DNA of 61,770 bases from a virus (taxonomy: Duplodnaviria; Caudoviricetes). The notes under the pieces were generated by a model that was not told the origin of the DNA, searched no databases, and was given only the letters and a program-made list of their open reading frames with translations. Positions 1 to 61,770 of this stretch are shown in pieces; within the stretch, counting starts at the first letter, position 1, and each line of letters begins with the position of its first letter. The stretch spans positions 1 through 61,770 of IMG/VR virus record IMGVR_UViG_3300035438_000760. The stretch is one strand, 5' to 3'. A program made the translations under genes and the position numbers.

Positions 1-884
1 CTACAGGTGCTACAGGTGCTACAGGTGCTACAGGTGCTACAGGTGCTACAGGTGCTACAGGAGCGACTGGTGCAACAGGTTCTGCTGGTGCGATGTCTGA
101 GATTGACGCACAAACCTTCTCAAGTTCAACTACTTACACAATCCCTGCCACATCAAAACTGATTGTCGTTGAGTGTATCGGTGCTGGTGGCGGCGGTGGT
201 TCAGGTCGGCGTGGCGGACCTCAAGCAGGTGGTGGCGGCGGTGGTGGTGCGTGGGAACGCTTGTCTATCCCCGTGTCGGAACTTGGTGGTGCTGGAGCGT
301 CTGTGACGGTCACTATTGGTGCGGGCGGTGCTGGTGCGCCACGAGCAACAGTAGATGGCAACGGTAGTTCAGGTTCTAAAGGCGGTAACTCACGCTTCGG
401 CACATTCTATTTCTCAGGTGCTATGGCTGGTAACGGTGGTGGTTCGGGTGGTGCTGGTGAGCGTGGTATGGGGTATACGGGTGGCTTAGCGATGACTGTT
501 GGTTCTGAGTTTGGAACTGGTGGTCGTGCGGCACTTGTTGCTCGTAAAGGTTGGCGTGGTGGTGGTGGCGGTGGTGCTGGTGGATATGCTGGTGCGAGTT
601 CTGAAAGTGACCCACCACTTGCTACTACTGGTCAAACCTATGTCGCAACAACTGGTGGTGGTGGTATTGCTGGAACTGGTGACGGTGGCAACGGCACAGC
701 AGGTGGAACATCACAAGGTGGCGGTGGTGGTTCTAATGGAACATCAAATATGGGTGGTAACGGTGGCAACGGTGGAAACGCTGGTGGTGGTGGTGCTGGC
801 GGTGGTTCGTCAGCAACTCTCATCAACTCCGGCGCAGGTGGTGCTGGCGGAGACGCACAAATTAAGATATGGGTGTTCGGATGA
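1..884 (+). CDS. 3' part of collagen-repeat / glycine-rich tail fibre protein (continues from 60869 across the circular junction)
   Basis: GGTGCTACA (Gly-Ala-Thr) repeats run in frame into the Gly-rich ORF 93..884; the same sequence is at the window end. Confidence 0.75.
   Translation, partial: TGATGATGATGATGATGATGATGATGSAGAMSEIDAQTFSSSTTYTIPATSKLIVVECIGAGGGGGSGRRGGPQAGGGGGGGAWERLSIPVSELGGAGASVTVTIGAGGAGAPRATVDGNGSSGSKGGNSRFGTFYFSGAMAGNGGGSGGAGERGMGYTGGLAMTVGSEFGTGGRAALVARKGWRGGGGGGAGGYAGASSESDPPLATTGQTYVATTGGGGIAGTGDGGNGTAGGTSQGGGGGSNGTSNMGGNGGNGGNAGGGGAGGGSSATLINSGAGGAGGDAQIKIWVFG
15..139. repeat. Terminal overlap, identical to 61646-61770 (circular assembly / terminal redundancy)
   Basis: 125-nt direct match between window start and end; the start has extra GGTGCTACA copies upstream. 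Confidence 0.9.
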
Positions 885-1072
885 GATGGCTTGAATTGAA
901 CGCCGACGGCGTTGTCGTAAACATTTCTATTTGGAATGGTGTCACCCCATATTCGCCCGCAGGTATCACACAACTTTTACCGTGTGCAGATAACGCTGGC
1001 GTGTCGTTCGGTTGGCAACTCGTTGACGGTGTATGGCAAGCCCCTGTTGAAAACCTATTAGAAGAGAGTTAA
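881..1072 (+). CDS. Small protein after tail fibre (possible fibre assembly chaperone)
   Basis: ATGA overlap with the fibre stop; VVVNISIW...GWQLVDGVWQAP pattern. Confidence 0.5.
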   Translation: MRWLELNADGVVVNISIWNGVTPYSPAGITQLLPCADNAGVSFGWQLVDGVWQAPVENLLEES

Positions 1073-1075
1073 CCA

Positions 1076-1657
1076 ATGACCACCTATCCCGTACTCCCAA
1101 TCATTATGCCTAGCGATCTTGCTGGTGCGAAGAATGGTGAACTGAACCCTGCCTTGCTTCGTGGCATTAAGGCTCCGAACGGCAAGTTGCATCATCTTGC
1201 CGCTACGGCTTGGAATTGCATGCAGTTAGCGGCGTACTTTGATGGGATTGAGTTGAAGCATGTTGGTGCTTACCGTCCGTTGACGGAACAGGTGAAGTTG
1301 TTTAATTCTCGTTATGCGTTATCGCCAACGGGTCGTAAACCGCAGGTCACGCGCACCTATCAGGGTAAGACTTGGTATTTGAAAAAGGGCATGGCACCAG
1401 CAGGCACCCCCGCTACCAGTAATCATGGCATCGGACTCGCGATAGATATTGCCTCATGCGAGGGTAAGCGTTTGGCGTGGTTGCTTGGCGATTCGTTTGC
1501 TACCAGTAACGCTCTTAAATACGGGTTCACATGGGAAGTTGCAGACTCTAAAAATCCAAACTTTGAGGCATGGCATCTGCGTTATGTTTGTGGCGACAAG
1601 TTGCCACAAGCGGTGCTGGATGCTTTGGTCGCTTTCCCAACTTTGAATGCGAACTGA
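1076..1657 (+). CDS. Endolysin, peptidase M15 (VanY-like) family
   Basis: YR..Q, SNHGIGLAID and EAWH zinc-peptidase motifs. Confidence 0.85.
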   Translation: MTTYPVLPIIMPSDLAGAKNGELNPALLRGIKAPNGKLHHLAATAWNCMQLAAYFDGIELKHVGAYRPLTEQVKLFNSRYALSPTGRKPQVTRTYQGKTWYLKKGMAPAGTPATSNHGIGLAIDIASCEGKRLAWLLGDSFATSNALKYGFTWEVADSKNPNFEAWHLRYVCGDKLPQAVLDALVAFPTLNAN

Positions 1658-1660
1658 GTT

Positions 1661-1858
1661 GTGGATCTCGTCTGGGTACCCATTGCCGTAGCGTTAATCG
1701 GCGGTCCTGTCATGTGGTTTCTGCAACGGTTTGATAAGCGGAATACGCAACAACACGGGTCAAACATGAAAGTTCTGGAGCGCATTGAATCCAAGGTAGA
1801 CCAAGTTGACGAACGGATTTCGGGTCATATTGATTGGCATGCTCACAAAGACAAGTAG
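1661..1858 (+). CDS. Single-TM membrane protein with coiled coil (lysis accessory / holin-like)
   Basis: Hydrophobic N-terminal helix, then a coiled coil; directly after the endolysin. Confidence 0.55.
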   Translation: MDLVWVPIAVALIGGPVMWFLQRFDKRNTQQHGSNMKVLERIESKVDQVDERISGHIDWHAHKDK

Positions 1859-1920
1859 GGTTTTGTTACTGTGGTGATGCGAATACCACTATTGGGGTAG
1901 CGTTCACTGCGGAGGTAACG

Positions 1921-2184
1921 ATGAGCGAACTTTTGAAGAAGTTGAATCAGGCTGGGACTACAAAAATTTCTCGGTGTGGTGTTGCTTTGTTGAAAGCAAG
2001 TTTGGATCCTGCTGAGTGGGATCAGGTTGCTGTCATTATTGACGGGATGCGAAACGATCGTTTGCGGGCTACGGCTCAAGGGCATACGGCTGTTTGGTTG
2101 TCTGGTGTTCTTAAAGAGCATGGGCATTCGGTTTCTCTTCATACGGTTCAACGACATATACGGAAGGCGTGTGCTTGTGAGTGA
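1921..2184 (+). CDS. Hypothetical protein, possible HTH with Cys/His residues
   Basis: GGAGG RBS before ATG; overlaps the next gene. Confidence 0.55.
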   Translation: MSELLKKLNQAGTTKISRCGVALLKASLDPAEWDQVAVIIDGMRNDRLRATAQGHTAVWLSGVLKEHGHSVSLHTVQRHIRKACACE

Positions 2185-3343
2185 TCTTTCTGAGGCGTTA
2201 ACTAATCCGCCGAAGCCGATGCGAGAGCGTCTTGGTGCTTTGGCTGAGTTGTTGGAGCGGTCTGGTATTGATATTGATGAGATTGGCAATGTCCAACGGG
2301 TCAATGTGTATCAGGGGTTCTATAAGGATGAGAACGGTGAAGCGCACACGGTTGACATGCATGGCATCGTGTTGTCGCCTAAGTGGGGCGACGCTCCTGA
2401 ATATCCTGTGGTTCAGCCTGCCGCGCCTACGGTGGTTCGCCCTGTCAAGATCCAGTCCAGTAAGCGGACTAGCAAGTTGACGGTCATTTTGCCTGATCCC
2501 CAGATTGGTTACCGCCGTCTGGATTCTGGTGAGATGTTGACGATGCATGATGAGGATGCGATAGATGTGGCGTTGCAGATTTGTCGTTCTGTCCGTCCAG
2601 ATGCCATCGTGAACTTGGGTGACTTCTTGGATCTCCCAGAGTGGTCTTCTAAGTTTTTGGTTTTGCCAGAGTTTGTGTTGACGACTCAGCCTTCGGTTGA
2701 TCGTGCCCACCTATTTTTGGCTCAACAGAGGGCTATTGCTCCTGATGCGACGATCAGTTTGTTGGCTGGTAACCATGATGATCGGCTGGGGAAGCATGTG
2801 GCTAAGAACGCTATGGCGGCTTTGCGGTTGCGTAGGGCTGGTTTGCCGAATGAGTTGCCTGTGTTGTCGCTTCAGTATTTGTTGCGGTTGGAGGAGTTGG
2901 GTGTGTCGTATGTGTCTGGGTATCCCGCTGGTCGGATCCAGATTGCTAAAGGCGGATATGGTCAAACCCCCCTATATGCCATTCATGGGGAGAAACTGGA
3001 CATCTCTAAGGTTGCTCGTGAGGAACGCCAATCGTTCGTTCAGGGGCACATTCACCGTCAAGCAATGCATGCGATGACCTATGAGGTTCGGGGTGAGCCG
3101 GAGACAGTTTTGGCTTTCTCGCCGGGTTGTCTGTGTCGGATTGATGGTGGTGTTCCCAGCACCAAGTCGGCTGTTGACGAGAGGGGTGTTCCTGTGGTCA
3201 GATGGGAAGCATGGCAACAAGGAATAGCGGTCGTGGAGGAATGCGACGATGGGTTTTATCATGTGGAAATTGTTCCTATTTTTCATGGGCGGGCTGTCTA
3301 CAGAGGGAAGCAGTATGAGGCTCGTAAAGATTCTGTGGGATGA
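2177..3343 (+). CDS. Calcineurin-like metallophosphoesterase
   Basis: DPQ, NLGD, GNHD, HG and GHIH motifs; likely GTG start at 2177. Confidence 0.85.
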   Translation: MSDLSEALTNPPKPMRERLGALAELLERSGIDIDEIGNVQRVNVYQGFYKDENGEAHTVDMHGIVLSPKWGDAPEYPVVQPAAPTVVRPVKIQSSKRTSKLTVILPDPQIGYRRLDSGEMLTMHDEDAIDVALQICRSVRPDAIVNLGDFLDLPEWSSKFLVLPEFVLTTQPSVDRAHLFLAQQRAIAPDATISLLAGNHDDRLGKHVAKNAMAALRLRRAGLPNELPVLSLQYLLRLEELGVSYVSGYPAGRIQIAKGGYGQTPLYAIHGEKLDISKVAREERQSFVQGHIHRQAMHAMTYEVRGEPETVLAFSPGCLCRIDGGVPSTKSAVDERGVPVVRWEAWQQGIAVVEECDDGFYHVEIVPIFHGRAVYRGKQYEARKDSVG

Positions 3344-3548
3344 CGCTTATTCGTTGCCTGATGATTGGCACGAGTTGCCGTTGGCTCCGCCTGAGACTCG
3401 TCCTATGACGACTGTTGGGTTCATTGTTTCTGAGTCTAAGTGGGGTGTGGCTGTTGCTCATACGCATGATCCCGATGGTGAGACTTGTGCTGGTGTGATT
3501 GTGATTCCTAAAGGGATGATCCGTAAGATCACTGATTTAGTTGCGTGA
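3315..3548 (+). CDS. Small phage protein (WxDA...TVGF type)
   Basis: MRLVKILWDDA...TVGFIV...VIPKGMIRKI pattern. Confidence 0.6.
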   Translation: MRLVKILWDDAYSLPDDWHELPLAPPETRPMTTVGFIVSESKWGVAVAHTHDPDGETCAGVIVIPKGMIRKITDLVA

Positions 3549-3678
3549 CTATTACTGTTGGGAATGCGATCTTGATTGGCGGGGTAGTAAGCATTGTCCT
3601 GTGTGTGGTGGTTTGGGTGAGGAACAGGATGACTTCCCACTAAACACCGTTCAAGACGATGTTGACTAGCATACGGTT

Positions 3679-4365
3679 GTGGATTTTGACCTGACTGAGT
3701 TAGAGAAGAAGATGTCGCCGTCTGAGGCGGGTCGTTACGCCGCTGAGATGCGATGGCGTACTCATTCTGGTATGGCTTTGCCCGCTGGTGCAAACACTGT
3801 TTTGTTGCCTGACCGTTTGAATCGTGCTACTGACAACATGTTGGCTAAGGGTGGCAGTGTTTCTCACTTGGGTTTGAACGAGAGCGATGCTGTTTTGCGT
3901 GGTGCGATGATGATGGTGGAGCGCACTTTTAGTGAGGCTCGTATGAATCAGCGGGATTACGAGTTGAATGTGCATGCTCAGAAGTCGTGGCAGGAGGCTC
4001 GTAAGGATCCTTCGGCGATGCTTCATGTGGTTCGTGTTGGTCGCAATATTGCGGCGGTTGCGGTTACGGTTCGTCCGAATGATGCGACGGTGGAGATTCG
4101 GCATTTGAGTTCTACTGGGGTGTTGAAGGGTGCTGGTTCGGCTTTGTTGGGGTCAATTATTAAGAAGGGTGTGAAGGGTGGGCGTACTACTTTTCGGGTT
4201 ACGCCGTCTGAGGAATCTAAGTCTTTTTGGGATGAGTATGGTTTTAGCGGTGCTGTTTATGACCAGTTGGGTAATCCTGATGGGTCGCAGGATTTGGTTG
4301 TGAAGCCTGAGTGGTTGCGTGTTGTAAAGGCTAATTTTGATTCTTCAACGGAAGGTACAGAGTGA
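3679..4365 (+). CDS. Tagged cargo protein with C-terminal GNAT acetyltransferase-like domain
   Basis: EKKMSPSEAGRYAAEMRW tag; KGAGSALL acetyl-CoA motif A and SFWDEYGF motif B. Confidence 0.65.
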   Translation: MDFDLTELEKKMSPSEAGRYAAEMRWRTHSGMALPAGANTVLLPDRLNRATDNMLAKGGSVSHLGLNESDAVLRGAMMMVERTFSEARMNQRDYELNVHAQKSWQEARKDPSAMLHVVRVGRNIAAVAVTVRPNDATVEIRHLSSTGVLKGAGSALLGSIIKKGVKGGRTTFRVTPSEESKSFWDEYGFSGAVYDQLGNPDGSQDLVVKPEWLRVVKANFDSSTEGTE

Positions 4366-5492
4366 ACAAGTCATTGGAAAATGTGTTGAAGGCTTTGGAG
4401 CAGGACGCTTTGGCGTTTTGTTCGGAGTCGGATTGGGCGATCGTTGTCGCTGAATGCGAGAGGGCTGGGAATGTTCGTCGTGTTTCTAAGTCGGCTCAGG
4501 TGATTTTGGAGAAGGCTATGTCTCGTTCTGAGGCTGGTCGGTTTGCGGCTGAACAGCGTTGGAAGAATCATGTGAAGGAGGGTGATGGTAGCGGAGGGAG
4601 AATTCCCAATCCGCCCGGGTCGTCGGTTCGTGGCACAAGATCTGCTTTTAAGACTCCAGAATCTAAGGCTAATGCTAAAAAAATGATGCGAGACGCATTG
4701 TTATACGGTGGGTATAACGGTATAGAAGTTGCTGAAATTTTGACTGGCAGAGGAAATAACATTGCCAAAAAACAAAGTCGCAGGTGGTTGAAGTTGTATG
4801 GCTTTACGGACGGTCAAATACGAGAGTTTGTTGGCAGAGACACCGTTGAAACAAGTGGCAGTGGAACTCCTAAAGAGAAATACTCGCCAGTGCAATACCA
4901 AGCGGTTCGGGATGCGATACCTCAAATCAGTGCGGACAATGCTAAGAAGTTGACTCAGTATCTTGCTGATAATGATCTTCTTGGTGGTACTGCTGGGATG
5001 ACTCCTCAGCAGATGCTTGATAAGTGGGTGCCTCATTTGGATCGTGCTTTGGGTGGTAGCGAGACTGCAACTCCTAAAACGGCACCAGTAAAAAGTGGTG
5101 GTGAACGGGGTTCGGGTTCGTTTGATGATGGAACACCTTTTCATGGTAAGTTTTCAAGCCCGACAAACAATGACGGCGAAGGCGACGGCACTTTAGGTAC
5201 CAGCCGTGTTAACCATCCTGTTTACAAAACACCGAAGTATAAGGCTGAAGTGAAAGCGGCGGCTCTGTACCAGTTGCATAACGAGATCGTAAAAATGCAT
5301 CGGCAGGCAGGCAAACAAATTCCAAATTCTGCCAAGCCTTACATGGATGCTCTAAATTCGTTGTCAAATGTCAACGAAATGTACGGCATGGACTCTGGCA
5401 AATCCATTGTTGCTTACACCATTAGCAATATTAAATTTTTTGGTGAGCAAGGCAAAGCGTTAAAAGCGGAGTTGTCCGCTCGGTTGAAATAA
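4362..5492 (+). CDS. Tagged multi-domain cargo protein, unknown function
   Basis: Shared ~50-aa leader plus EKAMSRSEAGRFAAEQRWKNH; several domains separated by low-complexity linkers. Confidence 0.7.
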   Translation: MNKSLENVLKALEQDALAFCSESDWAIVVAECERAGNVRRVSKSAQVILEKAMSRSEAGRFAAEQRWKNHVKEGDGSGGRIPNPPGSSVRGTRSAFKTPESKANAKKMMRDALLYGGYNGIEVAEILTGRGNNIAKKQSRRWLKLYGFTDGQIREFVGRDTVETSGSGTPKEKYSPVQYQAVRDAIPQISADNAKKLTQYLADNDLLGGTAGMTPQQMLDKWVPHLDRALGGSETATPKTAPVKSGGERGSGSFDDGTPFHGKFSSPTNNDGEGDGTLGTSRVNHPVYKTPKYKAEVKAAALYQLHNEIVKMHRQAGKQIPNSAKPYMDALNSLSNVNEMYGMDSGKSIVAYTISNIKFFGEQGKALKAELSARLK

Positions 5493-5520
5493 TCTCTCTC
5501 ACTATTTAAAGGAAACAGTC

Positions 5521-6462
5521 ATGCGACAAGGTTTGGAATCAGTTTTAAAAATGTTGGAGCCGTTTGCTCTCGGATTTTGTTCCGATAGTGAGTGGTCTGA
5601 TGTGGTTGCTGAGTGCGAATATGTTGGTGGTGTTTCTGGTGTGTCGGTTTCGGCTCAAAGGATTTTGGCTAAGGCGGAGTTTGGTTCTCGTTCGGAGGCT
5701 GGTCGTTATGCGGCATTACAGCGTTGGAAGACCCATATCCCTGTTGACGATGTAATCACCGCTTACCCTAATGCGAAACCTGCTGTGGCTGTTGGGGAAC
5801 CGTTCCCTCCTCCTCCTACGCCAGATACTGAACCTGATCCTAAGTATGGTGAGGAAAGCATTCGTCTGGCTAGAGAACTTCGTGCCAAATCGGTGCTTCT
5901 TGAACCTGAAGTTACAAACATGATTTTGGCGGTTGCTCAAAAGACTGGTGCCGAAACGCCTGACCTTAAACATCGTTTGAAGGCAACAGGTAGTCTTGCT
6001 CGCAAGATCCATAATGAGGGTATGGCTGAACATGACGGTGATTTTGTTAAGTCTGCTGAGGGTATCTCAGATGCGATTCGTTACACAATGGTGATTGATG
6101 ATGATAACTATTTGGGTGCGGCTCAGCAGATTATTAAGGATTTTGAGTCCAGTGGATACAAGATTCGTAACAAAAACTTTTGGCAGACGGGCGATCCTTT
6201 TGATGCGATGACTTTAAAGTTGTCTAAGGACGGGGTTACTACTGAGTTGCAGATGTTGACTCCTGCGGCGAAGAAAGCCAAGGAACTGAATCATCCGTTG
6301 TATGAGATTTATCGTGATCCTTCTACACCGATGCTCACTCGGATGAGTGCTTGGAAAAAAATGGTTGATGTAGCCAAGTTAACGCCTCGTCCGTTAGGCT
6401 ATTCCTTATTGTTAACACTTGGAACTTTGGTTCTTCAAAAACCTGATTGGGCGTTGATGTGA
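5521..6462 (+). CDS. Tagged cargo protein with RelA/SpoT-like nucleotidyltransferase domain
   Basis: AKAEFGSRSEAGRYAALQRW tag; RLK..SL.RK, DAIRYT, ELQ and H.LYE.YR motifs. Confidence 0.7.
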   Translation: MRQGLESVLKMLEPFALGFCSDSEWSDVVAECEYVGGVSGVSVSAQRILAKAEFGSRSEAGRYAALQRWKTHIPVDDVITAYPNAKPAVAVGEPFPPPPTPDTEPDPKYGEESIRLARELRAKSVLLEPEVTNMILAVAQKTGAETPDLKHRLKATGSLARKIHNEGMAEHDGDFVKSAEGISDAIRYTMVIDDDNYLGAAQQIIKDFESSGYKIRNKNFWQTGDPFDAMTLKLSKDGVTTELQMLTPAAKKAKELNHPLYEIYRDPSTPMLTRMSAWKKMVDVAKLTPRPLGYSLLLTLGTLVLQKPDWALM

Positions 6463-6659
6463 GATATTTTGCGAGTGATCTTGATGGGCGACCGAACACG
6501 CTGTACCGTTTTGATGTTTCGGGTTCTGACATTGTTGAGGAAAAGTGGACGGGCGTTGATTGGGTTCCGTCTAATGTGCCGTCTGAACATTTGGTTGAGG
6601 GTCAGCACGATATTTGGGAGTTGTCGTATGAGACGGCAAGGAAATTTTTCCCTATTTAA
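6459..6659 (+). CDS. Small acidic protein, candidate immunity partner of the RelA/SpoT-like domain
   Basis: GTGA translational coupling to the upstream stop; 66 aa. Confidence 0.55.
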   Translation: MRYFASDLDGRPNTLYRFDVSGSDIVEEKWTGVDWVPSNVPSEHLVEGQHDIWELSYETARKFFPI

Positions 6660-6726
6660 TTTTGTGAGTGCGAATCTTTGACTTAACCATCGTGTAGTAT
6701 CTCGTCAAGCCTAACGAGGAGGAAAA

Positions 6727-7386
6727 ATGGCAGACATGATGAAAGACTATGTGGAGGTTGCGGAGCGTATCCGTATCTTCCGTGAGAAGTACCCAGAGGG
6801 TTCGTTGCAACCAATGAATCTGGAGAAGCCTTACGAGATTGTGACGGTCGGGGAGAAGACTTTCATTGTCTATTTTGCCGCCGCTTACCGTACTCCCGAC
6901 GATCAGCGACCCGGCATTGGCAGTGCATGGGAGCCGGTTCCCGGTGCTACCAGTTTTACACGCCTGTCCGAACTGATGGTGTGTGAAACCTCGGCTTGGG
7001 GACGCGCAATTGTTGCTGTTTTGGCGGCGGATGCGAAAAAGGTTGCCACGATTGATGAGGTTCGGAATCGTGCGGAGGCTCCTGTTCGTGCAGTTGCACC
7101 AAAGCCAATTGCTAAGGTTGTCGCTCCTAAGCCGTCTGCTGATGAGCCACAGGAATGGGTTGCACCTAAGCAGGTGATCGTTGAACAAACGGAAAAGAAT
7201 GAGGCAAGCATCCATGCTATCGCTGAGTTGGCGAAGCAGGCGGGCATCGCTTCCAAAGAGGAAATGCGGGAGTATTGCTCAATGGTGATTGACCGTGACA
7301 TTGCTTCGTCGTTGGATTTGTCGGCTGAGGATCGGGTGAAAGTCATCATGGCTCTTCGTGAACTGGTCATGGATCCCAAAGAGTGA
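6727..7386 (+). CDS. Putative ssDNA-annealing protein (Rad52/Sak-like)
   Basis: DYVEVAERI...ETSAWGRA pattern; sits upstream of replication genes. Confidence 0.55.
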   Translation: MADMMKDYVEVAERIRIFREKYPEGSLQPMNLEKPYEIVTVGEKTFIVYFAAAYRTPDDQRPGIGSAWEPVPGATSFTRLSELMVCETSAWGRAIVAVLAADAKKVATIDEVRNRAEAPVRAVAPKPIAKVVAPKPSADEPQEWVAPKQVIVEQTEKNEASIHAIAELAKQAGIASKEEMREYCSMVIDRDIASSLDLSAEDRVKVIMALRELVMDPKE

Positions 7387-8126
7387 GTATCAGGGTCATG
7401 TCATCCATTTGGGAACTTGACCTGCCACCATCTGAGAAGTTAGTTCTTTTGGTCATTGCGGATCATGCCGATGATGATGGTGGGAACGCGTACCCTAGCG
7501 TGGCTCGGATTGCTCGTCGGGCTTCTATTTCTGAGCGTCAAACTCAACGGGTGATCCGTCAGTTATGCGATGACGGGTTTCTGATTGTGGAGGATCGTTT
7601 GGGTGGTGGTGTGGATTGGCGGAGTGATCGTCGCCCTAATCGGTATCAGATTATCGGGGTGTCATCAGCGTCATCTCGTGGTGGTCACGGGGTGACATCT
7701 GTGCGTCACGAGGTGACACTGGGGGGCTCACGAGGTGACATACAGGGCACTCACGAGGTGACACCCATGTCACCCTATACATCCATAGAACCATCCATAG
7801 AACCATCCATAGAAATATCTTGTGCAGAATCGCTTTGTGAGTTGTTAGCGGACTCGTGGGCTTCGTTGAGTTCTGGTGTGAAAAGACCGAAGGTGACGAA
7901 GGCGTGGGTTGATGAGATGGATCGGATGATGCGACTTGATGGTCGTGATGCTGGTTTGGTTGAGGAGGTTTTGAGGTGGTTGCCGTCTGACAGTTTTTGG
8001 TCGGTGAATGTTGGGTCGCCTGTGAAGTTGAGGAAGCATTTTGATCGGTTGATTTTGCAGATGCGAAAGACTGATCGCAGTAGTCGGTTTTCTGGTATTG
8101 AGGAATTTCTTAAGGAGGAATTGTGA
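7383..8126 (+). CDS. Phage replication initiator with N-terminal wHTH
   Basis: EKLVLLVIADHADD...YPSVARIAR N-terminus; internal iteron-like repeats; followed by a helicase loader. Confidence 0.8.
   Translation: MSIRVMSSIWELDLPPSEKLVLLVIADHADDDGGNAYPSVARIARRASISERQTQRVIRQLCDDGFLIVEDRLGGGVDWRSDRRPNRYQIIGVSSASSRGGHGVTSVRHEVTLGGSRGDIQGTHEVTPMSPYTSIEPSIEPSIEISCAESLCELLADSWASLSSGVKRPKVTKAWVDEMDRMMRLDGRDAGLVEEVLRWLPSDSFWSVNVGSPVKLRKHFDRLILQMRKTDRSSRFSGIEEFLKEEL
7685..7813 (+). repeat. Iteron-like repeats (probable replication origin)
   Basis: TCACG(A/G)GGTGACA at 7685, 7706, 7728 and 7751; inverted TGTCAC at 7768; ATCCATAGAA x3 at 7781-7813. Confidence 0.7.
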
Positions 8127-8587
8127 TTAGGACTGAGACGGCAAGCATTGTGGGTGTGTTGGTGGCTGGTTTTCCGAGTGTGAAGATGAGTCGGGAAACG
8201 GTTGAGGTTTGGCATCGTGCTTTGCATGATTTGCCGTTTGAGGATGTGAAGGTTGCTGTTGAGAAGTTGTTGATGACTTCTGAGTGGTTCCCGACGATTG
8301 CTTTGATTCGTAAAGCGACTTTGGATGCGATGGGCATGTTGCCTATGTCGGCGGATGAGGCTTGGGTTGAGATTCTGGGTGCTATCAACGATCATGGTTA
8401 CGCTGGTTACCCCGAATTTTCGCCTCTCGTGCGTGAGGCGGTGTTGCAGGTGGGTTGGCGTGATATTTGCATGTCAACGCAACCTGAGGCGATTAGGAGG
8501 TCTTTCGTGAAGGCGTATGATGCGATTGCTTTGAAGCAGACCCATTTGGTTTTGACTGCACCACTGGAGTTGACAATGGGGGGATAG
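8123..8587 (+). CDS. Replicative helicase loader/inhibitor (G39P-like)
   Basis: VEVWHRALHDLPF...WFPTIALIR...ADEAW pattern; coupled to the initiator. Confidence 0.75.
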   Translation: MIRTETASIVGVLVAGFPSVKMSRETVEVWHRALHDLPFEDVKVAVEKLLMTSEWFPTIALIRKATLDAMGMLPMSADEAWVEILGAINDHGYAGYPEFSPLVREAVLQVGWRDICMSTQPEAIRRSFVKAYDAIALKQTHLVLTAPLELTMGG

Positions 8588-8820
8588 GAAATGTTGATCG
8601 GTGTTGAGGTTGTGGTTTAAGTTTTTTGTGGCAGGATCGTGATCCGTCTAAATGGAGAGATCATGTCGCAAGAGCAGGTTGAAATTTTGTTGAAGTATTT
8701 GTCAAGGTTGACTCCACGGGGTCGTGAAGAGGAGAAGGAATTATTGTGGGTGATGAGGTCATTGAGGGTTACGAAAGTGTCAGCGACACGCTAAAGTCTG
8801 CTCAACGAGAGGAGCCTTTA

Positions 8821-9078
8821 GTGGAATTCGGAACTGTAAATATTGGTGTGAAAGCCGAAAATGAAGATGACTTGTTGAGGCAGTGCGGTTTATTGACTGA
8901 CCAGATGCGAGATCATCAGTTGGCGATCAGCATGTTGAACGATCAGCGTCGGCGGATTGTTCGGCAGTTGCGGTCGTTTCGTGTGCCGTATCGGAAAATT
9001 GCTAATTCGGCTGGAGTGTCGGATCAAGCGTTGTATGCAGATTTGCGTAAGCATCCAGTAGAGGAGACTGCCAAGTGA
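8821..9078 (+). CDS. Small HTH DNA-binding protein
   Basis: VPYRKIANSAGVSDQALY helix-turn-helix; GAGGAG RBS. Confidence 0.6.
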   Translation: MEFGTVNIGVKAENEDDLLRQCGLLTDQMRDHQLAISMLNDQRRRIVRQLRSFRVPYRKIANSAGVSDQALYADLRKHPVEETAK

Positions 9079-9452
9079 ATAATTTGACCATTGTAGGGAA
9101 CATGGTTGCTCAACCTGAAGTGCGATTCACTCCGAGCGGGGTTGCTCAAGCAACTTTCCGTGTTGGTGTCAATCGTCGGTTTCAGTCCGCTGGTGAGTGG
9201 AAGTCTGAAGGGACTTTCTTTACCTGTGTGGCTTGGGCTGAATTGGCTGAAGCGGTCGCAGATGTGAATAAGGGTGACCGTGTGATCGTTGTCGGTCGGA
9301 TGGCTTGCCGTGAGTTTGAGTCCAATGGTGAGAAGCGCAAGGTTTGGGAGATCGCCGTTGAGGATCTTGGGCATAGTTTGAAGCCTTTGAAGTCGGCTAA
9401 GGCTCCAGAACAGGCTCGTGTTGTTGAATCTGAGGCTGAACAGCCGTTCTAA
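9075..9452 (+). CDS. ssb: Single-stranded DNA-binding protein
   Basis: NNLTIVGN...PEVRFTPSG...KGDRVIVVGR OB-fold; acidic C-terminus ending PF. Confidence 0.9.
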   Translation: MNNLTIVGNMVAQPEVRFTPSGVAQATFRVGVNRRFQSAGEWKSEGTFFTCVAWAELAEAVADVNKGDRVIVVGRMACREFESNGEKRKVWEIAVEDLGHSLKPLKSAKAPEQARVVESEAEQPF

Positions 9453-10201
9453 TGTGGTCGGATCTTTCAACGAAAAAGTTGTTGACTCAAAATAGTGAAC
9501 TTCGCCGTGTTGGTGTTTGGAATTGGACGCTTCCCGCTCATGTTGTGAAACTGAGCAATGGGGAGCGTTTTAATACTTGTCCTAATGCTGGGGCATGTGG
9601 TCGTGTGTGTTATGCGAAGATGGGGACTTACCTTTTTGGCAATGTTCGGGCAAGACACATTCTGAACTTGGAGTATGTGTTGTATGGCGGTGATGATTGG
9701 CAGGAGCAAATGGCTGGAGAGATCGCCCATAAGCGAATGCGACCAACGGGTAAGGCTCACGATCTGCCTTTTGATTCTGGCGATCGTTGGTTATCCGATT
9801 GGATACATAGCGGTGGCAAAGCGGTTCGTATCCATGACGCTGGAGATTTTTTTTCGTCTGAGTATTTGGGGCGGTGGATTTCGCTTGCCCGCATGTTTCC
9901 CGATGTGTTGTTTTACGCCTACACCAAAGAGGTGACGATGGTGAAGGGTGTGGTTTTGCCTGCCAATTTCCGTGTGGTTTTTTCGTTTGGCGGTAAGCAA
10001 GATGATGCGATTGACCGTTCTGTTGACCGTCACGCTGATGTGTTCCCGTCTCTGGCTGAGTTGGTCGGGGCAGGCTATTTTGACCAGAGTGACAACGATC
10101 TTTTGGCGGTAGTTGCCCCGTTGCACAAGATCGGGATCGTGGCGAACAACCTGCCTGTGGCTATTCGTCGGTTTGACGGAAAAAAAATGTCAGAAATATA
10201 G
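9452..10201 (+). CDS. GP88-like protein (Cys triad, radical-SAM-like)
   Basis: CPNAGACGRVCYA, RIHDAGDFFS and YAYTK motifs. Confidence 0.7.
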   Translation: MWSDLSTKKLLTQNSELRRVGVWNWTLPAHVVKLSNGERFNTCPNAGACGRVCYAKMGTYLFGNVRARHILNLEYVLYGGDDWQEQMAGEIAHKRMRPTGKAHDLPFDSGDRWLSDWIHSGGKAVRIHDAGDFFSSEYLGRWISLARMFPDVLFYAYTKEVTMVKGVVLPANFRVVFSFGGKQDDAIDRSVDRHADVFPSLAELVGAGYFDQSDNDLLAVVAPLHKIGIVANNLPVAIRRFDGKKMSEI

Positions 10202-10207
10202 CCCAAT

Positions 10208-10240
10208 GACTTGACTATGGTTTAGTGACGGCGTTAGTCT
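10208..10240 (+). promoter_or_regulatory. Sigma-A-like promoter, GGTTTAG family
   Basis: TTGACT-N18-TAGTCT with GGTTTAG in the spacer. Confidence 0.6.
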
Positions 10241-10280
10241 TCTATTGCGGGTTGAGGGATCCGCATGACAGGAGGACAAA

Positions 10281-10760
10281 ATGACCGAAGCCACCAAAAC
10301 CAACCAGCATGGGTTCCCAATTCAAACCTGTACACGATGCAACGGTTCGGGGCAATACTCATACAACCAAATTCACGGCACAATGTGCTACGGGTGTGGC
10401 GGTTGCGGAACTCAAATCGTCAAAAAAGCAAAGCCTGCATGGATCGCTTTTGTAGCGCATGCAAAATCGCTTAAAGAAACTCACACAAAAGACCTGATAA
10501 GCGGTGTCGCTTACCGAAACGGATTTAAAGGCAGTGTTCCAAAAATAGTTGAGAGCGTTGAAAAGACCGACGAAAAAACTGGCGGTTGGTATCAAAGCGG
10601 AAAATCCGAAAAAGTGTACAACTACTTTTACATCGTCAAATTTGCAGATGGAACAATTGTGAAAGATAGTGGTAGTTATTGGAAACGAACAGTCACGCTT
10701 GAAGATCTGAATGTTGATTTCTACTTGGCTCAAATCCCACAACGAAAGGTGAAAAAATGA
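10281..10760 (+). CDS. Protein with DnaJ-type zinc-finger repeats
   Basis: CTRCNGSG and CYGCGGCG; AGGAGG RBS. Confidence 0.65.
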   Translation: MTEATKTNQHGFPIQTCTRCNGSGQYSYNQIHGTMCYGCGGCGTQIVKKAKPAWIAFVAHAKSLKETHTKDLISGVAYRNGFKGSVPKIVESVEKTDEKTGGWYQSGKSEKVYNYFYIVKFADGTIVKDSGSYWKRTVTLEDLNVDFYLAQIPQRKVKK

Positions 10761-11194
10761 CCGCACATCATTTGAAGTTCCGAAACATTCGGCAAGATAT
10801 TCAGCAAGCGTCTAAGCAAATGCGACAGGGCTGGGGATCGTTGACCGAACTGGAGCAGAAGTATCGGATCATTGAATGGGTTGCTGAAGCCTCAAGGATT
10901 TACCAACTGCCTCAGCCGAGCGTGGTGTTCCAGCCCAACTCGGATTACTACCATCATGGCGAAGGCGGTTCTATCCACTTGTCAAAGCCGAGTGCTATCA
11001 CTGCATGGCATGAGTTTCGTCATCACTGGCAGGCGATTCGTCCCGATGCATGGTCTGGCGATGAGGAAATTGATGCCCGTAACTGGTCGCTCAGTTTGTT
11101 CCACTCGGTAGCACCACGAACGCTTCGTCGGTTGGCAACTGCCGATCGGGTCATTCATTTAGATGCGAACATGCAGAACCGAGCCGTTCGGTGA
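10757..11194 (+). CDS. Small HExxH metallopeptidase-like protein
   Basis: AWHEFRHHWQ followed by EIDA. Confidence 0.55.
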   Translation: MTAHHLKFRNIRQDIQQASKQMRQGWGSLTELEQKYRIIEWVAEASRIYQLPQPSVVFQPNSDYYHHGEGGSIHLSKPSAITAWHEFRHHWQAIRPDAWSGDEEIDARNWSLSLFHSVAPRTLRRLATADRVIHLDANMQNRAVR

Positions 11195-11241
11195 GCGCAC
11201 ATTTTGGATCGCAACAATCGTTAACTAAGCAGGAGGAAAAA

Positions 11242-11571
11242 ATGACCAAAACGAAAGCACAGATAGTTCGGGAACATCCCCGATATTTTTCAAAAGCCAA
11301 CAATAAATTCTTTGGCTCAAAAATTGAGTATGTCGGTGTTGCTGATGTGAATGGTGACGACTGGTTTGTCACGAGCGAGTACGACAAGTACGGGGCAACG
11401 GGATACAAGCGTTTGTTTTCAGTTCGCCGAGCCAACGCCAACAAGCCCAGCGAAGTTGAAACAGTTGGAAAGTTTTGTGGCTACGACAATCTGCACGATG
11501 CGATCACCGCATTGACAAAAAGTGTGGTTGAAGTTGCTGTCACGCAAATTATCGGCGGGGTTCCACAATGA
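11242..11571 (+). CDS. Hypothetical phage protein
   Basis: AGGAGG RBS; YFS...FFGSKI...FVTSE pattern. Confidence 0.6.
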   Translation: MTKTKAQIVREHPRYFSKANNKFFGSKIEYVGVADVNGDDWFVTSEYDKYGATGYKRLFSVRRANANKPSEVETVGKFCGYDNLHDAITALTKSVVEVAVTQIIGGVPQ

Positions 11572-11870
11572 GTGCAATGAGAAATTTCGTGAAAGGGATG
11601 GGGCATTGCATTGCTCGTGTGAATCATCCCGATGGCACTAGCCGCGTGTATGGTCCTTTTATTTCTGGTGAGTGGTGCCTCCGATGGATGGATCACCAGT
11701 ATGAGGAGGGTTTCACTCGCGGGTTTATTGTTGAGCCATTGCGAACGCCTGATCGGGAGCGGGATTATTCGGCATGGTGGAATCCTGAATCAATTATGAC
11801 CGACGATCATTTCAAGGCTGAGTTTGTGAACTGGGGAAAAGAATCTTTGGAAATGTTCCCTTTGACTTGA
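11568..11870 (+). CDS. Hypothetical protein
   Basis: ATGA-coupled ORF; its stop lies inside the promoter repeat. Confidence 0.55.
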   Translation: MSAMRNFVKGMGHCIARVNHPDGTSRVYGPFISGEWCLRWMDHQYEEGFTRGFIVEPLRTPDRERDYSAWWNPESIMTDDHFKAEFVNWGKESLEMFPLT

Positions 11871-11919
11871 CTGGGGTTTAGTTTTCTGTAAGAATACTTA
11901 TGGAGGGAGAGAGGCTCCC
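11864..11919 (+). promoter_or_regulatory. Repeated promoter plus GGGAG-AGAGG-CTCCC hairpin
   Basis: GACTTGACTGGGGTTTAGTTTTCTGTAAGAAT; the same hairpin follows the 23754 copy. Confidence 0.7.
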
Positions 11920-11936
11920 GCCAGAGAGGGGAAAAG

Positions 11937-12839
11937 ATGACACGCTCATTCACCGCCGACTTATCCAAGTCGGCTCGTCGGGCACACCGTTCCCGCCAGC
12001 AAGCCAAACTGGATGCCAACCGAACGCTGAGCAAGCGGACATTCGGCATTGAGATTGAGTATGTGGGGACTCCGCTCAAGCGTCAAGTAGCCGAAGCCCT
12101 GAGCCTTGCTCTCGGCGAACATGTCCATGTCACGGGCTACCACTCCAACACCTGCTACACCTGCGGTCGCCAAGATGTTGGCTACGGTCAATGGAAAGTT
12201 TGCCATGACGGTTCGCTTGGCGGTCGGGGCTACGGTGCCGACTCCACCACTGGCGAGATTGTCTCTCCTGTCCTAACGGGCGAAGAGGGAATTGACAAAG
12301 TGAAAATCGTACTGGCAACACTCCGAGCGGTCGGTGCGAAAGCCTCCGCCAAGTGCGGGATCCACATCCACGCTGGTGCTAAAGACCTAACCGCCAACGG
12401 ACTACAGCGACTGGTCAAGAACTACGGTCAAGTGCAGGACGAGATCTACACTTGGCTCCCCAGTCGCCGAGCGTCGGGTGTCTACTCACCAAAACTGCGG
12501 ACTCGGAGTCTTGACAGTCTCTACCTCGGAGTCAAGCAATTCAAAGAGCAGGGATACGCTGGAGAACTTGGCTCTAAGTACGCTGGCTTGAACATCAGCC
12601 CGCTCGCCCGAATCGGAACTGTGGAATTCCGCATGCACCAAGGTTCAGTGGATACCAACATCCTCGCTCCTTGGATCCGATTTGTCCTCGGCTTCGTAGA
12701 TAGCCAAGTGGATGACGAGAACTTGGTAGGCACCACGATTCCCACTAACGAATCGGTCTTGACCTACTTAGTTGACGGGAAGTACCTACCCGCCAAGAGT
12801 GCCGAAAAAATTGCCCAGCGTGTCGGTCGCTGGAACTAA
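11937..12839 (+). CDS. Putative amidoligase (COOH-NH2 ligase family)
   Basis: FGIEIE, HDGSL, EIVSPVL, CGIHIH and TVEFR motifs. Confidence 0.85.
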   Translation: MTRSFTADLSKSARRAHRSRQQAKLDANRTLSKRTFGIEIEYVGTPLKRQVAEALSLALGEHVHVTGYHSNTCYTCGRQDVGYGQWKVCHDGSLGGRGYGADSTTGEIVSPVLTGEEGIDKVKIVLATLRAVGAKASAKCGIHIHAGAKDLTANGLQRLVKNYGQVQDEIYTWLPSRRASGVYSPKLRTRSLDSLYLGVKQFKEQGYAGELGSKYAGLNISPLARIGTVEFRMHQGSVDTNILAPWIRFVLGFVDSQVDDENLVGTTIPTNESVLTYLVDGKYLPAKSAEKIAQRVGRWN

Positions 12840-12856
12840 CAGGAGGGAAACAGAAC

Positions 12857-13618
12857 ATGTGCGGAATCTCAGGATTCAGTCTCACCAAGTGCGACGCTAA
12901 GAAAGTTGACAGCAGGATCCTTGCTAGTTGTCTTCTAAAAAACATTGAGCATCGTGGGCGACATGCCACGGGTGCCTCATGGACAGAGACAATGGATGAG
13001 GGTCTGATGTGGTGGTACAGCAAGGCTCCGATCCCAGCATCGGAATTTGACGGTCACCTAGAACAAATGCCAAAGCACACTCGCCGAGCATTGCTCCATG
13101 TACGGTACGCCACCACTGGCGATCCCGAAGATGAGAACAACAACCATCCGATCATCGTGCCATCGTCATCGGGCGGATCGGTCATCGGTGTTCACAACGG
13201 GATCATCAACAACTACCAGCAGATCATGGATGACATTGGTGCCGAATGGATTGGCGAAGTGGACTCTCAAGCCCTTTTCCACCTTGCGGGTACTGAAGAC
13301 TTCACCAAAGAAAAGTTTCGCCAAGTTCAGGGTTCAGCAGCGGTTGCTTATGTTGACACTGCCGAACCGACAACGATCAAACTGGTTCGTATGTCAATGC
13401 GACCCTTGTGGATTGCCCAGACTGAAGACGGCTCAACACTTTGGTCATCAGAGGAAGATGCACTGCTGGATGCCATGAGTGTGGTAGGACTTACAGCAGA
13501 TTTTGTTATGGAGGTTCCCGAATGGACAATGGTTACTATCAACGATGCTCGTCTAGATTCCGTAGAGCAGATTGTTCGCCCTACAGCATTGAGTGGTCAG
13601 ATGGTCATGTTTCGGTAG
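12857..13618 (+). CDS. Class II glutamine amidotransferase (Ntn)
   Basis: MCGI N-terminus, HRG, HVRYAT, NNHP, HNGII and VDS motifs. Confidence 0.9.
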   Translation: MCGISGFSLTKCDAKKVDSRILASCLLKNIEHRGRHATGASWTETMDEGLMWWYSKAPIPASEFDGHLEQMPKHTRRALLHVRYATTGDPEDENNNHPIIVPSSSGGSVIGVHNGIINNYQQIMDDIGAEWIGEVDSQALFHLAGTEDFTKEKFRQVQGSAAVAYVDTAEPTTIKLVRMSMRPLWIAQTEDGSTLWSSEEDALLDAMSVVGLTADFVMEVPEWTMVTINDARLDSVEQIVRPTALSGQMVMFR

Positions 13619-13801
13619 GGCACACTCCCCGACGACTGCTTAAAGGGATCGGGGACATTCAGTTCCCGCCTATGTCGGTCAAAGAGATCAAGATTGAATT
13701 GGCACGACGATGCGAAACCTTGTTGAGTATTGACTGCCCAATATCGGAAGACGATCTTGAATTTCTAGAGTTCTTGGCGAAAGTCGGGTTCATAGATTTT
13801 T

Positions 13802-14263
13802 ATGTTGGATGACTTTTGGGATTCTGCCGTTTGCAAAACGGAGCAAGTCCCGATAGGAATCTTTTTTGGATCTGAAGATGAAAGCCCGCCAGAGCGGACA
13901 CTTAGAATCGCTATGGCTAAATCTATTTGCCAACGATGCGATGTCATTGACGAGTGTTTGCAGATGGCGATCGCAAATGATGAGCGGGGAATCTGGGGAG
14001 GGAAAACCGAGAACGAGCGGTATCGGGGTTCTACCGTCCTAATTTCGGATCCGATGGTACCTGTAGTGCCCGTAGAGCCTGTCGCCAGATCAATTTGGGT
14101 AACCATAGCCGACTCTAATGGGGTAGTGCTACAGATGACTAGGAGGTTCACTCCGATGACATGGCAAATCGTGGTGGACGGCATTGTTCGCTACGAAAAG
14201 TATGTAGAAGGCGAAGCGTGGATCGTTTGGAACAGGGCAGTTGAAAGCAGGATGCGATACTGA
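13802..14263 (+). CDS. whiB: WhiB-family transcription factor with C-terminal extension
   Basis: C...CQRC...C plus GIWGG. Confidence 0.85.
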   Translation: MLDDFWDSAVCKTEQVPIGIFFGSEDESPPERTLRIAMAKSICQRCDVIDECLQMAIANDERGIWGGKTENERYRGSTVLISDPMVPVVPVEPVARSIWVTIADSNGVVLQMTRRFTPMTWQIVVDGIVRYEKYVEGEAWIVWNRAVESRMRY

Positions 14264-14387
14264 TTAGACTCAGACGAGGTTGTTGCCGATCCCCCTCACG
14301 GCGACGACTTAGGAACTCTGAGTGCCTCCTACTCAAGTTTCCAAACGGGCAGTGTCTTTGGCACTGCCCGTTTGCTATTGTGCCACC

Positions 14388-15044
14388 ATGCAAATAGATG
14401 AGGTGGCTATCAATGCGATTACCCGACACCCCAAAAACGCCCGTCAAGGCGAAGTGTCTCGGATCGTGGAATCAATTAAAGCGAACGGGTTCTTTGCCCC
14501 GCTGGTAGTCCAACGGTCAACGGGATTCATTCTGGTGGGCAACCATCGGTATCAAGCCGCGTGTGACACTGGGATGACCACGATCCCCGTTCACTATGTG
14601 GACTGTGACGATGCTCAGGCTCGGCGGATCATGTTGGCGGACAACAAAACCAGTGATCGTGCCAGATATGAGAAAGACATTCTTGCTGAACTGCTCCAAG
14701 AAGCCCTCGGTGACGGTGGACTATTTGGTACAGCGTTTGATCCGTCTGAAGTAGACAAACTGCTACAGGAAGCGTCCGCTGGTGACGCTCCAACGGTTGA
14801 ACAGTTTGATCTCATCCCGTATGAGCGCACCTTTTTTCTGGTCGGGGCACCAATAAGCCTGCATGCGACCATTGCCGATGCATTGGATCGTCTACAAATT
14901 GAACACGAGGAAATTGATTATGAGCATGCCCAAGATTCGTCGGAAGACCCGCCCGTTCTTCAGAGCGAGGAAGGACAAGAACGAGAACTCGCACTTGGAC
15001 GAGAAGGCTTGGTTGAGAGCGGAGACAATTCGCTTGATTGGTAA
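14388..15044 (+). CDS. ParB/Srx N-terminal domain protein
   Basis: HPKNAR...SIKANGF...ILVGNHRYQA...MLADNK. Confidence 0.8.
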   Translation: MQIDEVAINAITRHPKNARQGEVSRIVESIKANGFFAPLVVQRSTGFILVGNHRYQAACDTGMTTIPVHYVDCDDAQARRIMLADNKTSDRARYEKDILAELLQEALGDGGLFGTAFDPSEVDKLLQEASAGDAPTVEQFDLIPYERTFFLVGAPISLHATIADALDRLQIEHEEIDYEHAQDSSEDPPVLQSEEGQERELALGREGLVESGDNSLDW

Positions 15045-15567
15045 ACCTCAGGTGAGCGTCTTGGATGCTTACGCTGGGGAAGGTCATGTGTGGATGCGAA
15101 CTCAAGAGTTGATCCCTGATGTGGTGATCTTGAGGATGGCGATTGAGAAACGCAAAAGTGCTGCGGAGCAGAACGCCATTGTTGGGGACAACATGAAAGT
15201 GCTACCAACTTTGGATCTTCAACAGTTTGATCTGATTGATCTGGACGCTTTCGGTTTTCCGACTGAGCAGATTCGGATCTGTGCTGAGAAGGCTCCGAAT
15301 GTTCCCGTGGTGATGACGGCGATCGCTAACCATTACGCACCAACCCCGTACACGGTCACTGATGCCGTTGGTATTCCTGAGCATTGGCGAAAGGTTGACG
15401 GACCGTATCCGCACATGTTGTTCGCTAAGAAGCGTTGGACATATTGGGAACATTATTTGTGGTCGTTGGGTTATCGGCATGCGACCAGAATTCACATGCC
15501 AGATTTTGGTTACACAAAACGCTATGAAGTGTTGTGGAGTGACGAAGCATGGGCTAAAGTGCAGTAA
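14920..15567 (+). CDS. SAM-dependent methyltransferase-fold protein
   Basis: VLDAYAGEG motif I; FDLIDLDAFGFP. Confidence 0.65.
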   Translation: MSMPKIRRKTRPFFRARKDKNENSHLDEKAWLRAETIRLIGKPQVSVLDAYAGEGHVWMRTQELIPDVVILRMAIEKRKSAAEQNAIVGDNMKVLPTLDLQQFDLIDLDAFGFPTEQIRICAEKAPNVPVVMTAIANHYAPTPYTVTDAVGIPEHWRKVDGPYPHMLFAKKRWTYWEHYLWSLGYRHATRIHMPDFGYTKRYEVLWSDEAWAKVQ

Positions 15568-15757
15568 CAATTTTGTTGAGAGGGGTTTAAATGGAGACAG
15601 TTAAGACAGCAGTTGCCGAATTAAATGACCGACAAATTTTGGTCATGTTTTTTGAAGACGGAACTTTGCACATTGCTGAACGAGAGAATTCGTGGGACAC
15701 ATGGGGTCGCCCTGTGTACACGCAATTTGCAACAATGGGCGAAAGCACAAAACACTG

Positions 15758-16855
15758 ATGCGATTCATTGAACTGTTTGCTGGAATCGGAGCGTTCAGAC
15801 TTGGCTTAGAAAACACTGGGCACGAATGTGTCTGGGCAAACGAGTGGTTGCCTAAACCACGAAGCATTTATACACACAATTTCGGAGAGGAACCCGATGG
15901 ACGAGACATTACAACTGTTCAACATGGAGACATCCCAGAAGCCGACCTCATTTGTGGAGGATTTCCTTGTGCCACTTTTAGCATTGCTGGAAGAAGATCA
16001 GGATTTTCGCTGGACGACACCAGAGGCACACTCGCTTTTGAAATGTTTAGGCTCGCTAGGGATAAAAGAATTCCATACATCCTCTTTGAGAATGTCAAAG
16101 GACTACTCAACCACGATGCAGGAAGAACATTCCAAATTATCCTCGGTGTCTTGGATGCGATGGGGTATGACTCACAATGGGAACTGCTTGACAGCCAAAA
16201 CTTTGGAGTCCCGCAACACAGAGAGCGCATCTTCCTTGTCGCAAATCTTAGAGGACACCCCAGACCCAAAGTATTTCCTATCGGAAGAACGGAGCAATGC
16301 GATGATGAACCGATCCAAAGTGAAGAAGGGATCCAAGTCGCCCAGTGGCGACGAGGCTATTTCCGCACCTACCGATCAAATGGTGTTCCCACTCTGACGG
16401 CAAATATGGGGCTTGGTGGCAACAATGTCCCCTATGTGACAGGACGCGTCCCTCGTGATGTAGATGTGTTTCCAACATTGGACGGTCACTATTGGAAAGG
16501 GATCCAAAACAATCAAGGTCGTGGGGCAGTCAGATCAATTGTCCGTCCCGTTTTGGATGTCAACCGTTTAAGCAAAGGTTTGAATGGGCGAATGATTAAA
16601 GATGACAACGACCCGATGTATACGATCACCGCTCAGGATCGTCACGGGGTTTATCTTGACGACGGCGAAAAAAGTCGGATCCGCAAGTTGACACCATTGG
16701 AATGCGAAAGACTTCAAGGGTTACCTGATGGGTGGACAGAATTTTACGCTGACGGCAAAAAAGTTTCTGACTCAGAACGCTACGAGCGGTGTGGACGGAC
16801 GATCACAATTCAAGTGGTAGAGGCAATAGGGAGAAGGTTGTATGACTTCTGGTAA
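15758..16855 (+). CDS. DNA (cytosine-5) methyltransferase family, candidate carboxymethyltransferase
   Basis: LFAGIG, GGFPC, ENVKG, QHRER and LTPLECERLQG; motif X reads CGRT instead of GN[SA]. Confidence 0.9.
   Translation: MRFIELFAGIGAFRLGLENTGHECVWANEWLPKPRSIYTHNFGEEPDGRDITTVQHGDIPEADLICGGFPCATFSIAGRRSGFSLDDTRGTLAFEMFRLARDKRIPYILFENVKGLLNHDAGRTFQIILGVLDAMGYDSQWELLDSQNFGVPQHRERIFLVANLRGHPRPKVFPIGRTEQCDDEPIQSEEGIQVAQWRRGYFRTYRSNGVPTLTANMGLGGNNVPYVTGRVPRDVDVFPTLDGHYWKGIQNNQGRGAVRSIVRPVLDVNRLSKGLNGRMIKDDNDPMYTITAQDRHGVYLDDGEKSRIRKLTPLECERLQGLPDGWTEFYADGKKVSDSERYERCGRTITIQVVEAIGRRLYDFW
15828..16397 (+). CDS. Alternate-frame ORF nested in the MTase (possible beta-subunit-like polypeptide)
   Basis: 189-codon +1-frame ORF containing WGMTHNG...SLSQILE...KYFLS. 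Confidence 0.4.
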   Translation: MSGQTSGCLNHEAFIHTISERNPMDETLQLFNMETSQKPTSFVEDFLVPLLALLEEDQDFRWTTPEAHSLLKCLGSLGIKEFHTSSLRMSKDYSTTMQEEHSKLSSVSWMRWGMTHNGNCLTAKTLESRNTESASSLSQILEDTPDPKYFLSEERSNAMMNRSKVKKGSKSPSGDEAISAPTDQMVFPL

Positions 16856-17507
16856 TTTTTCGTTTGACACAATTCAAAATTTTGACCAACACATCCGTAA
16901 TTCAATACCTAACTACGATCTGTTGTTTGACGCTGTTGTGTCAGTATCAAAATTTTTCAGTGACCCTGAAGCAACAATGATTGATGTTGGCTGTTCAACT
17001 GGACAAATGTTGGACGCTATGCCTCACACTGGATTAAAAATTGGGGTAGATCAGTCAGCAAACCTTTTGCCTATGGTTTCTGACGGGTCAACCATGTTTA
17101 AACATAGCGATATCCGTGATTTTAACTTTTTGGAGTACGGAAAAACTTGTTTTGTCACTTCAATTTTTACTCTTCAATTCTTACCGTTCAACGATCGCTA
17201 CAAAATACTGGTGGATATTTATCAGTCACTAAAAGCAGGTGGCGGATTTTTGTGGGCAGAAAAAGTGACATGCGAACACGGCAACGATCAAGATCTAATG
17301 ACTTTTGCCCATTACGATTTTAAACGCAGATCGTTTTCTGCTGAACAAATTCTTCGCAAGGAAGAAGATTTGCGTGGGCTTATGCATTGCAACACAAGCA
17401 ACGGTAACCACCAGTTAGCCCGTCAAGCAGGTTTTGGTGACGGTTTGTTGGTGTGGAAATTTTTTAATTTTGAATGTTACTTATATCGCAAATCGTTTGA
17501 CCGATGA
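16842..17507 (+). CDS. CmoA-like (carboxy-SAM synthase-like) protein
   Basis: FSFD...FDQHIRNSIPNY, DVGCSTG, FTLQFL, AEK and HYDFKR match the CmoA pattern. Confidence 0.75.
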   Translation: MTSGNFSFDTIQNFDQHIRNSIPNYDLLFDAVVSVSKFFSDPEATMIDVGCSTGQMLDAMPHTGLKIGVDQSANLLPMVSDGSTMFKHSDIRDFNFLEYGKTCFVTSIFTLQFLPFNDRYKILVDIYQSLKAGGGFLWAEKVTCEHGNDQDLMTFAHYDFKRRSFSAEQILRKEEDLRGLMHCNTSNGNHQLARQAGFGDGLLVWKFFNFECYLYRKSFDR

Positions 17508-17803
17508 ATTGGCGTGAAGTTAGATTTAAAACAGGTGAGTTAGCAGGGTTAAACATTTACATTGAGGAGGAAATTATGGGTTACGAAGATTCGGGTGCAT
17601 GCCCGCTATGCCATGTTGGATGTTTGGATGAGTGTGAGTCAGATTGTTTGTCTCGTGATCTTGTCTTCAGGCGATTTGTCAGAGTGGGCAACGAATTGAA
17701 ATTAGCGTTGGAATTGATGATGCGAACTTTGCCCTCTCGTGACGATCGGATTCGTATGGAGGAAACCATTGACGAATGGAAATTTATGGCTGGTTCACTG
17801 TGA
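17504..17803 (+). CDS. Hypothetical Cys-rich protein
   Basis: ATGA coupling; CPLC...C...C. Confidence 0.5.
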   Translation: MNWREVRFKTGELAGLNIYIEEEIMGYEDSGACPLCHVGCLDECESDCLSRDLVFRRFVRVGNELKLALELMMRTLPSRDDRIRMEETIDEWKFMAGSL

Positions 17804-18369
17804 GTACCTTGATTAGTATCACGATTGCCGTCATCGCAATTATTTTGACTGAGATTTTTGTTCGTCGCATGTTCAAAGATGACTGATGGATAGCCACAAG
17901 CACCACAAACCGCTTTTGTGTACCAGATGCGATCAACCGATTGGTTGGGCATGGGGTTTCACGGACACGGGACAGAAGTTTGGATATTTGAAATGTCACG
18001 AATGTGAGGGAGGTCAGGATGAGTGAGCAGAAAACTTTTTCGCACCGTTTGATTGTTGCTGATATGGCTGATGCTATTTGTCGTGTGTGTGATGTGTGTG
18101 GTTCGGCTCCGAATGTTCAGCAGGTTCGGTTGAGTTGGTTGTTTCCTACTCGTAAAGGGTTGGAGATCAGTTGCCCGAATGGTCCGCATGAGTTGGTGGA
18201 TCTATGAGTAAGCAGGCGTGGGTTTGTTGTGATGCTGTTAAGCCTGTCGGGTTTACTTACTATCTGAATGTGACGGTGTGTGATGTGTGTTTCACAAAGT
18301 TCCCGTACTATGACTGCTTTTGTGAGTTGGTACATGAGTGTGTGCCAAATAAATGGTTGGAGGGAAGCA

Positions 18370-18609
18370 ATGACTTTTGATGAATGGGTTGAAGAGGGTA
18401 TTTCGCAGGGTTGGGTGTCACCGTTTGTGTGTGAGATCCATGATGGGGTTCCGATGTCTTTGGATGAAGAGATAGCGATGCAAGACGGCGACGAATCGTG
18501 TATTTGGATAATGCGAGGGTATGCAAGCAAGGAAGAGAAGTTAGCGGTTGAGGATTTCAGTCCGCATGCTTTGTGGCGTAAGCCTTACGCTTTTCGGAAG
18601 GATCACTGA
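18370..18609 (+). CDS. Hypothetical phage protein
   Basis: MTFDEWVEEGISQGW...CEIHDGVP; TGATG coupling to the next gene. Confidence 0.55.
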   Translation: MTFDEWVEEGISQGWVSPFVCEIHDGVPMSLDEEIAMQDGDESCIWIMRGYASKEEKLAVEDFSPHALWRKPYAFRKDH

Positions 18610-18815
18610 TGCATTTTTTTGAGGTGGATGACCAGAACGGTGATCTGGTTGATCTGATTCCGTTTTGTTCTGATTGGTGTCATCGCAGTTGGTGTTTGTC
18701 TGGCGGTGGTGTCTATGGTGGTTGGAATGGTGCGCGTGAAGTTGAGTATTCAACGGTGTGTGCGTGGTGTCAAGAAAAAATTGTGGGTTACGGAGATCTT
18801 GAGGAGGATCAGTGA
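18609..18815 (+). CDS. Small Cys-rich hypothetical protein
   Basis: FCSDWC and CAWC; coupled on both sides. Confidence 0.5.
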   Translation: MHFFEVDDQNGDLVDLIPFCSDWCHRSWCLSGGGVYGGWNGAREVEYSTVCAWCQEKIVGYGDLEEDQ

Positions 18816-19294
18816 GCGATATTGATGTGGAGATGGTTGAACAGTTCGTGCAGTTAGTTGTTGCGGATCGGTCGTGGATGGAAAGGGCATCGTGTCGTGG
18901 GGTTGACCCGAATTTGTTTCATTCAGAGTTTGGTGACTTTGGTACACAAAAAGATGCTTTGTTGATCTGTAACGGGGTGAAGGCGACTCGGAAAACTCTC
19001 GGTGTTAGTCCGTGCCCAGTTCGGGATCAGTGTTTGGAGTATGTAATGTCTTTACCTGCCCGTACTGATACTCACGGGGTGTATGGCGGGACTACTCATA
19101 AACAGCGGGTGGGTTTGAGGCGTTCTCGTGGGATAACGAAGAGTAAGCCTCGGTCACCTTGTGGTACTCAGGCGGGGTATCGGTCGCATTTGCGGTTTAA
19201 CGAAAAAACTTGTGATGAATGTCGGAAAGCCAATGCTCTTCACAAAATGTTGTTATTAGAATCCAAGAATGCCCGAAATGCCGTTTCAGCCTAA
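18812..19294 (+). CDS. whiB: WhiB-family transcription factor with C-terminal Zn-binding extension
   Basis: WMERASCRG...C...CPVRDQC, GVYGG; CGT..GY..H...CDEC tail. Confidence 0.85.
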   Translation: MSDIDVEMVEQFVQLVVADRSWMERASCRGVDPNLFHSEFGDFGTQKDALLICNGVKATRKTLGVSPCPVRDQCLEYVMSLPARTDTHGVYGGTTHKQRVGLRRSRGITKSKPRSPCGTQAGYRSHLRFNEKTCDECRKANALHKMLLLESKNARNAVSA

Positions 19295-19514
19295 GAAGAC
19301 CAGATATCCGTCTACGGTTCAGGAGATGTTTTGGTTATGCGAACAGATGAAGGAGGCAGAAGCGTCTGGGGAGGAAGCCCCGTTTGATGTTTTGTTGTCT
19401 TCGGCGTTTGTGCATGATGTGGCGTTTCGTATTTTGAGGTTGGAGAATGCTTTACTCAACCTTGTTGGTGATGCGAATGGTGACACCGACGATGTAGAGT
19501 TTCCGTTTAGTTGA
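19269..19514 (+). CDS. Hypothetical protein
   Basis: ORF overlapping the WhiB stop. Confidence 0.45.
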   Translation: MPEMPFQPKKTRYPSTVQEMFWLCEQMKEAEASGEEAPFDVLLSSAFVHDVAFRILRLENALLNLVGDANGDTDDVEFPFS

Positions 19515-19995
19515 AGAAACCCGTTTTGGGTCACGCCGACAGTGTGCATGTCGTTCAGGGGTTGTATCCGTTGGAGGGTATGAGTCGCAAAACACGGGTG
19601 CGTGGGTAGATCCCCTTATGCGAACCGATTCTAGGTGAAGCGTGTAATTGGGGAGCCACGAATCCGTGAGGACGAATTAGAAGATTAGGACATGAGCCGT
19701 GTCGTTAAAGATTAGGTCGGGACTTCCGTAGGGCAACGGAAGGGGTGGTGACAAATGCAAGTCTGTGACGATACCCGTGTACAGGATGACCCTATACACC
19801 ACCCGCTACCACACAGCCCACCACACAGGCACACACAGGGCTATACAGGGCACCACAGCGTACCCAGATAGGTCACTCTCTCCCCTGTGGCACACCCTCG
19901 CACCTAGAAACAACACACCCTCACACCCAGAAACACCCCCACATACACCCCCCTACACACCACGCTGACACACACACCACCAGTACCATACCCAC

Positions 19996-20475
19996 ATGGG
20001 CAGAAACAGCAAACTCACACCAGAAACACACACCAAAATCATCGGAGCAATCAAAGCAGGCAACTACCTAGAAACAGCCGCCGCATACGCAGGAATAGAC
20101 CAAGGCACCCTACACAGATGGCTAAACCGAGGTCAAGACGAAACAGAAACAGACCCACGATACAGCCAGTTCCGCGAGGCAGTACAAAACGCAAGAGCCG
20201 AAGCCGAAGCACGAAATGTCGCACTCATACAAAGAGCCGCCAACGAAGGCACATGGCAAGCCGCCGCATGGTACCTAGAACGAACAGCCTCAAACAGATG
20301 GGGACGCAGAGCCGCACTAGAAGTCACTGGCGAGGGCGGGGGAGCCGTACAGATCGCAGTTGACACCGATGCACTGGAGGCGAAAGTTCGGGCGATCCTC
20401 GGAGGGAGCGTCAAAGAGGTCGGCGCAAGTGTCAAGGAACTAGCCCCACCTGTGGATAAACCCCTGCATAGTTAA
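19996..20475 (+). CDS. terS: Terminase small subunit
   Basis: GRNSKLT...GNYLETAAAYAGI...WQAAAWYLER; upstream of TerL. Confidence 0.75.
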   Translation: MGRNSKLTPETHTKIIGAIKAGNYLETAAAYAGIDQGTLHRWLNRGQDETETDPRYSQFREAVQNARAEAEARNVALIQRAANEGTWQAAAWYLERTASNRWGRRAALEVTGEGGGAVQIAVDTDALEAKVRAILGGSVKEVGASVKELAPPVDKPLHS

Positions 20476-20504
20476 TGCATAAACATACAAAACGCTGTGG
20501 ATAA
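20451..20504 (-). promoter_or_regulatory. Two perfect DnaA boxes (TTATCCACA on the - strand)
   Basis: TGTGGATAA at 20451-20459 and 20496-20504. Confidence 0.55.
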
Positions 20505-20872
20505 CTAGGGCTGACCAGCCATAATGTCATAATGGATATTATGGGCGGAATGAAACACGGAAAGTGCCCCTGACCAGCACTTATGTCAAAAGCGAACACT
20601 TGTTCGTGACAAAAGCCCTAGACCAACAGTATGCCACATCACCGCAGGTCGCACCAGCACAAACACAACAAACCTGCGACATAACCGCAGGTGCCACCAG
20701 CACTAATGCACCCAAAAATTGTGACACCCGCCCCCCAAAATCAAAGTACCCATATATGTGATGTTTGGTGTGTGTATTGTTGGGTTTTGTATGACCCCCC
20801 CCTTTGTTTTTGTTGCGACCCCGAAAAATTTTTGCAGTTTTTTTGGTTTGGTTTGGTTGGGTGATTGGTGCG

Positions 20873-22492
20873 ATGGATGATGCTTTGGTTTTGAGGGTTT
20901 TGGGTTTGGGTGTTGAGGAGCGGGCTTCGCTGTTTGAACACTTGACTGGGGTTGAGCGTGTTGCTTTGTTTAAGTCGTTGGAGGAATTTTCTGGTAACCC
21001 GTGGGCGAGGTTTGTTTCGGATCCTGTTGGGTTTGTGGAGCAGGGTTTGGGGGAATCTTTGTGGTCACGACAACGAGAAATCTTGGAAGCGGTCAGGGAT
21101 AACAAGCGTGTTGTTGTTCCAGCGTGTCACGCACCCGGCAAAACCCATTTGGCGGCTCGTGCGGTCGCATGGTGGATCTCGTGCCATCCGCCGGGTACCG
21201 CTCAGGTGGTTACAACGGCGACAACTTTCCGTCAAGTCCGCAACTTGCTGTGGGTTCAGATCAGAAGGCTCCATGCGAAACATAATTTGCCCGGTGTCAC
21301 CGCTCAAGTTGAATGGAAAATCGGTTCCGAGATCTGTGGGTACGGTTTCTCTGCTCCCGCTTGGGACGAAACTGCTGTCCAAGGTGTTCACGCACCTCAC
21401 CTTTTGATCGTTGTAGACGAAGCAGGAGGCATTTCTAACAAATTAGGGCAATCTTTAGAGGCTTTAATGACAGGTGGACACACCAGACTGCTCGTAATCG
21501 GCAACCCGCCCGTAGATATTGAAGATTCATGGTTTGAAAGGGCATGTTCCAGCCCACTTTATGTAAATATCCCTATTTCGGCGTATGACACCCCCAATTT
21601 CACTGGAGAACCGACCGATATATGCGGATCTTGCCCTCCAGAAGTAGAAAAACACTATGTAGGCACCCATCTCGTGGACAAAGAATGGGTTGACGAAGTA
21701 ACACAAGAATTCGGTGGCGATTCACCATTCGCTATCGCCCGTGTACATGCGAAGTTCCCCAGAGCCGCCCCAAACAAAGTCATCCCCATGTCATGGTGTG
21801 AATCAGCACAAGAAAACGACACCCCAGTGTTCGGAGATCAACTCCGATTAGGCGTAGATGTCGCCGCAGACGGCGGAGACGAACTCGTCATCGCCAGAGC
21901 AGACGGATACCGAGTCAAACTCGTCCACCACTCCTCAGGAATGGCAAACGCCAGCGCAGTAGATGTAGCAGGCAAAGTCCTAGAAGCCATCCAAGAAGCC
22001 GAACTCATCGCCCTAGGCAGATCCCACAAACACCGCGTCACCGTCAAAGTAGACGGCATCGGAGTCGGCTGGGGAGTCGTCGGACTACTCCAACAATGGG
22101 GAAAAGAAGGCAGACACCACAGTGCGATCATCAATGTCAATGTCTCCAGATCAGCCAGATCCCAAAAATTTAAAAACCAGCGAGCCGAAATGTGGTGGAA
22201 CACCCGCCAACTCCTCATGCCCGACCCACAAAACGACAACCAACAACAAGTGCGACTAGATGTAGACCGCCGAACCATCGCCCAACTCTCATCACCGCTG
22301 TACTCCGCCGACTCATCAGGACGAATCGTCATAGAATCCAAACGAGAAATCAAACGCCGATCAGGAACCTCCCCAGACCGAGCAGAAGCAGTCCTCCTAG
22401 CCCTCTACGAACCACCCGGCGGAATCATCGGAGACGCAATCACCCCAATCGTCATCCACCAAATGAACCCATGGGATCTCAGCACAATATAG
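20873..22492 (+). CDS. terL: Terminase large subunit
   Basis: HAPGKT Walker A, VVDEA Walker B, IGNP, GVDVA and SPDRAEA nuclease motifs. Confidence 0.92.
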   Translation: MDDALVLRVLGLGVEERASLFEHLTGVERVALFKSLEEFSGNPWARFVSDPVGFVEQGLGESLWSRQREILEAVRDNKRVVVPACHAPGKTHLAARAVAWWISCHPPGTAQVVTTATTFRQVRNLLWVQIRRLHAKHNLPGVTAQVEWKIGSEICGYGFSAPAWDETAVQGVHAPHLLIVVDEAGGISNKLGQSLEALMTGGHTRLLVIGNPPVDIEDSWFERACSSPLYVNIPISAYDTPNFTGEPTDICGSCPPEVEKHYVGTHLVDKEWVDEVTQEFGGDSPFAIARVHAKFPRAAPNKVIPMSWCESAQENDTPVFGDQLRLGVDVAADGGDELVIARADGYRVKLVHHSSGMANASAVDVAGKVLEAIQEAELIALGRSHKHRVTVKVDGIGVGWGVVGLLQQWGKEGRHHSAIINVNVSRSARSQKFKNQRAEMWWNTRQLLMPDPQNDNQQQVRLDVDRRTIAQLSSPLYSADSSGRIVIESKREIKRRSGTSPDRAEAVLLALYEPPGGIIGDAITPIVIHQMNPWDLSTI

Positions 22493-22586
22493 CCCCTGAG
22501 CAGGACTTTTACAAAAAAATTTCTTATGGCACTGCGGGTGGTCGTTTAAGTATCTATCGCTAATAGTGTAAATTGTTAAACAACAG

Positions 22587-23138
22587 TTGACAAATCTGGG
22601 GGTTGACCGTTATTCCGCCCGATGGTTGACTGATGCGATGCCTTCTTGGAGCAGATATGTATTTAATGAGGTTCACGCCGAACCATACGACCTTGGAATT
22701 CAAGGTTTAACTTTCAATGTCTCCGCTGAAGCATCAGTTACAACCGCAACGCCTATTTATTTTGAATTTCGCACCAGCACCAAAACACCAGTAATTTTGC
22801 ATTACATGTCGCAGGCGTTAGATGCTTCGTGTCGCTTTACAATTTATGAAGCCCCATCATTGACCATTGGTACAACCGAAATTCCGTCTGTAAATACCCA
22901 TCGCCAGATTGGGACAACAGCGACAATGAAAATGTACTCAAATCCGACTTCAGTGTCTGCTGGAACAACGCTATCCACCCAAATAGTTGGCAGTGGCGAC
23001 CATCGCAGTGGCGGTACAACAGACGATTCGGCAATTTGGACATTAAAAACCAATACCTCGTATGTTGCGAAGGTGGAAAACCTTGGAAACCAAACAGCGA
23101 CTTACAACTTAACGATGACTTGGCGAGAATTGACTTGA
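22587..23138 (+). CDS. Hypothetical beta-rich protein (start uncertain)
   Basis: 183-aa ORF; its stop falls in the promoter repeat. Confidence 0.55.
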   Translation: MTNLGVDRYSARWLTDAMPSWSRYVFNEVHAEPYDLGIQGLTFNVSAEASVTTATPIYFEFRTSTKTPVILHYMSQALDASCRFTIYEAPSLTIGTTEIPSVNTHRQIGTTATMKMYSNPTSVSAGTTLSTQIVGSGDHRSGGTTDDSAIWTLKTNTSYVAKVENLGNQTATYNLTMTWRELT

Positions 23139-23163
23139 CAGGGGTTTAGTTTTGTGCCATGCT
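23132..23163 (+). promoter_or_regulatory. Repeated promoter
   Basis: TTGACA-GGGGTTTAGTTTTGTGC-CATGCT (17-bp spacer). Confidence 0.75.
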
Positions 23164-23181
23164 CTCTTCGGAGGGAAAAAT

Positions 23182-23358
23182 ATGGCGAAATGCATAAACT
23201 GCGGACAACAACTTCGCAAGGCGAAAGCCGACAGTGACTATTCGTGGATCGGCAAGACCGATAACCAAGAATCCTGCTATGCGGGAGCGACTCAAATGCC
23301 TGACGGCAGGTTTGTCTCTAATCAAGACCACTGCACAGCAAAGGAGAACAACGGTTGA
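23182..23358 (+). CDS. Small Cys-containing hypothetical protein
   Basis: GGAGGG RBS; CINCG. Confidence 0.55.
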   Translation: MAKCINCGQQLRKAKADSDYSWIGKTDNQESCYAGATQMPDGRFVSNQDHCTAKENNG

Positions 23359-23771
23359 ACCAGCAATTAGGACGACACAATTTGCGTTCTGTCAACGATG
23401 TCAAGTCATATAGTCGGGGCAGGGCTGGACAATATGGACGGGGAACACTTCGCACCCCAGTGCCTGTTTACAACATCCACGAACCAAACAAGCCCAAAAC
23501 AAAAACTGAAGATCAGCCAGAAGCACAATTGGATAAAAGAAAAGCCAACGCTCACACATACGGTGTTTGCGGTTACCTTCAGAAATGCCAAACCTGCAAA
23601 AAATACTTTGTTTGGATAAAAGAAGATGAGAAGAACAAAATTTATGCCGTCACAAGCGAGGGGTTGCAGTGGAAATTGGTGATGGGTGATTGGAAAAAAT
23701 ACGAGCGGTTTGTGTATGACCCGAACAGTAAGCCTGCTTGGGTTTGTGAGCAAGACTTGACAGGGGTTTAG
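23355..23771 (+). CDS. Hypothetical protein
   Basis: C-terminus DLTGV* is encoded by the promoter repeat. Confidence 0.55.
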   Translation: MNQQLGRHNLRSVNDVKSYSRGRAGQYGRGTLRTPVPVYNIHEPNKPKTKTEDQPEAQLDKRKANAHTYGVCGYLQKCQTCKKYFVWIKEDEKNKIYAVTSEGLQWKLVMGDWKKYERFVYDPNSKPAWVCEQDLTGV

Positions 23772-23809
23772 TTTTGTGGAAGAATTCTTTTGCGGGGAGA
23801 GAGGCTCCC
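23754..23809 (+). promoter_or_regulatory. Repeated promoter plus hairpin
   Basis: TTGACA-N17-AAGAAT, then GGGAGAGAGGCTCCC. Confidence 0.75.
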
Positions 23810-24038
23810 AGCAGAAAGGAGGGACAGATGATCCGCCTGATTTACGCTCTGGTCATCTCAAACTCTTGGTCTAGCATTTTCCAGTATTCAGTTTTCCAGT
23901 TGAAACTGGCTGTAGGGGTCGTCAAATGACCGCCCAACCCAAGGACGGATTGCACCGATGCGACTGCGGTTGCAAATACTGGGATGGCAAAAAATGCCAC
24001 TCTTGCGGTCAAAAATGGATCTTAAAGAAAGGAACCAA

Positions 24039-24302
24039 ATGAATTACAAATGCACGAGCAAAGGTTGCACAGGGGTGTTTCCAGAAATTGGAATCCGCTA
24101 CGACGACGAGACATATATCAGGAAATGCGATCTGTGCGGTCGCTGGTTGGTTGATATCAACTACTCCTATTACGAAGTCAGTGGGATAGTCAACAATGCC
24201 GAAAATGCAGTAGAGATTGCCCGCACGAAGCACCAAGGGTGGAAAGACGGCTGGGGAAAAACTTCAGTGTTTAACTTAATGAAAATGGAGGTAGCGCAAT
24301 GA
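24039..24302 (+). CDS. Small zinc-ribbon protein
   Basis: CTSKGC and CDLCG; AAAGGA RBS. Confidence 0.55.
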   Translation: MNYKCTSKGCTGVFPEIGIRYDDETYIRKCDLCGRWLVDINYSYYEVSGIVNNAENAVEIARTKHQGWKDGWGKTSVFNLMKMEVAQ

Positions 24303-24598
24303 CAACCACGAAAACCTACAACCGATTGGATCGGCAAAAAAGAGATTTGTATGGCAAGTTGCAGGAACTTGAATGGCAAATTGTTCACATGCGAAACCAG
24401 TCTGAGCAAGGTCGCTTTGATGCCAAGCACATCCAGCACCGAGCACTGCAATTGGTTACAGCGTCGGTTCAGATGTTGGAAGTGATTGCTGAGATTGTTG
24501 CTCAGGAGCAAGTGATTGCCGATGCTCACGATGCTAGTTACCAAAGCGAGATGGCAGAAATCCAAGAAGCGGTTGCCAATGACTTGACAGGGGTTTAG
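24299..24598 (+). CDS. Helical hypothetical protein
   Basis: GGAGG RBS; ends DLTGV* in the promoter repeat. Confidence 0.6.
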   Translation: MTTTKTYNRLDRQKRDLYGKLQELEWQIVHMRNQSEQGRFDAKHIQHRALQLVTASVQMLEVIAEIVAQEQVIADAHDASYQSEMAEIQEAVANDLTGV

Positions 24599-24638
24599 TT
24601 TTCTGTCAGACTTCTTGTACAAGGAAAGGAGCCAAATG
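24581..24638 (+). promoter_or_regulatory. Repeated promoter plus RBS block
   Basis: TTGACA-N17-CAGACT, then TCTTGTACAAGGAAAGGAGCCAAATG (near-identical to the 30782 copy). Confidence 0.75.
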
Positions 24639-25040
24639 ACCAGTTACACCCACCAAGAAGCCAAAACCCTCAAAGCGGAACTTCGGGAACTTGCCTCGCA
24701 GGTTCTGGAATACAAAGCAATCGCTTACATGGTTGCCAAAGAACAAACCGCTCACCAGCGTCGGACACACCAGCCCGCTGGCGAAAGCAAGAGGTGGTAC
24801 GCAGGTTCAAAAATCGCTGGCATGAGTTGGATGGAATTCGCTCTAGCGTTCGGTCTTGAGGACAAGATGCACATCCACATCGGCGACGATCAAGGCAGGC
24901 ACTACACCAAAAAAGAAGCCATTGAGATTCGCACCGAAGCATGCGAAGAAGAATTCGTCCGCTTCATGTTCCACCACTCCTACGACGATCCCGAAGAATT
25001 CAAAAAAGTAATCGCTTTCTTAAAAAAGGAGGAAATATGA
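24636..25040 (+). CDS. Hypothetical protein
   Basis: AAGGAG RBS, first gene of a cassette. Confidence 0.6.
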   Translation: MTSYTHQEAKTLKAELRELASQVLEYKAIAYMVAKEQTAHQRRTHQPAGESKRWYAGSKIAGMSWMEFALAFGLEDKMHIHIGDDQGRHYTKKEAIEIRTEACEEEFVRFMFHHSYDDPEEFKKVIAFLKKEEI

Positions 25041-25531
25041 CAACTACCGAACAACGGCACCAAGTTCAACTGAAAATAGATGAACTGGTTGAGTTTATGA
25101 ATGAGGCGGGAGCAAGGTATTTCGCCGAGCATTACACCTATGTGGATGCACCAACTTACGGTCAAAAAGAAGGACAAAAATTTACGAGGGTTGGGGTGAT
25201 GCGACCGTCAGGGCAGGTTGGAACTTGCACTTTCATTGACCGCAACACTGGCGATGTTTACAAGCCTGCTGGCATGAACACACGAGCGGTTGGCATCCGA
25301 TACAACTTGCTCAACGAAGAATCTTGGGCACTGCTCAAGCAACTGTGGGATCCCCACGGTGGCTGGCTCTACCTAGATCGGATCCGCCCAAATGCGACAG
25401 GGGAACAGGTTCTGTACCCCGACCAGCGGGCATTGAACCGTCAGCAGGAAGAACCAGCAACGCCAGCGACACCGATCAGCGAAATCAATTTTGAGGATCT
25501 TCGCCGAATTGCATTGGAAGATAATTCTTGA
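25037..25531 (+). CDS. Hypothetical phage protein
   Basis: AGGAGG RBS; FIDRNTGDVYKPAG...RYNL pattern. Confidence 0.6.
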   Translation: MTTTEQRHQVQLKIDELVEFMNEAGARYFAEHYTYVDAPTYGQKEGQKFTRVGVMRPSGQVGTCTFIDRNTGDVYKPAGMNTRAVGIRYNLLNEESWALLKQLWDPHGGWLYLDRIRPNATGEQVLYPDQRALNRQQEEPATPATPISEINFEDLRRIALEDNS

Positions 25532-26190
25532 GCGAACAGCACACTTCAGGAATCTTTGATCGTTATAGAAGTATGAACAAAAAACAGGAGGACAACATGT
25601 ACACATGCGAATGCCAACACTCTGAGGAATACCTTGAGTATTTTAAAGAGTTAGCAAAACTGCCCGACGAAAGCAAAAAATTGCTGAAGGTCATTATGGA
25701 ACCGTTTGAGGGCGAAGAGTTTTCAGTCAAGTGCAAGGGCTGTGCTGATCTTGAGTTGATGAGCGCAATGGTTGAAGCGTCTGGTCTGCCTGAAGTGGAA
25801 TTTGATTGGAGCGATCCTTGCCCAGCCGATTTTGTCACTCTTGCGGACGAAGATATCAATCTGAAAGCCCAAGAGATCGCACGAGCAATCGTTTCGGGTG
25901 AGTCAATTTCGCCAGCAAGCAACCGCAAACTGCTAATGCACTGGGCGGGCATTGATGACGATGAGGTTTACTGCCGATATGTGGAAATTGGAAACTGGAT
26001 TGCGGAAGATCGCAAACTTCGTGAGATGGACGATGAAGAAATGGATGATTACCATCGTGCGAAAGACGAAATGAAAGGTTTGATTGACGAGATCATGTCG
26101 CCAGAGTTAATCGCTGAGGCATTGAAGCATTACGAAGAAATCAAGTCGGTCACGGATTCGCTTGAGCGTTTGTGGGAAGCCGAAGAGTAG
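25528..26190 (+). CDS. Acidic hypothetical protein (start may be 25598)
   Basis: Long ORF ending just before a terminator. Confidence 0.6.
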   Translation: MSEQHTSGIFDRYRSMNKKQEDNMYTCECQHSEEYLEYFKELAKLPDESKKLLKVIMEPFEGEEFSVKCKGCADLELMSAMVEASGLPEVEFDWSDPCPADFVTLADEDINLKAQEIARAIVSGESISPASNRKLLMHWAGIDDDEVYCRYVEIGNWIAEDRKLREMDDEEMDDYHRAKDEMKGLIDEIMSPELIAEALKHYEEIKSVTDSLERLWEAEE

Positions 26191-26208
26191 GGAAGTCAGC
26201 GGGTTCAG

Positions 26209-26236
26209 AAAAGGGACGGGCGACCGTCCCTTTTTT
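26209..26236 (+). terminator. Intrinsic terminator (possibly bidirectional)
   Basis: AAAA-GGGACGG-GCGA-CCGTCCC-TTTTTT. Confidence 0.85.
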
Positions 26237-26285
26237 GTTGCTTAAATACGGTTCAGCACTACTGGGGTATGGTGAGCGGATGGTT

Positions 26286-27332
26286 ATGCCTGCCTCCACA
26301 CAATTTATTTTGAAGCAACTGGAGCCGTTCGCTCAGTGTGAGCCTCATATCTGGGATTTGGTTGTGCAGGAAGTTGAGTCGCATGGACTCAACCAGATCA
26401 GTAAGTCATCCATGATTGAGTTGAAGGTGGCTAAGGCTGGTTGGGAGCGTATGGAGAAAGCAAGGTACGCATCTCGCAGTGAAGCGTCACGATTCGCCGC
26501 CGAACAGCGGTGGAAAGGGCATGCGAAGAAAGAACCGTCTTCAGGTATGCGGAAAGCGACAGTTGCCGAACGAAAGCAATTGGGTGTCCCTCCCGCGTGG
26601 ACTGATGTAGAAATTGCTGACAGTCCAAAGGGTGTTAACGGTTTATTGTTTAGAGGTATTGATGCGAAAGGTCGTGTGCAGTCCAAGTACACCGAAGAGC
26701 ATTCTGCTAAACGATCTAAATTGAAGTTTAAACGGATTTTGGAATTGGAAACTCATTTAGGAAAGTTAGATGCAACGCTTGAAAAGGGTGTGAAATCTGG
26801 AGATGAGCATGCCGTGTGTCTTTCAATTATTCGCCAAGGCGGTTGCAGACCCGGATCGGATAACGAAACTTTGGGTACGGTCAAGGCTTTTGGGGCTACA
26901 ACTTTGGAGGCTCGTCATGTGAAGGTGGCTGGCGATGTTGTGAAACTGGATTTTGTTGGCAAGTCGGGCAAGCAGAATCAGATTGAAATTAAGGATAAAA
27001 ACCTTGCTTCGGCGATGCGAACCTTGTTAAAAGGGAAGGGCAAGTCGGACAAAGTGTTTGCTTCGGTGGATGCTCCGTCTTTGCTTGAGTATCAGCGGAC
27101 AATTTTGCCTAAGAAGTTTTTGTTGAAAGATTTGCGGACTTCGTTGGGGACTAAAACGGCTTTGTTGGCGATCAAAAAAATGGCGGTTCCGAAAACTAAG
27201 ACTGCTTACAAGAAAGCGAAGTCTGAGATCGGCAAAATTGTTTCGGAAAAGTTGGGTAATACGCCTGCTATTGCGTTGCAAAGTTATATCAACCCGATGG
27301 TTTTTGGAGTTTGGGAGGGTGTCAGTGAGTGA
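26286..27332 (+). CDS. Type IB DNA topoisomerase carrying the leader and SRSEA..AA..RW tag
   Basis: VPPAWTDV, GIDAKGRVQ, RPGS, FVGKSG, KDLRT and LGNT...SYI catalytic motifs. Confidence 0.88.
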   Translation: MPASTQFILKQLEPFAQCEPHIWDLVVQEVESHGLNQISKSSMIELKVAKAGWERMEKARYASRSEASRFAAEQRWKGHAKKEPSSGMRKATVAERKQLGVPPAWTDVEIADSPKGVNGLLFRGIDAKGRVQSKYTEEHSAKRSKLKFKRILELETHLGKLDATLEKGVKSGDEHAVCLSIIRQGGCRPGSDNETLGTVKAFGATTLEARHVKVAGDVVKLDFVGKSGKQNQIEIKDKNLASAMRTLLKGKGKSDKVFASVDAPSLLEYQRTILPKKFLLKDLRTSLGTKTALLAIKKMAVPKTKTAYKKAKSEIGKIVSEKLGNTPAIALQSYINPMVFGVWEGVSE

Positions 27333-27498
27333 TATTTCTGAAGAGGAAAATGCGTGGGCGGTTGCTGAGATGCAAAAGTTGATGGTCAAGATCAGTCCCG
27401 AAATGGTTGATGTTGGCACTTGGGATGACTGCATGGATGACGAGCCAGAGTCAAGCGAATACATAGCAATGGAAAAGGAAGTGGATGATGAAGATTGA
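27325..27498 (+). CDS. Small highly acidic protein, candidate TopIB partner/inhibitor
   Basis: GTG start overlapping the TopIB stop; D/E-rich, 57 aa. Confidence 0.5.
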   Translation: MSDISEEENAWAVAEMQKLMVKISPEMVDVGTWDDCMDDEPESSEYIAMEKEVDDED

Positions 27499-28516
27499 CC
27501 AGTTGATTGGTTTAATTCGGGATAATGGTCGTTTGGATTCGGCGACTTTCAATATTGTTGAACGGGAGATTCGCGGGAATGCGATGTCTAAGTCAACGGT
27601 GCTGATCGTTCGGTCAATGTTTGACAAAATGGAGAAGGCTGATCGGTCTTCTGCTGGTCGTATAGCGGCTCAAGCCCGCTGGAAGGGGCATGTGAAGCAA
27701 CAGCCAGTTCCAGCGCAAGGTGGGGCATCTGGAGTGGCTCCTGCGGGTGTTAAGGGCTATCAACGCCCCGAAATTTTTAAAGTTAAGACGGTTGAGGCGG
27801 CGATCGCCATGATGAACGAGGGCAAGACCGTTGAATTAGAAAATGATGGTCAGGCTCACACTCTTTTGGTGGAGTTAGCCAGAATTGCTAACGATGCGAA
27901 GATAAAAGGTCGGGAAGCCCCGAACTATGACTTGTGCAAAGTGACTGTGCCGGGCACAAACCTTTTTTGTGGTGAGAACAAGGGGATCCCTCGTTCCAAG
28001 ATGCCTCAGTTAAGGAGTAAGCCTGTTGCTGGTTCTGAAGCGGACAAGTTGCCTCGTAACCAGTGGGGTGAGGTTGAAGGTGCGCCAATATTCCAGAAGC
28101 ATTTGGAGGATCTGGGTATTTCGGTGAAGAGCCAGACAATGCGAGCGTCGCAATTGAAGGCAACCCAACTTGATATGAAAGGCACTCAGATTGCCTTGAT
28201 GATGACTGACTCAAAGTTTGATCCCAAGGGTGAAGAGATTTGGGTGACTCGTGATGGCTACATTTTGGATGGGCATCATCGTTGGGCGGCGACGGTTGGT
28301 CGTGACTTGGCTGACGGAAAAATCGGTGATCTTGATTTGAAGGTCAAAGTTATTGATGCTCCGATTTCTGAGATTCTTCCGATGGCAAATTCGTGGACTC
28401 AAGAAATTGGTTTGAAGGCGATTGCTGGTCCTGCTACTGCTCCGAATGCTTCGGGTGCGATGGAGCCTGCTACGGATGTCAAAAAGAAATCTGGTGGTTG
28501 TGGTTGTGGTTGCTAA
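27485..28516 (+). CDS. Tagged cargo protein with ParB/Srx-like domain
   Basis: EKADRSSAGRIAAQARWKGH tag; LKATQ...YILDGHHRWAA; C-terminal CGCGC. Confidence 0.7.
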   Translation: MMKIDQLIGLIRDNGRLDSATFNIVEREIRGNAMSKSTVLIVRSMFDKMEKADRSSAGRIAAQARWKGHVKQQPVPAQGGASGVAPAGVKGYQRPEIFKVKTVEAAIAMMNEGKTVELENDGQAHTLLVELARIANDAKIKGREAPNYDLCKVTVPGTNLFCGENKGIPRSKMPQLRSKPVAGSEADKLPRNQWGEVEGAPIFQKHLEDLGISVKSQTMRASQLKATQLDMKGTQIALMMTDSKFDPKGEEIWVTRDGYILDGHHRWAATVGRDLADGKIGDLDLKVKVIDAPISEILPMANSWTQEIGLKAIAGPATAPNASGAMEPATDVKKKSGGCGCGC

Positions 28517-28517
28517 T

Positions 28518-28546
28518 TTGACACGGTAACTAAATAGTGGTATACT
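28518..28546 (+). promoter_or_regulatory. Near-consensus sigma-A promoter
   Basis: TTGACA-N17-TATACT with TGn extension. Confidence 0.8.
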
Positions 28547-28564
28547 CTCTCTGAAGGAGGGTAT

Positions 28565-28813
28565 GTGAAACCAAAGTATGTAGACCCAGTAGCAGATTGC
28601 AAGTTGCTTGCAATGGTTATAAAAGGAAAAGAAGTCAACGCTGGCGATCTCGTCGCTGTCAACAAGGTCAGCGAAAAACTTGTGTTCCGATTCATCTGGA
28701 TTCCAGACGGATCGGTCGCTTGTTTTGATCCCACCACTGGCAAGTATCGGAACTTCCGAGCCACCGATGTGCGACTTCCAAAAGTGAAGCGCAATCGTCG
28801 GCAACTGCTGTAG
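28565..28813 (+). CDS. Small SH3-like hypothetical protein
   Basis: AAGGAGG RBS after the promoter. Confidence 0.6.
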   Translation: MKPKYVDPVADCKLLAMVIKGKEVNAGDLVAVNKVSEKLVFRFIWIPDGSVACFDPTTGKYRNFRATDVRLPKVKRNRRQLL

Positions 28814-28839
28814 CCTTCTAACAAAATTAGGAGGGTGTC

Positions 28840-29664
28840 ATGTTTAAAGATGTTGATGGTCGTTTGTGGTTTCGCCAATCTTGGTTGAAAGAATTTTTGG
28901 ATTGCCCAGAGCGGGCACGATTGAAGGCTGTAACAAAAGACCAGCCGAGACAAACCTCTGACGCGGCTCTGATCGGTACCAGCGTCCACACCGCTATTCA
29001 GGGTGTTCTTGAGGGACGAGTGGATGCGACAGACATTGAGGATGCGTGTAACGAAGCCGTGTTGGACATGTTGACCACCGACGATGTGGTTTTCAACAAA
29101 TACGAAGCCGAACAATTGCCCGGTCACGCCCGCAGGTGCGCTCGCGCATGGGTGGACGGAATTCTCCCCCATGTGGAATTGGGCGGGACTTGTGAAAAGA
29201 ATTTCTCAGTCGTTGTCATGGAAATTGATGGCATTGAGGTCGGGCTGACTGGCACGATTGACTACATGTCTCCAACCGAGAACACGCTGTGGGATTGGAA
29301 GACCGCTGGCAAAAGGTATTCGCAGAAGCAGTACCAAAAAGGATCCATTCAGGCTTCCACCTATGCGACGGCGATGAGTCTCCAGAAGCAAATTGAATTA
29401 CCGATGAATTTCAACTTCGGTGTGATGGTTCGGTCGGATAAGAACGCTAGTAGCCAGATCGTGACCGTAGAACGCCGTCAGGAGCATTCAGAATGGTTTC
29501 TGAAGCAGTTGGGCGATGTGGCTAGGTTCGCCATCCGTTTTGGGGCTGAAGACGAGTGGGCGAAGAATGAGGAGTCGTATTTGTGTTCCAAGGTTTGGTG
29601 CAACTTTTACGCCGACTGTCGTGGCAAGTACATATCGGAAGAGGCTGACGGGTTCGTTGGCTAG
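28840..29664 (+). CDS. PD-(D/E)xK nuclease (RecB/Cas4-like exonuclease)
   Basis: QSWLKEFLDCP, GTSVH, GTID...DWKT, Q...Y and C-terminal C..WC....C. Confidence 0.85.
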   Translation: MFKDVDGRLWFRQSWLKEFLDCPERARLKAVTKDQPRQTSDAALIGTSVHTAIQGVLEGRVDATDIEDACNEAVLDMLTTDDVVFNKYEAEQLPGHARRCARAWVDGILPHVELGGTCEKNFSVVVMEIDGIEVGLTGTIDYMSPTENTLWDWKTAGKRYSQKQYQKGSIQASTYATAMSLQKQIELPMNFNFGVMVRSDKNASSQIVTVERRQEHSEWFLKQLGDVARFAIRFGAEDEWAKNEESYLCSKVWCNFYADCRGKYISEEADGFVG

Positions 29665-29673
29665 TATGCGAAG

Positions 29674-29991
29674 GTGCTGGAAGCCGAGTTTCAAAAGGAA
29701 GTTGTCGCTTTAGCGAAATTGACGGGGTGGTTAGTCATGCATACCCGTCCTGCTTTGAACCAGTCTGGCAAGTGGTCTACGCCGATTCAGGGGCACAAGG
29801 GTTTTCCCGATCTGGTTCTCAGCCATAGAAATCGCGGCACTGTGTTTGCCGAATTGAAAGCCGAAAAAGGCAGGTTGAGTCCTGAGCAGAAAATTTGGCT
29901 GGAAGTGTTGGCGGAGAGCGGATGCGAAGTCCATGTGTGGCGACCGTCTGACATGCAAGAAATCGCAGACCGATTTCAAAGAAAGACTTGA
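29674..29991 (+). CDS. VRR-NUC domain nuclease
   Basis: E..FQ, GFPDL, ELK..KGRLSPEQ..W and WRP. Confidence 0.85.
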   Translation: MLEAEFQKEVVALAKLTGWLVMHTRPALNQSGKWSTPIQGHKGFPDLVLSHRNRGTVFAELKAEKGRLSPEQKIWLEVLAESGCEVHVWRPSDMQEIADRFQRKT

Positions 29992-30016
29992 CACGGGTTT
30001 AGTTTTCTGGAAGACT
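29985..30016 (+). promoter_or_regulatory. Repeated promoter
   Basis: TTGACA-CGGGTTTAGTTTTCTGG-AAGACT. Confidence 0.75.
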
Positions 30017-30038
30017 TCTTTTGTCGGAGGGAGACAGA

Positions 30039-30278
30039 ATGACACACACAGCATTCACCGCAACCGCACCTGACGGGTTCGTCTGGAAGCGCAAAACAAA
30101 AGGGCACTTCAGCCACGCAGTTCTTGGCTTTAACCCTTACCTCGGAGACTGGCACATCGTAGGTTTCCGCTCATCACTTGACTCAGCACAAAAAGAAGCA
30201 CTGAAAGCAAGCGGTGGCATCGGATCATGGAGTCCTTACAGCGAAGTAATCATCGTTGAGACAGTTGAGGTGAAGTGA
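30039..30278 (+). CDS. Hypothetical protein
   Basis: GGAGGG RBS after the promoter. Confidence 0.6.
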   Translation: MTHTAFTATAPDGFVWKRKTKGHFSHAVLGFNPYLGDWHIVGFRSSLDSAQKEALKASGGIGSWSPYSEVIIVETVEVK

Positions 30279-30607
30279 TGCAAAACACGGATCCAACAAA
30301 ACTGGCTCGCCGACAAGACCCGCACACATCTCGTGCAGGTGCCAAAGATGTAGCACCACGGTCAGGATCGCAGAAAGCGAAACTGCTGGAAGCGTATGCG
30401 AACCATCCTGACGGGCTGACCGACGAGGAAGCAGGCGTTTTGTCAGGCTTGGCTAACAACCACGGATGCGGGTACTGGAAGCGGTGTTCGGATTTGGAGC
30501 GGGAAGGGCTGATCCAGCGAACATTGTTCACCCGCCCAGCGTCTACAGGTAATCAACAGATCGTGAGAGCGATCACGGAAACAGGAAGAAAGGTAGTGGG
30601 AAAATGA
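30275..30607 (+). CDS. wHTH DNA-binding protein
   Basis: ARRQDPHTS...GLTDEEAG...WKRCSDL pattern. Confidence 0.7.
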   Translation: MMQNTDPTKLARRQDPHTSRAGAKDVAPRSGSQKAKLLEAYANHPDGLTDEEAGVLSGLANNHGCGYWKRCSDLEREGLIQRTLFTRPASTGNQQIVRAITETGRKVVGK

Positions 30608-30781
30608 ATTTACGCTGGCTTTGTTGGGCGTTGTTGTTCAATTGGGTGGCAATGATTTTTGTGGCGTTTGCCGAACCGAGTGGATTGGCTTTTGTCACGA
30701 TTATGTTCATCGGTTTGTCGTCGGGGTTGTTGGCATTGGGGATGCGAAAGTTGGATCCCGATAATAAATACTTTGACTATT

Positions 30782-30839
30782 GACTTGACAGGGGTTTAGT
30801 TCTGTGGAAGAATTCTTGTACGAGGAAAGGAGCCAAATG
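30782..30839 (+). promoter_or_regulatory. Repeated promoter plus RBS block
   Basis: TTGACA-N17-AAGAAT, then TCTTGTACGAGGAAAGGAGCCAAATG. Confidence 0.75.
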
Positions 30840-31124
30840 ACCGCACGAGCAATTCTCACTGATCTTCTCAAAGAAAACGGAGATCCAGTCCGAGCAGATG
30901 GTGGGGCACTTGAACAAGACGGCTGGAAATGCGTAAAAGTTTGTTCCGCTTGCAACGGCAAAGTTGTCTTTGTCCAGTCAATCAAAACCAGCAAGTGGTA
31001 CCTTGCCGACTGCTACCCATACTGCAACGAAAACCTTGGCACTCCACGCCAAAAATGGTTCTATGTCAAATCCGCACCACACTTCAAGTCTTGTCAGAAT
31101 CGTCAGAGAAAGGATTTAGGTTGA
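30837..31124 (+). CDS. Small Zn-finger-like protein
   Basis: CSAC...HFKSC. Confidence 0.6.
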
Positions 31125-31147
31125 TGAAAATAGTTGAGGGAGGATCA

Positions 31148-31306
31148 ATGACCAAGAAATATAAAATTGTCCGTATGTGGAAATTGGACAAGAAAGACAA
31201 AATAATTAAGCGTGGACTTACGCTTGAAGAGGCTCAAGCACACTGCAAAGACCCAAACACTAGAAAGGCTGGAGTTTGGTTTGACGGATACGAGGAGGAT
31301 GTTTAA
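31148..31306 (+). CDS. Small hypothetical phage protein
   Basis: YKIVR...[11 protein letters not shown]...WFDGY; GGAGG RBS. Confidence 0.6.
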
Positions 31307-31460
31307 TGAGCCAAAAACCAGTTCAACCAACCGAAACCCTTTTAGACGGGACTTTACAACGCCACTACGGGAGTTGCCCATGCTCAGAATGCGAAGCGTG
31401 GGCTTGGGCATTGCTTGATTGGGAAGAAGCAGAACGCAAACTAGGAAGGGATCCACACCG

Positions 31461-31895
31461 ATGACAATCAAAATTCAAAATTGGGAAAAGCGAGTGAAAG
31501 AAGCGTTTGAAGGTGATTTGCCGCCGATAGTCAAAGTTGAACGCTACGAAAAAAACCATGACTCCAGCGAGTTGATGCGAATGCTTATCAAGACTGCGGA
31601 ATACGGGGTTCGGGTTTCGTTTTCTACTGGGAAAATTGAAGACATTGTTGTCCCACCGTTCTCTCGCTTGACCGAGTTGGAAGGTTTGGTCATTCCAGCG
31701 GATCACGGCGGAATGTCTGATGTGCATCTGGGAGCCAACTTCAAATTGATCTTGCCCATCCATCATTTCTATGGTGTTACCACCGTTACTTTCGGATGCG
31801 ACCATGAAATGGATCATCGGCAGAAAGGTCGTTGCTACTACGAGTCGCAATGCTCTAAGTGCAGTTATTCGTATTGCGTTGACTCTGGCGACTAA
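31461..31895 (+). CDS. Hypothetical protein with C-terminal Zn ribbon
   Basis: C.H...C...CSKC...VDSGD terminus. Confidence 0.6.
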   Translation: MTIKIQNWEKRVKEAFEGDLPPIVKVERYEKNHDSSELMRMLIKTAEYGVRVSFSTGKIEDIVVPPFSRLTELEGLVIPADHGGMSDVHLGANFKLILPIHHFYGVTTVTFGCDHEMDHRQKGRCYYESQCSKCSYSYCVDSGD

Positions 31896-31918
31896 AGCAA
31901 ACTGAAGTAAAAGCCAAG

Positions 31919-31947
31919 TGGGGTGATGCTTCGGCTCACCCCATTTT
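31919..31947 (+). terminator. Hairpin, probable terminator before the head operon
   Basis: TGGGGTGA/TCACCCCA stem followed by TTTT. Confidence 0.55.
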
Positions 31948-31970
31948 GCTATCCTCGCCATGTGGCTGAC

Positions 31971-33401
31971 ATGCGTGAACTAGGAACATCAGGATTTCAA
32001 CATTCTGGCGGTTCTGTCACAGACGAATTTTTAGCGAATCTTCAAGGCATTCGTGGTATTCGTACATGGCGTGAAATGGCTGATAACGATCCTGTGGTCG
32101 GTGCGATGCTGTTTGCTGTTGAACGGCTAATCCTGAATCTGAAATGGAAAGTAGATCCATTTATTGAAGAAGGTAAGACCAAAGCATCTAAGAAAGATGA
32201 AAAGGTCGCCGAATTTGTTGAGCAATGCTTGTATGACATGGAAAATTCGTGGGACGGTACTGTCGCTGAGATCCTGTCGTTTTTGACTTACGGCTGGTCG
32301 TACTCCGAGATCGTTTACAAGAAGCGGGGCGGGATGGACACCAAAGACAAGTCCAAACGATCCAAATTTAATGACCAGAAAATTGGTTGGAGAAAGATTT
32401 CTAACCGAGCGCAAGAAACATTGTTCCAGTGGGATATTGACGAATCTGGCGATGTGAGAGCAATGCAACAATTAGATCCTTCTGCTGGTAAGGGTCTGGT
32501 GTCAATTCCCATTGAGAAGGCTCTGCACTTCCGTACAACCTCCGCTAGAAACAATCCTGAAGGGCGAAGCCTTTTACGCAATGCGTACCGCCCGTGGCGA
32601 TTTAAACGCACCATTGAAGAAATTGAAGCGATCGGCATTGAACGAGATCTGGCTGGTCTGCCAGTTGCTTATGTACCTCCGTCCATGCTTTCGTCCACCG
32701 CAACATCAGATGAGGTGTCTGCCCGCAATGCGATCCAAAGCATGGTTCGTGGAATCAAACGAAACCAAAACGAAGGCATCCTTTTCCCGCTCGCTTTTGA
32801 TGAAGGCGGACGGGAGATGTACAAACTGACTCTTCTGTCCAGTGGTGGCAACCGCCAGTTCAACACTGATGCCATTGTTGCCCGCTATGACCAGCGAATC
32901 ACAATGACAATTCTGGCTGACTTCATTTTGTTGGGTCACGAAAAAGTCGGTTCGTTTGCTTTGGGGTCGTCAAAGATTGACTTATTCTTGACTGCGATCG
33001 CCCAGATGACCGCCCAGATTTCTGATGTGTTCAACAAGGATGCTGTTCCGAGACTGTTGAAGTTAAACGGCATGGATCCTCAGCGCGCACCCGTGATGCG
33101 AGTAGAAGAGTTGCAGTCCACCGATCTAACTGTTCTTGGCGACTTCATCACCAAAATGGCTGGTGCTGGAGCGTTGCAAGTTGACTCTGGTCTGGATGAG
33201 TTTGTTCGTGATCTTGCTGGCTTGCCACCAAAGGTTGAAGAAGAAGGTGCTTTACAACAAGGTGCTCAGATGCAACCGAATGCGATGCCCCAACCTCCTG
33301 TAGCACCGCAGTCTGCTCCGCCCGCTGAAGCGCAATCCGCTGAAGCGCAACCTGCTCAAGCGTCTGGTAGTGGTTCGGTTGAAGACTACATTATTCAATA
33401 A
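31971..33401 (+). CDS. Portal protein (DUF935/Mu gp29-like)
   Basis: NNPEGRSLLRNAY, EAIGIERDLAGLP and GSFALG motifs; first gene of the head operon. Confidence 0.88.
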   Translation: MRELGTSGFQHSGGSVTDEFLANLQGIRGIRTWREMADNDPVVGAMLFAVERLILNLKWKVDPFIEEGKTKASKKDEKVAEFVEQCLYDMENSWDGTVAEILSFLTYGWSYSEIVYKKRGGMDTKDKSKRSKFNDQKIGWRKISNRAQETLFQWDIDESGDVRAMQQLDPSAGKGLVSIPIEKALHFRTTSARNNPEGRSLLRNAYRPWRFKRTIEEIEAIGIERDLAGLPVAYVPPSMLSSTATSDEVSARNAIQSMVRGIKRNQNEGILFPLAFDEGGREMYKLTLLSSGGNRQFNTDAIVARYDQRITMTILADFILLGHEKVGSFALGSSKIDLFLTAIAQMTAQISDVFNKDAVPRLLKLNGMDPQRAPVMRVEELQSTDLTVLGDFITKMAGAGALQVDSGLDEFVRDLAGLPPKVEEEGALQQGAQMQPNAMPQPPVAPQSAPPAEAQSAEAQPAQASGSGSVEDYIIQ

Positions 33402-33432
33402 AGCCTCATCTTTGACTCTAAACGAGATCGGG

Positions 33433-34269
33433 ATGGCTGATGCTGTCTCCCAAATTTCGTCAAGTTTGTCTAAGAGTCTGTTGGGCGTTATTGGTGGTTC
33501 TTCAGATGGCGCAACCGCTTTAGGTCGGCTGAGTTCGGTTGACATTCTGGATCAACTTCAAGAGTTAACGCCAGCGATTATCGGTCCGTTGATGAACGAA
33601 CTTGAATTGTCTGCTGTGGATGCGATCGCTTCCATCCCGCCACAGTTAAGTATCGGAGTCAGTTTCAATACCACTGACCCTCGCGCACTAGCGTGGGCGA
33701 CCCAGCGGGCTGGCGAGTTTGTTGTTCAAGTCAGTGACGAAGTTCGTACCCAAATCAGAGATCTGATCTCTCGTGGTTACCGTGACCAAATGACCGTAGA
33801 TGCCATTGCAAGAGAACTGCGAAACATTGTTGGTTTGCATTCTCGTTGGGCGACCGCCGTTGAAAACATGTACGCCAAAACTCTTAGCGGGCTTGTCAAT
33901 TCGGGTGTGGCGTTAGGTATGGCTACTACGCAGGCGACCAGTCTTGCGGGGGCGTATCGGGACAAGTTGATTGCTTCACGGGCTAACACGATCGCCAGAA
34001 CCGAAGTCATCGGGGCTAATAACGCTGGACGCTATTTGGGGTGGCAACAGTTCATGCAACAGTCTGGTTATCCGCCGAACTTGATGCAGAAAGAATGGGT
34101 TGTTGGTCCTGATGGTTGGCAGGGTATCAATGTATGCGATCTGTGTCTTGAGTTAGATGGCACGACTGTTGGTGTGAATGATGAGTTTCCTAGTGGTCGG
34201 TTGATGCCTCCGTTGCATCCGAATTGTCGTTGTACTGCTTTGCTGATTTTTCCTGAGGATGGTTTGTGA
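33433..34269 (+). CDS. MuF / SPP1 gp7-like minor head protein (start uncertain)
   Basis: RANTIARTE, KEW, CDLC and PPLHPNCRC. Confidence 0.88.
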   Translation: MADAVSQISSSLSKSLLGVIGGSSDGATALGRLSSVDILDQLQELTPAIIGPLMNELELSAVDAIASIPPQLSIGVSFNTTDPRALAWATQRAGEFVVQVSDEVRTQIRDLISRGYRDQMTVDAIARELRNIVGLHSRWATAVENMYAKTLSGLVNSGVALGMATTQATSLAGAYRDKLIASRANTIARTEVIGANNAGRYLGWQQFMQQSGYPPNLMQKEWVVGPDGWQGINVCDLCLELDGTTVGVNDEFPSGRLMPPLHPNCRCTALLIFPEDGL

Positions 34270-35972
34270 TGCCGTACAAGATTGAGCAGAGGGCTGACAA
34301 GTTTGTTGTTGTTCGTGAGGACGACGGGAGAGTTGTTGGTACGCATTCGTCTAGGGCTAAAGCAACGGCTCAGTTGAAAGCGTTGTATATCCATGTTAAG
34401 GATGCCATTGAGAAAGCGAAGTTCGGTTCACGAAGCGAAGCAGGCAAGTACGCCGCCCACATTCGGTGGATGCGAGAGCGGGGTATGGAACCGTTAACGC
34501 CTGATGCTTGGCGTAGCCAGAACGCTCAACCAGTGGAGCCGACAAGAAGTTCGTATGAGAGTTCGTTGGATGCGATCACAAGTTTTGCTAGTAACGAGTT
34601 TCAAAGCAGATTGCGTGATGCTGGTAATGAAATAAATGCGCGGTCGTATGACAACGGAAGACCTGTTTCAGTGAAGGACTATTTGCTTATCAATGAAATG
34701 TCCAAAGTTGCAGTCCGTGATCCTAATGATCCTCAAAACACATTGGTTATTTGTTCTCCTCCTTTGATGGCAGTTGAACGAGAAGTCAATGAACTAGGCG
34801 GATTAGTACATGATGCGATATTAGAAAAGATGAAGCAAGAAGGGTTCTTGTTGCCAAACGGCGAATTTGATGAGACTCAACAAAAAGAGTTACGCAAAGT
34901 TAGAGAAGAATCAGAGTCTGTTGTTCAAAGCATTGCGGACAAGGGCAAGGAACTTGGACTGCAAATGTATACCTCCGAAACAAGGGGTGTTCAAACTTCA
35001 AAAATGAAAGTCATGTGGCGTGGGGCTGATGATATTGATGCTTCAAAAATGCCTCCAGAACTTCGTGCGCTTCACGAAAGTTGGCGCGACGCAGAAAAAG
35101 AATTGGATGGTGTGCCGTGGAGTTTACGAGATGCGAACACCGTTTTGAGAGATCGGGTAGAGAAAGCGGAAAAAGATTTTACCGAACTTGCGCTTAGTGA
35201 ATTTGAAACTTGGTTTGATGCTAACCACAATCCGTCTGGCGGTAGTCATGTCAGTCGGTTGACTGAACTTAAAAAAATTGCGGCGGACGCTAGTAGGGCT
35301 AGTTATAATGCACCTACTTATATTGATCGTTACCGTCACACTTTCGCTGAGGTTTTGAAAGATCTTGGTGTTTCTGGTCAGTCTCAAATTGGGACATCCG
35401 ATCAACTCAGAATTTCAAGCGGGACAGCATCCAAAGAACTTAAAGATAAATTTGTGAAACAAATTCACACATATTTTCCTGCTTCAACAATTCAAACTTT
35501 TAAAAATAAATATCCGCAAGGTTTGAAATTGACTAAATCAAATTCTGGTGGTCATTGGGTTGACTCTCAAGTAAAAATTCAATCCGATTTAACTCTTGAA
35601 ACAAATCTCCATGAATTTATGCATGCTGTAACCTATGCAGATCCGAGGGCTAACTTTGTTGAACGAGCGTTTTACATGCGACGACGAACTGATGGTGGTC
35701 GTGGCAATCAGCCGATTCAAGAAAGAGTTAAAAACGGGTGGGAGAAACCTAAAAAGACTTATGACGGCGGTAGAGGTAAACGGAGCGACTCAGAGTACAT
35801 TCGTGACGAGTTCCATTCGGAATATACGGGCAGGTACTACGACTCTGGGCATACCGAAACGATGACAACTGGTCTTGATCGTATTGCTGGGCGAGGTTCT
35901 AGTATTGAGGATCAAGATCACACAAACACTGTTATAGGTTTGCTTGTAGCGATTGGGTTGGGTTTCAAATGA
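34269..35972 (+). CDS. Tagged head-associated protein with C-terminal HExxH domain
   Basis: MPY...GTH...A.AQL.AL N-terminal module; EKAKFGSRSEAGKYAAHIRW tag; HEFMH. Confidence 0.75.
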   Translation: MPYKIEQRADKFVVVREDDGRVVGTHSSRAKATAQLKALYIHVKDAIEKAKFGSRSEAGKYAAHIRWMRERGMEPLTPDAWRSQNAQPVEPTRSSYESSLDAITSFASNEFQSRLRDAGNEINARSYDNGRPVSVKDYLLINEMSKVAVRDPNDPQNTLVICSPPLMAVEREVNELGGLVHDAILEKMKQEGFLLPNGEFDETQQKELRKVREESESVVQSIADKGKELGLQMYTSETRGVQTSKMKVMWRGADDIDASKMPPELRALHESWRDAEKELDGVPWSLRDANTVLRDRVEKAEKDFTELALSEFETWFDANHNPSGGSHVSRLTELKKIAADASRASYNAPTYIDRYRHTFAEVLKDLGVSGQSQIGTSDQLRISSGTASKELKDKFVKQIHTYFPASTIQTFKNKYPQGLKLTKSNSGGHWVDSQVKIQSDLTLETNLHEFMHAVTYADPRANFVERAFYMRRRTDGGRGNQPIQERVKNGWEKPKKTYDGGRGKRSDSEYIRDEFHSEYTGRYYDSGHTETMTTGLDRIAGRGSSIEDQDHTNTVIGLLVAIGLGFK

Positions 35973-38350
35973 TTAGGTTCGGGTATGTTCAGAGCGGTGT
36001 TCAGCGTTTCGCTGAGTGGACTGAAGAGTTTGGGCTTGTATGCGAAGACGATTTGCTTGATGCCGTCAATCTTTTGATTGGGGCTAAGGCTCCTGTTCGG
36101 TGTTCGTGGGTCGGGTATTTGATGGAAGCGTCGCTTGATACGGCTGTGCAGGCGTGGGGGACTATCAATAAGGCATTAAAGTGGTGTAATGGTGTTGAGT
36201 TGGTTCGTTGTACGCCACCATTGATTGAGTATGACGAGTTCTCGGATCCTGAAGAGGATCTGGTTGAGAAGGCTATGTCTCGTAGCGAAGCAGGCAGAAT
36301 AGCCGCAGAGGCAAGATGGAAGAACCATGTCAAAGCGTCTGTAGCAAATTCAATTATTGATCGTGTTAAGGCGTATGGCGGTTTGTCGGTCAAAATGTTG
36401 ACTGGTGAAGAGCCAACTTCTGGCTACATGGTTGCTCAAAGAGGTCACAATCGTGAAGTGCCAAGTGCCGACTTTTTTGATCCCGCTAAAGGGCAGGCGA
36501 TTCTCAAGAAGTATTTGATTGAAAAAAGGGATGTTTTCGGAAAGGAACAGTACCTAGGTTTATGGTACGATTCCGCAAACGATGAAGTTGTTTTAGATGT
36601 AGTTGACAACATACAGAAGAAGAGCGATGCGACCCGTGAGGGTGCGGAAAGAAATCAGCAGGCGATTTGGGATGTCAAAGGACAAAGAGAAATCAGCACA
36701 GGCGGTTCAGGAGACAGAGAGTCCGAACCAGCCATTGATGTTAGTAAAACCGCAGGTTCCGTTATCGGAGATGGACGACGACGAGATTGGGCTTTTCGCC
36801 AAAGATATTTGGGAGAAGTTTATGGAGACACGCAAGCCTTAATTGAGTTTGATAAAGCGAAGTTCAGTTCACGATCTGAAGCAGGTAAGTACGCCGCTCA
36901 TATTCGTTGGATGAATCAGAGGGGTATGACCCCGATGACGGTTGACCAGTGGAAATCACAAAACACTGGTGGTTCTGAGCGCATGCGAAAGATCCAAGAG
37001 TTGCAGATGGATGTGTCAGAGCGACTGAGAAAGTTCAATATTCTTTTGGGTGAGTCGCATGTTTTCCAAGATGGTATTTGGAACAGTTACGCAGAAAGCA
37101 AAATAAGTCAGGGTACAAATAAAGTTTTGTTGGTTCAGCCTGAAGACTGGGAAAAAACTGAGATTCCTTCAAAGGGCACCCCTGCTCAGTTGTGGGCTGT
37201 AGAGGTTCCAACAAGCATTAACGATTTTGATTACAAGGTTGCTGTTCCTAATGCTGAAGTCATGCGATTGATGGAAGATGTCAAAACTTTAGGTGGGTTA
37301 ATAGAAGATGAGGCTTTGGCACGGGCAAACGCAAGTTCGTCAGAGGTAATAGATCCTGTTGTGTCAACTATGGAGTTCAAAAGAAAAATAACTGGTCTTC
37401 AGCAAGAGATTAAAAATAATGAATGGCTCATGCATTACGGTATGAAAAGTTTAGTGAATTTCCTTGGGGATCCCGACAACGAGAAAACTAAATTTGAAGA
37501 ATGGGTTGATTCTGGTCTGCCTTCAAAAATAAGTGCTTCACAAAACGCAGTGAGCGAATTTGGTGAATTTGGGGAAAAAACCGTTCAAGACATTATTGAT
37601 AAATACGATGTTCGTGATTTTGACAAGTTTGTAGATGTTATGAACAATGAAATATTGTCTTCTCAAACAGCGGTAAGCGAAGCAGGTTTTGACCAAAACT
37701 CGTTAGCAAAATATAGGCGTGAAGTGTTGCGTGAGATTCGTCCGCACAGTACGGATGAAGGCATGCACAATGAAATAATTACGGGCAACCCTAAAGATAG
37801 CGGTACTGCGCTTGAATCTCATGTTGCAAAAGCAATGCGATTGTTGCCTTCAGCGTGGGTTGAAAAATTGAAGAACTACACAAAACAACACAACGCTCAA
37901 GGGAAAATGAGTATTACACCTGCCGTTGAAGGCAGATCCGGCTACAGCGAACCACATCATTTCATTCAAACTTCAACCGATGCCCAGCCGATGACTCTTG
38001 TCCATGAGTTAATCCATGCTGTTGAAGCGTCTAATCCTGCCATGCGGGTGATGGTCAACTCTTTCCATATCAATAGACGATTCGGTAATTTCAGAGCGGA
38101 TGACGAAAAGTTTGGTAGCACTTTCAGCAAAAGGTTACTAGGCAAATATGAGGAAGAAAAAAATGGGTTTGTGGAAGACAGTTACGCCGATAAATATTCT
38201 GGTCGTGAATATCCGTCTTATGAGTTGACTGCTCGTGAGCAGTTAACAACGGGTACCGACATGTCGTTGTTTGTTAACAACATGCGAACGCATGGTTTGA
38301 TTGACTTGGATCAGTTGAATTTTACTTTAGGAATGTGGGCTTCAGCATGA
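35969..38350 (+). CDS. Polyvalent protein: leader domain, tag, SAM-lyase-like(?) module, tag, HExxH module
   Basis: Tags at 36266 and 36851; HELIH domain homologous to the C-terminus of 34269..35972. Confidence 0.75.
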   Translation: MIRFGYVQSGVQRFAEWTEEFGLVCEDDLLDAVNLLIGAKAPVRCSWVGYLMEASLDTAVQAWGTINKALKWCNGVELVRCTPPLIEYDEFSDPEEDLVEKAMSRSEAGRIAAEARWKNHVKASVANSIIDRVKAYGGLSVKMLTGEEPTSGYMVAQRGHNREVPSADFFDPAKGQAILKKYLIEKRDVFGKEQYLGLWYDSANDEVVLDVVDNIQKKSDATREGAERNQQAIWDVKGQREISTGGSGDRESEPAIDVSKTAGSVIGDGRRRDWAFRQRYLGEVYGDTQALIEFDKAKFSSRSEAGKYAAHIRWMNQRGMTPMTVDQWKSQNTGGSERMRKIQELQMDVSERLRKFNILLGESHVFQDGIWNSYAESKISQGTNKVLLVQPEDWEKTEIPSKGTPAQLWAVEVPTSINDFDYKVAVPNAEVMRLMEDVKTLGGLIEDEALARANASSSEVIDPVVSTMEFKRKITGLQQEIKNNEWLMHYGMKSLVNFLGDPDNEKTKFEEWVDSGLPSKISASQNAVSEFGEFGEKTVQDIIDKYDVRDFDKFVDVMNNEILSSQTAVSEAGFDQNSLAKYRREVLREIRPHSTDEGMHNEIITGNPKDSGTALESHVAKAMRLLPSAWVEKLKNYTKQHNAQGKMSITPAVEGRSGYSEPHHFIQTSTDAQPMTLVHELIHAVEASNPAMRVMVNSFHINRRFGNFRADDEKFGSTFSKRLLGKYEEEKNGFVEDSYADKYSGREYPSYELTAREQLTTGTDMSLFVNNMRTHGLIDLDQLNFTLGMWASA

Positions 38351-40743
38351 AACTTGTTTGGGTAACCGTTGACGGTGAAACAATTTTGTGGGATGAAGGT
38401 GTTTTGGATGCTTCGCCTGACTTTTTTGAAAATGTTGCGTTGTTGGTTGATGCGAAGGTTCGTGTTCGTTCTCCACGGTATTACTTTGCTGAGGATGTGG
38501 CTCGGATGGATTCTCCGTTTGGGGCTTTGTTGACTGTTGAGTTTTTGTTGGATTTGTTGAATGTGGGTTTGGTTGAGGCTCCGATGCTTTTTGGTGAAGC
38601 GGATCCTTTGTTGACTGATAATGATTCTTTGGTTGTTTCTGTTGAGAAGGCTATGTCTCGGAGTGAAGCGGGCAAGTATGCGGCGGAGCAACGCTGGAAG
38701 AACCATGCGAAGAAAGAAACAACAAAGCAAGAAACGCTTCTATCTCCTACTGATGACGCTGAGATTGCTAGGGCTACTGGTCGCCCGTTGAGTTGGGCGT
38801 TGCCCGCTACACGAGATCCTGAATTAAATGAAATTTTGGGTCGGCTGGTAGCAGATTTTTCTTCGTCGCCACCGAGGTATCACGAATATGATCGTGTTGT
38901 CCGTGATCCAGCCACAAAAGAGTTGCTCAAGTATTTGGAAAGCAAAGGCATTGTTGGGAAATCGGATTTTGAGGCGGGTAAAACCAATGCTGGGATTATG
39001 GCTGTTGGGTTGCTTCTGAATGGCTTGCAAGCAAACAGTTCTTCGGCGTGGTCAACTTCGGTTCCAAAAGGGTTTGCTCCGTATTTTAAAGCACGAATGA
39101 TTGCTGAGGAAGGTTCTCCAGTAATCAATGTTAATGCGTATGCGCTTAACCAAATCATTAGTAGTGGCAGGTACAAAACCCAGTTTGAAACTCAAGAGTC
39201 AAACGGTGCGTTGAACCCGTATATTCGTGCGGCTTTTGAGTCAGGTGCAATGGGTTTGCACCCAAACATGGATGCGACTAAGCGTCCCGTGTACGGGACA
39301 ATGCAATCGCATGATTCAATTGGCAATACTCACCCAATGAGCCAATACGGTACAATTTCGCTTCAGTTGAACGAAAGTGTTCGTGAGCGTTCAACGGTTT
39401 CGTATAACGATTCTTTGGGTATGTCTATAGAGACTGCACCTGCTGACAGTACGGGCAAAGAGTTGGATCGGATGTTTAATACTGGTTCAAAGGGTGGACA
39501 TCTTGATTATGTTGAGACTCAGATTCATGGTGGTGTTTCGTTTAGCGATGTGAAAGCAATATGGGTGAATGAGAAGTATGCGCCCGGTGATTTTGAAAAT
39601 GTGACCGCGATATTGGATAAGTATGGGTTGTCCAATATCCCTGTGATGCGTGTTGGTGTTGATGATTTCTACAAAGCGAAGTTTAGTTCACGGAGTGAGG
39701 CTGGCAAGTATGCGGCGCATATTCGTTGGATGAACCAGCGTGGTTTGACTCCGATGACGGCTGACCAGTGGACTGCTAGTCAGAGTGCTGATGCGACACC
39801 TGTTGTTACGGCTCCGACTCGTGTGACGGCTAGTGGTGTGGATTGGGATCAGCCTGTACCACAGTTCAAAACTGTTGATGAAGCGCAAGCGTGGATTGAT
39901 GCGAAGTGGGGTAAGCGTGATGGTGGTTTACCAGACAGAGAATTTAAGATTGCCCTCACTGAAGGCAAGCGCATGAGCGGTTATTTTTCGTATGGGTTTG
40001 CAAACATTGAGGCAACACAACATTGGATTGAAAAAATAGATCAGGTGTTTAAAGAATTTCCTGAAATAGCAAACGCAGTTAGTTTTGTTGCGTCTGCTGA
40101 ACCTCCGTATGGATATGAACGCGCTCTCGGTTGGGCGGGTCGTGCATCAGCGTCGTTATATTTTAACCGTGGTATTTGTTCCGATCTTAATCTTGTGGAC
40201 GCTACGATTAAAGAATGGAAAAAGACGGGTTATTGCGCTACAAATGACCCGACTGCTGTTTTGTGGCATGAATTTGGTCATCATTTAGGTTATGCGGCGG
40301 GTAACGCTAATTTGTATGGCAACCTGACAGAGGTACGCATGCCTAGAACTTCGCAACCTCTTGCCGACATTAACCAGAGAGATCAAAAAGCGTATGAGAA
40401 GGCTATTCGGGTATTGGTTAAGCCTTTGATAATTAAAAGTATTAACAACGACCGAAAAGTAAAAGGGTTGAAACCGTTGCACTTTAAAGGGTTGTCCGAG
40501 GCAATGTCGGGTAATAGCAGAACTAAAGACTCTGACGCTTTAACTTGGCGTGACGAAATCAAAAAGCAGTTAAGCACTTATTCGTTGAGTAACTATAACG
40601 AAATGATTGCCGAATCGTTTGCCCAATATGCACACGGAGTATTTACTGGTGCTGAAATATCACCGTTGGCTAGAGGAGTTGTTGAAGGTTTACGGGGCTA
40701 TATTGCAGGTAAGCCGTTAGTACCGTCAGGAGGATCGCAATGA
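38347..40743 (+). CDS. Polyvalent protein: leader domain, tag, DUF3626-like module, tag, HExxH module
   Basis: Tags at 38644 and 39670; RPVYG...YVETQIHGGV; HEFGH...YSLSNYNEMIAESF. Confidence 0.75.
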   Translation: MKLVWVTVDGETILWDEGVLDASPDFFENVALLVDAKVRVRSPRYYFAEDVARMDSPFGALLTVEFLLDLLNVGLVEAPMLFGEADPLLTDNDSLVVSVEKAMSRSEAGKYAAEQRWKNHAKKETTKQETLLSPTDDAEIARATGRPLSWALPATRDPELNEILGRLVADFSSSPPRYHEYDRVVRDPATKELLKYLESKGIVGKSDFEAGKTNAGIMAVGLLLNGLQANSSSAWSTSVPKGFAPYFKARMIAEEGSPVINVNAYALNQIISSGRYKTQFETQESNGALNPYIRAAFESGAMGLHPNMDATKRPVYGTMQSHDSIGNTHPMSQYGTISLQLNESVRERSTVSYNDSLGMSIETAPADSTGKELDRMFNTGSKGGHLDYVETQIHGGVSFSDVKAIWVNEKYAPGDFENVTAILDKYGLSNIPVMRVGVDDFYKAKFSSRSEAGKYAAHIRWMNQRGLTPMTADQWTASQSADATPVVTAPTRVTASGVDWDQPVPQFKTVDEAQAWIDAKWGKRDGGLPDREFKIALTEGKRMSGYFSYGFANIEATQHWIEKIDQVFKEFPEIANAVSFVASAEPPYGYERALGWAGRASASLYFNRGICSDLNLVDATIKEWKKTGYCATNDPTAVLWHEFGHHLGYAAGNANLYGNLTEVRMPRTSQPLADINQRDQKAYEKAIRVLVKPLIIKSINNDRKVKGLKPLHFKGLSEAMSGNSRTKDSDALTWRDEIKKQLSTYSLSNYNEMIAESFAQYAHGVFTGAEISPLARGVVEGLRGYIAGKPLVPSGGSQ

Positions 40744-40976
40744 CAATGGGAATATCAATGTGTTGGGCGTGTAAGCACTCAAGAGGTAACGCAACTGAAA
40801 TAGATGAAATATTGACAGGGACATGCGATGCGTTTCCTGATGGTATCCCTCTTGAAATTTATGCAGGCGGGTTTGACCATCGCCAAAAATTTGCTGGTGA
40901 TAACGGTGTTAGGTTTGAACCAGTGACCGAAGAAGAAGGTTCTTTGGCTGTGAGCATGGTTGAGGACAATTTATGA
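40740..40976 (+). CDS. Small Cys/His protein, candidate partner/immunity of the upstream HExxH domain
   Basis: CWAC...CDAFPDGIP...FDHR...GDNGVRFEP; ATGA coupling. Confidence 0.65.
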   Translation: MTMGISMCWACKHSRGNATEIDEILTGTCDAFPDGIPLEIYAGGFDHRQKFAGDNGVRFEPVTEEEGSLAVSMVEDNL

Positions 40977-41155
40977 TTTTGATTGCAATGGTGGACGATG
41001 CGAAGGTGTTTGACATTGAAGACGATGACCCGATGTGGGGTACTCGTGTCATTCTGGAGCGTGGAGGCGTTGAAAGCGCACCGCTTTTGTTGGAAAATGT
41101 GGTTACCAAAATGTCTATGAGCAACTGGCGATGGGTCAACCCCCCTACTAAATAG
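40973..41155 (+). CDS. Small hypothetical protein (candidate partner/immunity)
   Basis: ATGA-coupled 60-aa ORF. Confidence 0.5.
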   Translation: MILIAMVDDAKVFDIEDDDPMWGTRVILERGGVESAPLLLENVVTKMSMSNWRWVNPPTK

Positions 41156-41185
41156 TGACTACTGGGTTTACTGTAAGGTTCTGGC

Positions 41186-42076
41186 ATGGATACAACCGAA
41201 ATTGACCAGTGGATAAACGGCGATCTTTCTTGGGAAGATCTTTCGGAGAGCGCACAAACGGCTATTGACGGTGAAGTTGACGATGCGAAGCCTGTTGCCA
41301 GTATGGAGTTAGTCCACAAGTCGGTTGCTGAGAAGCGGTTTACTTTAGGTCCGTGGTATATCCCGAACCGTTTGGATGCTCATAATGAGTGGACAGACTC
41401 TGATGAGTTGCAGGCTGGCTTGTGGGATTATGTCCGCAAGGGTGATCGTGGTATCCGTTTACAGCACAATCGTGACATTGTGGCTGGAGAATGGGTTGAG
41501 GCAATGCAACTTCCTGTTCCTGTCCAGATGCAGAAAGCGGCAAACGGAGAAACTGTTGAATACCCTGAAGGAACCGTTTTTCTTGGTGTTGTGTGGAAAC
41601 AGTGGGCGTGGGATCTCGTGAAGAACGGCAAAATCAAAGGTTTTTCTATTGGTGGTTCGTCGGCTCGGTTGCCAATTGAGCCTGTCAATAAGGGAATCAA
41701 GGTTTCTCCGACTTTCATTCCTGCTTTGATCCGTGTCTTGGGTAAGAGTTATGCGGTTCGCCCAGATGAGGGCGGTGTCCGTGTTTCTTCAGGTTTGGAC
41801 TTTGTTGTTTTTGATCCGTTCCAAGTGGATTTGGTTACTAAGTCGGTTTCGGATGGCTTTGTTGCTGATGCGAATCAGGTGTTGGCGTTTTCGCAGGCTA
41901 TTTTGACTGGCGGGATAGATCATGGTTTGTGGGTCAATACTGGTGATTCATGGTCGTTTGTGAAAGCGAAGTTTGGGTCACGGGTTGAGGCTGGTAAGTA
42001 TGCGGAGCATGTTCGTCGGGCTGTCGCTTCGGGGGAGACTCCTTTGGGTGTGGTTGAGTTTTCCGAAAATCTGTAA
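41186..42076 (+). CDS. Prohead protease, XkdF-like serine peptidase, with a tag near the C-terminus
   Basis: Y.P...DAHNEW, LQH, GTVF and GFSIGG motifs; VKAKFGSRVEAGKYAEHVRR. Confidence 0.85.
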   Translation: MDTTEIDQWINGDLSWEDLSESAQTAIDGEVDDAKPVASMELVHKSVAEKRFTLGPWYIPNRLDAHNEWTDSDELQAGLWDYVRKGDRGIRLQHNRDIVAGEWVEAMQLPVPVQMQKAANGETVEYPEGTVFLGVVWKQWAWDLVKNGKIKGFSIGGSSARLPIEPVNKGIKVSPTFIPALIRVLGKSYAVRPDEGGVRVSSGLDFVVFDPFQVDLVTKSVSDGFVADANQVLAFSQAILTGGIDHGLWVNTGDSWSFVKAKFGSRVEAGKYAEHVRRAVASGETPLGVVEFSENL

Positions 42077-42083
42077 CTTTGGC

Positions 42084-42112
42084 TTGACCACGGTTTAGAG
42101 TTTTGATATCCT
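42084..42112 (+). promoter_or_regulatory. GGTTTAG-family promoter for the inserted GGCT gene
   Basis: TTGACC-ACGGTTTAGAGTTTTGA-TATCCT. Confidence 0.65.
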
Positions 42113-42130
42113 TTGAATGAAGGAGGGTAA

Positions 42131-42514
42131 ATGAAACCAATTGCTGTATACGGAACCCTGATAAAAGGATTCCACAACTCACGACTGTGGGATGGGCTTG
42201 CTACTTACGAGGAGTGCATCATCCACGATTTCCGTCTTGTCACTCACGGGTGGTACCCGTATGCGATACCAGACGAGGGATCAACCACAGTCGGTCAAAT
42301 CATTACACCGACAAGCAAGGTCAACGCTTCAACGATCTTGTCTCGGCTTGATTATTTGGAAGGTGTTCCTCACCACTACAGTCGTGAATCTGCAACTGTT
42401 GAACTTGAAGATGGTGCGATTGTTACTGCATGGATTTATGTTCCTGTAAGTGATGAATCAGGACTGGATCCTGTGCCAGAAAACAACTGGCGACTTTACG
42501 CAAGTCTTGTTTAG
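42131..42514 (+). CDS. Gamma-glutamylcyclotransferase (AIG2-like)
   Basis: VYGTL.KG..N, YP, LDYLEG...Y.R and AWIY. Confidence 0.88.
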   Translation: MKPIAVYGTLIKGFHNSRLWDGLATYEECIIHDFRLVTHGWYPYAIPDEGSTTVGQIITPTSKVNASTILSRLDYLEGVPHHYSRESATVELEDGAIVTAWIYVPVSDESGLDPVPENNWRLYASLV

Positions 42515-42551
42515 TTGATGTAGTTCAGGGTTATCAGTACCGTTCTCTGCG

Positions 42552-43247
42552 ATGGCTTCGCGGAAAATGGTAAACATGAACATTGAAGAGACTTCTGGTG
42601 TTGACCATCCCGCGCACATGGACGAAGGATGGATCCTTATGAAGAACTCTGGTTTGAACACCGAAGATTTTGAAACGATTGAAAAAATGGTCGCTTTGGA
42701 ATCAGAACTTGCTGACGCTCAGGCTCGCCTTGCCTCTTTGGAAAACGAAGAAGCCGAAGATGAGTTGGAAGATATGGGCGAGATGGACGACGATGCGATG
42801 ATGAAGTCGGCACCGCCTGCTGTCCGTGAAGCATTGTTGAAGGCTCGTAACGAGGCTTTTGTTGCTCAGGAAGAACTACGCAAAGAGCGTGAAGTTCGTC
42901 TTGACGCTCACGCAATCGCTAAGAGCATGGACAATTATGGCAATCTTGCCATTGACCACGAAGAATTTGGTCCTGCTCTCCGCCGTTTGGAAGAACTTGA
43001 TTCAACGGTCGTTGAGATCATCGCTAAGGCTTTGCAGTCCGCTAACGCTCAGGCTGAATCAGCCAACATTTTTGCCGAAATCGGCTCTTCATACATGCCA
43101 ACTACTGCTGGCAGTTTCCAGAAGATTGAATCGCTCGCTAAGTCCGCTGTGACCAAGGGCGAATATAAGACCGTTGAGCAAGCAATCGCTGGCTTGATTG
43201 AAACCAACCCTTCGTTGTACGCAGAGTACATCGCTGAAACCCGCTGA
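42552..43247 (+). CDS. Capsid scaffold protein
   Basis: ETSGVDHPA N-terminus; acidic coiled coil; KS sites; NPSLYAEY end; upstream of the capsid genes. Confidence 0.7.
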   Translation: MASRKMVNMNIEETSGVDHPAHMDEGWILMKNSGLNTEDFETIEKMVALESELADAQARLASLENEEAEDELEDMGEMDDDAMMKSAPPAVREALLKARNEAFVAQEELRKEREVRLDAHAIAKSMDNYGNLAIDHEEFGPALRRLEELDSTVVEIIAKALQSANAQAESANIFAEIGSSYMPTTAGSFQKIESLAKSAVTKGEYKTVEQAIAGLIETNPSLYAEYIAETR

Positions 43248-43265
43248 CCAGAAGAGGACACACTC

Positions 43266-43661
43266 ATGGCATACGAAATTTCCAATTACAGCGTCAAAAT
43301 CACCCTTGTCGCCGCCGCTGACCTTAGTGCGAAGCAGTATTACTTCGTCAAGATCAATACTTCGGGTCAAGCCGCGCTTTGCTCAGGTGTTACTGACAAG
43401 CCGATTGGCGTTCTCCAGAACACTCCGACCGCTGGTCAAGAAGCCCAAGTTCTAGTTATTGGTGGAACTAAGGTCGTTTGTTCCGCAAGCCTAGACGAAG
43501 GTGTTGCCATTGGCACCACTGCGGCTGGCAAGGCTGGAGCAAAGGTCGTCGGAACCGACACCACTAACTACATCGTCGGTCAGATCATCCTTGCGGGTGG
43601 AGCCGACTTGGATATTGCAACCGCTGTTATCAACTGTGCATCGCCTGCCCGCGCCGCCTGA
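43266..43661 (+). CDS. Capsid decoration/cement protein
   Basis: AAADLSAKQYYFVK...IGVLQNTP; immediately before the major capsid protein. Confidence 0.75.
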   Translation: MAYEISNYSVKITLVAAADLSAKQYYFVKINTSGQAALCSGVTDKPIGVLQNTPTAGQEAQVLVIGGTKVVCSASLDEGVAIGTTAAGKAGAKVVGTDTTNYIVGQIILAGGADLDIATAVINCASPARAA

Positions 43662-43678
43662 GTAAAAAGGAATAAATC

Positions 43679-44629
43679 ATGCCCCAGCCCACACAAAATC
43701 AGGTACATGTTGATGCGATTCTGACGAACATCAGTGTCGCTTACATGCAAAAAGCCGAAAATTTCATTGCAAACAAGATCTTCCCGATCGTTCCTGTTGA
43801 GAAGCAGTCGGACAAGTTCTTCAAGTACACCAAGAACGACTGGTTCCGTGACGAAGCACAGCGACGCGCTGATGCGACGGAATCTGCTGGTGGCGGTTAC
43901 AACTTGTCAACCGATTCGTACAACGCTGAAGTGTGGGCTTTCCACAAGGATGTTGGCGATCAGACTCGTGCAAATGCTGATGCTCCTATCAATGTGGATC
44001 GTGAAGCGGTTGAGTTCATTACGAGCCGTTTGTTGCTCAAGATGGAAACTGAATTCGTTTCAAGTTATTTCACGAGTGGCATTTGGGCTACCGACAACAC
44101 TCCGTCAAACTTGTGGTCGGATTACACCAACAGTGATCCGTTGAACGATGTTGAAGATGCGAAGCGAGCAATCCTTTCCACTACTGGTTTTGAACCGAAC
44201 ACGCTTGTGCTTGGTTACGATGTTTTCAAGGAATTGAAGAATCACCCAGATCTCGTTGACCGTATCAAGTACACCTCGTCTTCGGTTATTACGACCGACA
44301 TGATCGCTCGTATGTTTGATGTTGATCGTGTTGTGGTTTCAAAGGCTGTTAAGGCAACCAACAATGAAGGTGCCACTGGTGCTTATGACTTCACTGCTGG
44401 TAAGAATGCGCTCTTGTGCTATTCGGCTCCGTCACCGGGTCTTCTCCAGCCGTCTGCTGGTTACATCATGTCTTGGACTGGTGTTTCTGGTGGTCTTGGT
44501 CAGACGATCGGTTCAAGCCGTTTCCGTATGGAATCAGTGAAGGCTGACCGTATTGAAGCAGAAATGGCTTTTGACATGAAGGTCGTTGCCGCTGACCTCG
44601 GTTACTTCTTCGCCAGCGTGGTTTCGTGA
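43679..44629 (+). CDS. Major capsid protein
   Basis: HVDAILTNISVAY...FIANKIFP.VPV.KQSD; PNTLVLG; position in the head operon. Confidence 0.88.
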   Translation: MPQPTQNQVHVDAILTNISVAYMQKAENFIANKIFPIVPVEKQSDKFFKYTKNDWFRDEAQRRADATESAGGGYNLSTDSYNAEVWAFHKDVGDQTRANADAPINVDREAVEFITSRLLLKMETEFVSSYFTSGIWATDNTPSNLWSDYTNSDPLNDVEDAKRAILSTTGFEPNTLVLGYDVFKELKNHPDLVDRIKYTSSSVITTDMIARMFDVDRVVVSKAVKATNNEGATGAYDFTAGKNALLCYSAPSPGLLQPSAGYIMSWTGVSGGLGQTIGSSRFRMESVKADRIEAEMAFDMKVVAADLGYFFASVVS

Positions 44630-44862
44630 GCGAATGGCTTGTGCTTAAGCCGATCAAGGTCGGTGGAGGCAATTTCATTCAAACTGGTGAACGAGTTCTT
44701 GCTGACAATTGGCGGAATCGTCGCTCTCTTGAATCTGGACGCTATATCCAGAGGATTGAGGTTACGGTTCCGCCTGTTGACAGCGATGCGATCGTTGAAG
44801 ATGTAGTTAAGCCCGTTAAGAAAGTTGGGCGACCGCCGAAGGTTGCTGTAGAGGAAGGTTGA
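44626..44862 (+). CDS. Small head-associated protein
   Basis: Coupled to the major capsid protein; KVGRPPK AT-hook-like tail. Confidence 0.55.
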   Translation: MSEWLVLKPIKVGGGNFIQTGERVLADNWRNRRSLESGRYIQRIEVTVPPVDSDAIVEDVVKPVKKVGRPPKVAVEEG

Positions 44863-44866
44863 TTCA

Positions 44867-45292
44867 ATGACTTGGAGTTACGGAGGCGATCCTGCTAACT
44901 CCATTGTTGATCGGGTCAGGTTTTTGTCAGGTGATACTGACACTACGAACCAGCAGGTAAGTAACGAAGAGATTTCGTTCTTGTTGTCGGAGAATAACTC
45001 TGACGCTTATTTGTCGGCGGCTGGCGTGTGTGAGGCGGCGGCTTCTAAGGCTTCGGGTAAGGCTGATTATTCTCGTAGTGTTGGCGATTTGTCTATTTCT
45101 ACTCAGTATTCGGCGCATGCTAACTCTTTGTTGAAGTTGGCTGAGGTTTTGCGTATGAAGGCTTCTCGTCGTACTCCCCCGTCTGTGAATTTCTATACGG
45201 ATGACAGTGGGAATGTGTTTGGGGCTATGAAGTTTGCTATTGATATGGATCGTAATAATGGTTCTGCTGAGTCTCGGACTGCTGTGGATTGA
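44867..45292 (+). CDS. Head-tail adaptor
   Basis: WSYGGDP...DRVRFL.GDTD...SVGDLSIS. Confidence 0.75.
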   Translation: MTWSYGGDPANSIVDRVRFLSGDTDTTNQQVSNEEISFLLSENNSDAYLSAAGVCEAAASKASGKADYSRSVGDLSISTQYSAHANSLLKLAEVLRMKASRRTPPSVNFYTDDSGNVFGAMKFAIDMDRNNGSAESRTAVD

Positions 45293-45295
45293 TGT

Positions 45296-45625
45296 ATGGC
45301 GTTGGAGACTGCTTTTTTGGAGTTGATGCCTCAGACGGTGACTGTTTATTCTCAGACGGCTAAGACGGAGTATGGGGTTCAGTCGTGGTCGGCTTCGGGG
45401 ACTTCTGTTAATTGTCGTGTGATGGAGACTGGGACTTTGGTGCATGATGCGAATGGTCGTCAGGTGTATGAGACTGGCAAGATCATTTTTTATGGGACTC
45501 CTACGGTGAGTTTGAGTTCTCGGATTGCTTTGCCTGATGGTTCTTTCCCTGTGTTGTTGTCGGTGAATGTTCATAGTGATGAAAATGGGCTTAGTCATAC
45601 CAGTGTCAGTTTTGGTCGTGCCTGA
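45296..45625 (+). CDS. Head closure (stopper) protein
   Basis: Beta-rich 109 aa; position after the adaptor. Confidence 0.65.
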   Translation: MALETAFLELMPQTVTVYSQTAKTEYGVQSWSASGTSVNCRVMETGTLVHDANGRQVYETGKIIFYGTPTVSLSSRIALPDGSFPVLLSVNVHSDENGLSHTSVSFGRA

Positions 45626-46035
45626 TGGCTCGTGTGGGGAATGCGACGATCAGTCTGGTTGGTGAGAATCGGATGATTGAGGCTTTGCGGTATTTGGGTC
45701 CGTCTGGGGCGGTGCCGAAGGTTGGGTCTGCGTTGTATATGGTCGCTAATAAGGTGTTTAATGAGTCTCAGAGGCAGGTGCCGTTTAGGACTGGTGCTTT
45801 GCAGTCGTCTGGGTTTGTGTCGCCGTATTCGTTTGATGGTAAGACGGTTCATGTTCGGATTTCGTATGGTAATACGGCTGTTGCCTATGCTGAGAAGCAA
45901 CACGACATTAACTTTCCGCATGCACCGGGGCGTAAGTGGCATTATTTGAGCGATCCGCTTAACGATAATCGTAAGGATTTTGAGTTGCAGATGAATACTG
46001 CGTTGATGCGACTGTTGAAGAAGGTGATGTACTGA
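45625..46035 (+). CDS. HK97 gp10-like tail completion protein
   Basis: VPFRTGALQSSG...YAEKQH...YL..P. Confidence 0.7.
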   Translation: MARVGNATISLVGENRMIEALRYLGPSGAVPKVGSALYMVANKVFNESQRQVPFRTGALQSSGFVSPYSFDGKTVHVRISYGNTAVAYAEKQHDINFPHAPGRKWHYLSDPLNDNRKDFELQMNTALMRLLKKVMY

Positions 46036-46430
46036 TGGCTGTTTTGGATGCTTTGGGTGCCCGTTTGCAGTCTGCTGGGGTGGGGACTTTGGGTACAAAT
46101 TTGTGGTTGTCGCAGATGCAGTACACCCCTGATGCTTCGGTTGTTTTGATGGAACAACAGGGTGGGGTGGATCATGTCTTTGGTGCTTCGGTAGCGGGGA
46201 CATATAGGCACACTGTGCTGGTTGTGGCTCGTGCTGGGCGTAATGATTACCCGTCAGCCCGTTCTAAGATGCAGAGCGTTCAGGCGAGTCTGGGTGCTAT
46301 TAGAAACGAAACGATTTCGGGGGTTGCTTTTATGTCGGTTTTGGATACTACGGGTCTTTATCCTGCTGGGATGGATGGTGATGAGCGTCCTATGGTCGCT
46401 TGTGAGTTCACTTGTTGGGTGACACCGTGA
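46035..46430 (+). CDS. Tail terminator protein
   Basis: Position; G.D..ERP C-terminal pattern. Confidence 0.65.
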   Translation: MAVLDALGARLQSAGVGTLGTNLWLSQMQYTPDASVVLMEQQGGVDHVFGASVAGTYRHTVLVVARAGRNDYPSARSKMQSVQASLGAIRNETISGVAFMSVLDTTGLYPAGMDGDERPMVACEFTCWVTP

Positions 46431-46645
46431 ACGAGGGCTTGGTGGCGGTGCATAAGGCTTTGTTGGCGGCTCAGGCTTGTTTGGATGCCGCTCAGTCTGC
46501 TTTGGTGGCGGCATTGACGATCCAATCCGACTTTGAGGATGCGACGACTTGCCCGCACCCACCAGATGCTCGGATCAATGTGACAACTATGGGTTCTGAT
46601 TCGGAAAGAGACGAGTTCTGTAATGCCTGCGGAAAAAATATCTGA
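46427..46645 (+). CDS. Small protein with CPH...CNAC
   Basis: GTGA coupling. Confidence 0.5.
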   Translation: MNEGLVAVHKALLAAQACLDAAQSALVAALTIQSDFEDATTCPHPPDARINVTTMGSDSERDEFCNACGKNI

Positions 46646-46790
46646 GCCAGATCCGTATGGTCGCCAGATCCGTCCAGCGGACGAAAACCCTCGCTGTTGG
46701 AGGTGTGCCCGCCTTTTGGCTATCCGTTTGACCCGTCCGTGGCAGGTGATGTGCCCTCGTTGTAAAGCACAAAACAGTCAGGAAACTTGA
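46623..46790 (+). CDS. Mu Com-like zinc-ribbon protein (not in the ORF track)
   Basis: Manual translation MPAEK...PRCWRCARLLA...CPRCKAQN, 55 aa. Confidence 0.6.
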   Translation: MPAEKISEPDPYGRQIRPADENPRCWRCARLLAIRLTRPWQVMCPRCKAQNSQET

Positions 46791-46815
46791 CCTAAACGGA
46801 TTATGACGGTAGGGT
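46787..46815 (+). promoter_or_regulatory. Sigma-A-like promoter for the SLT gene (CTAAAC, inverted GTTTAG, in spacer)
   Basis: TTGACC-N17-TAGGGT, 8 nt before ATG 46824. Confidence 0.5.
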
Positions 46816-46823
46816 TACGACTC

Positions 46824-47369
46824 ATGTTGAGACGGATGCTTGTTTTGTCGGTTTTGTTGGTTGGTTGTGGCAGTTTGAAGGGGGCTGATTCCCCGCCGAC
46901 AACTTCGGCGACGATGCGAACAGATCCTCCTGTGACTGTTCCAGAAACAACTGTGGTGACCCCGACCATCACTACTGTTCCCGTGACTACCACGACTGAG
47001 GTTGATTGGATTGGTGTCGCTGAGACTTGGGCTTTGCAAACCGATGTGGCTCGTTTTGTTCACGGGCGTTGCGGTGAGTGGCATGATCTGGCAATGTCGG
47101 TCGGTTGGCATGAAGACGAATGGGCGACATTAAGCACCGTTCTTTGGACTGAATCACGATGCGATCCTTCTGCTTGGAACGGACATGATGCGGGATTGAG
47201 CCAGATCAATCAGATTCATACGGCATGGTTGGCGGAGATGGGCTTTAAACATCCTGATGACATGTTTGATCCTGCGTTGAATTTGGCGTTTGCTTACAAG
47301 TTGTATTCGTCAAGGGAAGAGAAGGGTCAGTGCGGTTGGAAGCCGTGGACTGAACCCTGCACCGACTAA
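46824..47369 (+). CDS. Secreted/lipoprotein lytic transglycosylase (SLT-like)
   Basis: Signal-like N-terminus with LVGC; Thr-rich linker; TESRC...GLSQIN...DPALN...WKPW. Confidence 0.75.
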   Translation: MLRRMLVLSVLLVGCGSLKGADSPPTTSATMRTDPPVTVPETTVVTPTITTVPVTTTTEVDWIGVAETWALQTDVARFVHGRCGEWHDLAMSVGWHEDEWATLSTVLWTESRCDPSAWNGHDAGLSQINQIHTAWLAEMGFKHPDDMFDPALNLAFAYKLYSSREEKGQCGWKPWTEPCTD

Positions 47370-47497
47370 ACGAGAGTTCAGACGATGCGATGATGGTTGT
47401 GGCGTACACTCAAGTTGTCGTGACCATAGTGTCCCCAGCCCATCCGTGACCTTTGTGTCTAGGGCGCGCTGGGAACGCGCGTCTAAAAGGATTCTTT

Positions 47498-47722
47498 GTG
47501 GCGAAGTACAAGGTGTTAATCGGAATTAATACTCCAAGCAATCGGTTTGAACCCGATGCTTTAGTTGACCACACCTCCATTCCGTCCAAGTCCATCAAAT
47601 GGTTGACCGAACAAAAAGCCATTGAACTTGTTTCTGGTAAAGCACCCGAAGTGGCTGAAGAAGTCATTGAAGAAGCGGTTGAAGAAGTTGTTGACGAGGC
47701 AGTTGAAGAAGGCGGTTTCTGA
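47498..47722 (+). CDS. Small acidic tail-associated protein
   Basis: GTG start; TGATG coupling to the tail tube gene. Confidence 0.55.
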   Translation: MAKYKVLIGINTPSNRFEPDALVDHTSIPSKSIKWLTEQKAIELVSGKAPEVAEEVIEEAVEEVVDEAVEEGGF

Positions 47723-48447
47723 TGGCGTTCGTTCACGGTAAATCAACGGTCGTTCTTTGCAATGCGACGAACATGTCGCCGTATTTGAAGGAAGTTTCGT
47801 CTAACCACGGTGTAGACATGTCGGATGTGACCGCTTTTGGTACTACTGGCACCAAGGCGTACCTACCGGGTTTGAAAGACGGCAAGATTTCGGCTTCTGG
47901 AATGTTTGACGGTGCTACTGGTGCTATTGACTCGGTGTTTCAAGCGGCACTTGGTGCCTCAAGCGTTGTTGAAATATCTGTGTTCCCTGATACCGATGCG
48001 ATAGGTAAGCGTGGGTTCATTGCTGAATGCTGGGAAACCTCATACAACTTGTCTAGTCCCGTTGCTGATGTGGTTCAGGCTTCAGCCGAATTTCAGGCAA
48101 CTGGCGGAGTGGACTATTCGGTCAGCCTTCAGGCTCTCACTACCGTTACCGTTACTGGTAACGGTACGGGTGTAGACAACACCTCATCTACCGCTAATGG
48201 TGGTGTAGGAATGTTGCATGTGACCGCCAATACTGGGAGCGTCACAACCATTATCAAGATCCAGCATTCAGTTGACAACACCACTTTTACTGATCTTGTC
48301 ACTTTTACTTCCGTCCCGACTGTCACAACGACTTCGGAAAGAATCGTGGTTGCTCCGGGAACCACAGTTAACCGTTACCTGCGAGTCATTCGGACTATCT
48401 CTGGAACGGGTTCAATCACCTATCAAACCTCATTCGCACGAAAGTAA
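47722..48447 (+). CDS. Tail tube-like protein 1 with extra C-terminal beta domain
   Basis: MAFVHGK...DVTAFG...KAYLPGLKDG; paralog of the next gene. Confidence 0.7.
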   Translation: MAFVHGKSTVVLCNATNMSPYLKEVSSNHGVDMSDVTAFGTTGTKAYLPGLKDGKISASGMFDGATGAIDSVFQAALGASSVVEISVFPDTDAIGKRGFIAECWETSYNLSSPVADVVQASAEFQATGGVDYSVSLQALTTVTVTGNGTGVDNTSSTANGGVGMLHVTANTGSVTTIIKIQHSVDNTTFTDLVTFTSVPTVTTTSERIVVAPGTTVNRYLRVIRTISGTGSITYQTSFARK

Positions 48448-48456
48448 GGAACCATC

Positions 48457-48876
48457 ATGGCATTTGTACACGGAAAAGCGGCAGTATTTAAACTGGACAA
48501 CTCTGGCGGAACTTTGACCGACCTCAGTTCATACCTCATGGAAATTTCGTTTCCTGAGAGCATTGACACGGCTGATGTAACTGCTTTCAGCCCCGCTGGT
48601 GGTGCTAAGGCATACATCGTCGGTTTGAAAGATGCGAAGATCTCGTTGACTGGCAAGTGGGATTCAGCGTTTGACGCTCTCATTGCCGCTGTTCTCGGTC
48701 AGACTGCTTCGCTTTCATTTGAATACGGTCCTGCTGGTTCAACCGCTGGCTTGGTCAAGTATTCTGGCGAGTCATTCGTGACCGCATACAACATCGGATC
48801 GCCAGTTGGCGATGTCGTTTCCGCTTCGGTGGAATTGCAAGTAACAGGTGCCGTAACCCGCGGTACTTGGTCATAA
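48457..48876 (+). CDS. Major tail (tube) protein
   Basis: MAFVHGK...DVTAF...KAYIVGLKD...SPVGDVV; precedes the chaperones. Confidence 0.8.
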   Translation: MAFVHGKAAVFKLDNSGGTLTDLSSYLMEISFPESIDTADVTAFSPAGGAKAYIVGLKDAKISLTGKWDSAFDALIAAVLGQTASLSFEYGPAGSTAGLVKYSGESFVTAYNIGSPVGDVVSASVELQVTGAVTRGTWS

Positions 48877-48899
48877 TTAACAACCTATAAGGAGCAAAA

Positions 48900-49250
48900 G
48901 TGTCCCTTCGTGACCGAATTTTAGCCGCCAATGACATTGAGTCAAAGGTGTTCCATGTAGCCCAATGGGGTATTGATATTGAATTGCGAACGCTCAGTGC
49001 TTCTGATCGTGCCCAATTGGTCAGTTCCTGTATGAGTGCTGACGGGACGGTTGATATTCAAAAGATGTACCCGTCGCTCATCATTGCGTGTGTTTACGAT
49101 CCCGAAACTGGTGGTCGTGTTTTCTCTATTGAAGACATGGATGCCATTTCAGATAAGTCTGCGTCTGCTGTGGAGTTTGTGGCACAGAAGGCAATGGAAA
49201 TGTCGGGTATGAAGCCTGATGCGATTGATGAAGAGGGAAAAGGCAATTAG
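48900..49250 (+). CDS. Tail assembly chaperone (gpG-like)
   Basis: Between tube and tape measure; ends with slippery G GGA AAA. Confidence 0.8.
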   Translation: MSLRDRILAANDIESKVFHVAQWGIDIELRTLSASDRAQLVSSCMSADGTVDIQKMYPSLIIACVYDPETGGRVFSIEDMDAISDKSASAVEFVAQKAMEMSGMKPDAIDEEGKGN

Positions 49251-49432
49251 CCGATCCTGAATATAGGTATTACTTCGTCCTTTCAGAGCGTTTGGGGCGG
49301 ACAGTTGAAGAGTTGTTGTGGGGATCACCAAATCATCGTCCGTTGAGTTCAGACGAACTGATTGGGTGGGCGGCACATGACAAATTAACTGCGTGGGAGC
49401 GTGAACAAGCGATGGCGAAGGCGAGAAGATAG
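49235..49432 (+). CDS. -1 frameshift extension (gpGT-like)
   Basis: GGGAAAA at 49235-49241; the -1 frame is open to TAG 49432 (LSERLGRTVEELL...ELIGW). Confidence 0.75.
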   Translation, partial: GKRQLADPEYRYYFVLSERLGRTVEELLWGSPNHRPLSSDELIGWAAHDKLTAWEREQAMAKARR

Positions 49433-49435
49433 CAA

Positions 49436-52400
49436 ATGGCTATAACCGTTGACGCTGTACTTGGTGCTGATGTATCTGGCTTTGTCTCAGGAATGGGGCA
49501 GGCTCAACAGGCGTTCTCAAATACTGCTAAAACAATCACTAATGGCACCAATGCGATGGGGTCTAGTCTCCAGAATACGACCAACGCCAGTAACGCTTTT
49601 TCTGAAGCGGCAGTCAAAATGGGTGTCGCTATTGGTGCGGCAGGGTTGGCGTTAGTTAGTTTTAGCCGTAAGTCATTCGCGGTGGCGGCAGATGTTGCCG
49701 AAATGAATGTGGCGATGGAGGCTGTTGGCAAGTCGTCGGGTGTTGGTGGTAAAGCGTTGACGGATGCCGCAACGGCTGTTCGTAAACAGGGTATTGAGAT
49801 GAAGGCATCTCAAGAGATCGCTTTGCTTTTTGTGAAGTCAAACCTTGATTTGGCGGATGCGAGCAAGTTGGCTCGTGTTGCTCAAGACTTTGCCGTGTTG
49901 TCGCAACGAAACTCAACTGATGTCGCTAAAACGCTTGCTTACGCTATTCAGACTGGTAACAGTATGTTGCTTAAGGGTGTGGGTATCACTAAGTACGCTG
50001 GTGAAGCGTATTCGGAGTATGCAACCACTTTGGGCAAGTCGTCTAACAACTTGACTAACTCGGAACGCCAACAAGCGATCTTGAACATGGTTATGGCTGA
50101 GGGAGCCAAGGTTGCTGGTACTTATGAAGCCGCAATGACTGAATCTGGCAAGGTGCTTCGTTCGTTCCCTCGTATTATCAATGACATTCAGTTGGAGTTC
50201 GGCAACCTGTTTTTGGATGGTTTTGGTCCTGTTATTTTGTCGGCGTATTCAACTTTAAAGCAGTTCTCTTTGATGATTCGTGAGGGTGGTGCTTTGCATC
50301 CGATCATCACTGCTTTGACACAATCGTTTACGACTTTGATTTCGCCATTAGAAGGTGTTTTTAAAAACATGAAGCATGCGATGGAAATGTTCCAGACAGG
50401 CAATGTTGATATTAAGGCTGTTTCGGATCGGATAACCGAGTTACTTCCAATGATTACTGCCTTGTCTGTCGGTTTAGGTGCGTTTGCAGGAAAAAAGATT
50501 CTTGGTGATCTTCCAGTTTTTGGAAAACTTTTAGACTCAATGACAAAAAGTATTAGTCCATTAGGGCTTGGTATAGCGACACTTATTTTGATGTCGCCAG
50601 AACTTCGTGCCGTCTTTATGGATCTGTTAAAGAGTTTGGAACCTTTATTGCCCGTGGTCATGGATCTTGGCAAAACCATTATGGATTCCATGAGTCAAGT
50701 AATGACAGCAATCGCCGATGTTGCTCAAGGCACCGAAGGTTCAATAGTTTCCATTCTGACTGGAATGATCAATGCGATCTCAGCAATCAGTGTTGTCGTT
50801 TTGCCTACTGTTAACGGGTTAGCGTCGCTGTTAACTGTTTTGACTGGCAACAAAGTAGCGATGGCGGCGTTGTTGCCGATCATTATGGCTTTTGTTGTTC
50901 AAAAGAAGTTGATGGGTCTTAATGCTGACGGTTCGGCTAAATCTTTGCAACGATTGGTCACGGGCTTCAAAACTTTTGGTGCAAACATACAAGAAAACAT
51001 TAGATATCAAAAGGCTTTAGCACAAGGCAATGGTCTAACAATCACTTCGTTCCAAGCATTAAGGGCGGCGGGTGTCACCACTTTTGTGGCGTTGAAGACA
51101 AGTGTGCAAGCATTTATGACTTCAATTTTACCAATGCTCGCCCTGATGGTTGCTATTCAACTTGTGTTTGCGGCAATCGGTGCGTTTGGTGCTAAACAAA
51201 AAGAGAACGCCGCTCGTACTAAAGAGATGAGTGAGGCTTTGCGTGACAACACGAAAGCGTTGCTTGAAAACAAAGAGGCTCTCCTTGAGGGTGCCGATGG
51301 TTCCGAACTTTTGTCGGACGCTATTTTTAAAACTGGTGAGGATAGTGCAAAACTTGTTAAGGCTTTTGGTCAAATTGGCGAGGTAGCAAGTTTAGATAAA
51401 TTTGCTTCGGCTCACGACAATTTTAAGCAGTTCGCTACAGAAATTTTGATGGCTCATGGTGCTACTGAAAAAGCCGCAAAGTCAATGGCAAGTTATATCA
51501 ACAGTACAGATGATAACGATTTTGCTAATACCCGTTGGCTTGCTATTGAAACTTCTGGTTCTTTTATTGGTGTTGCTAAAGCGTTGGAAGAAATTCAAGA
51601 CCAGATTGAAAAAACTGATTTCACAAAGATGGTTCAGGATCAAGTTGACATGATGATGGGTTCTGGTCAGATCACTACGGGGATGCGACGAGAGGCTCAG
51701 GCTTTGGCTGATGCTGAAGCAGAAATGAACGGTTACGGCGAAGCCGCTAAGGCGGCGGCTTTTGAAAATCATTTGATGGCTCTTGCTACTGATTATGCTC
51801 GGCGAATGCTTAACGGCGAAAGCGAGGCTGTTGAAATAGGTATCAGGCTTCACGGCGAGTTGATGATGAATAAGCGTGAACTGAACAAGTTGAATAAAGA
51901 AGAGCGGGTTGTTGTCAAGTCGTTAACTGAAGCATATTTAGAGTTGCAGGTTGCTAATGGCGGTAATGCTGTTGCGTTAGATGACTATGCGAAGACTGTT
52001 CAGGGTTCGTATCGTGACACGATCTTGTTGTTTAGGGCGAACAGGTCGTTGGCTGGTTCTATTAAGTCGGCTACTGACGAAATTTTGTCGGGTAAGCAAA
52101 CTTGGGATGATTTTAAGAACAGTGCGTATGACATTGGTGATGCGATATTGACTTACAACAAGAATTTGATTGACCAGAAGTTGCCGTTGGATGAGGTTGC
52201 TTCTAAAACTGCTGAGTTTGTTCAGAATATGATTGGTGCTGGTGTTCAGGCTGGTTGGAGTAAGGAAGCGATCAAAGAAGTTGTTGACGCTATGAATTTG
52301 GTGAATGGCACTACGGCTCATCTGTATTTTGATTTGTCGTCGGCTCAGGCGGCGTTGGATACTTTGGCGGCTGTTTATTCGGCGGTCTATCTGATTAGCG

Positions 52401-53845
52401 GTGACGAGGCTGGCATGAAAAAGATGACTGATGCAATGGCTGAGGCTCAGAACGCTGTAAACAGTTTCAATAACAAGAAAGTCAACCCGAAAGGTGGCGG
52501 TGGCGGTTCTAAGAAGGAAGATCCGTTTGCGTGGGTTAAGGGTTGGGTTGACAATCTTGTGTCGTATGCGAACACTGAGATTTCTAGTTCTGCTCTTGCC
52601 GATCTTTTAGGTTTGAATCCTGAGAAGTCCACTGGTGACAAAGTTCGTGGTGTGTTTAAGGATTTGAATGATGAGGCTAAGAAGTTGGGTCTTCAGAACA
52701 TTCCTGCGGTTGCTCAAGCGTTGGAAAAATTGGGTCAGAAGTATGAAGAGTTGGCGAAGATGGCTGAGGCTCGTGATCTTTTGGGCGGTCGTATTGAGGA
52801 AACGAAAACAAAAATTGGTGAGTTGGAGTCATTAGTTTCTGGTTTGGCTGACACTTTGAAGAGCCTTCAGGAAGAGGCTGGCGGTATTGCTGAGGGTTAC
52901 GGTCTGGATATTGTTGGTGCTATTTTGCCGACGAATGGGGCTTTGGAGCAGGCTCGTGCGGCGTTGACTGAGTATCAGCGGTTGGTTGACGAGCGCAACA
53001 CGATCATTCAGAACGCTAAAGACTATGCGATACAAGTAGCGACGAGCATGATGCCTCCGTTGAGTGAATCCAATACGGTTGCTCGTGCTTCAAAGGTTCT
53101 TCGTCAGGCTAAAGAGTTCCGTGACGGCATTATGGAGATGCGAGATCGTGGTTTCCCGAAGGACATGATCGCCGAAGTTATTGGTGCGGGTGTTGTTCAG
53201 GGTGGCAAGTTGGCTCGTGGTTTGTTGGCTATGTCGGCTGGCGATTTGTCTGAGTTGGTTGGTATTCGTTCCCAGATTGCGGATGTGGCTGTTGATACGG
53301 CTACTGCGGCGACGAACATCATGTTTGATCCTGCTCAGATTGAAGCCATGAATACTGCTATTGCTACGCAGGGTCAACTTGTGACGGATCTTTGGAGCGG
53401 TGTTATTGCTACGGCTCAGACGGCGTTAGTAGATGCTCAAACTGAGTTGGCTAATCAAAACACTTTGTTGGCTGATTTGAACACGCAGTTGGCGGATGCG
53501 AACACTGCTATCGCTCGGTTAATTAGTGCTATTCAGGTTGAGTTCCATGATGCCATGTTTGAATTTCTGGCTGGGTTCAATGGTGCTATTGATCGTCTTG
53601 GGACACCTAGTTTGGCTGGTGTAACTCCGTTTGCTAGTGGCGGCATCGTGACTATGCCAACAATTGGTCTGGTGGGCGAGGCTGGGGCTGAGGCAATAAT
53701 TCCTTTGTCGCAATTGGGTTCTATGGGGACAACGAATGTGTATGTGACTGTGCAGGGAACGGTTACTAGCGAAAAGAATCTTGTTGAAACAGTTCGTATT
53801 GGTTTGTTAAAGGCTCAGAAATCTGGAAGAGCGGTAACGATATGA
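49436..53845 (+). CDS. Tape measure protein
   Basis: 1469 aa, Ala-rich helical with hydrophobic segments; FASGGIV...GEAGAEAIIPL near the C-terminus. Confidence 0.92.
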   Translation: MAITVDAVLGADVSGFVSGMGQAQQAFSNTAKTITNGTNAMGSSLQNTTNASNAFSEAAVKMGVAIGAAGLALVSFSRKSFAVAADVAEMNVAMEAVGKSSGVGGKALTDAATAVRKQGIEMKASQEIALLFVKSNLDLADASKLARVAQDFAVLSQRNSTDVAKTLAYAIQTGNSMLLKGVGITKYAGEAYSEYATTLGKSSNNLTNSERQQAILNMVMAEGAKVAGTYEAAMTESGKVLRSFPRIINDIQLEFGNLFLDGFGPVILSAYSTLKQFSLMIREGGALHPIITALTQSFTTLISPLEGVFKNMKHAMEMFQTGNVDIKAVSDRITELLPMITALSVGLGAFAGKKILGDLPVFGKLLDSMTKSISPLGLGIATLILMSPELRAVFMDLLKSLEPLLPVVMDLGKTIMDSMSQVMTAIADVAQGTEGSIVSILTGMINAISAISVVVLPTVNGLASLLTVLTGNKVAMAALLPIIMAFVVQKKLMGLNADGSAKSLQRLVTGFKTFGANIQENIRYQKALAQGNGLTITSFQALRAAGVTTFVALKTSVQAFMTSILPMLALMVAIQLVFAAIGAFGAKQKENAARTKEMSEALRDNTKALLENKEALLEGADGSELLSDAIFKTGEDSAKLVKAFGQIGEVASLDKFASAHDNFKQFATEILMAHGATEKAAKSMASYINSTDDNDFANTRWLAIETSGSFIGVAKALEEIQDQIEKTDFTKMVQDQVDMMMGSGQITTGMRREAQALADAEAEMNGYGEAAKAAAFENHLMALATDYARRMLNGESEAVEIGIRLHGELMMNKRELNKLNKEERVVVKSLTEAYLELQVANGGNAVALDDYAKTVQGSYRDTILLFRANRSLAGSIKSATDEILSGKQTWDDFKNSAYDIGDAILTYNKNLIDQKLPLDEVASKTAEFVQNMIGAGVQAGWSKEAIKEVVDAMNLVNGTTAHLYFDLSSAQAALDTLAAVYSAVYLISGDEAGMKKMTDAMAEAQNAVNSFNNKKVNPKGGGGGSKKEDPFAWVKGWVDNLVSYANTEISSSALADLLGLNPEKSTGDKVRGVFKDLNDEAKKLGLQNIPAVAQALEKLGQKYEELAKMAEARDLLGGRIEETKTKIGELESLVSGLADTLKSLQEEAGGIAEGYGLDIVGAILPTNGALEQARAALTEYQRLVDERNTIIQNAKDYAIQVATSMMPPLSESNTVARASKVLRQAKEFRDGIMEMRDRGFPKDMIAEVIGAGVVQGGKLARGLLAMSAGDLSELVGIRSQIADVAVDTATAATNIMFDPAQIEAMNTAIATQGQLVTDLWSGVIATAQTALVDAQTELANQNTLLADLNTQLADANTAIARLISAIQVEFHDAMFEFLAGFNGAIDRLGTPSLAGVTPFASGGIVTMPTIGLVGEAGAEAIIPLSQLGSMGTTNVYVTVQGTVTSEKNLVETVRIGLLKAQKSGRAVTI

Positions 53846-56715
53846 CACTTCCAGTTATAGATGTTCAAATACGCCCTGACTCAACATTTATTGTTAGTGG
53901 TACTGGAATTCTTGGTACAAGCGTACTGGGAGCATCTTTTTTGCTTGGACCTCCTGCCGCCGCTCTTGTTTCAATCGTGGGTCAATCTATGGATGTGAGT
54001 ATTCATAGAGGTAGAACTAGAGCAACTGATAGTTTTGATACGGGTAATGCGACTGTTACTTTTCTTGACACTACTGGTCAATTTAATCCTGATAATACGA
54101 GTTCTAGTTTGTACCCGTATGTTCTTCCGTTAAGACAGTTTCGTATTTCGGCGACGGTTGGTTCAACGGTTTATCAATTGTTTAATGGTTATACGACTAA
54201 ATACACTTATCAATTTGAACCGGGTGTGGACGCTGTTTTTGTAACTATTGAAGCGGAAGATGCTTTTAGAGTTTTAAGCATGTCGTCGGTGGTAGAAATA
54301 CCGTCTGCTACTTATGCCGAATATAGTGGTCCAAGAATTACAAAAATTTTGAATCAACTCAATGTTCCTACAAGCATTCGTTCAATTTCAACTGGTGCCA
54401 CTCAGGTTGATGATGATTTTGGTACAGTTCGTACAGGTCTTGAAGCGTTACAACAAGTTGAAGAAGCGGAGTTGGGCGCATATTTTATTGATAAAAAAGG
54501 TTTTCATACATTCCGTGGTCGTCAAGATCTTCAGTTGTTAGCCGGTGGAGTTACGAAAACCCCTATAGTTTTTGATGAATCTGCTGGTTTGCCATATAAC
54601 GCAGTTCAAGTTGCCTATGATGACGAGCAAATTATTAACTATGTGACTGTTGATGGTAGTTCGCTTAATGGTGCTGAAGCGTTTGACTCGCCAAGTATTG
54701 AAAATTATTTCAATAGAACGCTTAACAAAACTAATTCGTTGTTGACTACTGATGCGGAAGCGACATCTCAAGCGAATTATCTTCTTGGTTTCCGCAAAGA
54801 TCCTAAAGTGACTATTGACTCTATTGATTTTAATGTTTCGGGGTTAGATACTGAAACTAGAACAAACTTAATTACTAACCCGTCTTTTGAAACTAATACA
54901 ACGGGTTGGGCTTCGGCTCAATCCCCTATCGTTGTTTCGCCAATTGTTGGTTTTGCGGGTACAAATTCTTTGTTAGTGCGATTGTCATCAATTGACACAA
55001 ATATGGTTTATACGGTACCTACAGCATCTTCTGTTGGTACTTATGTATTTTCTATGTATTGCTACACTCCTATCGGTTCACCTTTTGCGGGTAGAACTAT
55101 TAGTGTTAATACAGAAGGTGGAAGCGCAACAGTTTCGGCGGTTTCGCAAAGCAGTGCGACTCTTGTTGCTGGTTCGTGGGTTCGTTTTTCAACAACTAAA
55201 AATGTCACAGTTGCTGGAACTATAGTTTTGGTTTCTCGTTTATCAGGTTCATTGCAGGCTTTTGCGCCCCGAACAAATTTGATATCCAATCCATCGTTTG
55301 AGACGAATGTTTTAGGTTGGAATGCTAACGGTTCTACGAATACGAGAGTAGCGGGAACTTGGGGTATGGGAAGTTTTGTATATAGGATCGTGGCGACGGG
55401 CACAGGTAACTCTGGAACATTTACATCTGTCAATGCTTTTCCCGTGACACCCGGTGGTTCATACACGGTTAGTTTTTTTGCTAAGTCTATTTCGGGGACT
55501 TTACGCAAATTGTATATCGGGATATATTTTTCTGACGCAAGCGGTGGGTTTATCAATCAATTCTTTACTGGTAAATTCTTAACTACAGGTGTGCAGAGGT
55601 TTTCTATAACGGCAACAGCACCTGCTCTTGCGGCTACTGGTGGGATTTTTGCGTACACATTAGACGGGGGTACAACCAGTGACACATTTGAAATGGACAG
55701 TGTGCTTGTTGAGCAGTCTTCAGAACTGAACAGTTATTTTGACGGGACAAGACCGGGGGCAACTTGGACAGGTGCTGTTAACAACTCAACATCAATTCTT
55801 CCTCGCACGAATCTAATTTTGAATCCGTCGTTTGAGTCTGATGTTGCGAACTGGAATACTACGAGCAGTAGTTGTACCAATACAAGAACGGCTGGCACTA
55901 TTGCTGGTGGTAGTGGCTCATGGTCAATGGTGTCAGTCGCAACAGTTACAACACAATATGGTCCGTCATGTGGCGGTACGGGTGTGTTCCCTATTTCAGA
56001 GGGTGCTACCTACACTTTTTCTGCACAAGTGTTGAGACTTGTGGGTTCACGAACTTACAGCGCACGCATTGACTGGTACGACAGCGGTGGTGTTTTTATT
56101 AGTTTGGCGAATAGTTCAGCCAATGCTTGCGCTACGAGCACCCGTCTATCTATTACAGGTACAGCACCAGCAGGTGCAGTCAGAGCAGACCTACGCCTAA
56201 TAAGTACCAATACGGGTGCGCTCGGCGACAGTCATCAGATAGACGCTGTAATGTTTGAGGATTCGTCAACATTAAATCCTTACTTTGACGGATCAACTAA
56301 CAGCGATACAAGTTGGACGGGCATAGTCAACAACTCCACCTCAATTCAAAACCAGACACTTCATTTTGACGCTGGAATGTTTGAGCAAACAAATAATGTT
56401 TCTACATATTTTGACGGTGCCACATCGTCTCGTGGTTTTACTTCGTGGACAGGCACAGCACACGGTTCAACCTCGGTTATGTTGTCTGATGCCGAATCAG
56501 TAGTTAATGCCGAATTACTTGACCCAGTTACTATAACCAAAAACTATGCGAACGGAACAATTTCACGCACTTTGACCGTGCAAGGTATTACCCATTCAAT
56601 AACTCCGGGTAACTGGGAAATGTCACTGGAATTAGCAGAACCAGTCGGTGGTGACGGTTTGGTATTGGACTCGCCAAACGCAGGAATTTTAGACAACAAC
56701 ATATTGGTTTATTAA
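53842..56715 (+). CDS. Minor tail / baseplate hub protein with three inserted carbohydrate-binding-like modules
   Basis: Follows the tape measure; RTNLIxNPSFE repeats at 54859, 55270 and 55804. Confidence 0.75.
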   Translation: MTLPVIDVQIRPDSTFIVSGTGILGTSVLGASFLLGPPAAALVSIVGQSMDVSIHRGRTRATDSFDTGNATVTFLDTTGQFNPDNTSSSLYPYVLPLRQFRISATVGSTVYQLFNGYTTKYTYQFEPGVDAVFVTIEAEDAFRVLSMSSVVEIPSATYAEYSGPRITKILNQLNVPTSIRSISTGATQVDDDFGTVRTGLEALQQVEEAELGAYFIDKKGFHTFRGRQDLQLLAGGVTKTPIVFDESAGLPYNAVQVAYDDEQIINYVTVDGSSLNGAEAFDSPSIENYFNRTLNKTNSLLTTDAEATSQANYLLGFRKDPKVTIDSIDFNVSGLDTETRTNLITNPSFETNTTGWASAQSPIVVSPIVGFAGTNSLLVRLSSIDTNMVYTVPTASSVGTYVFSMYCYTPIGSPFAGRTISVNTEGGSATVSAVSQSSATLVAGSWVRFSTTKNVTVAGTIVLVSRLSGSLQAFAPRTNLISNPSFETNVLGWNANGSTNTRVAGTWGMGSFVYRIVATGTGNSGTFTSVNAFPVTPGGSYTVSFFAKSISGTLRKLYIGIYFSDASGGFINQFFTGKFLTTGVQRFSITATAPALAATGGIFAYTLDGGTTSDTFEMDSVLVEQSSELNSYFDGTRPGATWTGAVNNSTSILPRTNLILNPSFESDVANWNTTSSSCTNTRTAGTIAGGSGSWSMVSVATVTTQYGPSCGGTGVFPISEGATYTFSAQVLRLVGSRTYSARIDWYDSGGVFISLANSSANACATSTRLSITGTAPAGAVRADLRLISTNTGALGDSHQIDAVMFEDSSTLNPYFDGSTNSDTSWTGIVNNSTSIQNQTLHFDAGMFEQTNNVSTYFDGATSSRGFTSWTGTAHGSTSVMLSDAESVVNAELLDPVTITKNYANGTISRTLTVQGITHSITPGNWEMSLELAEPVGGDGLVLDSPNAGILDNNILVY

Positions 56716-56726
56716 AGGAGAAACTT

Positions 56727-57233
56727 ATGGCTTATACAACACTCAATGTCGCTTATATTAATGGTGACACATTTTATGCGGCGGATATCAACGCTACTAA
56801 TACTGTTGCCAATGCTATATCTAATGGTACTAACCAAGTTCTTGTTACGGCTAAGGGTGACATACTTACAGGTAGCGCAACTGCTAACAATTTGGTTAAA
56901 ACTGGTGTTGGTTCTAATAACACGGTACTTTATGCGAACAGCGCACAGTCTGGTGGTGTTTCGTGGGGGTTGATAACTTCGGCGATGATTACGCCAGCAA
57001 CGATCACTGGTGGCGGTGGCGGGAATTTAGCGGGCACAACTGTTGCCGCTTCAAACATTGTTGCTAACACGATCACTTCTGCTCAGTGTTTAGCGAACGG
57101 TGCGACGACTTCTATTGTGAGTATTGGTACGGCGTTGGCTTCGGCTACTTCATCCAAGATCCATTTTAAAGCGACTGCTGGTGCCCCTACTTCTGGTGGG
57201 GCTATTGGCGACATCTGGTTTGTGATGGCTTAG
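56727..57233 (+). CDS. Minor tail/fibre protein
   Basis: TAKGDIL...VGSNNTVL...; APT.G.IGDIW end. Confidence 0.6.
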   Translation: MAYTTLNVAYINGDTFYAADINATNTVANAISNGTNQVLVTAKGDILTGSATANNLVKTGVGSNNTVLYANSAQSGGVSWGLITSAMITPATITGGGGGNLAGTTVAASNIVANTITSAQCLANGATTSIVSIGTALASATSSKIHFKATAGAPTSGGAIGDIWFVMA

Positions 57234-57234
57234 T

Positions 57235-58281
57235 ATGCCGAATACTTATGTTCAGACTGGTGCTGGTACTTATACCGAGATCGCTGGGACTAAAGGTATT
57301 TTTGCTCAGACGGGTGCGGCTGCTTATACCCGTGTGTGGCAGGCGTATGTTAAGACCGGTGCTTCAACTTGGGTGAAGGTGTATCAATTTGACACTGCCA
57401 ATCCTGTTATCAATGCCAATAGAACTACGACAGGTTTGGCTAATGCGAACATGAGGTTTGCTTGGTCTGGTGGGGCGTTGGTTACTGATGCTGATTCTGG
57501 TGTTGCTTCAGTGAAGATTCAGGTTCAGTACACGCCTTGGGGTGGTTCGGGTGAGGGTTGGACTGATTGGCAGACTTTGACTTTGGCGCAGTGGCAGGCG
57601 ACTTCGGGTTCGTTTGATTTCACTCCTTCAACTGCGAAGCGTCGCCAGTGGAGTGGAACCACAGAAACGGTCAGTCGGTACTATGTCGGTTTCCGAGTTG
57701 TTGCTGTTGACAATGTGGGACTTACAACAAATTCATCAGAAGTTGCTAATCTCACTAAACCGTATGGATCGGTGACTGTTTTGCCGAATAGCACTGGTGC
57801 GAGCGGTGCGGACTCGTATGCTGTCAGCCCTGCTGGGTGGGCTGGCTTAACAAATGGTGGTGTTCGTTTCGGTGACGGTACTTCTGTTGGTTTAGGTAAC
57901 TGGACAAACGGTGCGTACTTTTACAACACACAACTTCAGGATGCTTGCTCTGGTTATGCCCCAGATTCTGGAACATTTGTTGTTCAGCGTAAAGGCTCAC
58001 TGGGTATTTCGGGCAATGCGTACTTCAAGTACCACGGCAACACATTCTCCACAGGAACGACAAACGCTACTTTTGGTGGCGACTTTGTTGTGTTTGATCT
58101 TACTGGTCCCAATGTTTCGGGAACTCTTTCCATGCCTGCGAACTGGTTGTCTGCTATTCCGTCTGGGACGGCTAGAGGTTTCGGTATGTTAAACGGTGGG
58201 GCTAGTACCGTTATTAAAGTGCTTTACTCACATGGCGAATTGTTCAGTACAACAGGCACGATCACTCTTACTTTCACATAA
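57235..58281 (+). CDS. Minor tail protein
   Basis: Beta-rich, G/T/S-rich; tail module context. Confidence 0.6.
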   Translation: MPNTYVQTGAGTYTEIAGTKGIFAQTGAAAYTRVWQAYVKTGASTWVKVYQFDTANPVINANRTTTGLANANMRFAWSGGALVTDADSGVASVKIQVQYTPWGGSGEGWTDWQTLTLAQWQATSGSFDFTPSTAKRRQWSGTTETVSRYYVGFRVVAVDNVGLTTNSSEVANLTKPYGSVTVLPNSTGASGADSYAVSPAGWAGLTNGGVRFGDGTSVGLGNWTNGAYFYNTQLQDACSGYAPDSGTFVVQRKGSLGISGNAYFKYHGNTFSTGTTNATFGGDFVVFDLTGPNVSGTLSMPANWLSAIPSGTARGFGMLNGGASTVIKVLYSHGELFSTTGTITLTFT

Positions 58282-58343
58282 GGACAAAACATGGCAAACG
58301 ATTTTAAAACAACAATGACTCAACAAGATTTGGGGATTAACTG

Positions 58344-58817
58344 ATGTCTATCAATCCGAATACATTGTTTTTAGCCGGGCAGGTTTTAACTTCTGACCAA
58401 GCGAACCGTTTTCCTCGTGGGGTGATGGCGTTTGCGTCATCGCCGACTAACTACACATTGACTGCCAGCGACGCACTAGCGACGGGCATGACTGTTACAT
58501 GGTCAGCAGTCGCTGACCGTTACTACCGAATCACCTACTACGAACCTCTTGTTTCAACTCCCGCAGTATCAGGAGGAGTAACAAACCTCAGAATCAAAGA
58601 CGGGGCAACCACCCTCCAATACGGATCAATCAGAACTAACAGCGCAACTTTTACTCAAGGGAATGTGAATGTCGTACTGATTGCTACATGGGCGACTTCA
58701 GCAACACGAACTCTCACGGGGCAAGTATCAGTAAGTTCTACCACTGGCACACCGTTACTTAATCGCGCGTCGGCTTATCCAGCGTTCATGCTTGTGGAAG
58801 ATATCGGTCCTGCCTAA
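58344..58817 (+). CDS. Minor tail protein
   Basis: F.AGQVLT..Q.N N-terminus; VEDIGPA end. Confidence 0.6.
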   Translation: MSINPNTLFLAGQVLTSDQANRFPRGVMAFASSPTNYTLTASDALATGMTVTWSAVADRYYRITYYEPLVSTPAVSGGVTNLRIKDGATTLQYGSIRTNSATFTQGNVNVVLIATWATSATRTLTGQVSVSSTTGTPLLNRASAYPAFMLVEDIGPA

Positions 58818-60016
58818 TGTCTGCTACACCTTCGTTCGGTCAGGGTACTCCTGTTACTTCAAGGGCACTTAATGCTACTTTCGCTACTTTGTTGACTGGT
58901 GATTATGACTTTTCTAACATCAATGCGACAGGAACAATAAATGCAGGTGGATTGATTACTAGCACGACTGGTTTTTCTGGTTCTGGTGCAAGCCTTACAT
59001 CGTTGAACGCAACGAACTTGTCTAGTGGAACTGTTGCCTCGGATCGTCTTCCATCAGTCAACATTGGTACTACCTCTGTCGCTTTGAGTCGGGCGAGTGG
59101 CGCATTGACTCTCGCTGGTATCACACTCACATCACCTACTTTTACTGCACCCGTTCTTGGTACACCAGCGAGCGGTGCGTTGACTAACTGCACCCTCATT
59201 CCTGCTGGACAATTAACGGGAACTACGCTCAACGCTGGAGTCACTGCCTCATCGCTAACAAGTGTCGGAACTTTGACAGGGTTGACAAGTTCGGGAACTG
59301 TTGAAGCGTCGCTCGGTGCTTTGGGAACGACTGCTACTAACTCGCTTATCCATTTCAAGTTGACATCAACGACGAACAACAACGACTTCTTGTTACTCAC
59401 AGCGAACAGACTTGCCAATGGTACAACTTGGGACTCAGCGGCTTACACGATACAGCGTCTCGTTGATGCGACATACATGGGGTTCATTCGTTTCGGTGAT
59501 GGTGCTAGCGGTCAGAATGTACAGATCGGTGTCAACGCTACAAAGTATCTCGCCGTTTCTTCTACAGCAACGAATGTGACTGGGCTTTTAACAGCAGATA
59601 ATATTTGGAATACTTCAACAGCAACTACGACTTTGACTGGTTTCCAGTATGTTGTGCGCTCTACTGGTGCGTTCCCTGCTTACAATCATTTCACATCAAT
59701 GCGAGAAGGCAAACGCAATATCGTAACCATTGCAGATAGTGGCACATTGATTGACCAACTCAATCCTGTTACATATCAAGCGAAGATTGACGAAACTGAT
59801 GACGAGATTTCTGCTGGGTGGAAAGACCGTGATCTTGAGTACGGTTTCATTGCTGAAGAAGTAGCAGAAGTTGGCACAGGTTTTCTTGCTCAGTACATGG
59901 ATGATGGAGAAGGCAATTTGAAACCAGCAGGGTGGAAGTGGCAAGGGGTAGTATCTGTTTTAGTAGCAGAAGTACAAAGTGTTCGTAAACGACTAGAGGA
60001 GTTGGAAAAAGTATGA
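58817..60016 (+). CDS. Tail fibre with C-terminal intramolecular chaperone (peptidase S74-like)
   Basis: SSLTSVGTLT repeat; TSMREGKRNI...LNPVTY...YGFIAEEV...coiled-coil end. Confidence 0.8.
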   Translation: MSATPSFGQGTPVTSRALNATFATLLTGDYDFSNINATGTINAGGLITSTTGFSGSGASLTSLNATNLSSGTVASDRLPSVNIGTTSVALSRASGALTLAGITLTSPTFTAPVLGTPASGALTNCTLIPAGQLTGTTLNAGVTASSLTSVGTLTGLTSSGTVEASLGALGTTATNSLIHFKLTSTTNNNDFLLLTANRLANGTTWDSAAYTIQRLVDATYMGFIRFGDGASGQNVQIGVNATKYLAVSSTATNVTGLLTADNIWNTSTATTTLTGFQYVVRSTGAFPAYNHFTSMREGKRNIVTIADSGTLIDQLNPVTYQAKIDETDDEISAGWKDRDLEYGFIAEEVAEVGTGFLAQYMDDGEGNLKPAGWKWQGVVSVLVAEVQSVRKRLEELEKV

Positions 60017-60147
60017 ACGAGCAACCACAAGTGGATGCACAAAAAGTGATTGATGATCTTTTGGATCAGTTGAAGCAAGCGAATTTGCAGATGGCTATTT
60101 TGCGGGTGATGTTGAGTGACGCTAACTCAACTCCTTCAGACGACTAA
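60013..60147 (+). CDS. Small coiled-coil protein (not in the ORF track)
   Basis: ATGA-coupled 44-aa ORF MNEQPQVDAQKVIDDLLDQL... Confidence 0.5.
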   Translation: MNEQPQVDAQKVIDDLLDQLKQANLQMAILRVMLSDANSTPSDD

Positions 60148-60267
60148 ACGGTTGTTGATATCAGATTTGATAACAATCACGCTTTAGTCAGATGCGATAG
60201 CAGTTAACCAACCGACCTTTATCGGGGTTGGTATGTGATTGCTATGGTTGTAGTTGGAGTCTGACAA

Positions 60268-60525
60268 ATGAAAAAGTTCATCAACATCGCTAATCGTATA
60301 GTGGCAACCTTTTTAACCTCGGCATTAAGCATCGTCGGTGGTTCTTCAGTGCTGAACGCATTCACAGACAACGATATTTCGGTACTCCAGTCGGCTTGTC
60401 TGGCTGGGTTTGTGGCTTGTGTTCAAGTGGTTGAACGGCTGGCTAAAGCGTCTTTGGACGGTGCGCTGACTTATACCGAAATCAACGAGGCGTTTTTGCC
60501 AACCAAAAAGGCGGACGATAATTGA
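60268..60525 (+). CDS. Putative holin / two-TM membrane protein
   Basis: RIVATF plus two hydrophobic helices. Confidence 0.55.
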   Translation: MKKFINIANRIVATFLTSALSIVGGSSVLNAFTDNDISVLQSACLAGFVACVQVVERLAKASLDGALTYTEINEAFLPTKKADDN

Positions 60526-60872
60526 TGCCTGCTGGGACTTACAACATCACGGCAGAGCAGGGTGCGACATTCTCCAGAGTTTTAACTTGGCGAGATTCTG
60601 CTAACGCTTTAATTAACTTGACGGGCTATACCGCACGAATGCAAGTAAGAACTGACTATGCGAGTTCAACTGCGGAATTGTCGTTGACGACCGAGAACGG
60701 CAAGATCACCCTCGGTGGTGCTTTGGGTACGATCACCCTTTTGGTGTCGGCATCAGATATGGCATTGGTGCCAGCACGAAGTTTTGTTTACGATCTTGAG
60801 ATGGTGAATGGTGCGACGGTGACGAGGCTTGTTGAGGGGTCTTTTGCGGTTAAGGCTGAGGTTACGCGGTGA
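60525..60872 (+). CDS. Virion structural protein (BppU-N/LtfC-like Ig fold)
   Basis: EQGATF...[13 protein letters not shown]...YDLE...EG. Confidence 0.65.
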
Positions 60873-61770
60873 GTGTGACGCTCAATGACACGCCGTTTAC
60901 GGTTAGTGTGACTGAGACTAATAATGTGACGGTGACGCAAACCAGTCAGAGTGTTTCAATTCAGGATGTGGGTACGCAAGGTATTCAAGGGGCGACGGGG
61001 GCTACGGGTGCTACCACAACTAATGCGAGTGTGTTGGTTTCGGGGACTCTTGACAATGCACGATTGCCTGCAAGCGCGACAACGATTACATCGGTGGGTA
61101 CTTTAACTTCTTTGGCAGTTAGTGGTGATTTAGCCGTTGATACAAATGTTTTGTATGTTGATTCAACCACCAACCGTGTTGGTGTCGGTACAAATGCTCC
61201 GTTAACGGCACTTCAAGTGGTAGGCACTGTTACTGCAACAACATTTGATGGCGTATTAGCGTCAACAATGACTGCCACGACTCAGGCTCTTGCTGATAAC
61301 TCAACCAAGGTTGCTACTACGGCGTTTGTGATTGCTAATGCTGGTGCTGGACCGCAAGGGGCTACAGGGGCTACAGGGGCTACAGGGGCTACGGGGGCTA
61401 CAGGTCCAACAGGTTTAACTGGGGCAACTGGTGCTACCGGTCCGCAAGGTTTACAGGGTGCTACAGGTGCAACGGGTTCTGTTGGAGCGCAAGGTATTCA
61501 AGGTGACACTGGTGCTACTGGTGCAACGGGCGCAACAGGTCCAATAGGTTTAACTGGCTCAACGGGGTCTGCTGGTGCGACGGGTGCAACTGGTGCTACT
61601 GGACTTCAGGGTGCTACAGGTCCGACGGGTTCTGTTGGAGCGCAAGGTGCTACAGGTGCTACAGGTGCTACAGGTGCTACAGGTGCTACAGGAGCGACTG
61701 GTGCAACAGGTTCTGCTGGTGCGATGTCTGAGATTGACGCACAAACCTTCTCAAGTTCAACTACTTACAC
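60869..61770 (+). CDS. 5' part of collagen-repeat tail fibre (runs off the end, continues at 140..884)
   Basis: GTGA-coupled start; open frame to the window end with Gly-X-Y repeats from ~61340. Confidence 0.75.

What the first reader, a model, noticed from the sequence alone, without database searches (positions are those of the whole stretch)
34269..41155. Daisy-chained effector/partner architecture between MuF and the protease
Seen: the C-terminal domains of 34269..35972 (HEFMH...DEFHSEYTGRYY...ETMTTGLD...D.D..N..IG) and 35969..38350 (HELIH...DSYADKYSGREY...EQLTTGTD...D.D..N..LG) are homologous. Each is followed, by ATGA coupling, by a ~100-aa acidic N-terminal domain of the next ORF. These two leaders resemble each other (AVNLLIGAKAPVR...ASLDT versus NVALLVDAKVRVR...ARMDS), and both end at VEKA plus the tag. 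The third, different HExxH domain (HEFGH) is instead followed by a free small Cys protein (40740). Inference: the partner/immunity protein of effector n is fused as a cleavable pro-domain of effector n+1, so toxin-immunity pairs are staggered across gene boundaries.
Basis: partly seen in the sequence, partly recalled or inferred. Interest (0 to 1): 0.8.

Follow-up and report, generated by a model that had tools for sequence, protein, structure and literature searches.

The report
Chained zincin-partner pairs in phage cargo
In an uncultured phage, each zinc-protease domain that ends a head-cargo protein is followed by its own small partner domain, which here is fused to the front of the next cargo protein, probably to keep the protease quiet until it is packed into the virus head.

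Summary
ORF1 (34266-35972) and ORF2 (35969-38350) end in homologous HExxH modules ("M1"). Each is followed, at an ATGA overlap, by a ~98-aa acidic domain that opens the next ORF and ends at VEKA plus the SRSEAG tag.

The "leader" is not a generic pro-piece. It is a domain family tied to M1.
- Of 23 distinct leader ORFs in related uncultured-phage contigs, 21 sit directly behind an ORF ending in M1.
- Of 27 distinct M1 domains, 22 are followed by a leader.
- Of 18 leader clusters, 9 are stand-alone ~100-aa genes and 9 are fused through a tag to varied cargo.
- M1 and leader subtypes co-vary.
- A complex model of M1a with leader 2 passed: score 0.64, best control 0.00.
- The third zincin type (M2) is followed by the 78-aa Cys protein in 4 of 4 cases.

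The catalytic half of M1 weakly resembles lethal-factor/Pro-Pro-endopeptidase zincins. The leader has no known fold relative.

The staggered partner architecture is therefore supported. Inhibition or immunity, toxicity, and cleavage at the tag remain inferred. ATGA coupling is generic in this operon.

The scan noted similar chained arrays on other DNA before (e1-6121257, e1-6323511). Closest known kinds are MuF toxins with immunity genes, polyvalent phage proteins and protease-inhibitor operons.

The parts
33370..34269 (+). MuF-like minor head protein, directly after the portal gene (31923-33401)
   Evidence: PF04233 E 2.2e-12, head-morphogenesis PHROGs
34266..35972 (+). ORF1, cargo protein 1. 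It has a small N-domain (to 34409), a long tag (from about 34410) and the M1a zincin module (34530-35969). The catalytic half is about 35385-35969, with HEFMH.
   Evidence: AF2 model pLDDT 82.4. The catalytic half aligns to lethal-factor/PPEP chains at Z 7.3/6.1/6.0.
35969..36259 (+). Leader 2, the partner domain of M1a, fused to ORF2. The folded alpha/beta core is aa 1-82 and the acidic tail aa 83-97.
   Evidence: Family profile E 2.4e-31 (self-included). AF2 pLDDT 86.6. Complex with M1a scored 0.64 against controls at 0.00. ATGA overlap.
36263..36970 (+). Middle of ORF2: short tag (about 36263-36328), module X (36332-36838), long tag (36851-36970)
   Evidence: Tag HMM hits at aa 99 and 295. 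X matches phrog_17808 and recurs in 16 related loci.
36971..38350 (+). M1b zincin module at the C-terminus of ORF2 (HELIH)
38347..38640 (+). Leader 3, the partner domain of M1b, fused to ORF3 (ATG at 38347 in an ATGA overlap)
   Evidence: Family profile E 2.5e-26 (self-included). Its subtype co-varies with M1b-type zincins in L003, L090 and L123.
38641..39786 (+). Middle of ORF3: short tag (38641-38706), DUF3626 ADP-ribosyltransferase-like module (38713-39654), long tag (39670-39786)
   Evidence: PF12294 E 3.3e-12. tblastn hit to a mycobacteriophage gene annotated as capsid maturation protease and ADP-ribosyltransferase. Tags.
39787..40743 (+). M2 zincin module at the C-terminus of ORF3 (HEFGH), a different family from M1
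   Evidence: No M1 profile hit. Own family with 4 distinct members, all C-terminal.
40740..40976 (+). 78-aa acidic Cys protein, candidate partner of M2
   Evidence: Follows M2 with a 4-nt overlap in 4 of 4 distinct M2 domains. phrog_33375. pI 4.29.
40973..41155 (+). 60-aa acidic ORF of unknown role, conserved in close relatives
   Evidence: 83-85% identity in L002-L005
41186..42076 (+). Prohead protease (S78_2/XkdF type) carrying a tag copy near its C-terminus (from about 41960)
   Evidence: PF14550 E 1.5e-9. Tag HMM hit at aa 259. In relatives the tag is followed by further cargo, for example a Zeta-toxin-like domain in L003.

Best explanation
ORF1-3 are virion-cargo (polyvalent-type) proteins of an uncultured tailed phage, encoded between MuF and the prohead protease. 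Each ends in a zincin domain.

The ~80-residue alpha/beta domain with an acidic tail, encoded immediately after an M1-type zincin, is that zincin's cognate binding partner. It is most probably an inhibitor or immunity-like protein that keeps the peptidase silent in the producing cell.

In about half of the related lineages the partner is a free ~100-aa gene. In this phage it has been fused, through the SRSEAG tag, to the front of the next cargo protein. The pairs therefore straddle gene boundaries: M1a with leader 2, M1b with leader 3, and the unrelated M2 zincin with the free 78-aa Cys protein. Overlapping stop and start codons would couple partner synthesis to zincin synthesis.

Shown here: the family, its adjacency to M1, the existence of fused and free forms, subtype co-variation, and a passing complex model.

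Inferred: physical binding in vivo, inhibition, harmfulness of M1, cleavage at the tag, and packaging.
For: (1) Distribution. The leader profile found 13 proteins at E<=1e-3 among 1.84 billion representatives. In 8 of them the match is at the N-terminus of a 318-938-aa protein. The other 5 are 93-121 aa long.

(2) Adjacency. Among ORFs of 135 sources (the window plus fetched loci), 21 of 23 distinct leader ORFs lie directly behind an ORF ending in M1. One is at a contig edge and one is an exception. Of 27 distinct M1 domains, 22 are followed by a leader ORF, 2 are at an edge and 3 are not. M1 lies 0-9 residues from the C-terminus in 26 of 27.

(3) Specificity. Of 104 non-redundant tag- or leader-bearing ORF clusters with an upstream neighbour, the counts are: leader and M1 upstream 17; leader without M1 1; no leader with M1 0; neither 86. 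Fisher p = 1.3e-18, not corrected for relatedness.

(4) Free and fused forms. Of 18 leader clusters at 90% identity, 9 are stand-alone and 9 are fused. What follows the leader varies: X, DUF3626, GNAT-like, M1, M2, or a stop codon. What precedes it is M1.

(5) Co-variation. M1-core and leader identity matrices of 17 pairs from 13 contigs correlate (Mantel Spearman r 0.55; 0 of 5000 permutations reach it). In genomes with two pairs, the pairs group by subtype and not by genome.

(6) Junctions. In 16 of 17 pairs the start codon overlaps or abuts the stop codon.

(7) Complex model. M1a module with leader 2: median score 0.64 (runs 0.00, 0.76, 0.64), best of 3 controls 0.00. That mark was reached by 58 of 80 solved complexes and 2 of 110 mismatched pairs. 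The runs agree in at least 11% of contacts, and partner pLDDT is at least 64. My own alignments were used. Confident contacts include residues 338-341, 353, 355, 431-432 and 454-461 of the catalytic half, where Y432 is invariant and D461 nearly so.

(8) Folds. M1a models at pLDDT 82.4. Its residues 286-480 align to anthrax lethal factor (Z 7.3, rmsd 3.9, 150 aligned) and to PPEP-2 and PPEP-3 (Z 6.1 and 6.0). The leader is a compact domain at pLDDT 86.6.

(9) Second pair. M2 is followed by the Cys protein in 4 of 4 cases.

(10) Known grammar. In passages I read of Jamet et al. [quoted passage not shown] Passages of PMC9505478 describe the protealysin-emfourin operon, where the inhibitor binds the active-site region.
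Against: - One of the three complex runs scored 0.00, and contact agreement between runs is only guaranteed at 11%.
- The zinc ligands H361, E362 and H365 are not in the confident contact list. Occlusion of the active site is therefore not shown, and I could not inspect coordinates.
- Leader 2 is 94% identical between the window and L003, while M1a is only 59-64% identical. This is not the parallel divergence expected of a tightly co-evolving toxin-immunity pair.
- The leader has no fold or family match to any known inhibitor or immunity protein.
- Nothing shows that M1 is harmful. Iyer et al. 2017 (passages) consider such peptidases to be possible processing enzymes.
- All pairs come from one clade of tag-bearing uncultured phages. 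Adjacent DNA is inherited together, so the statistics overstate independence.
- Exceptions exist. In L079 M1 is internal and the leader lies two genes downstream. In L084/L119 M1 is followed by a 100-aa acidic ORF with no detectable similarity to the leader (hhalign probability 0.3%).
- The internal enzyme modules (X, DUF3626, GNAT-like) have no partner of this kind.
Confidence: 0.55

Rival explanations
1. The leader binds M1 but is not an inhibitor. It is an assembly adaptor or chaperone. By docking on the zincin of the preceding protein it strings the cargo proteins into a non-covalent chain (ORF1-ORF2-ORF3-Cys protein) for co-packaging, or it helps M1 fold.
For: The same adjacency, co-variation and complex model apply. 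The confident contacts also involve the helical part of M1 (residues 122-129 and 251-265) and omit the zinc ligands. Leader 2 is more conserved than M1a.
Against: Nine of 18 leader clusters are free ~100-aa proteins with no cargo attached, so no chain can form there. Each cargo module already carries its own tag. A small acidic protein encoded behind a C-terminal enzyme is the usual pattern for a neutralising partner (passages).
Confidence: 0.2
2. M1 is the processing peptidase of the cargo polyproteins. The leader is a docking or substrate domain that presents the next protein's tag to M1 for cleavage.
For: Iyer et al. 2017 propose autoproteolytic processing by zincin domains of polyvalent proteins (passages). 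M1 profile hits occur only in loci with the SRSEAG tag and not in the related loci that use the KH..HDQ..HGSWA motif.
Against: Free leaders have no tag and no cargo to present. The tag also ends the prohead protease and precedes modules in three dispersed loci far from any M1.
Confidence: 0.1
3. The leader is only a removable N-terminal pro-peptide or targeting piece of its own protein, with no relation to the upstream zincin. This was my reading.
For: Other tagged proteins of this phage carry a different ~50-aa leader family (4362, 5521, 26172) that does not follow any HExxH domain. ATGA overlaps are generic in this operon.
Against: None of 86 tagged ORF clusters without a leader follows an M1, while 17 of 18 leader clusters do. 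The leader exists as a free gene. The cargo attached to it changes while the upstream M1 stays.
Confidence: 0.05
4. The adjacency is only co-inheritance of neighbouring DNA in one phage clade, without any physical or functional link.
For: All loci come from related uncultured phages. The tests are not phylogenetically corrected.
Against: Modules around the pair are reshuffled even between close relatives: X, DUF3626 and GNAT-like modules swap, and genes split and fuse at tags. The pair meanwhile persists down to 14-22% M1 identity. The complex model passed its controls.
Confidence: 0.08

Closest known systems
MuF polymorphic toxins of temperate phages with adjacent immunity ORFs (Jamet et al. 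2017, PMC5576092; passages read)
   Same: The setting is the head module next to portal and MuF. The enzyme domain is at the extreme C-terminus and a small ORF follows immediately. Metallopeptidase, ADP-ribosyltransferase and RelA-like domains are in the repertoire.
   Different: Here MuF is a separate gene. The enzymes sit on tagged multi-module proteins. In this phage the small partner is fused to the next effector instead of being a free ORF. Neither M1 nor the leader matches a Pfam toxin or immunity family.
Phage-type polyvalent proteins with zincin (MPTase) domains (Iyer et al. 2017, PMC5512222; passages read)
   Same: Several unrelated enzyme domains share one polypeptide: zincin, ART-like, GNAT, RelA/SpoT, ParB-like. 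They are linked to the phage head, and virion delivery and proteolytic processing are proposed.
   Different: The passages I read describe no dedicated partner of the zincin and no partner-to-next-protein fusion. M1 and M2 gave no hit to the Pfam MPTase-PolyVal model.
Protease-inhibitor operons such as protealysin-emfourin (passages of PMC9505478, citing Chukhontseva 2021, which I did not read), and staphopain-staphostatin (recalled, from no call)
   Same: An intracellularly made protease is followed in the same operon by a ~100-aa protein that binds it 1:1 near the active site and protects the producer.
   Different: Those are cellular operons with free inhibitor genes. The leader shows no fold similarity to any solved chain above Z 3.8.
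T4 internal proteins and Alt, with the capsid targeting sequence (Virol J 2010, PMC3012670; passages read; cleavage by the prohead protease is recalled)
   Same: Diverse effectors share one short peptide that addresses them to the prohead core.
   Different: The T4 signal is a short N-terminal peptide, not a folded 80-aa domain. In what I read it has no relation to the preceding gene's product.
Anthrax lethal factor / Pro-Pro endopeptidase zincins (the MEROPS M34 label is recalled)
   Same: HExxH, then a conserved Tyr and a Glu about 70-80 residues later. The catalytic half of M1a aligns to these chains at Z 7.3, 6.1 and 6.0.
   Different: There is no sequence-level match. The Z values are in the range the tool calls common. 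M1 carries an N-terminal helical region of about 285 residues that those chains do not share.

Membership tests
Polymorphic-toxin / MuF-toxin grammar | Enzyme (toxin) domain at the extreme C-terminus of its protein | tested here: met
   M1 ends 0-9 residues from the C-terminus in 26 of 27 distinct domains. M2 ends 0-16 residues from it in 4 of 4.
Polymorphic-toxin / MuF-toxin grammar | Small cognate ORF immediately downstream | tested here: met
   A leader follows 22 of 27 M1 domains, with 2 at an edge. It is free in 9 of 18 clusters. The junction overlaps or abuts in 16 of 17 pairs.
Polymorphic-toxin / MuF-toxin grammar | Trafficking domain (MuF) in the same polypeptide as the toxin | tested here: not met
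   MuF is a separate 299-aa gene (33370-34269). ORF1-3 have no PF04233 hit.
Polymorphic-toxin / MuF-toxin grammar | Toxicity of the domain and neutralisation by the partner | not testable with these tools
   Needs expression and rescue assays.
Phage-type polyvalent proteins (Iyer 2017) | Two or more unrelated effector-type domains in one polypeptide of a phage | tested here: met
   ORF3 combines DUF3626/ART-like with a zincin. ORF2 combines X with a zincin.
Phage-type polyvalent proteins (Iyer 2017) | Zincin belongs to the MPTase-PolyVal family | tested here: inconclusive
   No Pfam hit for ORF1-3 at E<=0.1 or for 17 M1 modules at E<=1. A remote relation is not excluded.
Lethal-factor/PPEP-like zincins | HExxH plus a downstream Glu ligand and an active-site Tyr in a matching fold | tested here: inconclusive
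   H361, E362, H365, Y432, Y437 and E443 are invariant in 17 modules. Fold Z values are 7.3, 6.1 and 6.0 over 134-150 residues. There is no sequence match to PDB chains.
T4-type capsid-targeted cargo | Shared peptide that directs the protein into the prohead and is cut by the prohead protease | not testable with these tools
   The tag occurs 11 times in 9 window ORFs, including the protease. No proteomic data are available.
Known protein protease inhibitors / immunity families | Fold or sequence membership of the leader | tested here: inconclusive
   Foldseek against PDB and BFVD gave no E<=0.001. Best VIA Z was 3.8. Pfam gave no shared family in 17 leaders.

The most novel reading that the evidence does not exclude
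The cargo proteins form a non-covalent head-to-tail train. The leader at the front of protein n+1 clamps the zincin at the end of protein n, giving ORF1-ORF2-ORF3-Cys protein. This would fix the stoichiometry, carry the whole train into the prohead and hold the peptidases latent. Cleavage at the tags by the prohead protease would then dismantle the train and arm the zincins for injection. Tags would also serve as recombination joints that let the block [tag-zincin-partner] move as one cassette.
Probability: 0.2. Interest if true: 0.85.

Novelty: new variant of a known kind. Interest (0 to 1): 0.66.

Why it matters
This would show how a phage can make protease effectors in its own factory cell without self-harm. 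Each zincin is paired with a co-translated partner, and in some lineages that partner is welded to the next effector.

It defines two protein families absent from Pfam: the M1 zincin module and its ~80-aa partner. It also gives a simple rule for annotating the variable block between MuF and the prohead protease in uncultured phages.

If binding and inhibition hold, the pairs are orthogonal protease/inhibitor sets. The fused form is a testable case of effector-partner pairs staggered across gene boundaries. I did not find this arrangement in the passages of the polymorphic-toxin, MuF-toxin and polyvalent-protein papers I read, or in two word searches.

Tried and rejected
- My first reading was that the leaders are generic pro-pieces unrelated to the upstream zincin. 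I based it on the second leader family on 4362/5521/26172. Searches overturned it.
- Programmed frameshift or readthrough fusing M1 to the leader: rejected. The junctions lie in different relative frames, stop codons are TGA or TAG, there is no shared slippery motif, and one pair has a 64-nt spacer.
- ATGA coupling as evidence for pairing: rejected, because it is generic in this operon.
- INPHARED phages: no near match to the head module. ORF2 and ORF3 gave only partial hits to module X or DUF3626.
- M1 family in the 5.8-billion-protein set, longer proteins: 14 hits, all unnamed or hypothetical. No cellular toxin context was found, but only the 8000 candidates sharing most words were scored.
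- Whole-module Foldseek of M1a against PDB: nothing at E<=0.001.
- Leader fold searches and the ESM Atlas gave no usable relative.
- M1 core profile against PDB sequences: 0 hits at E<=10.
- The 100-aa ORF behind M1 in L084/L119 could not be linked to the leader (hhalign probability 0.3%).
No host was assigned.
Full report
WHAT IS THERE.

The window is a complete 61,770-base IMG/VR virus record with no near relative among isolated phages. The finding lies in the head module. The gene order is:
- portal (31923-33401);
- MuF (33370-34269, PF04233);
- three large ORFs;
- two small ORFs;
- an S78_2/XkdF-type prohead protease (41186-42076);
- a GGACT gene, a scaffold-like gene and the major capsid protein.

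A peptide tag (core SRSEAG..AA..RW) occurs 11 times in 9 ORFs of the window. It occurs once in ORF1, twice each in ORF2 and ORF3, and near the C-terminus of the protease. It also occurs in five dispersed genes: 3679, 4362, 5521, 26172 (a topoisomerase IB by Pfam) and 27485. The tag is the subject of another note on this window (e1-6276471). Here it matters only as the joint between modules.

CHECK OF THE OBSERVATION.

- ORF1 and ORF2 are homologous over the whole ~480-aa module behind the long tag, not only at the C-terminus (23% identity, E 2e-22 with the tag; weak without it).
- The two leaders are 97 and 98 aa long, with pI 4.20 and 4.05. Both end at VEKA plus the tag.
- Their direct similarity is weak once the tag is removed. 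BLASTP finds no hit at E<1 and identity is about 23%.
- They are joined through the leader of a relative, L007 7281-9002 (E 9e-11 to leader 3 and 0.003 to leader 2), and by a common family (below).
- Four consecutive junctions are ATGA (ORF1/2, ORF2/3, ORF3/Cys78, Cys78/60-aa ORF), and MuF/ORF1 is GTGATG. The coupling is real but generic.

THE TEST OF THE INTERPRETATION.

My first reading was that leaders are generic pro-pieces. Three dispersed tagged genes carry another ~50-aa leader family that follows no HExxH domain. The comparative data overturned this reading.

Distribution of the leader family. A profile of seven leaders found 13 proteins at E<=1e-3 among 1.84 billion representatives. 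In eight the match is at the N-terminus of a protein of 318-938 aa. Five are 93-121 aa long and have no tag. I therefore fetched context in three ways:
- with the protease as query: 73 loci;
- with one free leader as query: L075;
- with a degenerate DNA pattern for the tag: 59 stretches.

Profiles for leader, M1 core and tag were then run over all ORFs of the 135 sources.

Adjacency.
- Of 23 distinct leader ORFs, 21 lie directly behind an ORF that ends in an M1 domain. One is at a contig edge. One (L079) lies two genes downstream of a 1738-aa protein with an internal M1.
- Of 27 distinct M1 domains, 22 are followed by a leader ORF and 2 are cut by the locus edge. Three are not followed by one: L079, and L084/L119, where an unrelated acidic 100-aa ORF occupies the position.
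- M1 ends 0-9 residues from the C-terminus in 26 of 27.
- Of 104 non-redundant tag- or leader-bearing ORF clusters that have an upstream neighbour, 17 have both a leader and an upstream M1, 1 has a leader only, 0 have an upstream M1 without a leader, and 86 have neither. Fisher p is 1.3e-18, not corrected for relatedness. Fifteen further clusters had no upstream ORF and were left out.

Free and fused forms. At 90% identity there are 18 leader clusters, 9 free and 9 fused. The cargo behind a fused leader differs from case to case:
- module X or DUF3626 in the window;
- DUF3626 or a GNAT-like module in L003;
- another M1 in L007;
- M2 in L090.

In L075 the leader is free and a separate tag-ParB-like gene follows. 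What precedes the leader is M1.

Junctions and co-variation. In 16 of 17 curated pairs (13 contigs, M1-core identity at most 64%) the leader's start codon overlaps or abuts the M1 stop codon. The identity matrices of M1 cores and leaders correlate (Spearman 0.55; 0 of 5000 permutations reach it). Where one genome has two pairs, the pairs group by subtype across genomes: M1b-type with leader-3-type in the window, L003, L090 and L123. The block [long tag-M1-stop/start-leader] thus behaves as one cassette. Meanwhile the modules between tags are exchanged even between close relatives, and genes split or fuse at tags. In L003, ORF3 is split and the protease is fused to a Zeta-toxin-like domain.

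STRUCTURE AND COMPLEX.

The M1a module models well (pLDDT 82.4). It has a long helical N-terminal part and a C-terminal catalytic half. Foldseek found nothing for the whole model.

The exhaustive aligner placed residues 286-480 on anthrax lethal factor (Z 7.3, rmsd 3.9, 150 aligned) and on Pro-Pro endopeptidases PPEP-2 and PPEP-3 (Z 6.1 and 6.0). These sat among many helical chance matches of similar Z. I treat this as a lead, not as membership. H361, E362, H365, Y432, Y437 and E443 are invariant in 17 modules.

The leader is a compact alpha/beta domain (aa 1-82, pLDDT about 90) with a disordered acidic tail. It has no fold relative: best Z is 3.8, and there is no Foldseek hit at E<=0.001 in PDB or BFVD. 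Neither family is in Pfam.

The result was:
- median score 0.64 (runs 0.00, 0.76, 0.64);
- best of three controls 0.00;
- the mark was reached by 58 of 80 solved complexes and 2 of 110 mismatched pairs;
- the runs agree in at least 11% of contacts, and partner pLDDT is at least 64;
- my own alignments were used, so the calibration counts hold only roughly.

The confident contacts fall in three groups:
- residues next to the HExxH helix (338-341, 353, 355);
- the invariant Y432 and residues 454-461;
- two helices of the N-terminal part (122-129, 251-265).

The zinc ligands are not among the contacts.

THE THIRD ZINCIN.

M2 (HEFGH) is a separate family. In 4 of 4 distinct members it is C-terminal and followed, with a 4-nt overlap, by the 78-aa Cys protein. 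The sample is small and covers three lineages.

HOW IT MOST LIKELY WORKS.

Shown:
- a conserved, co-varying cassette of a C-terminal zincin and a small acidic domain encoded next to it;
- both free and fused states of that domain;
- a complex model that passes its controls.

Inferred:
- The domain binds the zincin as it is made, because overlapping stop and start codons would couple their synthesis.
- It keeps the zincin inactive in the producing cell. This follows the pattern of toxin-immunity pairs (passages of PMC5576092 and PMC3482391) and of protease-inhibitor operons (passages of PMC9505478).
- In this phage it is released from the next cargo protein by cleavage at the tag.
- The cargo is packed into the head and injected, as proposed for polyvalent proteins (passages of PMC5512222) and known for T4 internal proteins (passages of PMC3012670).

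I put 0.8 on a cognate binding partner and 0.55 on the inhibitor/immunity reading with fusion to the next cargo.

The rivals are an adaptor that strings cargo into a train (0.2), a docking domain for processing by M1 (0.1), a mere pro-piece (0.05) and mere co-inheritance (0.08).

COMPARISON AND NOVELTY.

The kind is known: head-module effectors with adjacent small partners, polyvalent proteins, and protease-inhibitor operons. Three things are new.
- The two families themselves.
- Their strict pairing.
- The fusion of a partner to the next effector, so that pairs straddle gene boundaries.

In the passages I read, immunity domains are fused to other immunity domains (polyimmunity proteins). None is fused to the following toxin. 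The exact phrases I tried had no occurrence, and a five-term search gave only the known papers. Supplements were closed, so the families could be listed there.

Earlier notes of this scan describe similar chained arrays on other DNA (e1-6121257, followed up, and e1-6323511) and a MuF-zincin with a swappable acidic partner (e1-3288023). I did not test those.

LIMITS.

- All loci are uncultured-phage contigs of one tag-bearing clade.
- The statistics are not phylogenetically corrected.
- ORF starts are inferred.
- Only one cognate complex was modelled, and one of its three runs failed.
- No coordinates could be inspected.
- There is no expression or proteomic evidence.

Noticed in passing
L021 and L057 (MuF-to-protease interval), for example L021 1438-9839: More distant relatives have 50-60% identical protease domains and the same X, DUF3626, GNAT and RelA/SpoT-like modules. 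They lack the SRSEAG tag. A different repeated motif (KH..G.HDQ.THGSWA) sits at the same module boundaries. No M1 or leader was found in them.
   Followed up: partly
window 35969-40743 compared with L003 4695-9558 and 10001-12010: Between phages with 76% identical protease, the modules between tags are swapped: X for DUF3626, and DUF3626 for a GNAT-like module. ORF3 is split into two genes just before its long tag. The protease is extended behind its tag by a Zeta-toxin-like P-loop domain (PF06414 E 4e-16). The tags look like recombination or fission joints.
   Followed up: partly
window 4362-4505, 5521-5667, 26172-26453: A second leader family of about 50 aa precedes the tag on three dispersed cargo genes (58% identity between 4362 and 5521, E 2e-16). 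It does not follow any HExxH domain.
   Followed up: partly
window 6447-6659 and 27238-27498: Small acidic ORFs overlap or directly follow the ends of the tagged RelA/SpoT-like gene (5521-6462) and the tagged topoisomerase-IB gene (26172-27332). They may be further enzyme-partner pairs of the same pattern.
   Followed up: no
L075 7974-8339 and 8378-9346: The free leader of this relative ends in what looks like a decayed start of the tag. The next gene, in another frame, begins with about 20 residues, a full tag and a ParB-like module. This looks like a recently split leader-tag-cargo gene.
   Followed up: no
L084 2011-2313 and L119 3313-3615: Behind a divergent M1 domain sits an acidic 100-aa ORF with no detectable similarity to the leader family (hhalign probability 0.3%). 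It may be an analogous or very diverged partner.
   Followed up: partly
window 34269-34409: The 47-aa N-terminal domain of ORF1 (phrog_3684) recurs in 23 loci, often just upstream of the protease. In L013 it is in the same ORF as the protease. It may anchor the first cargo protein.
   Followed up: no
window 27485-28516: This tagged ParB-like protein (DGHHR motif) ends in a short Gly/Cys repeat (GGCGCGC).
   Followed up: no
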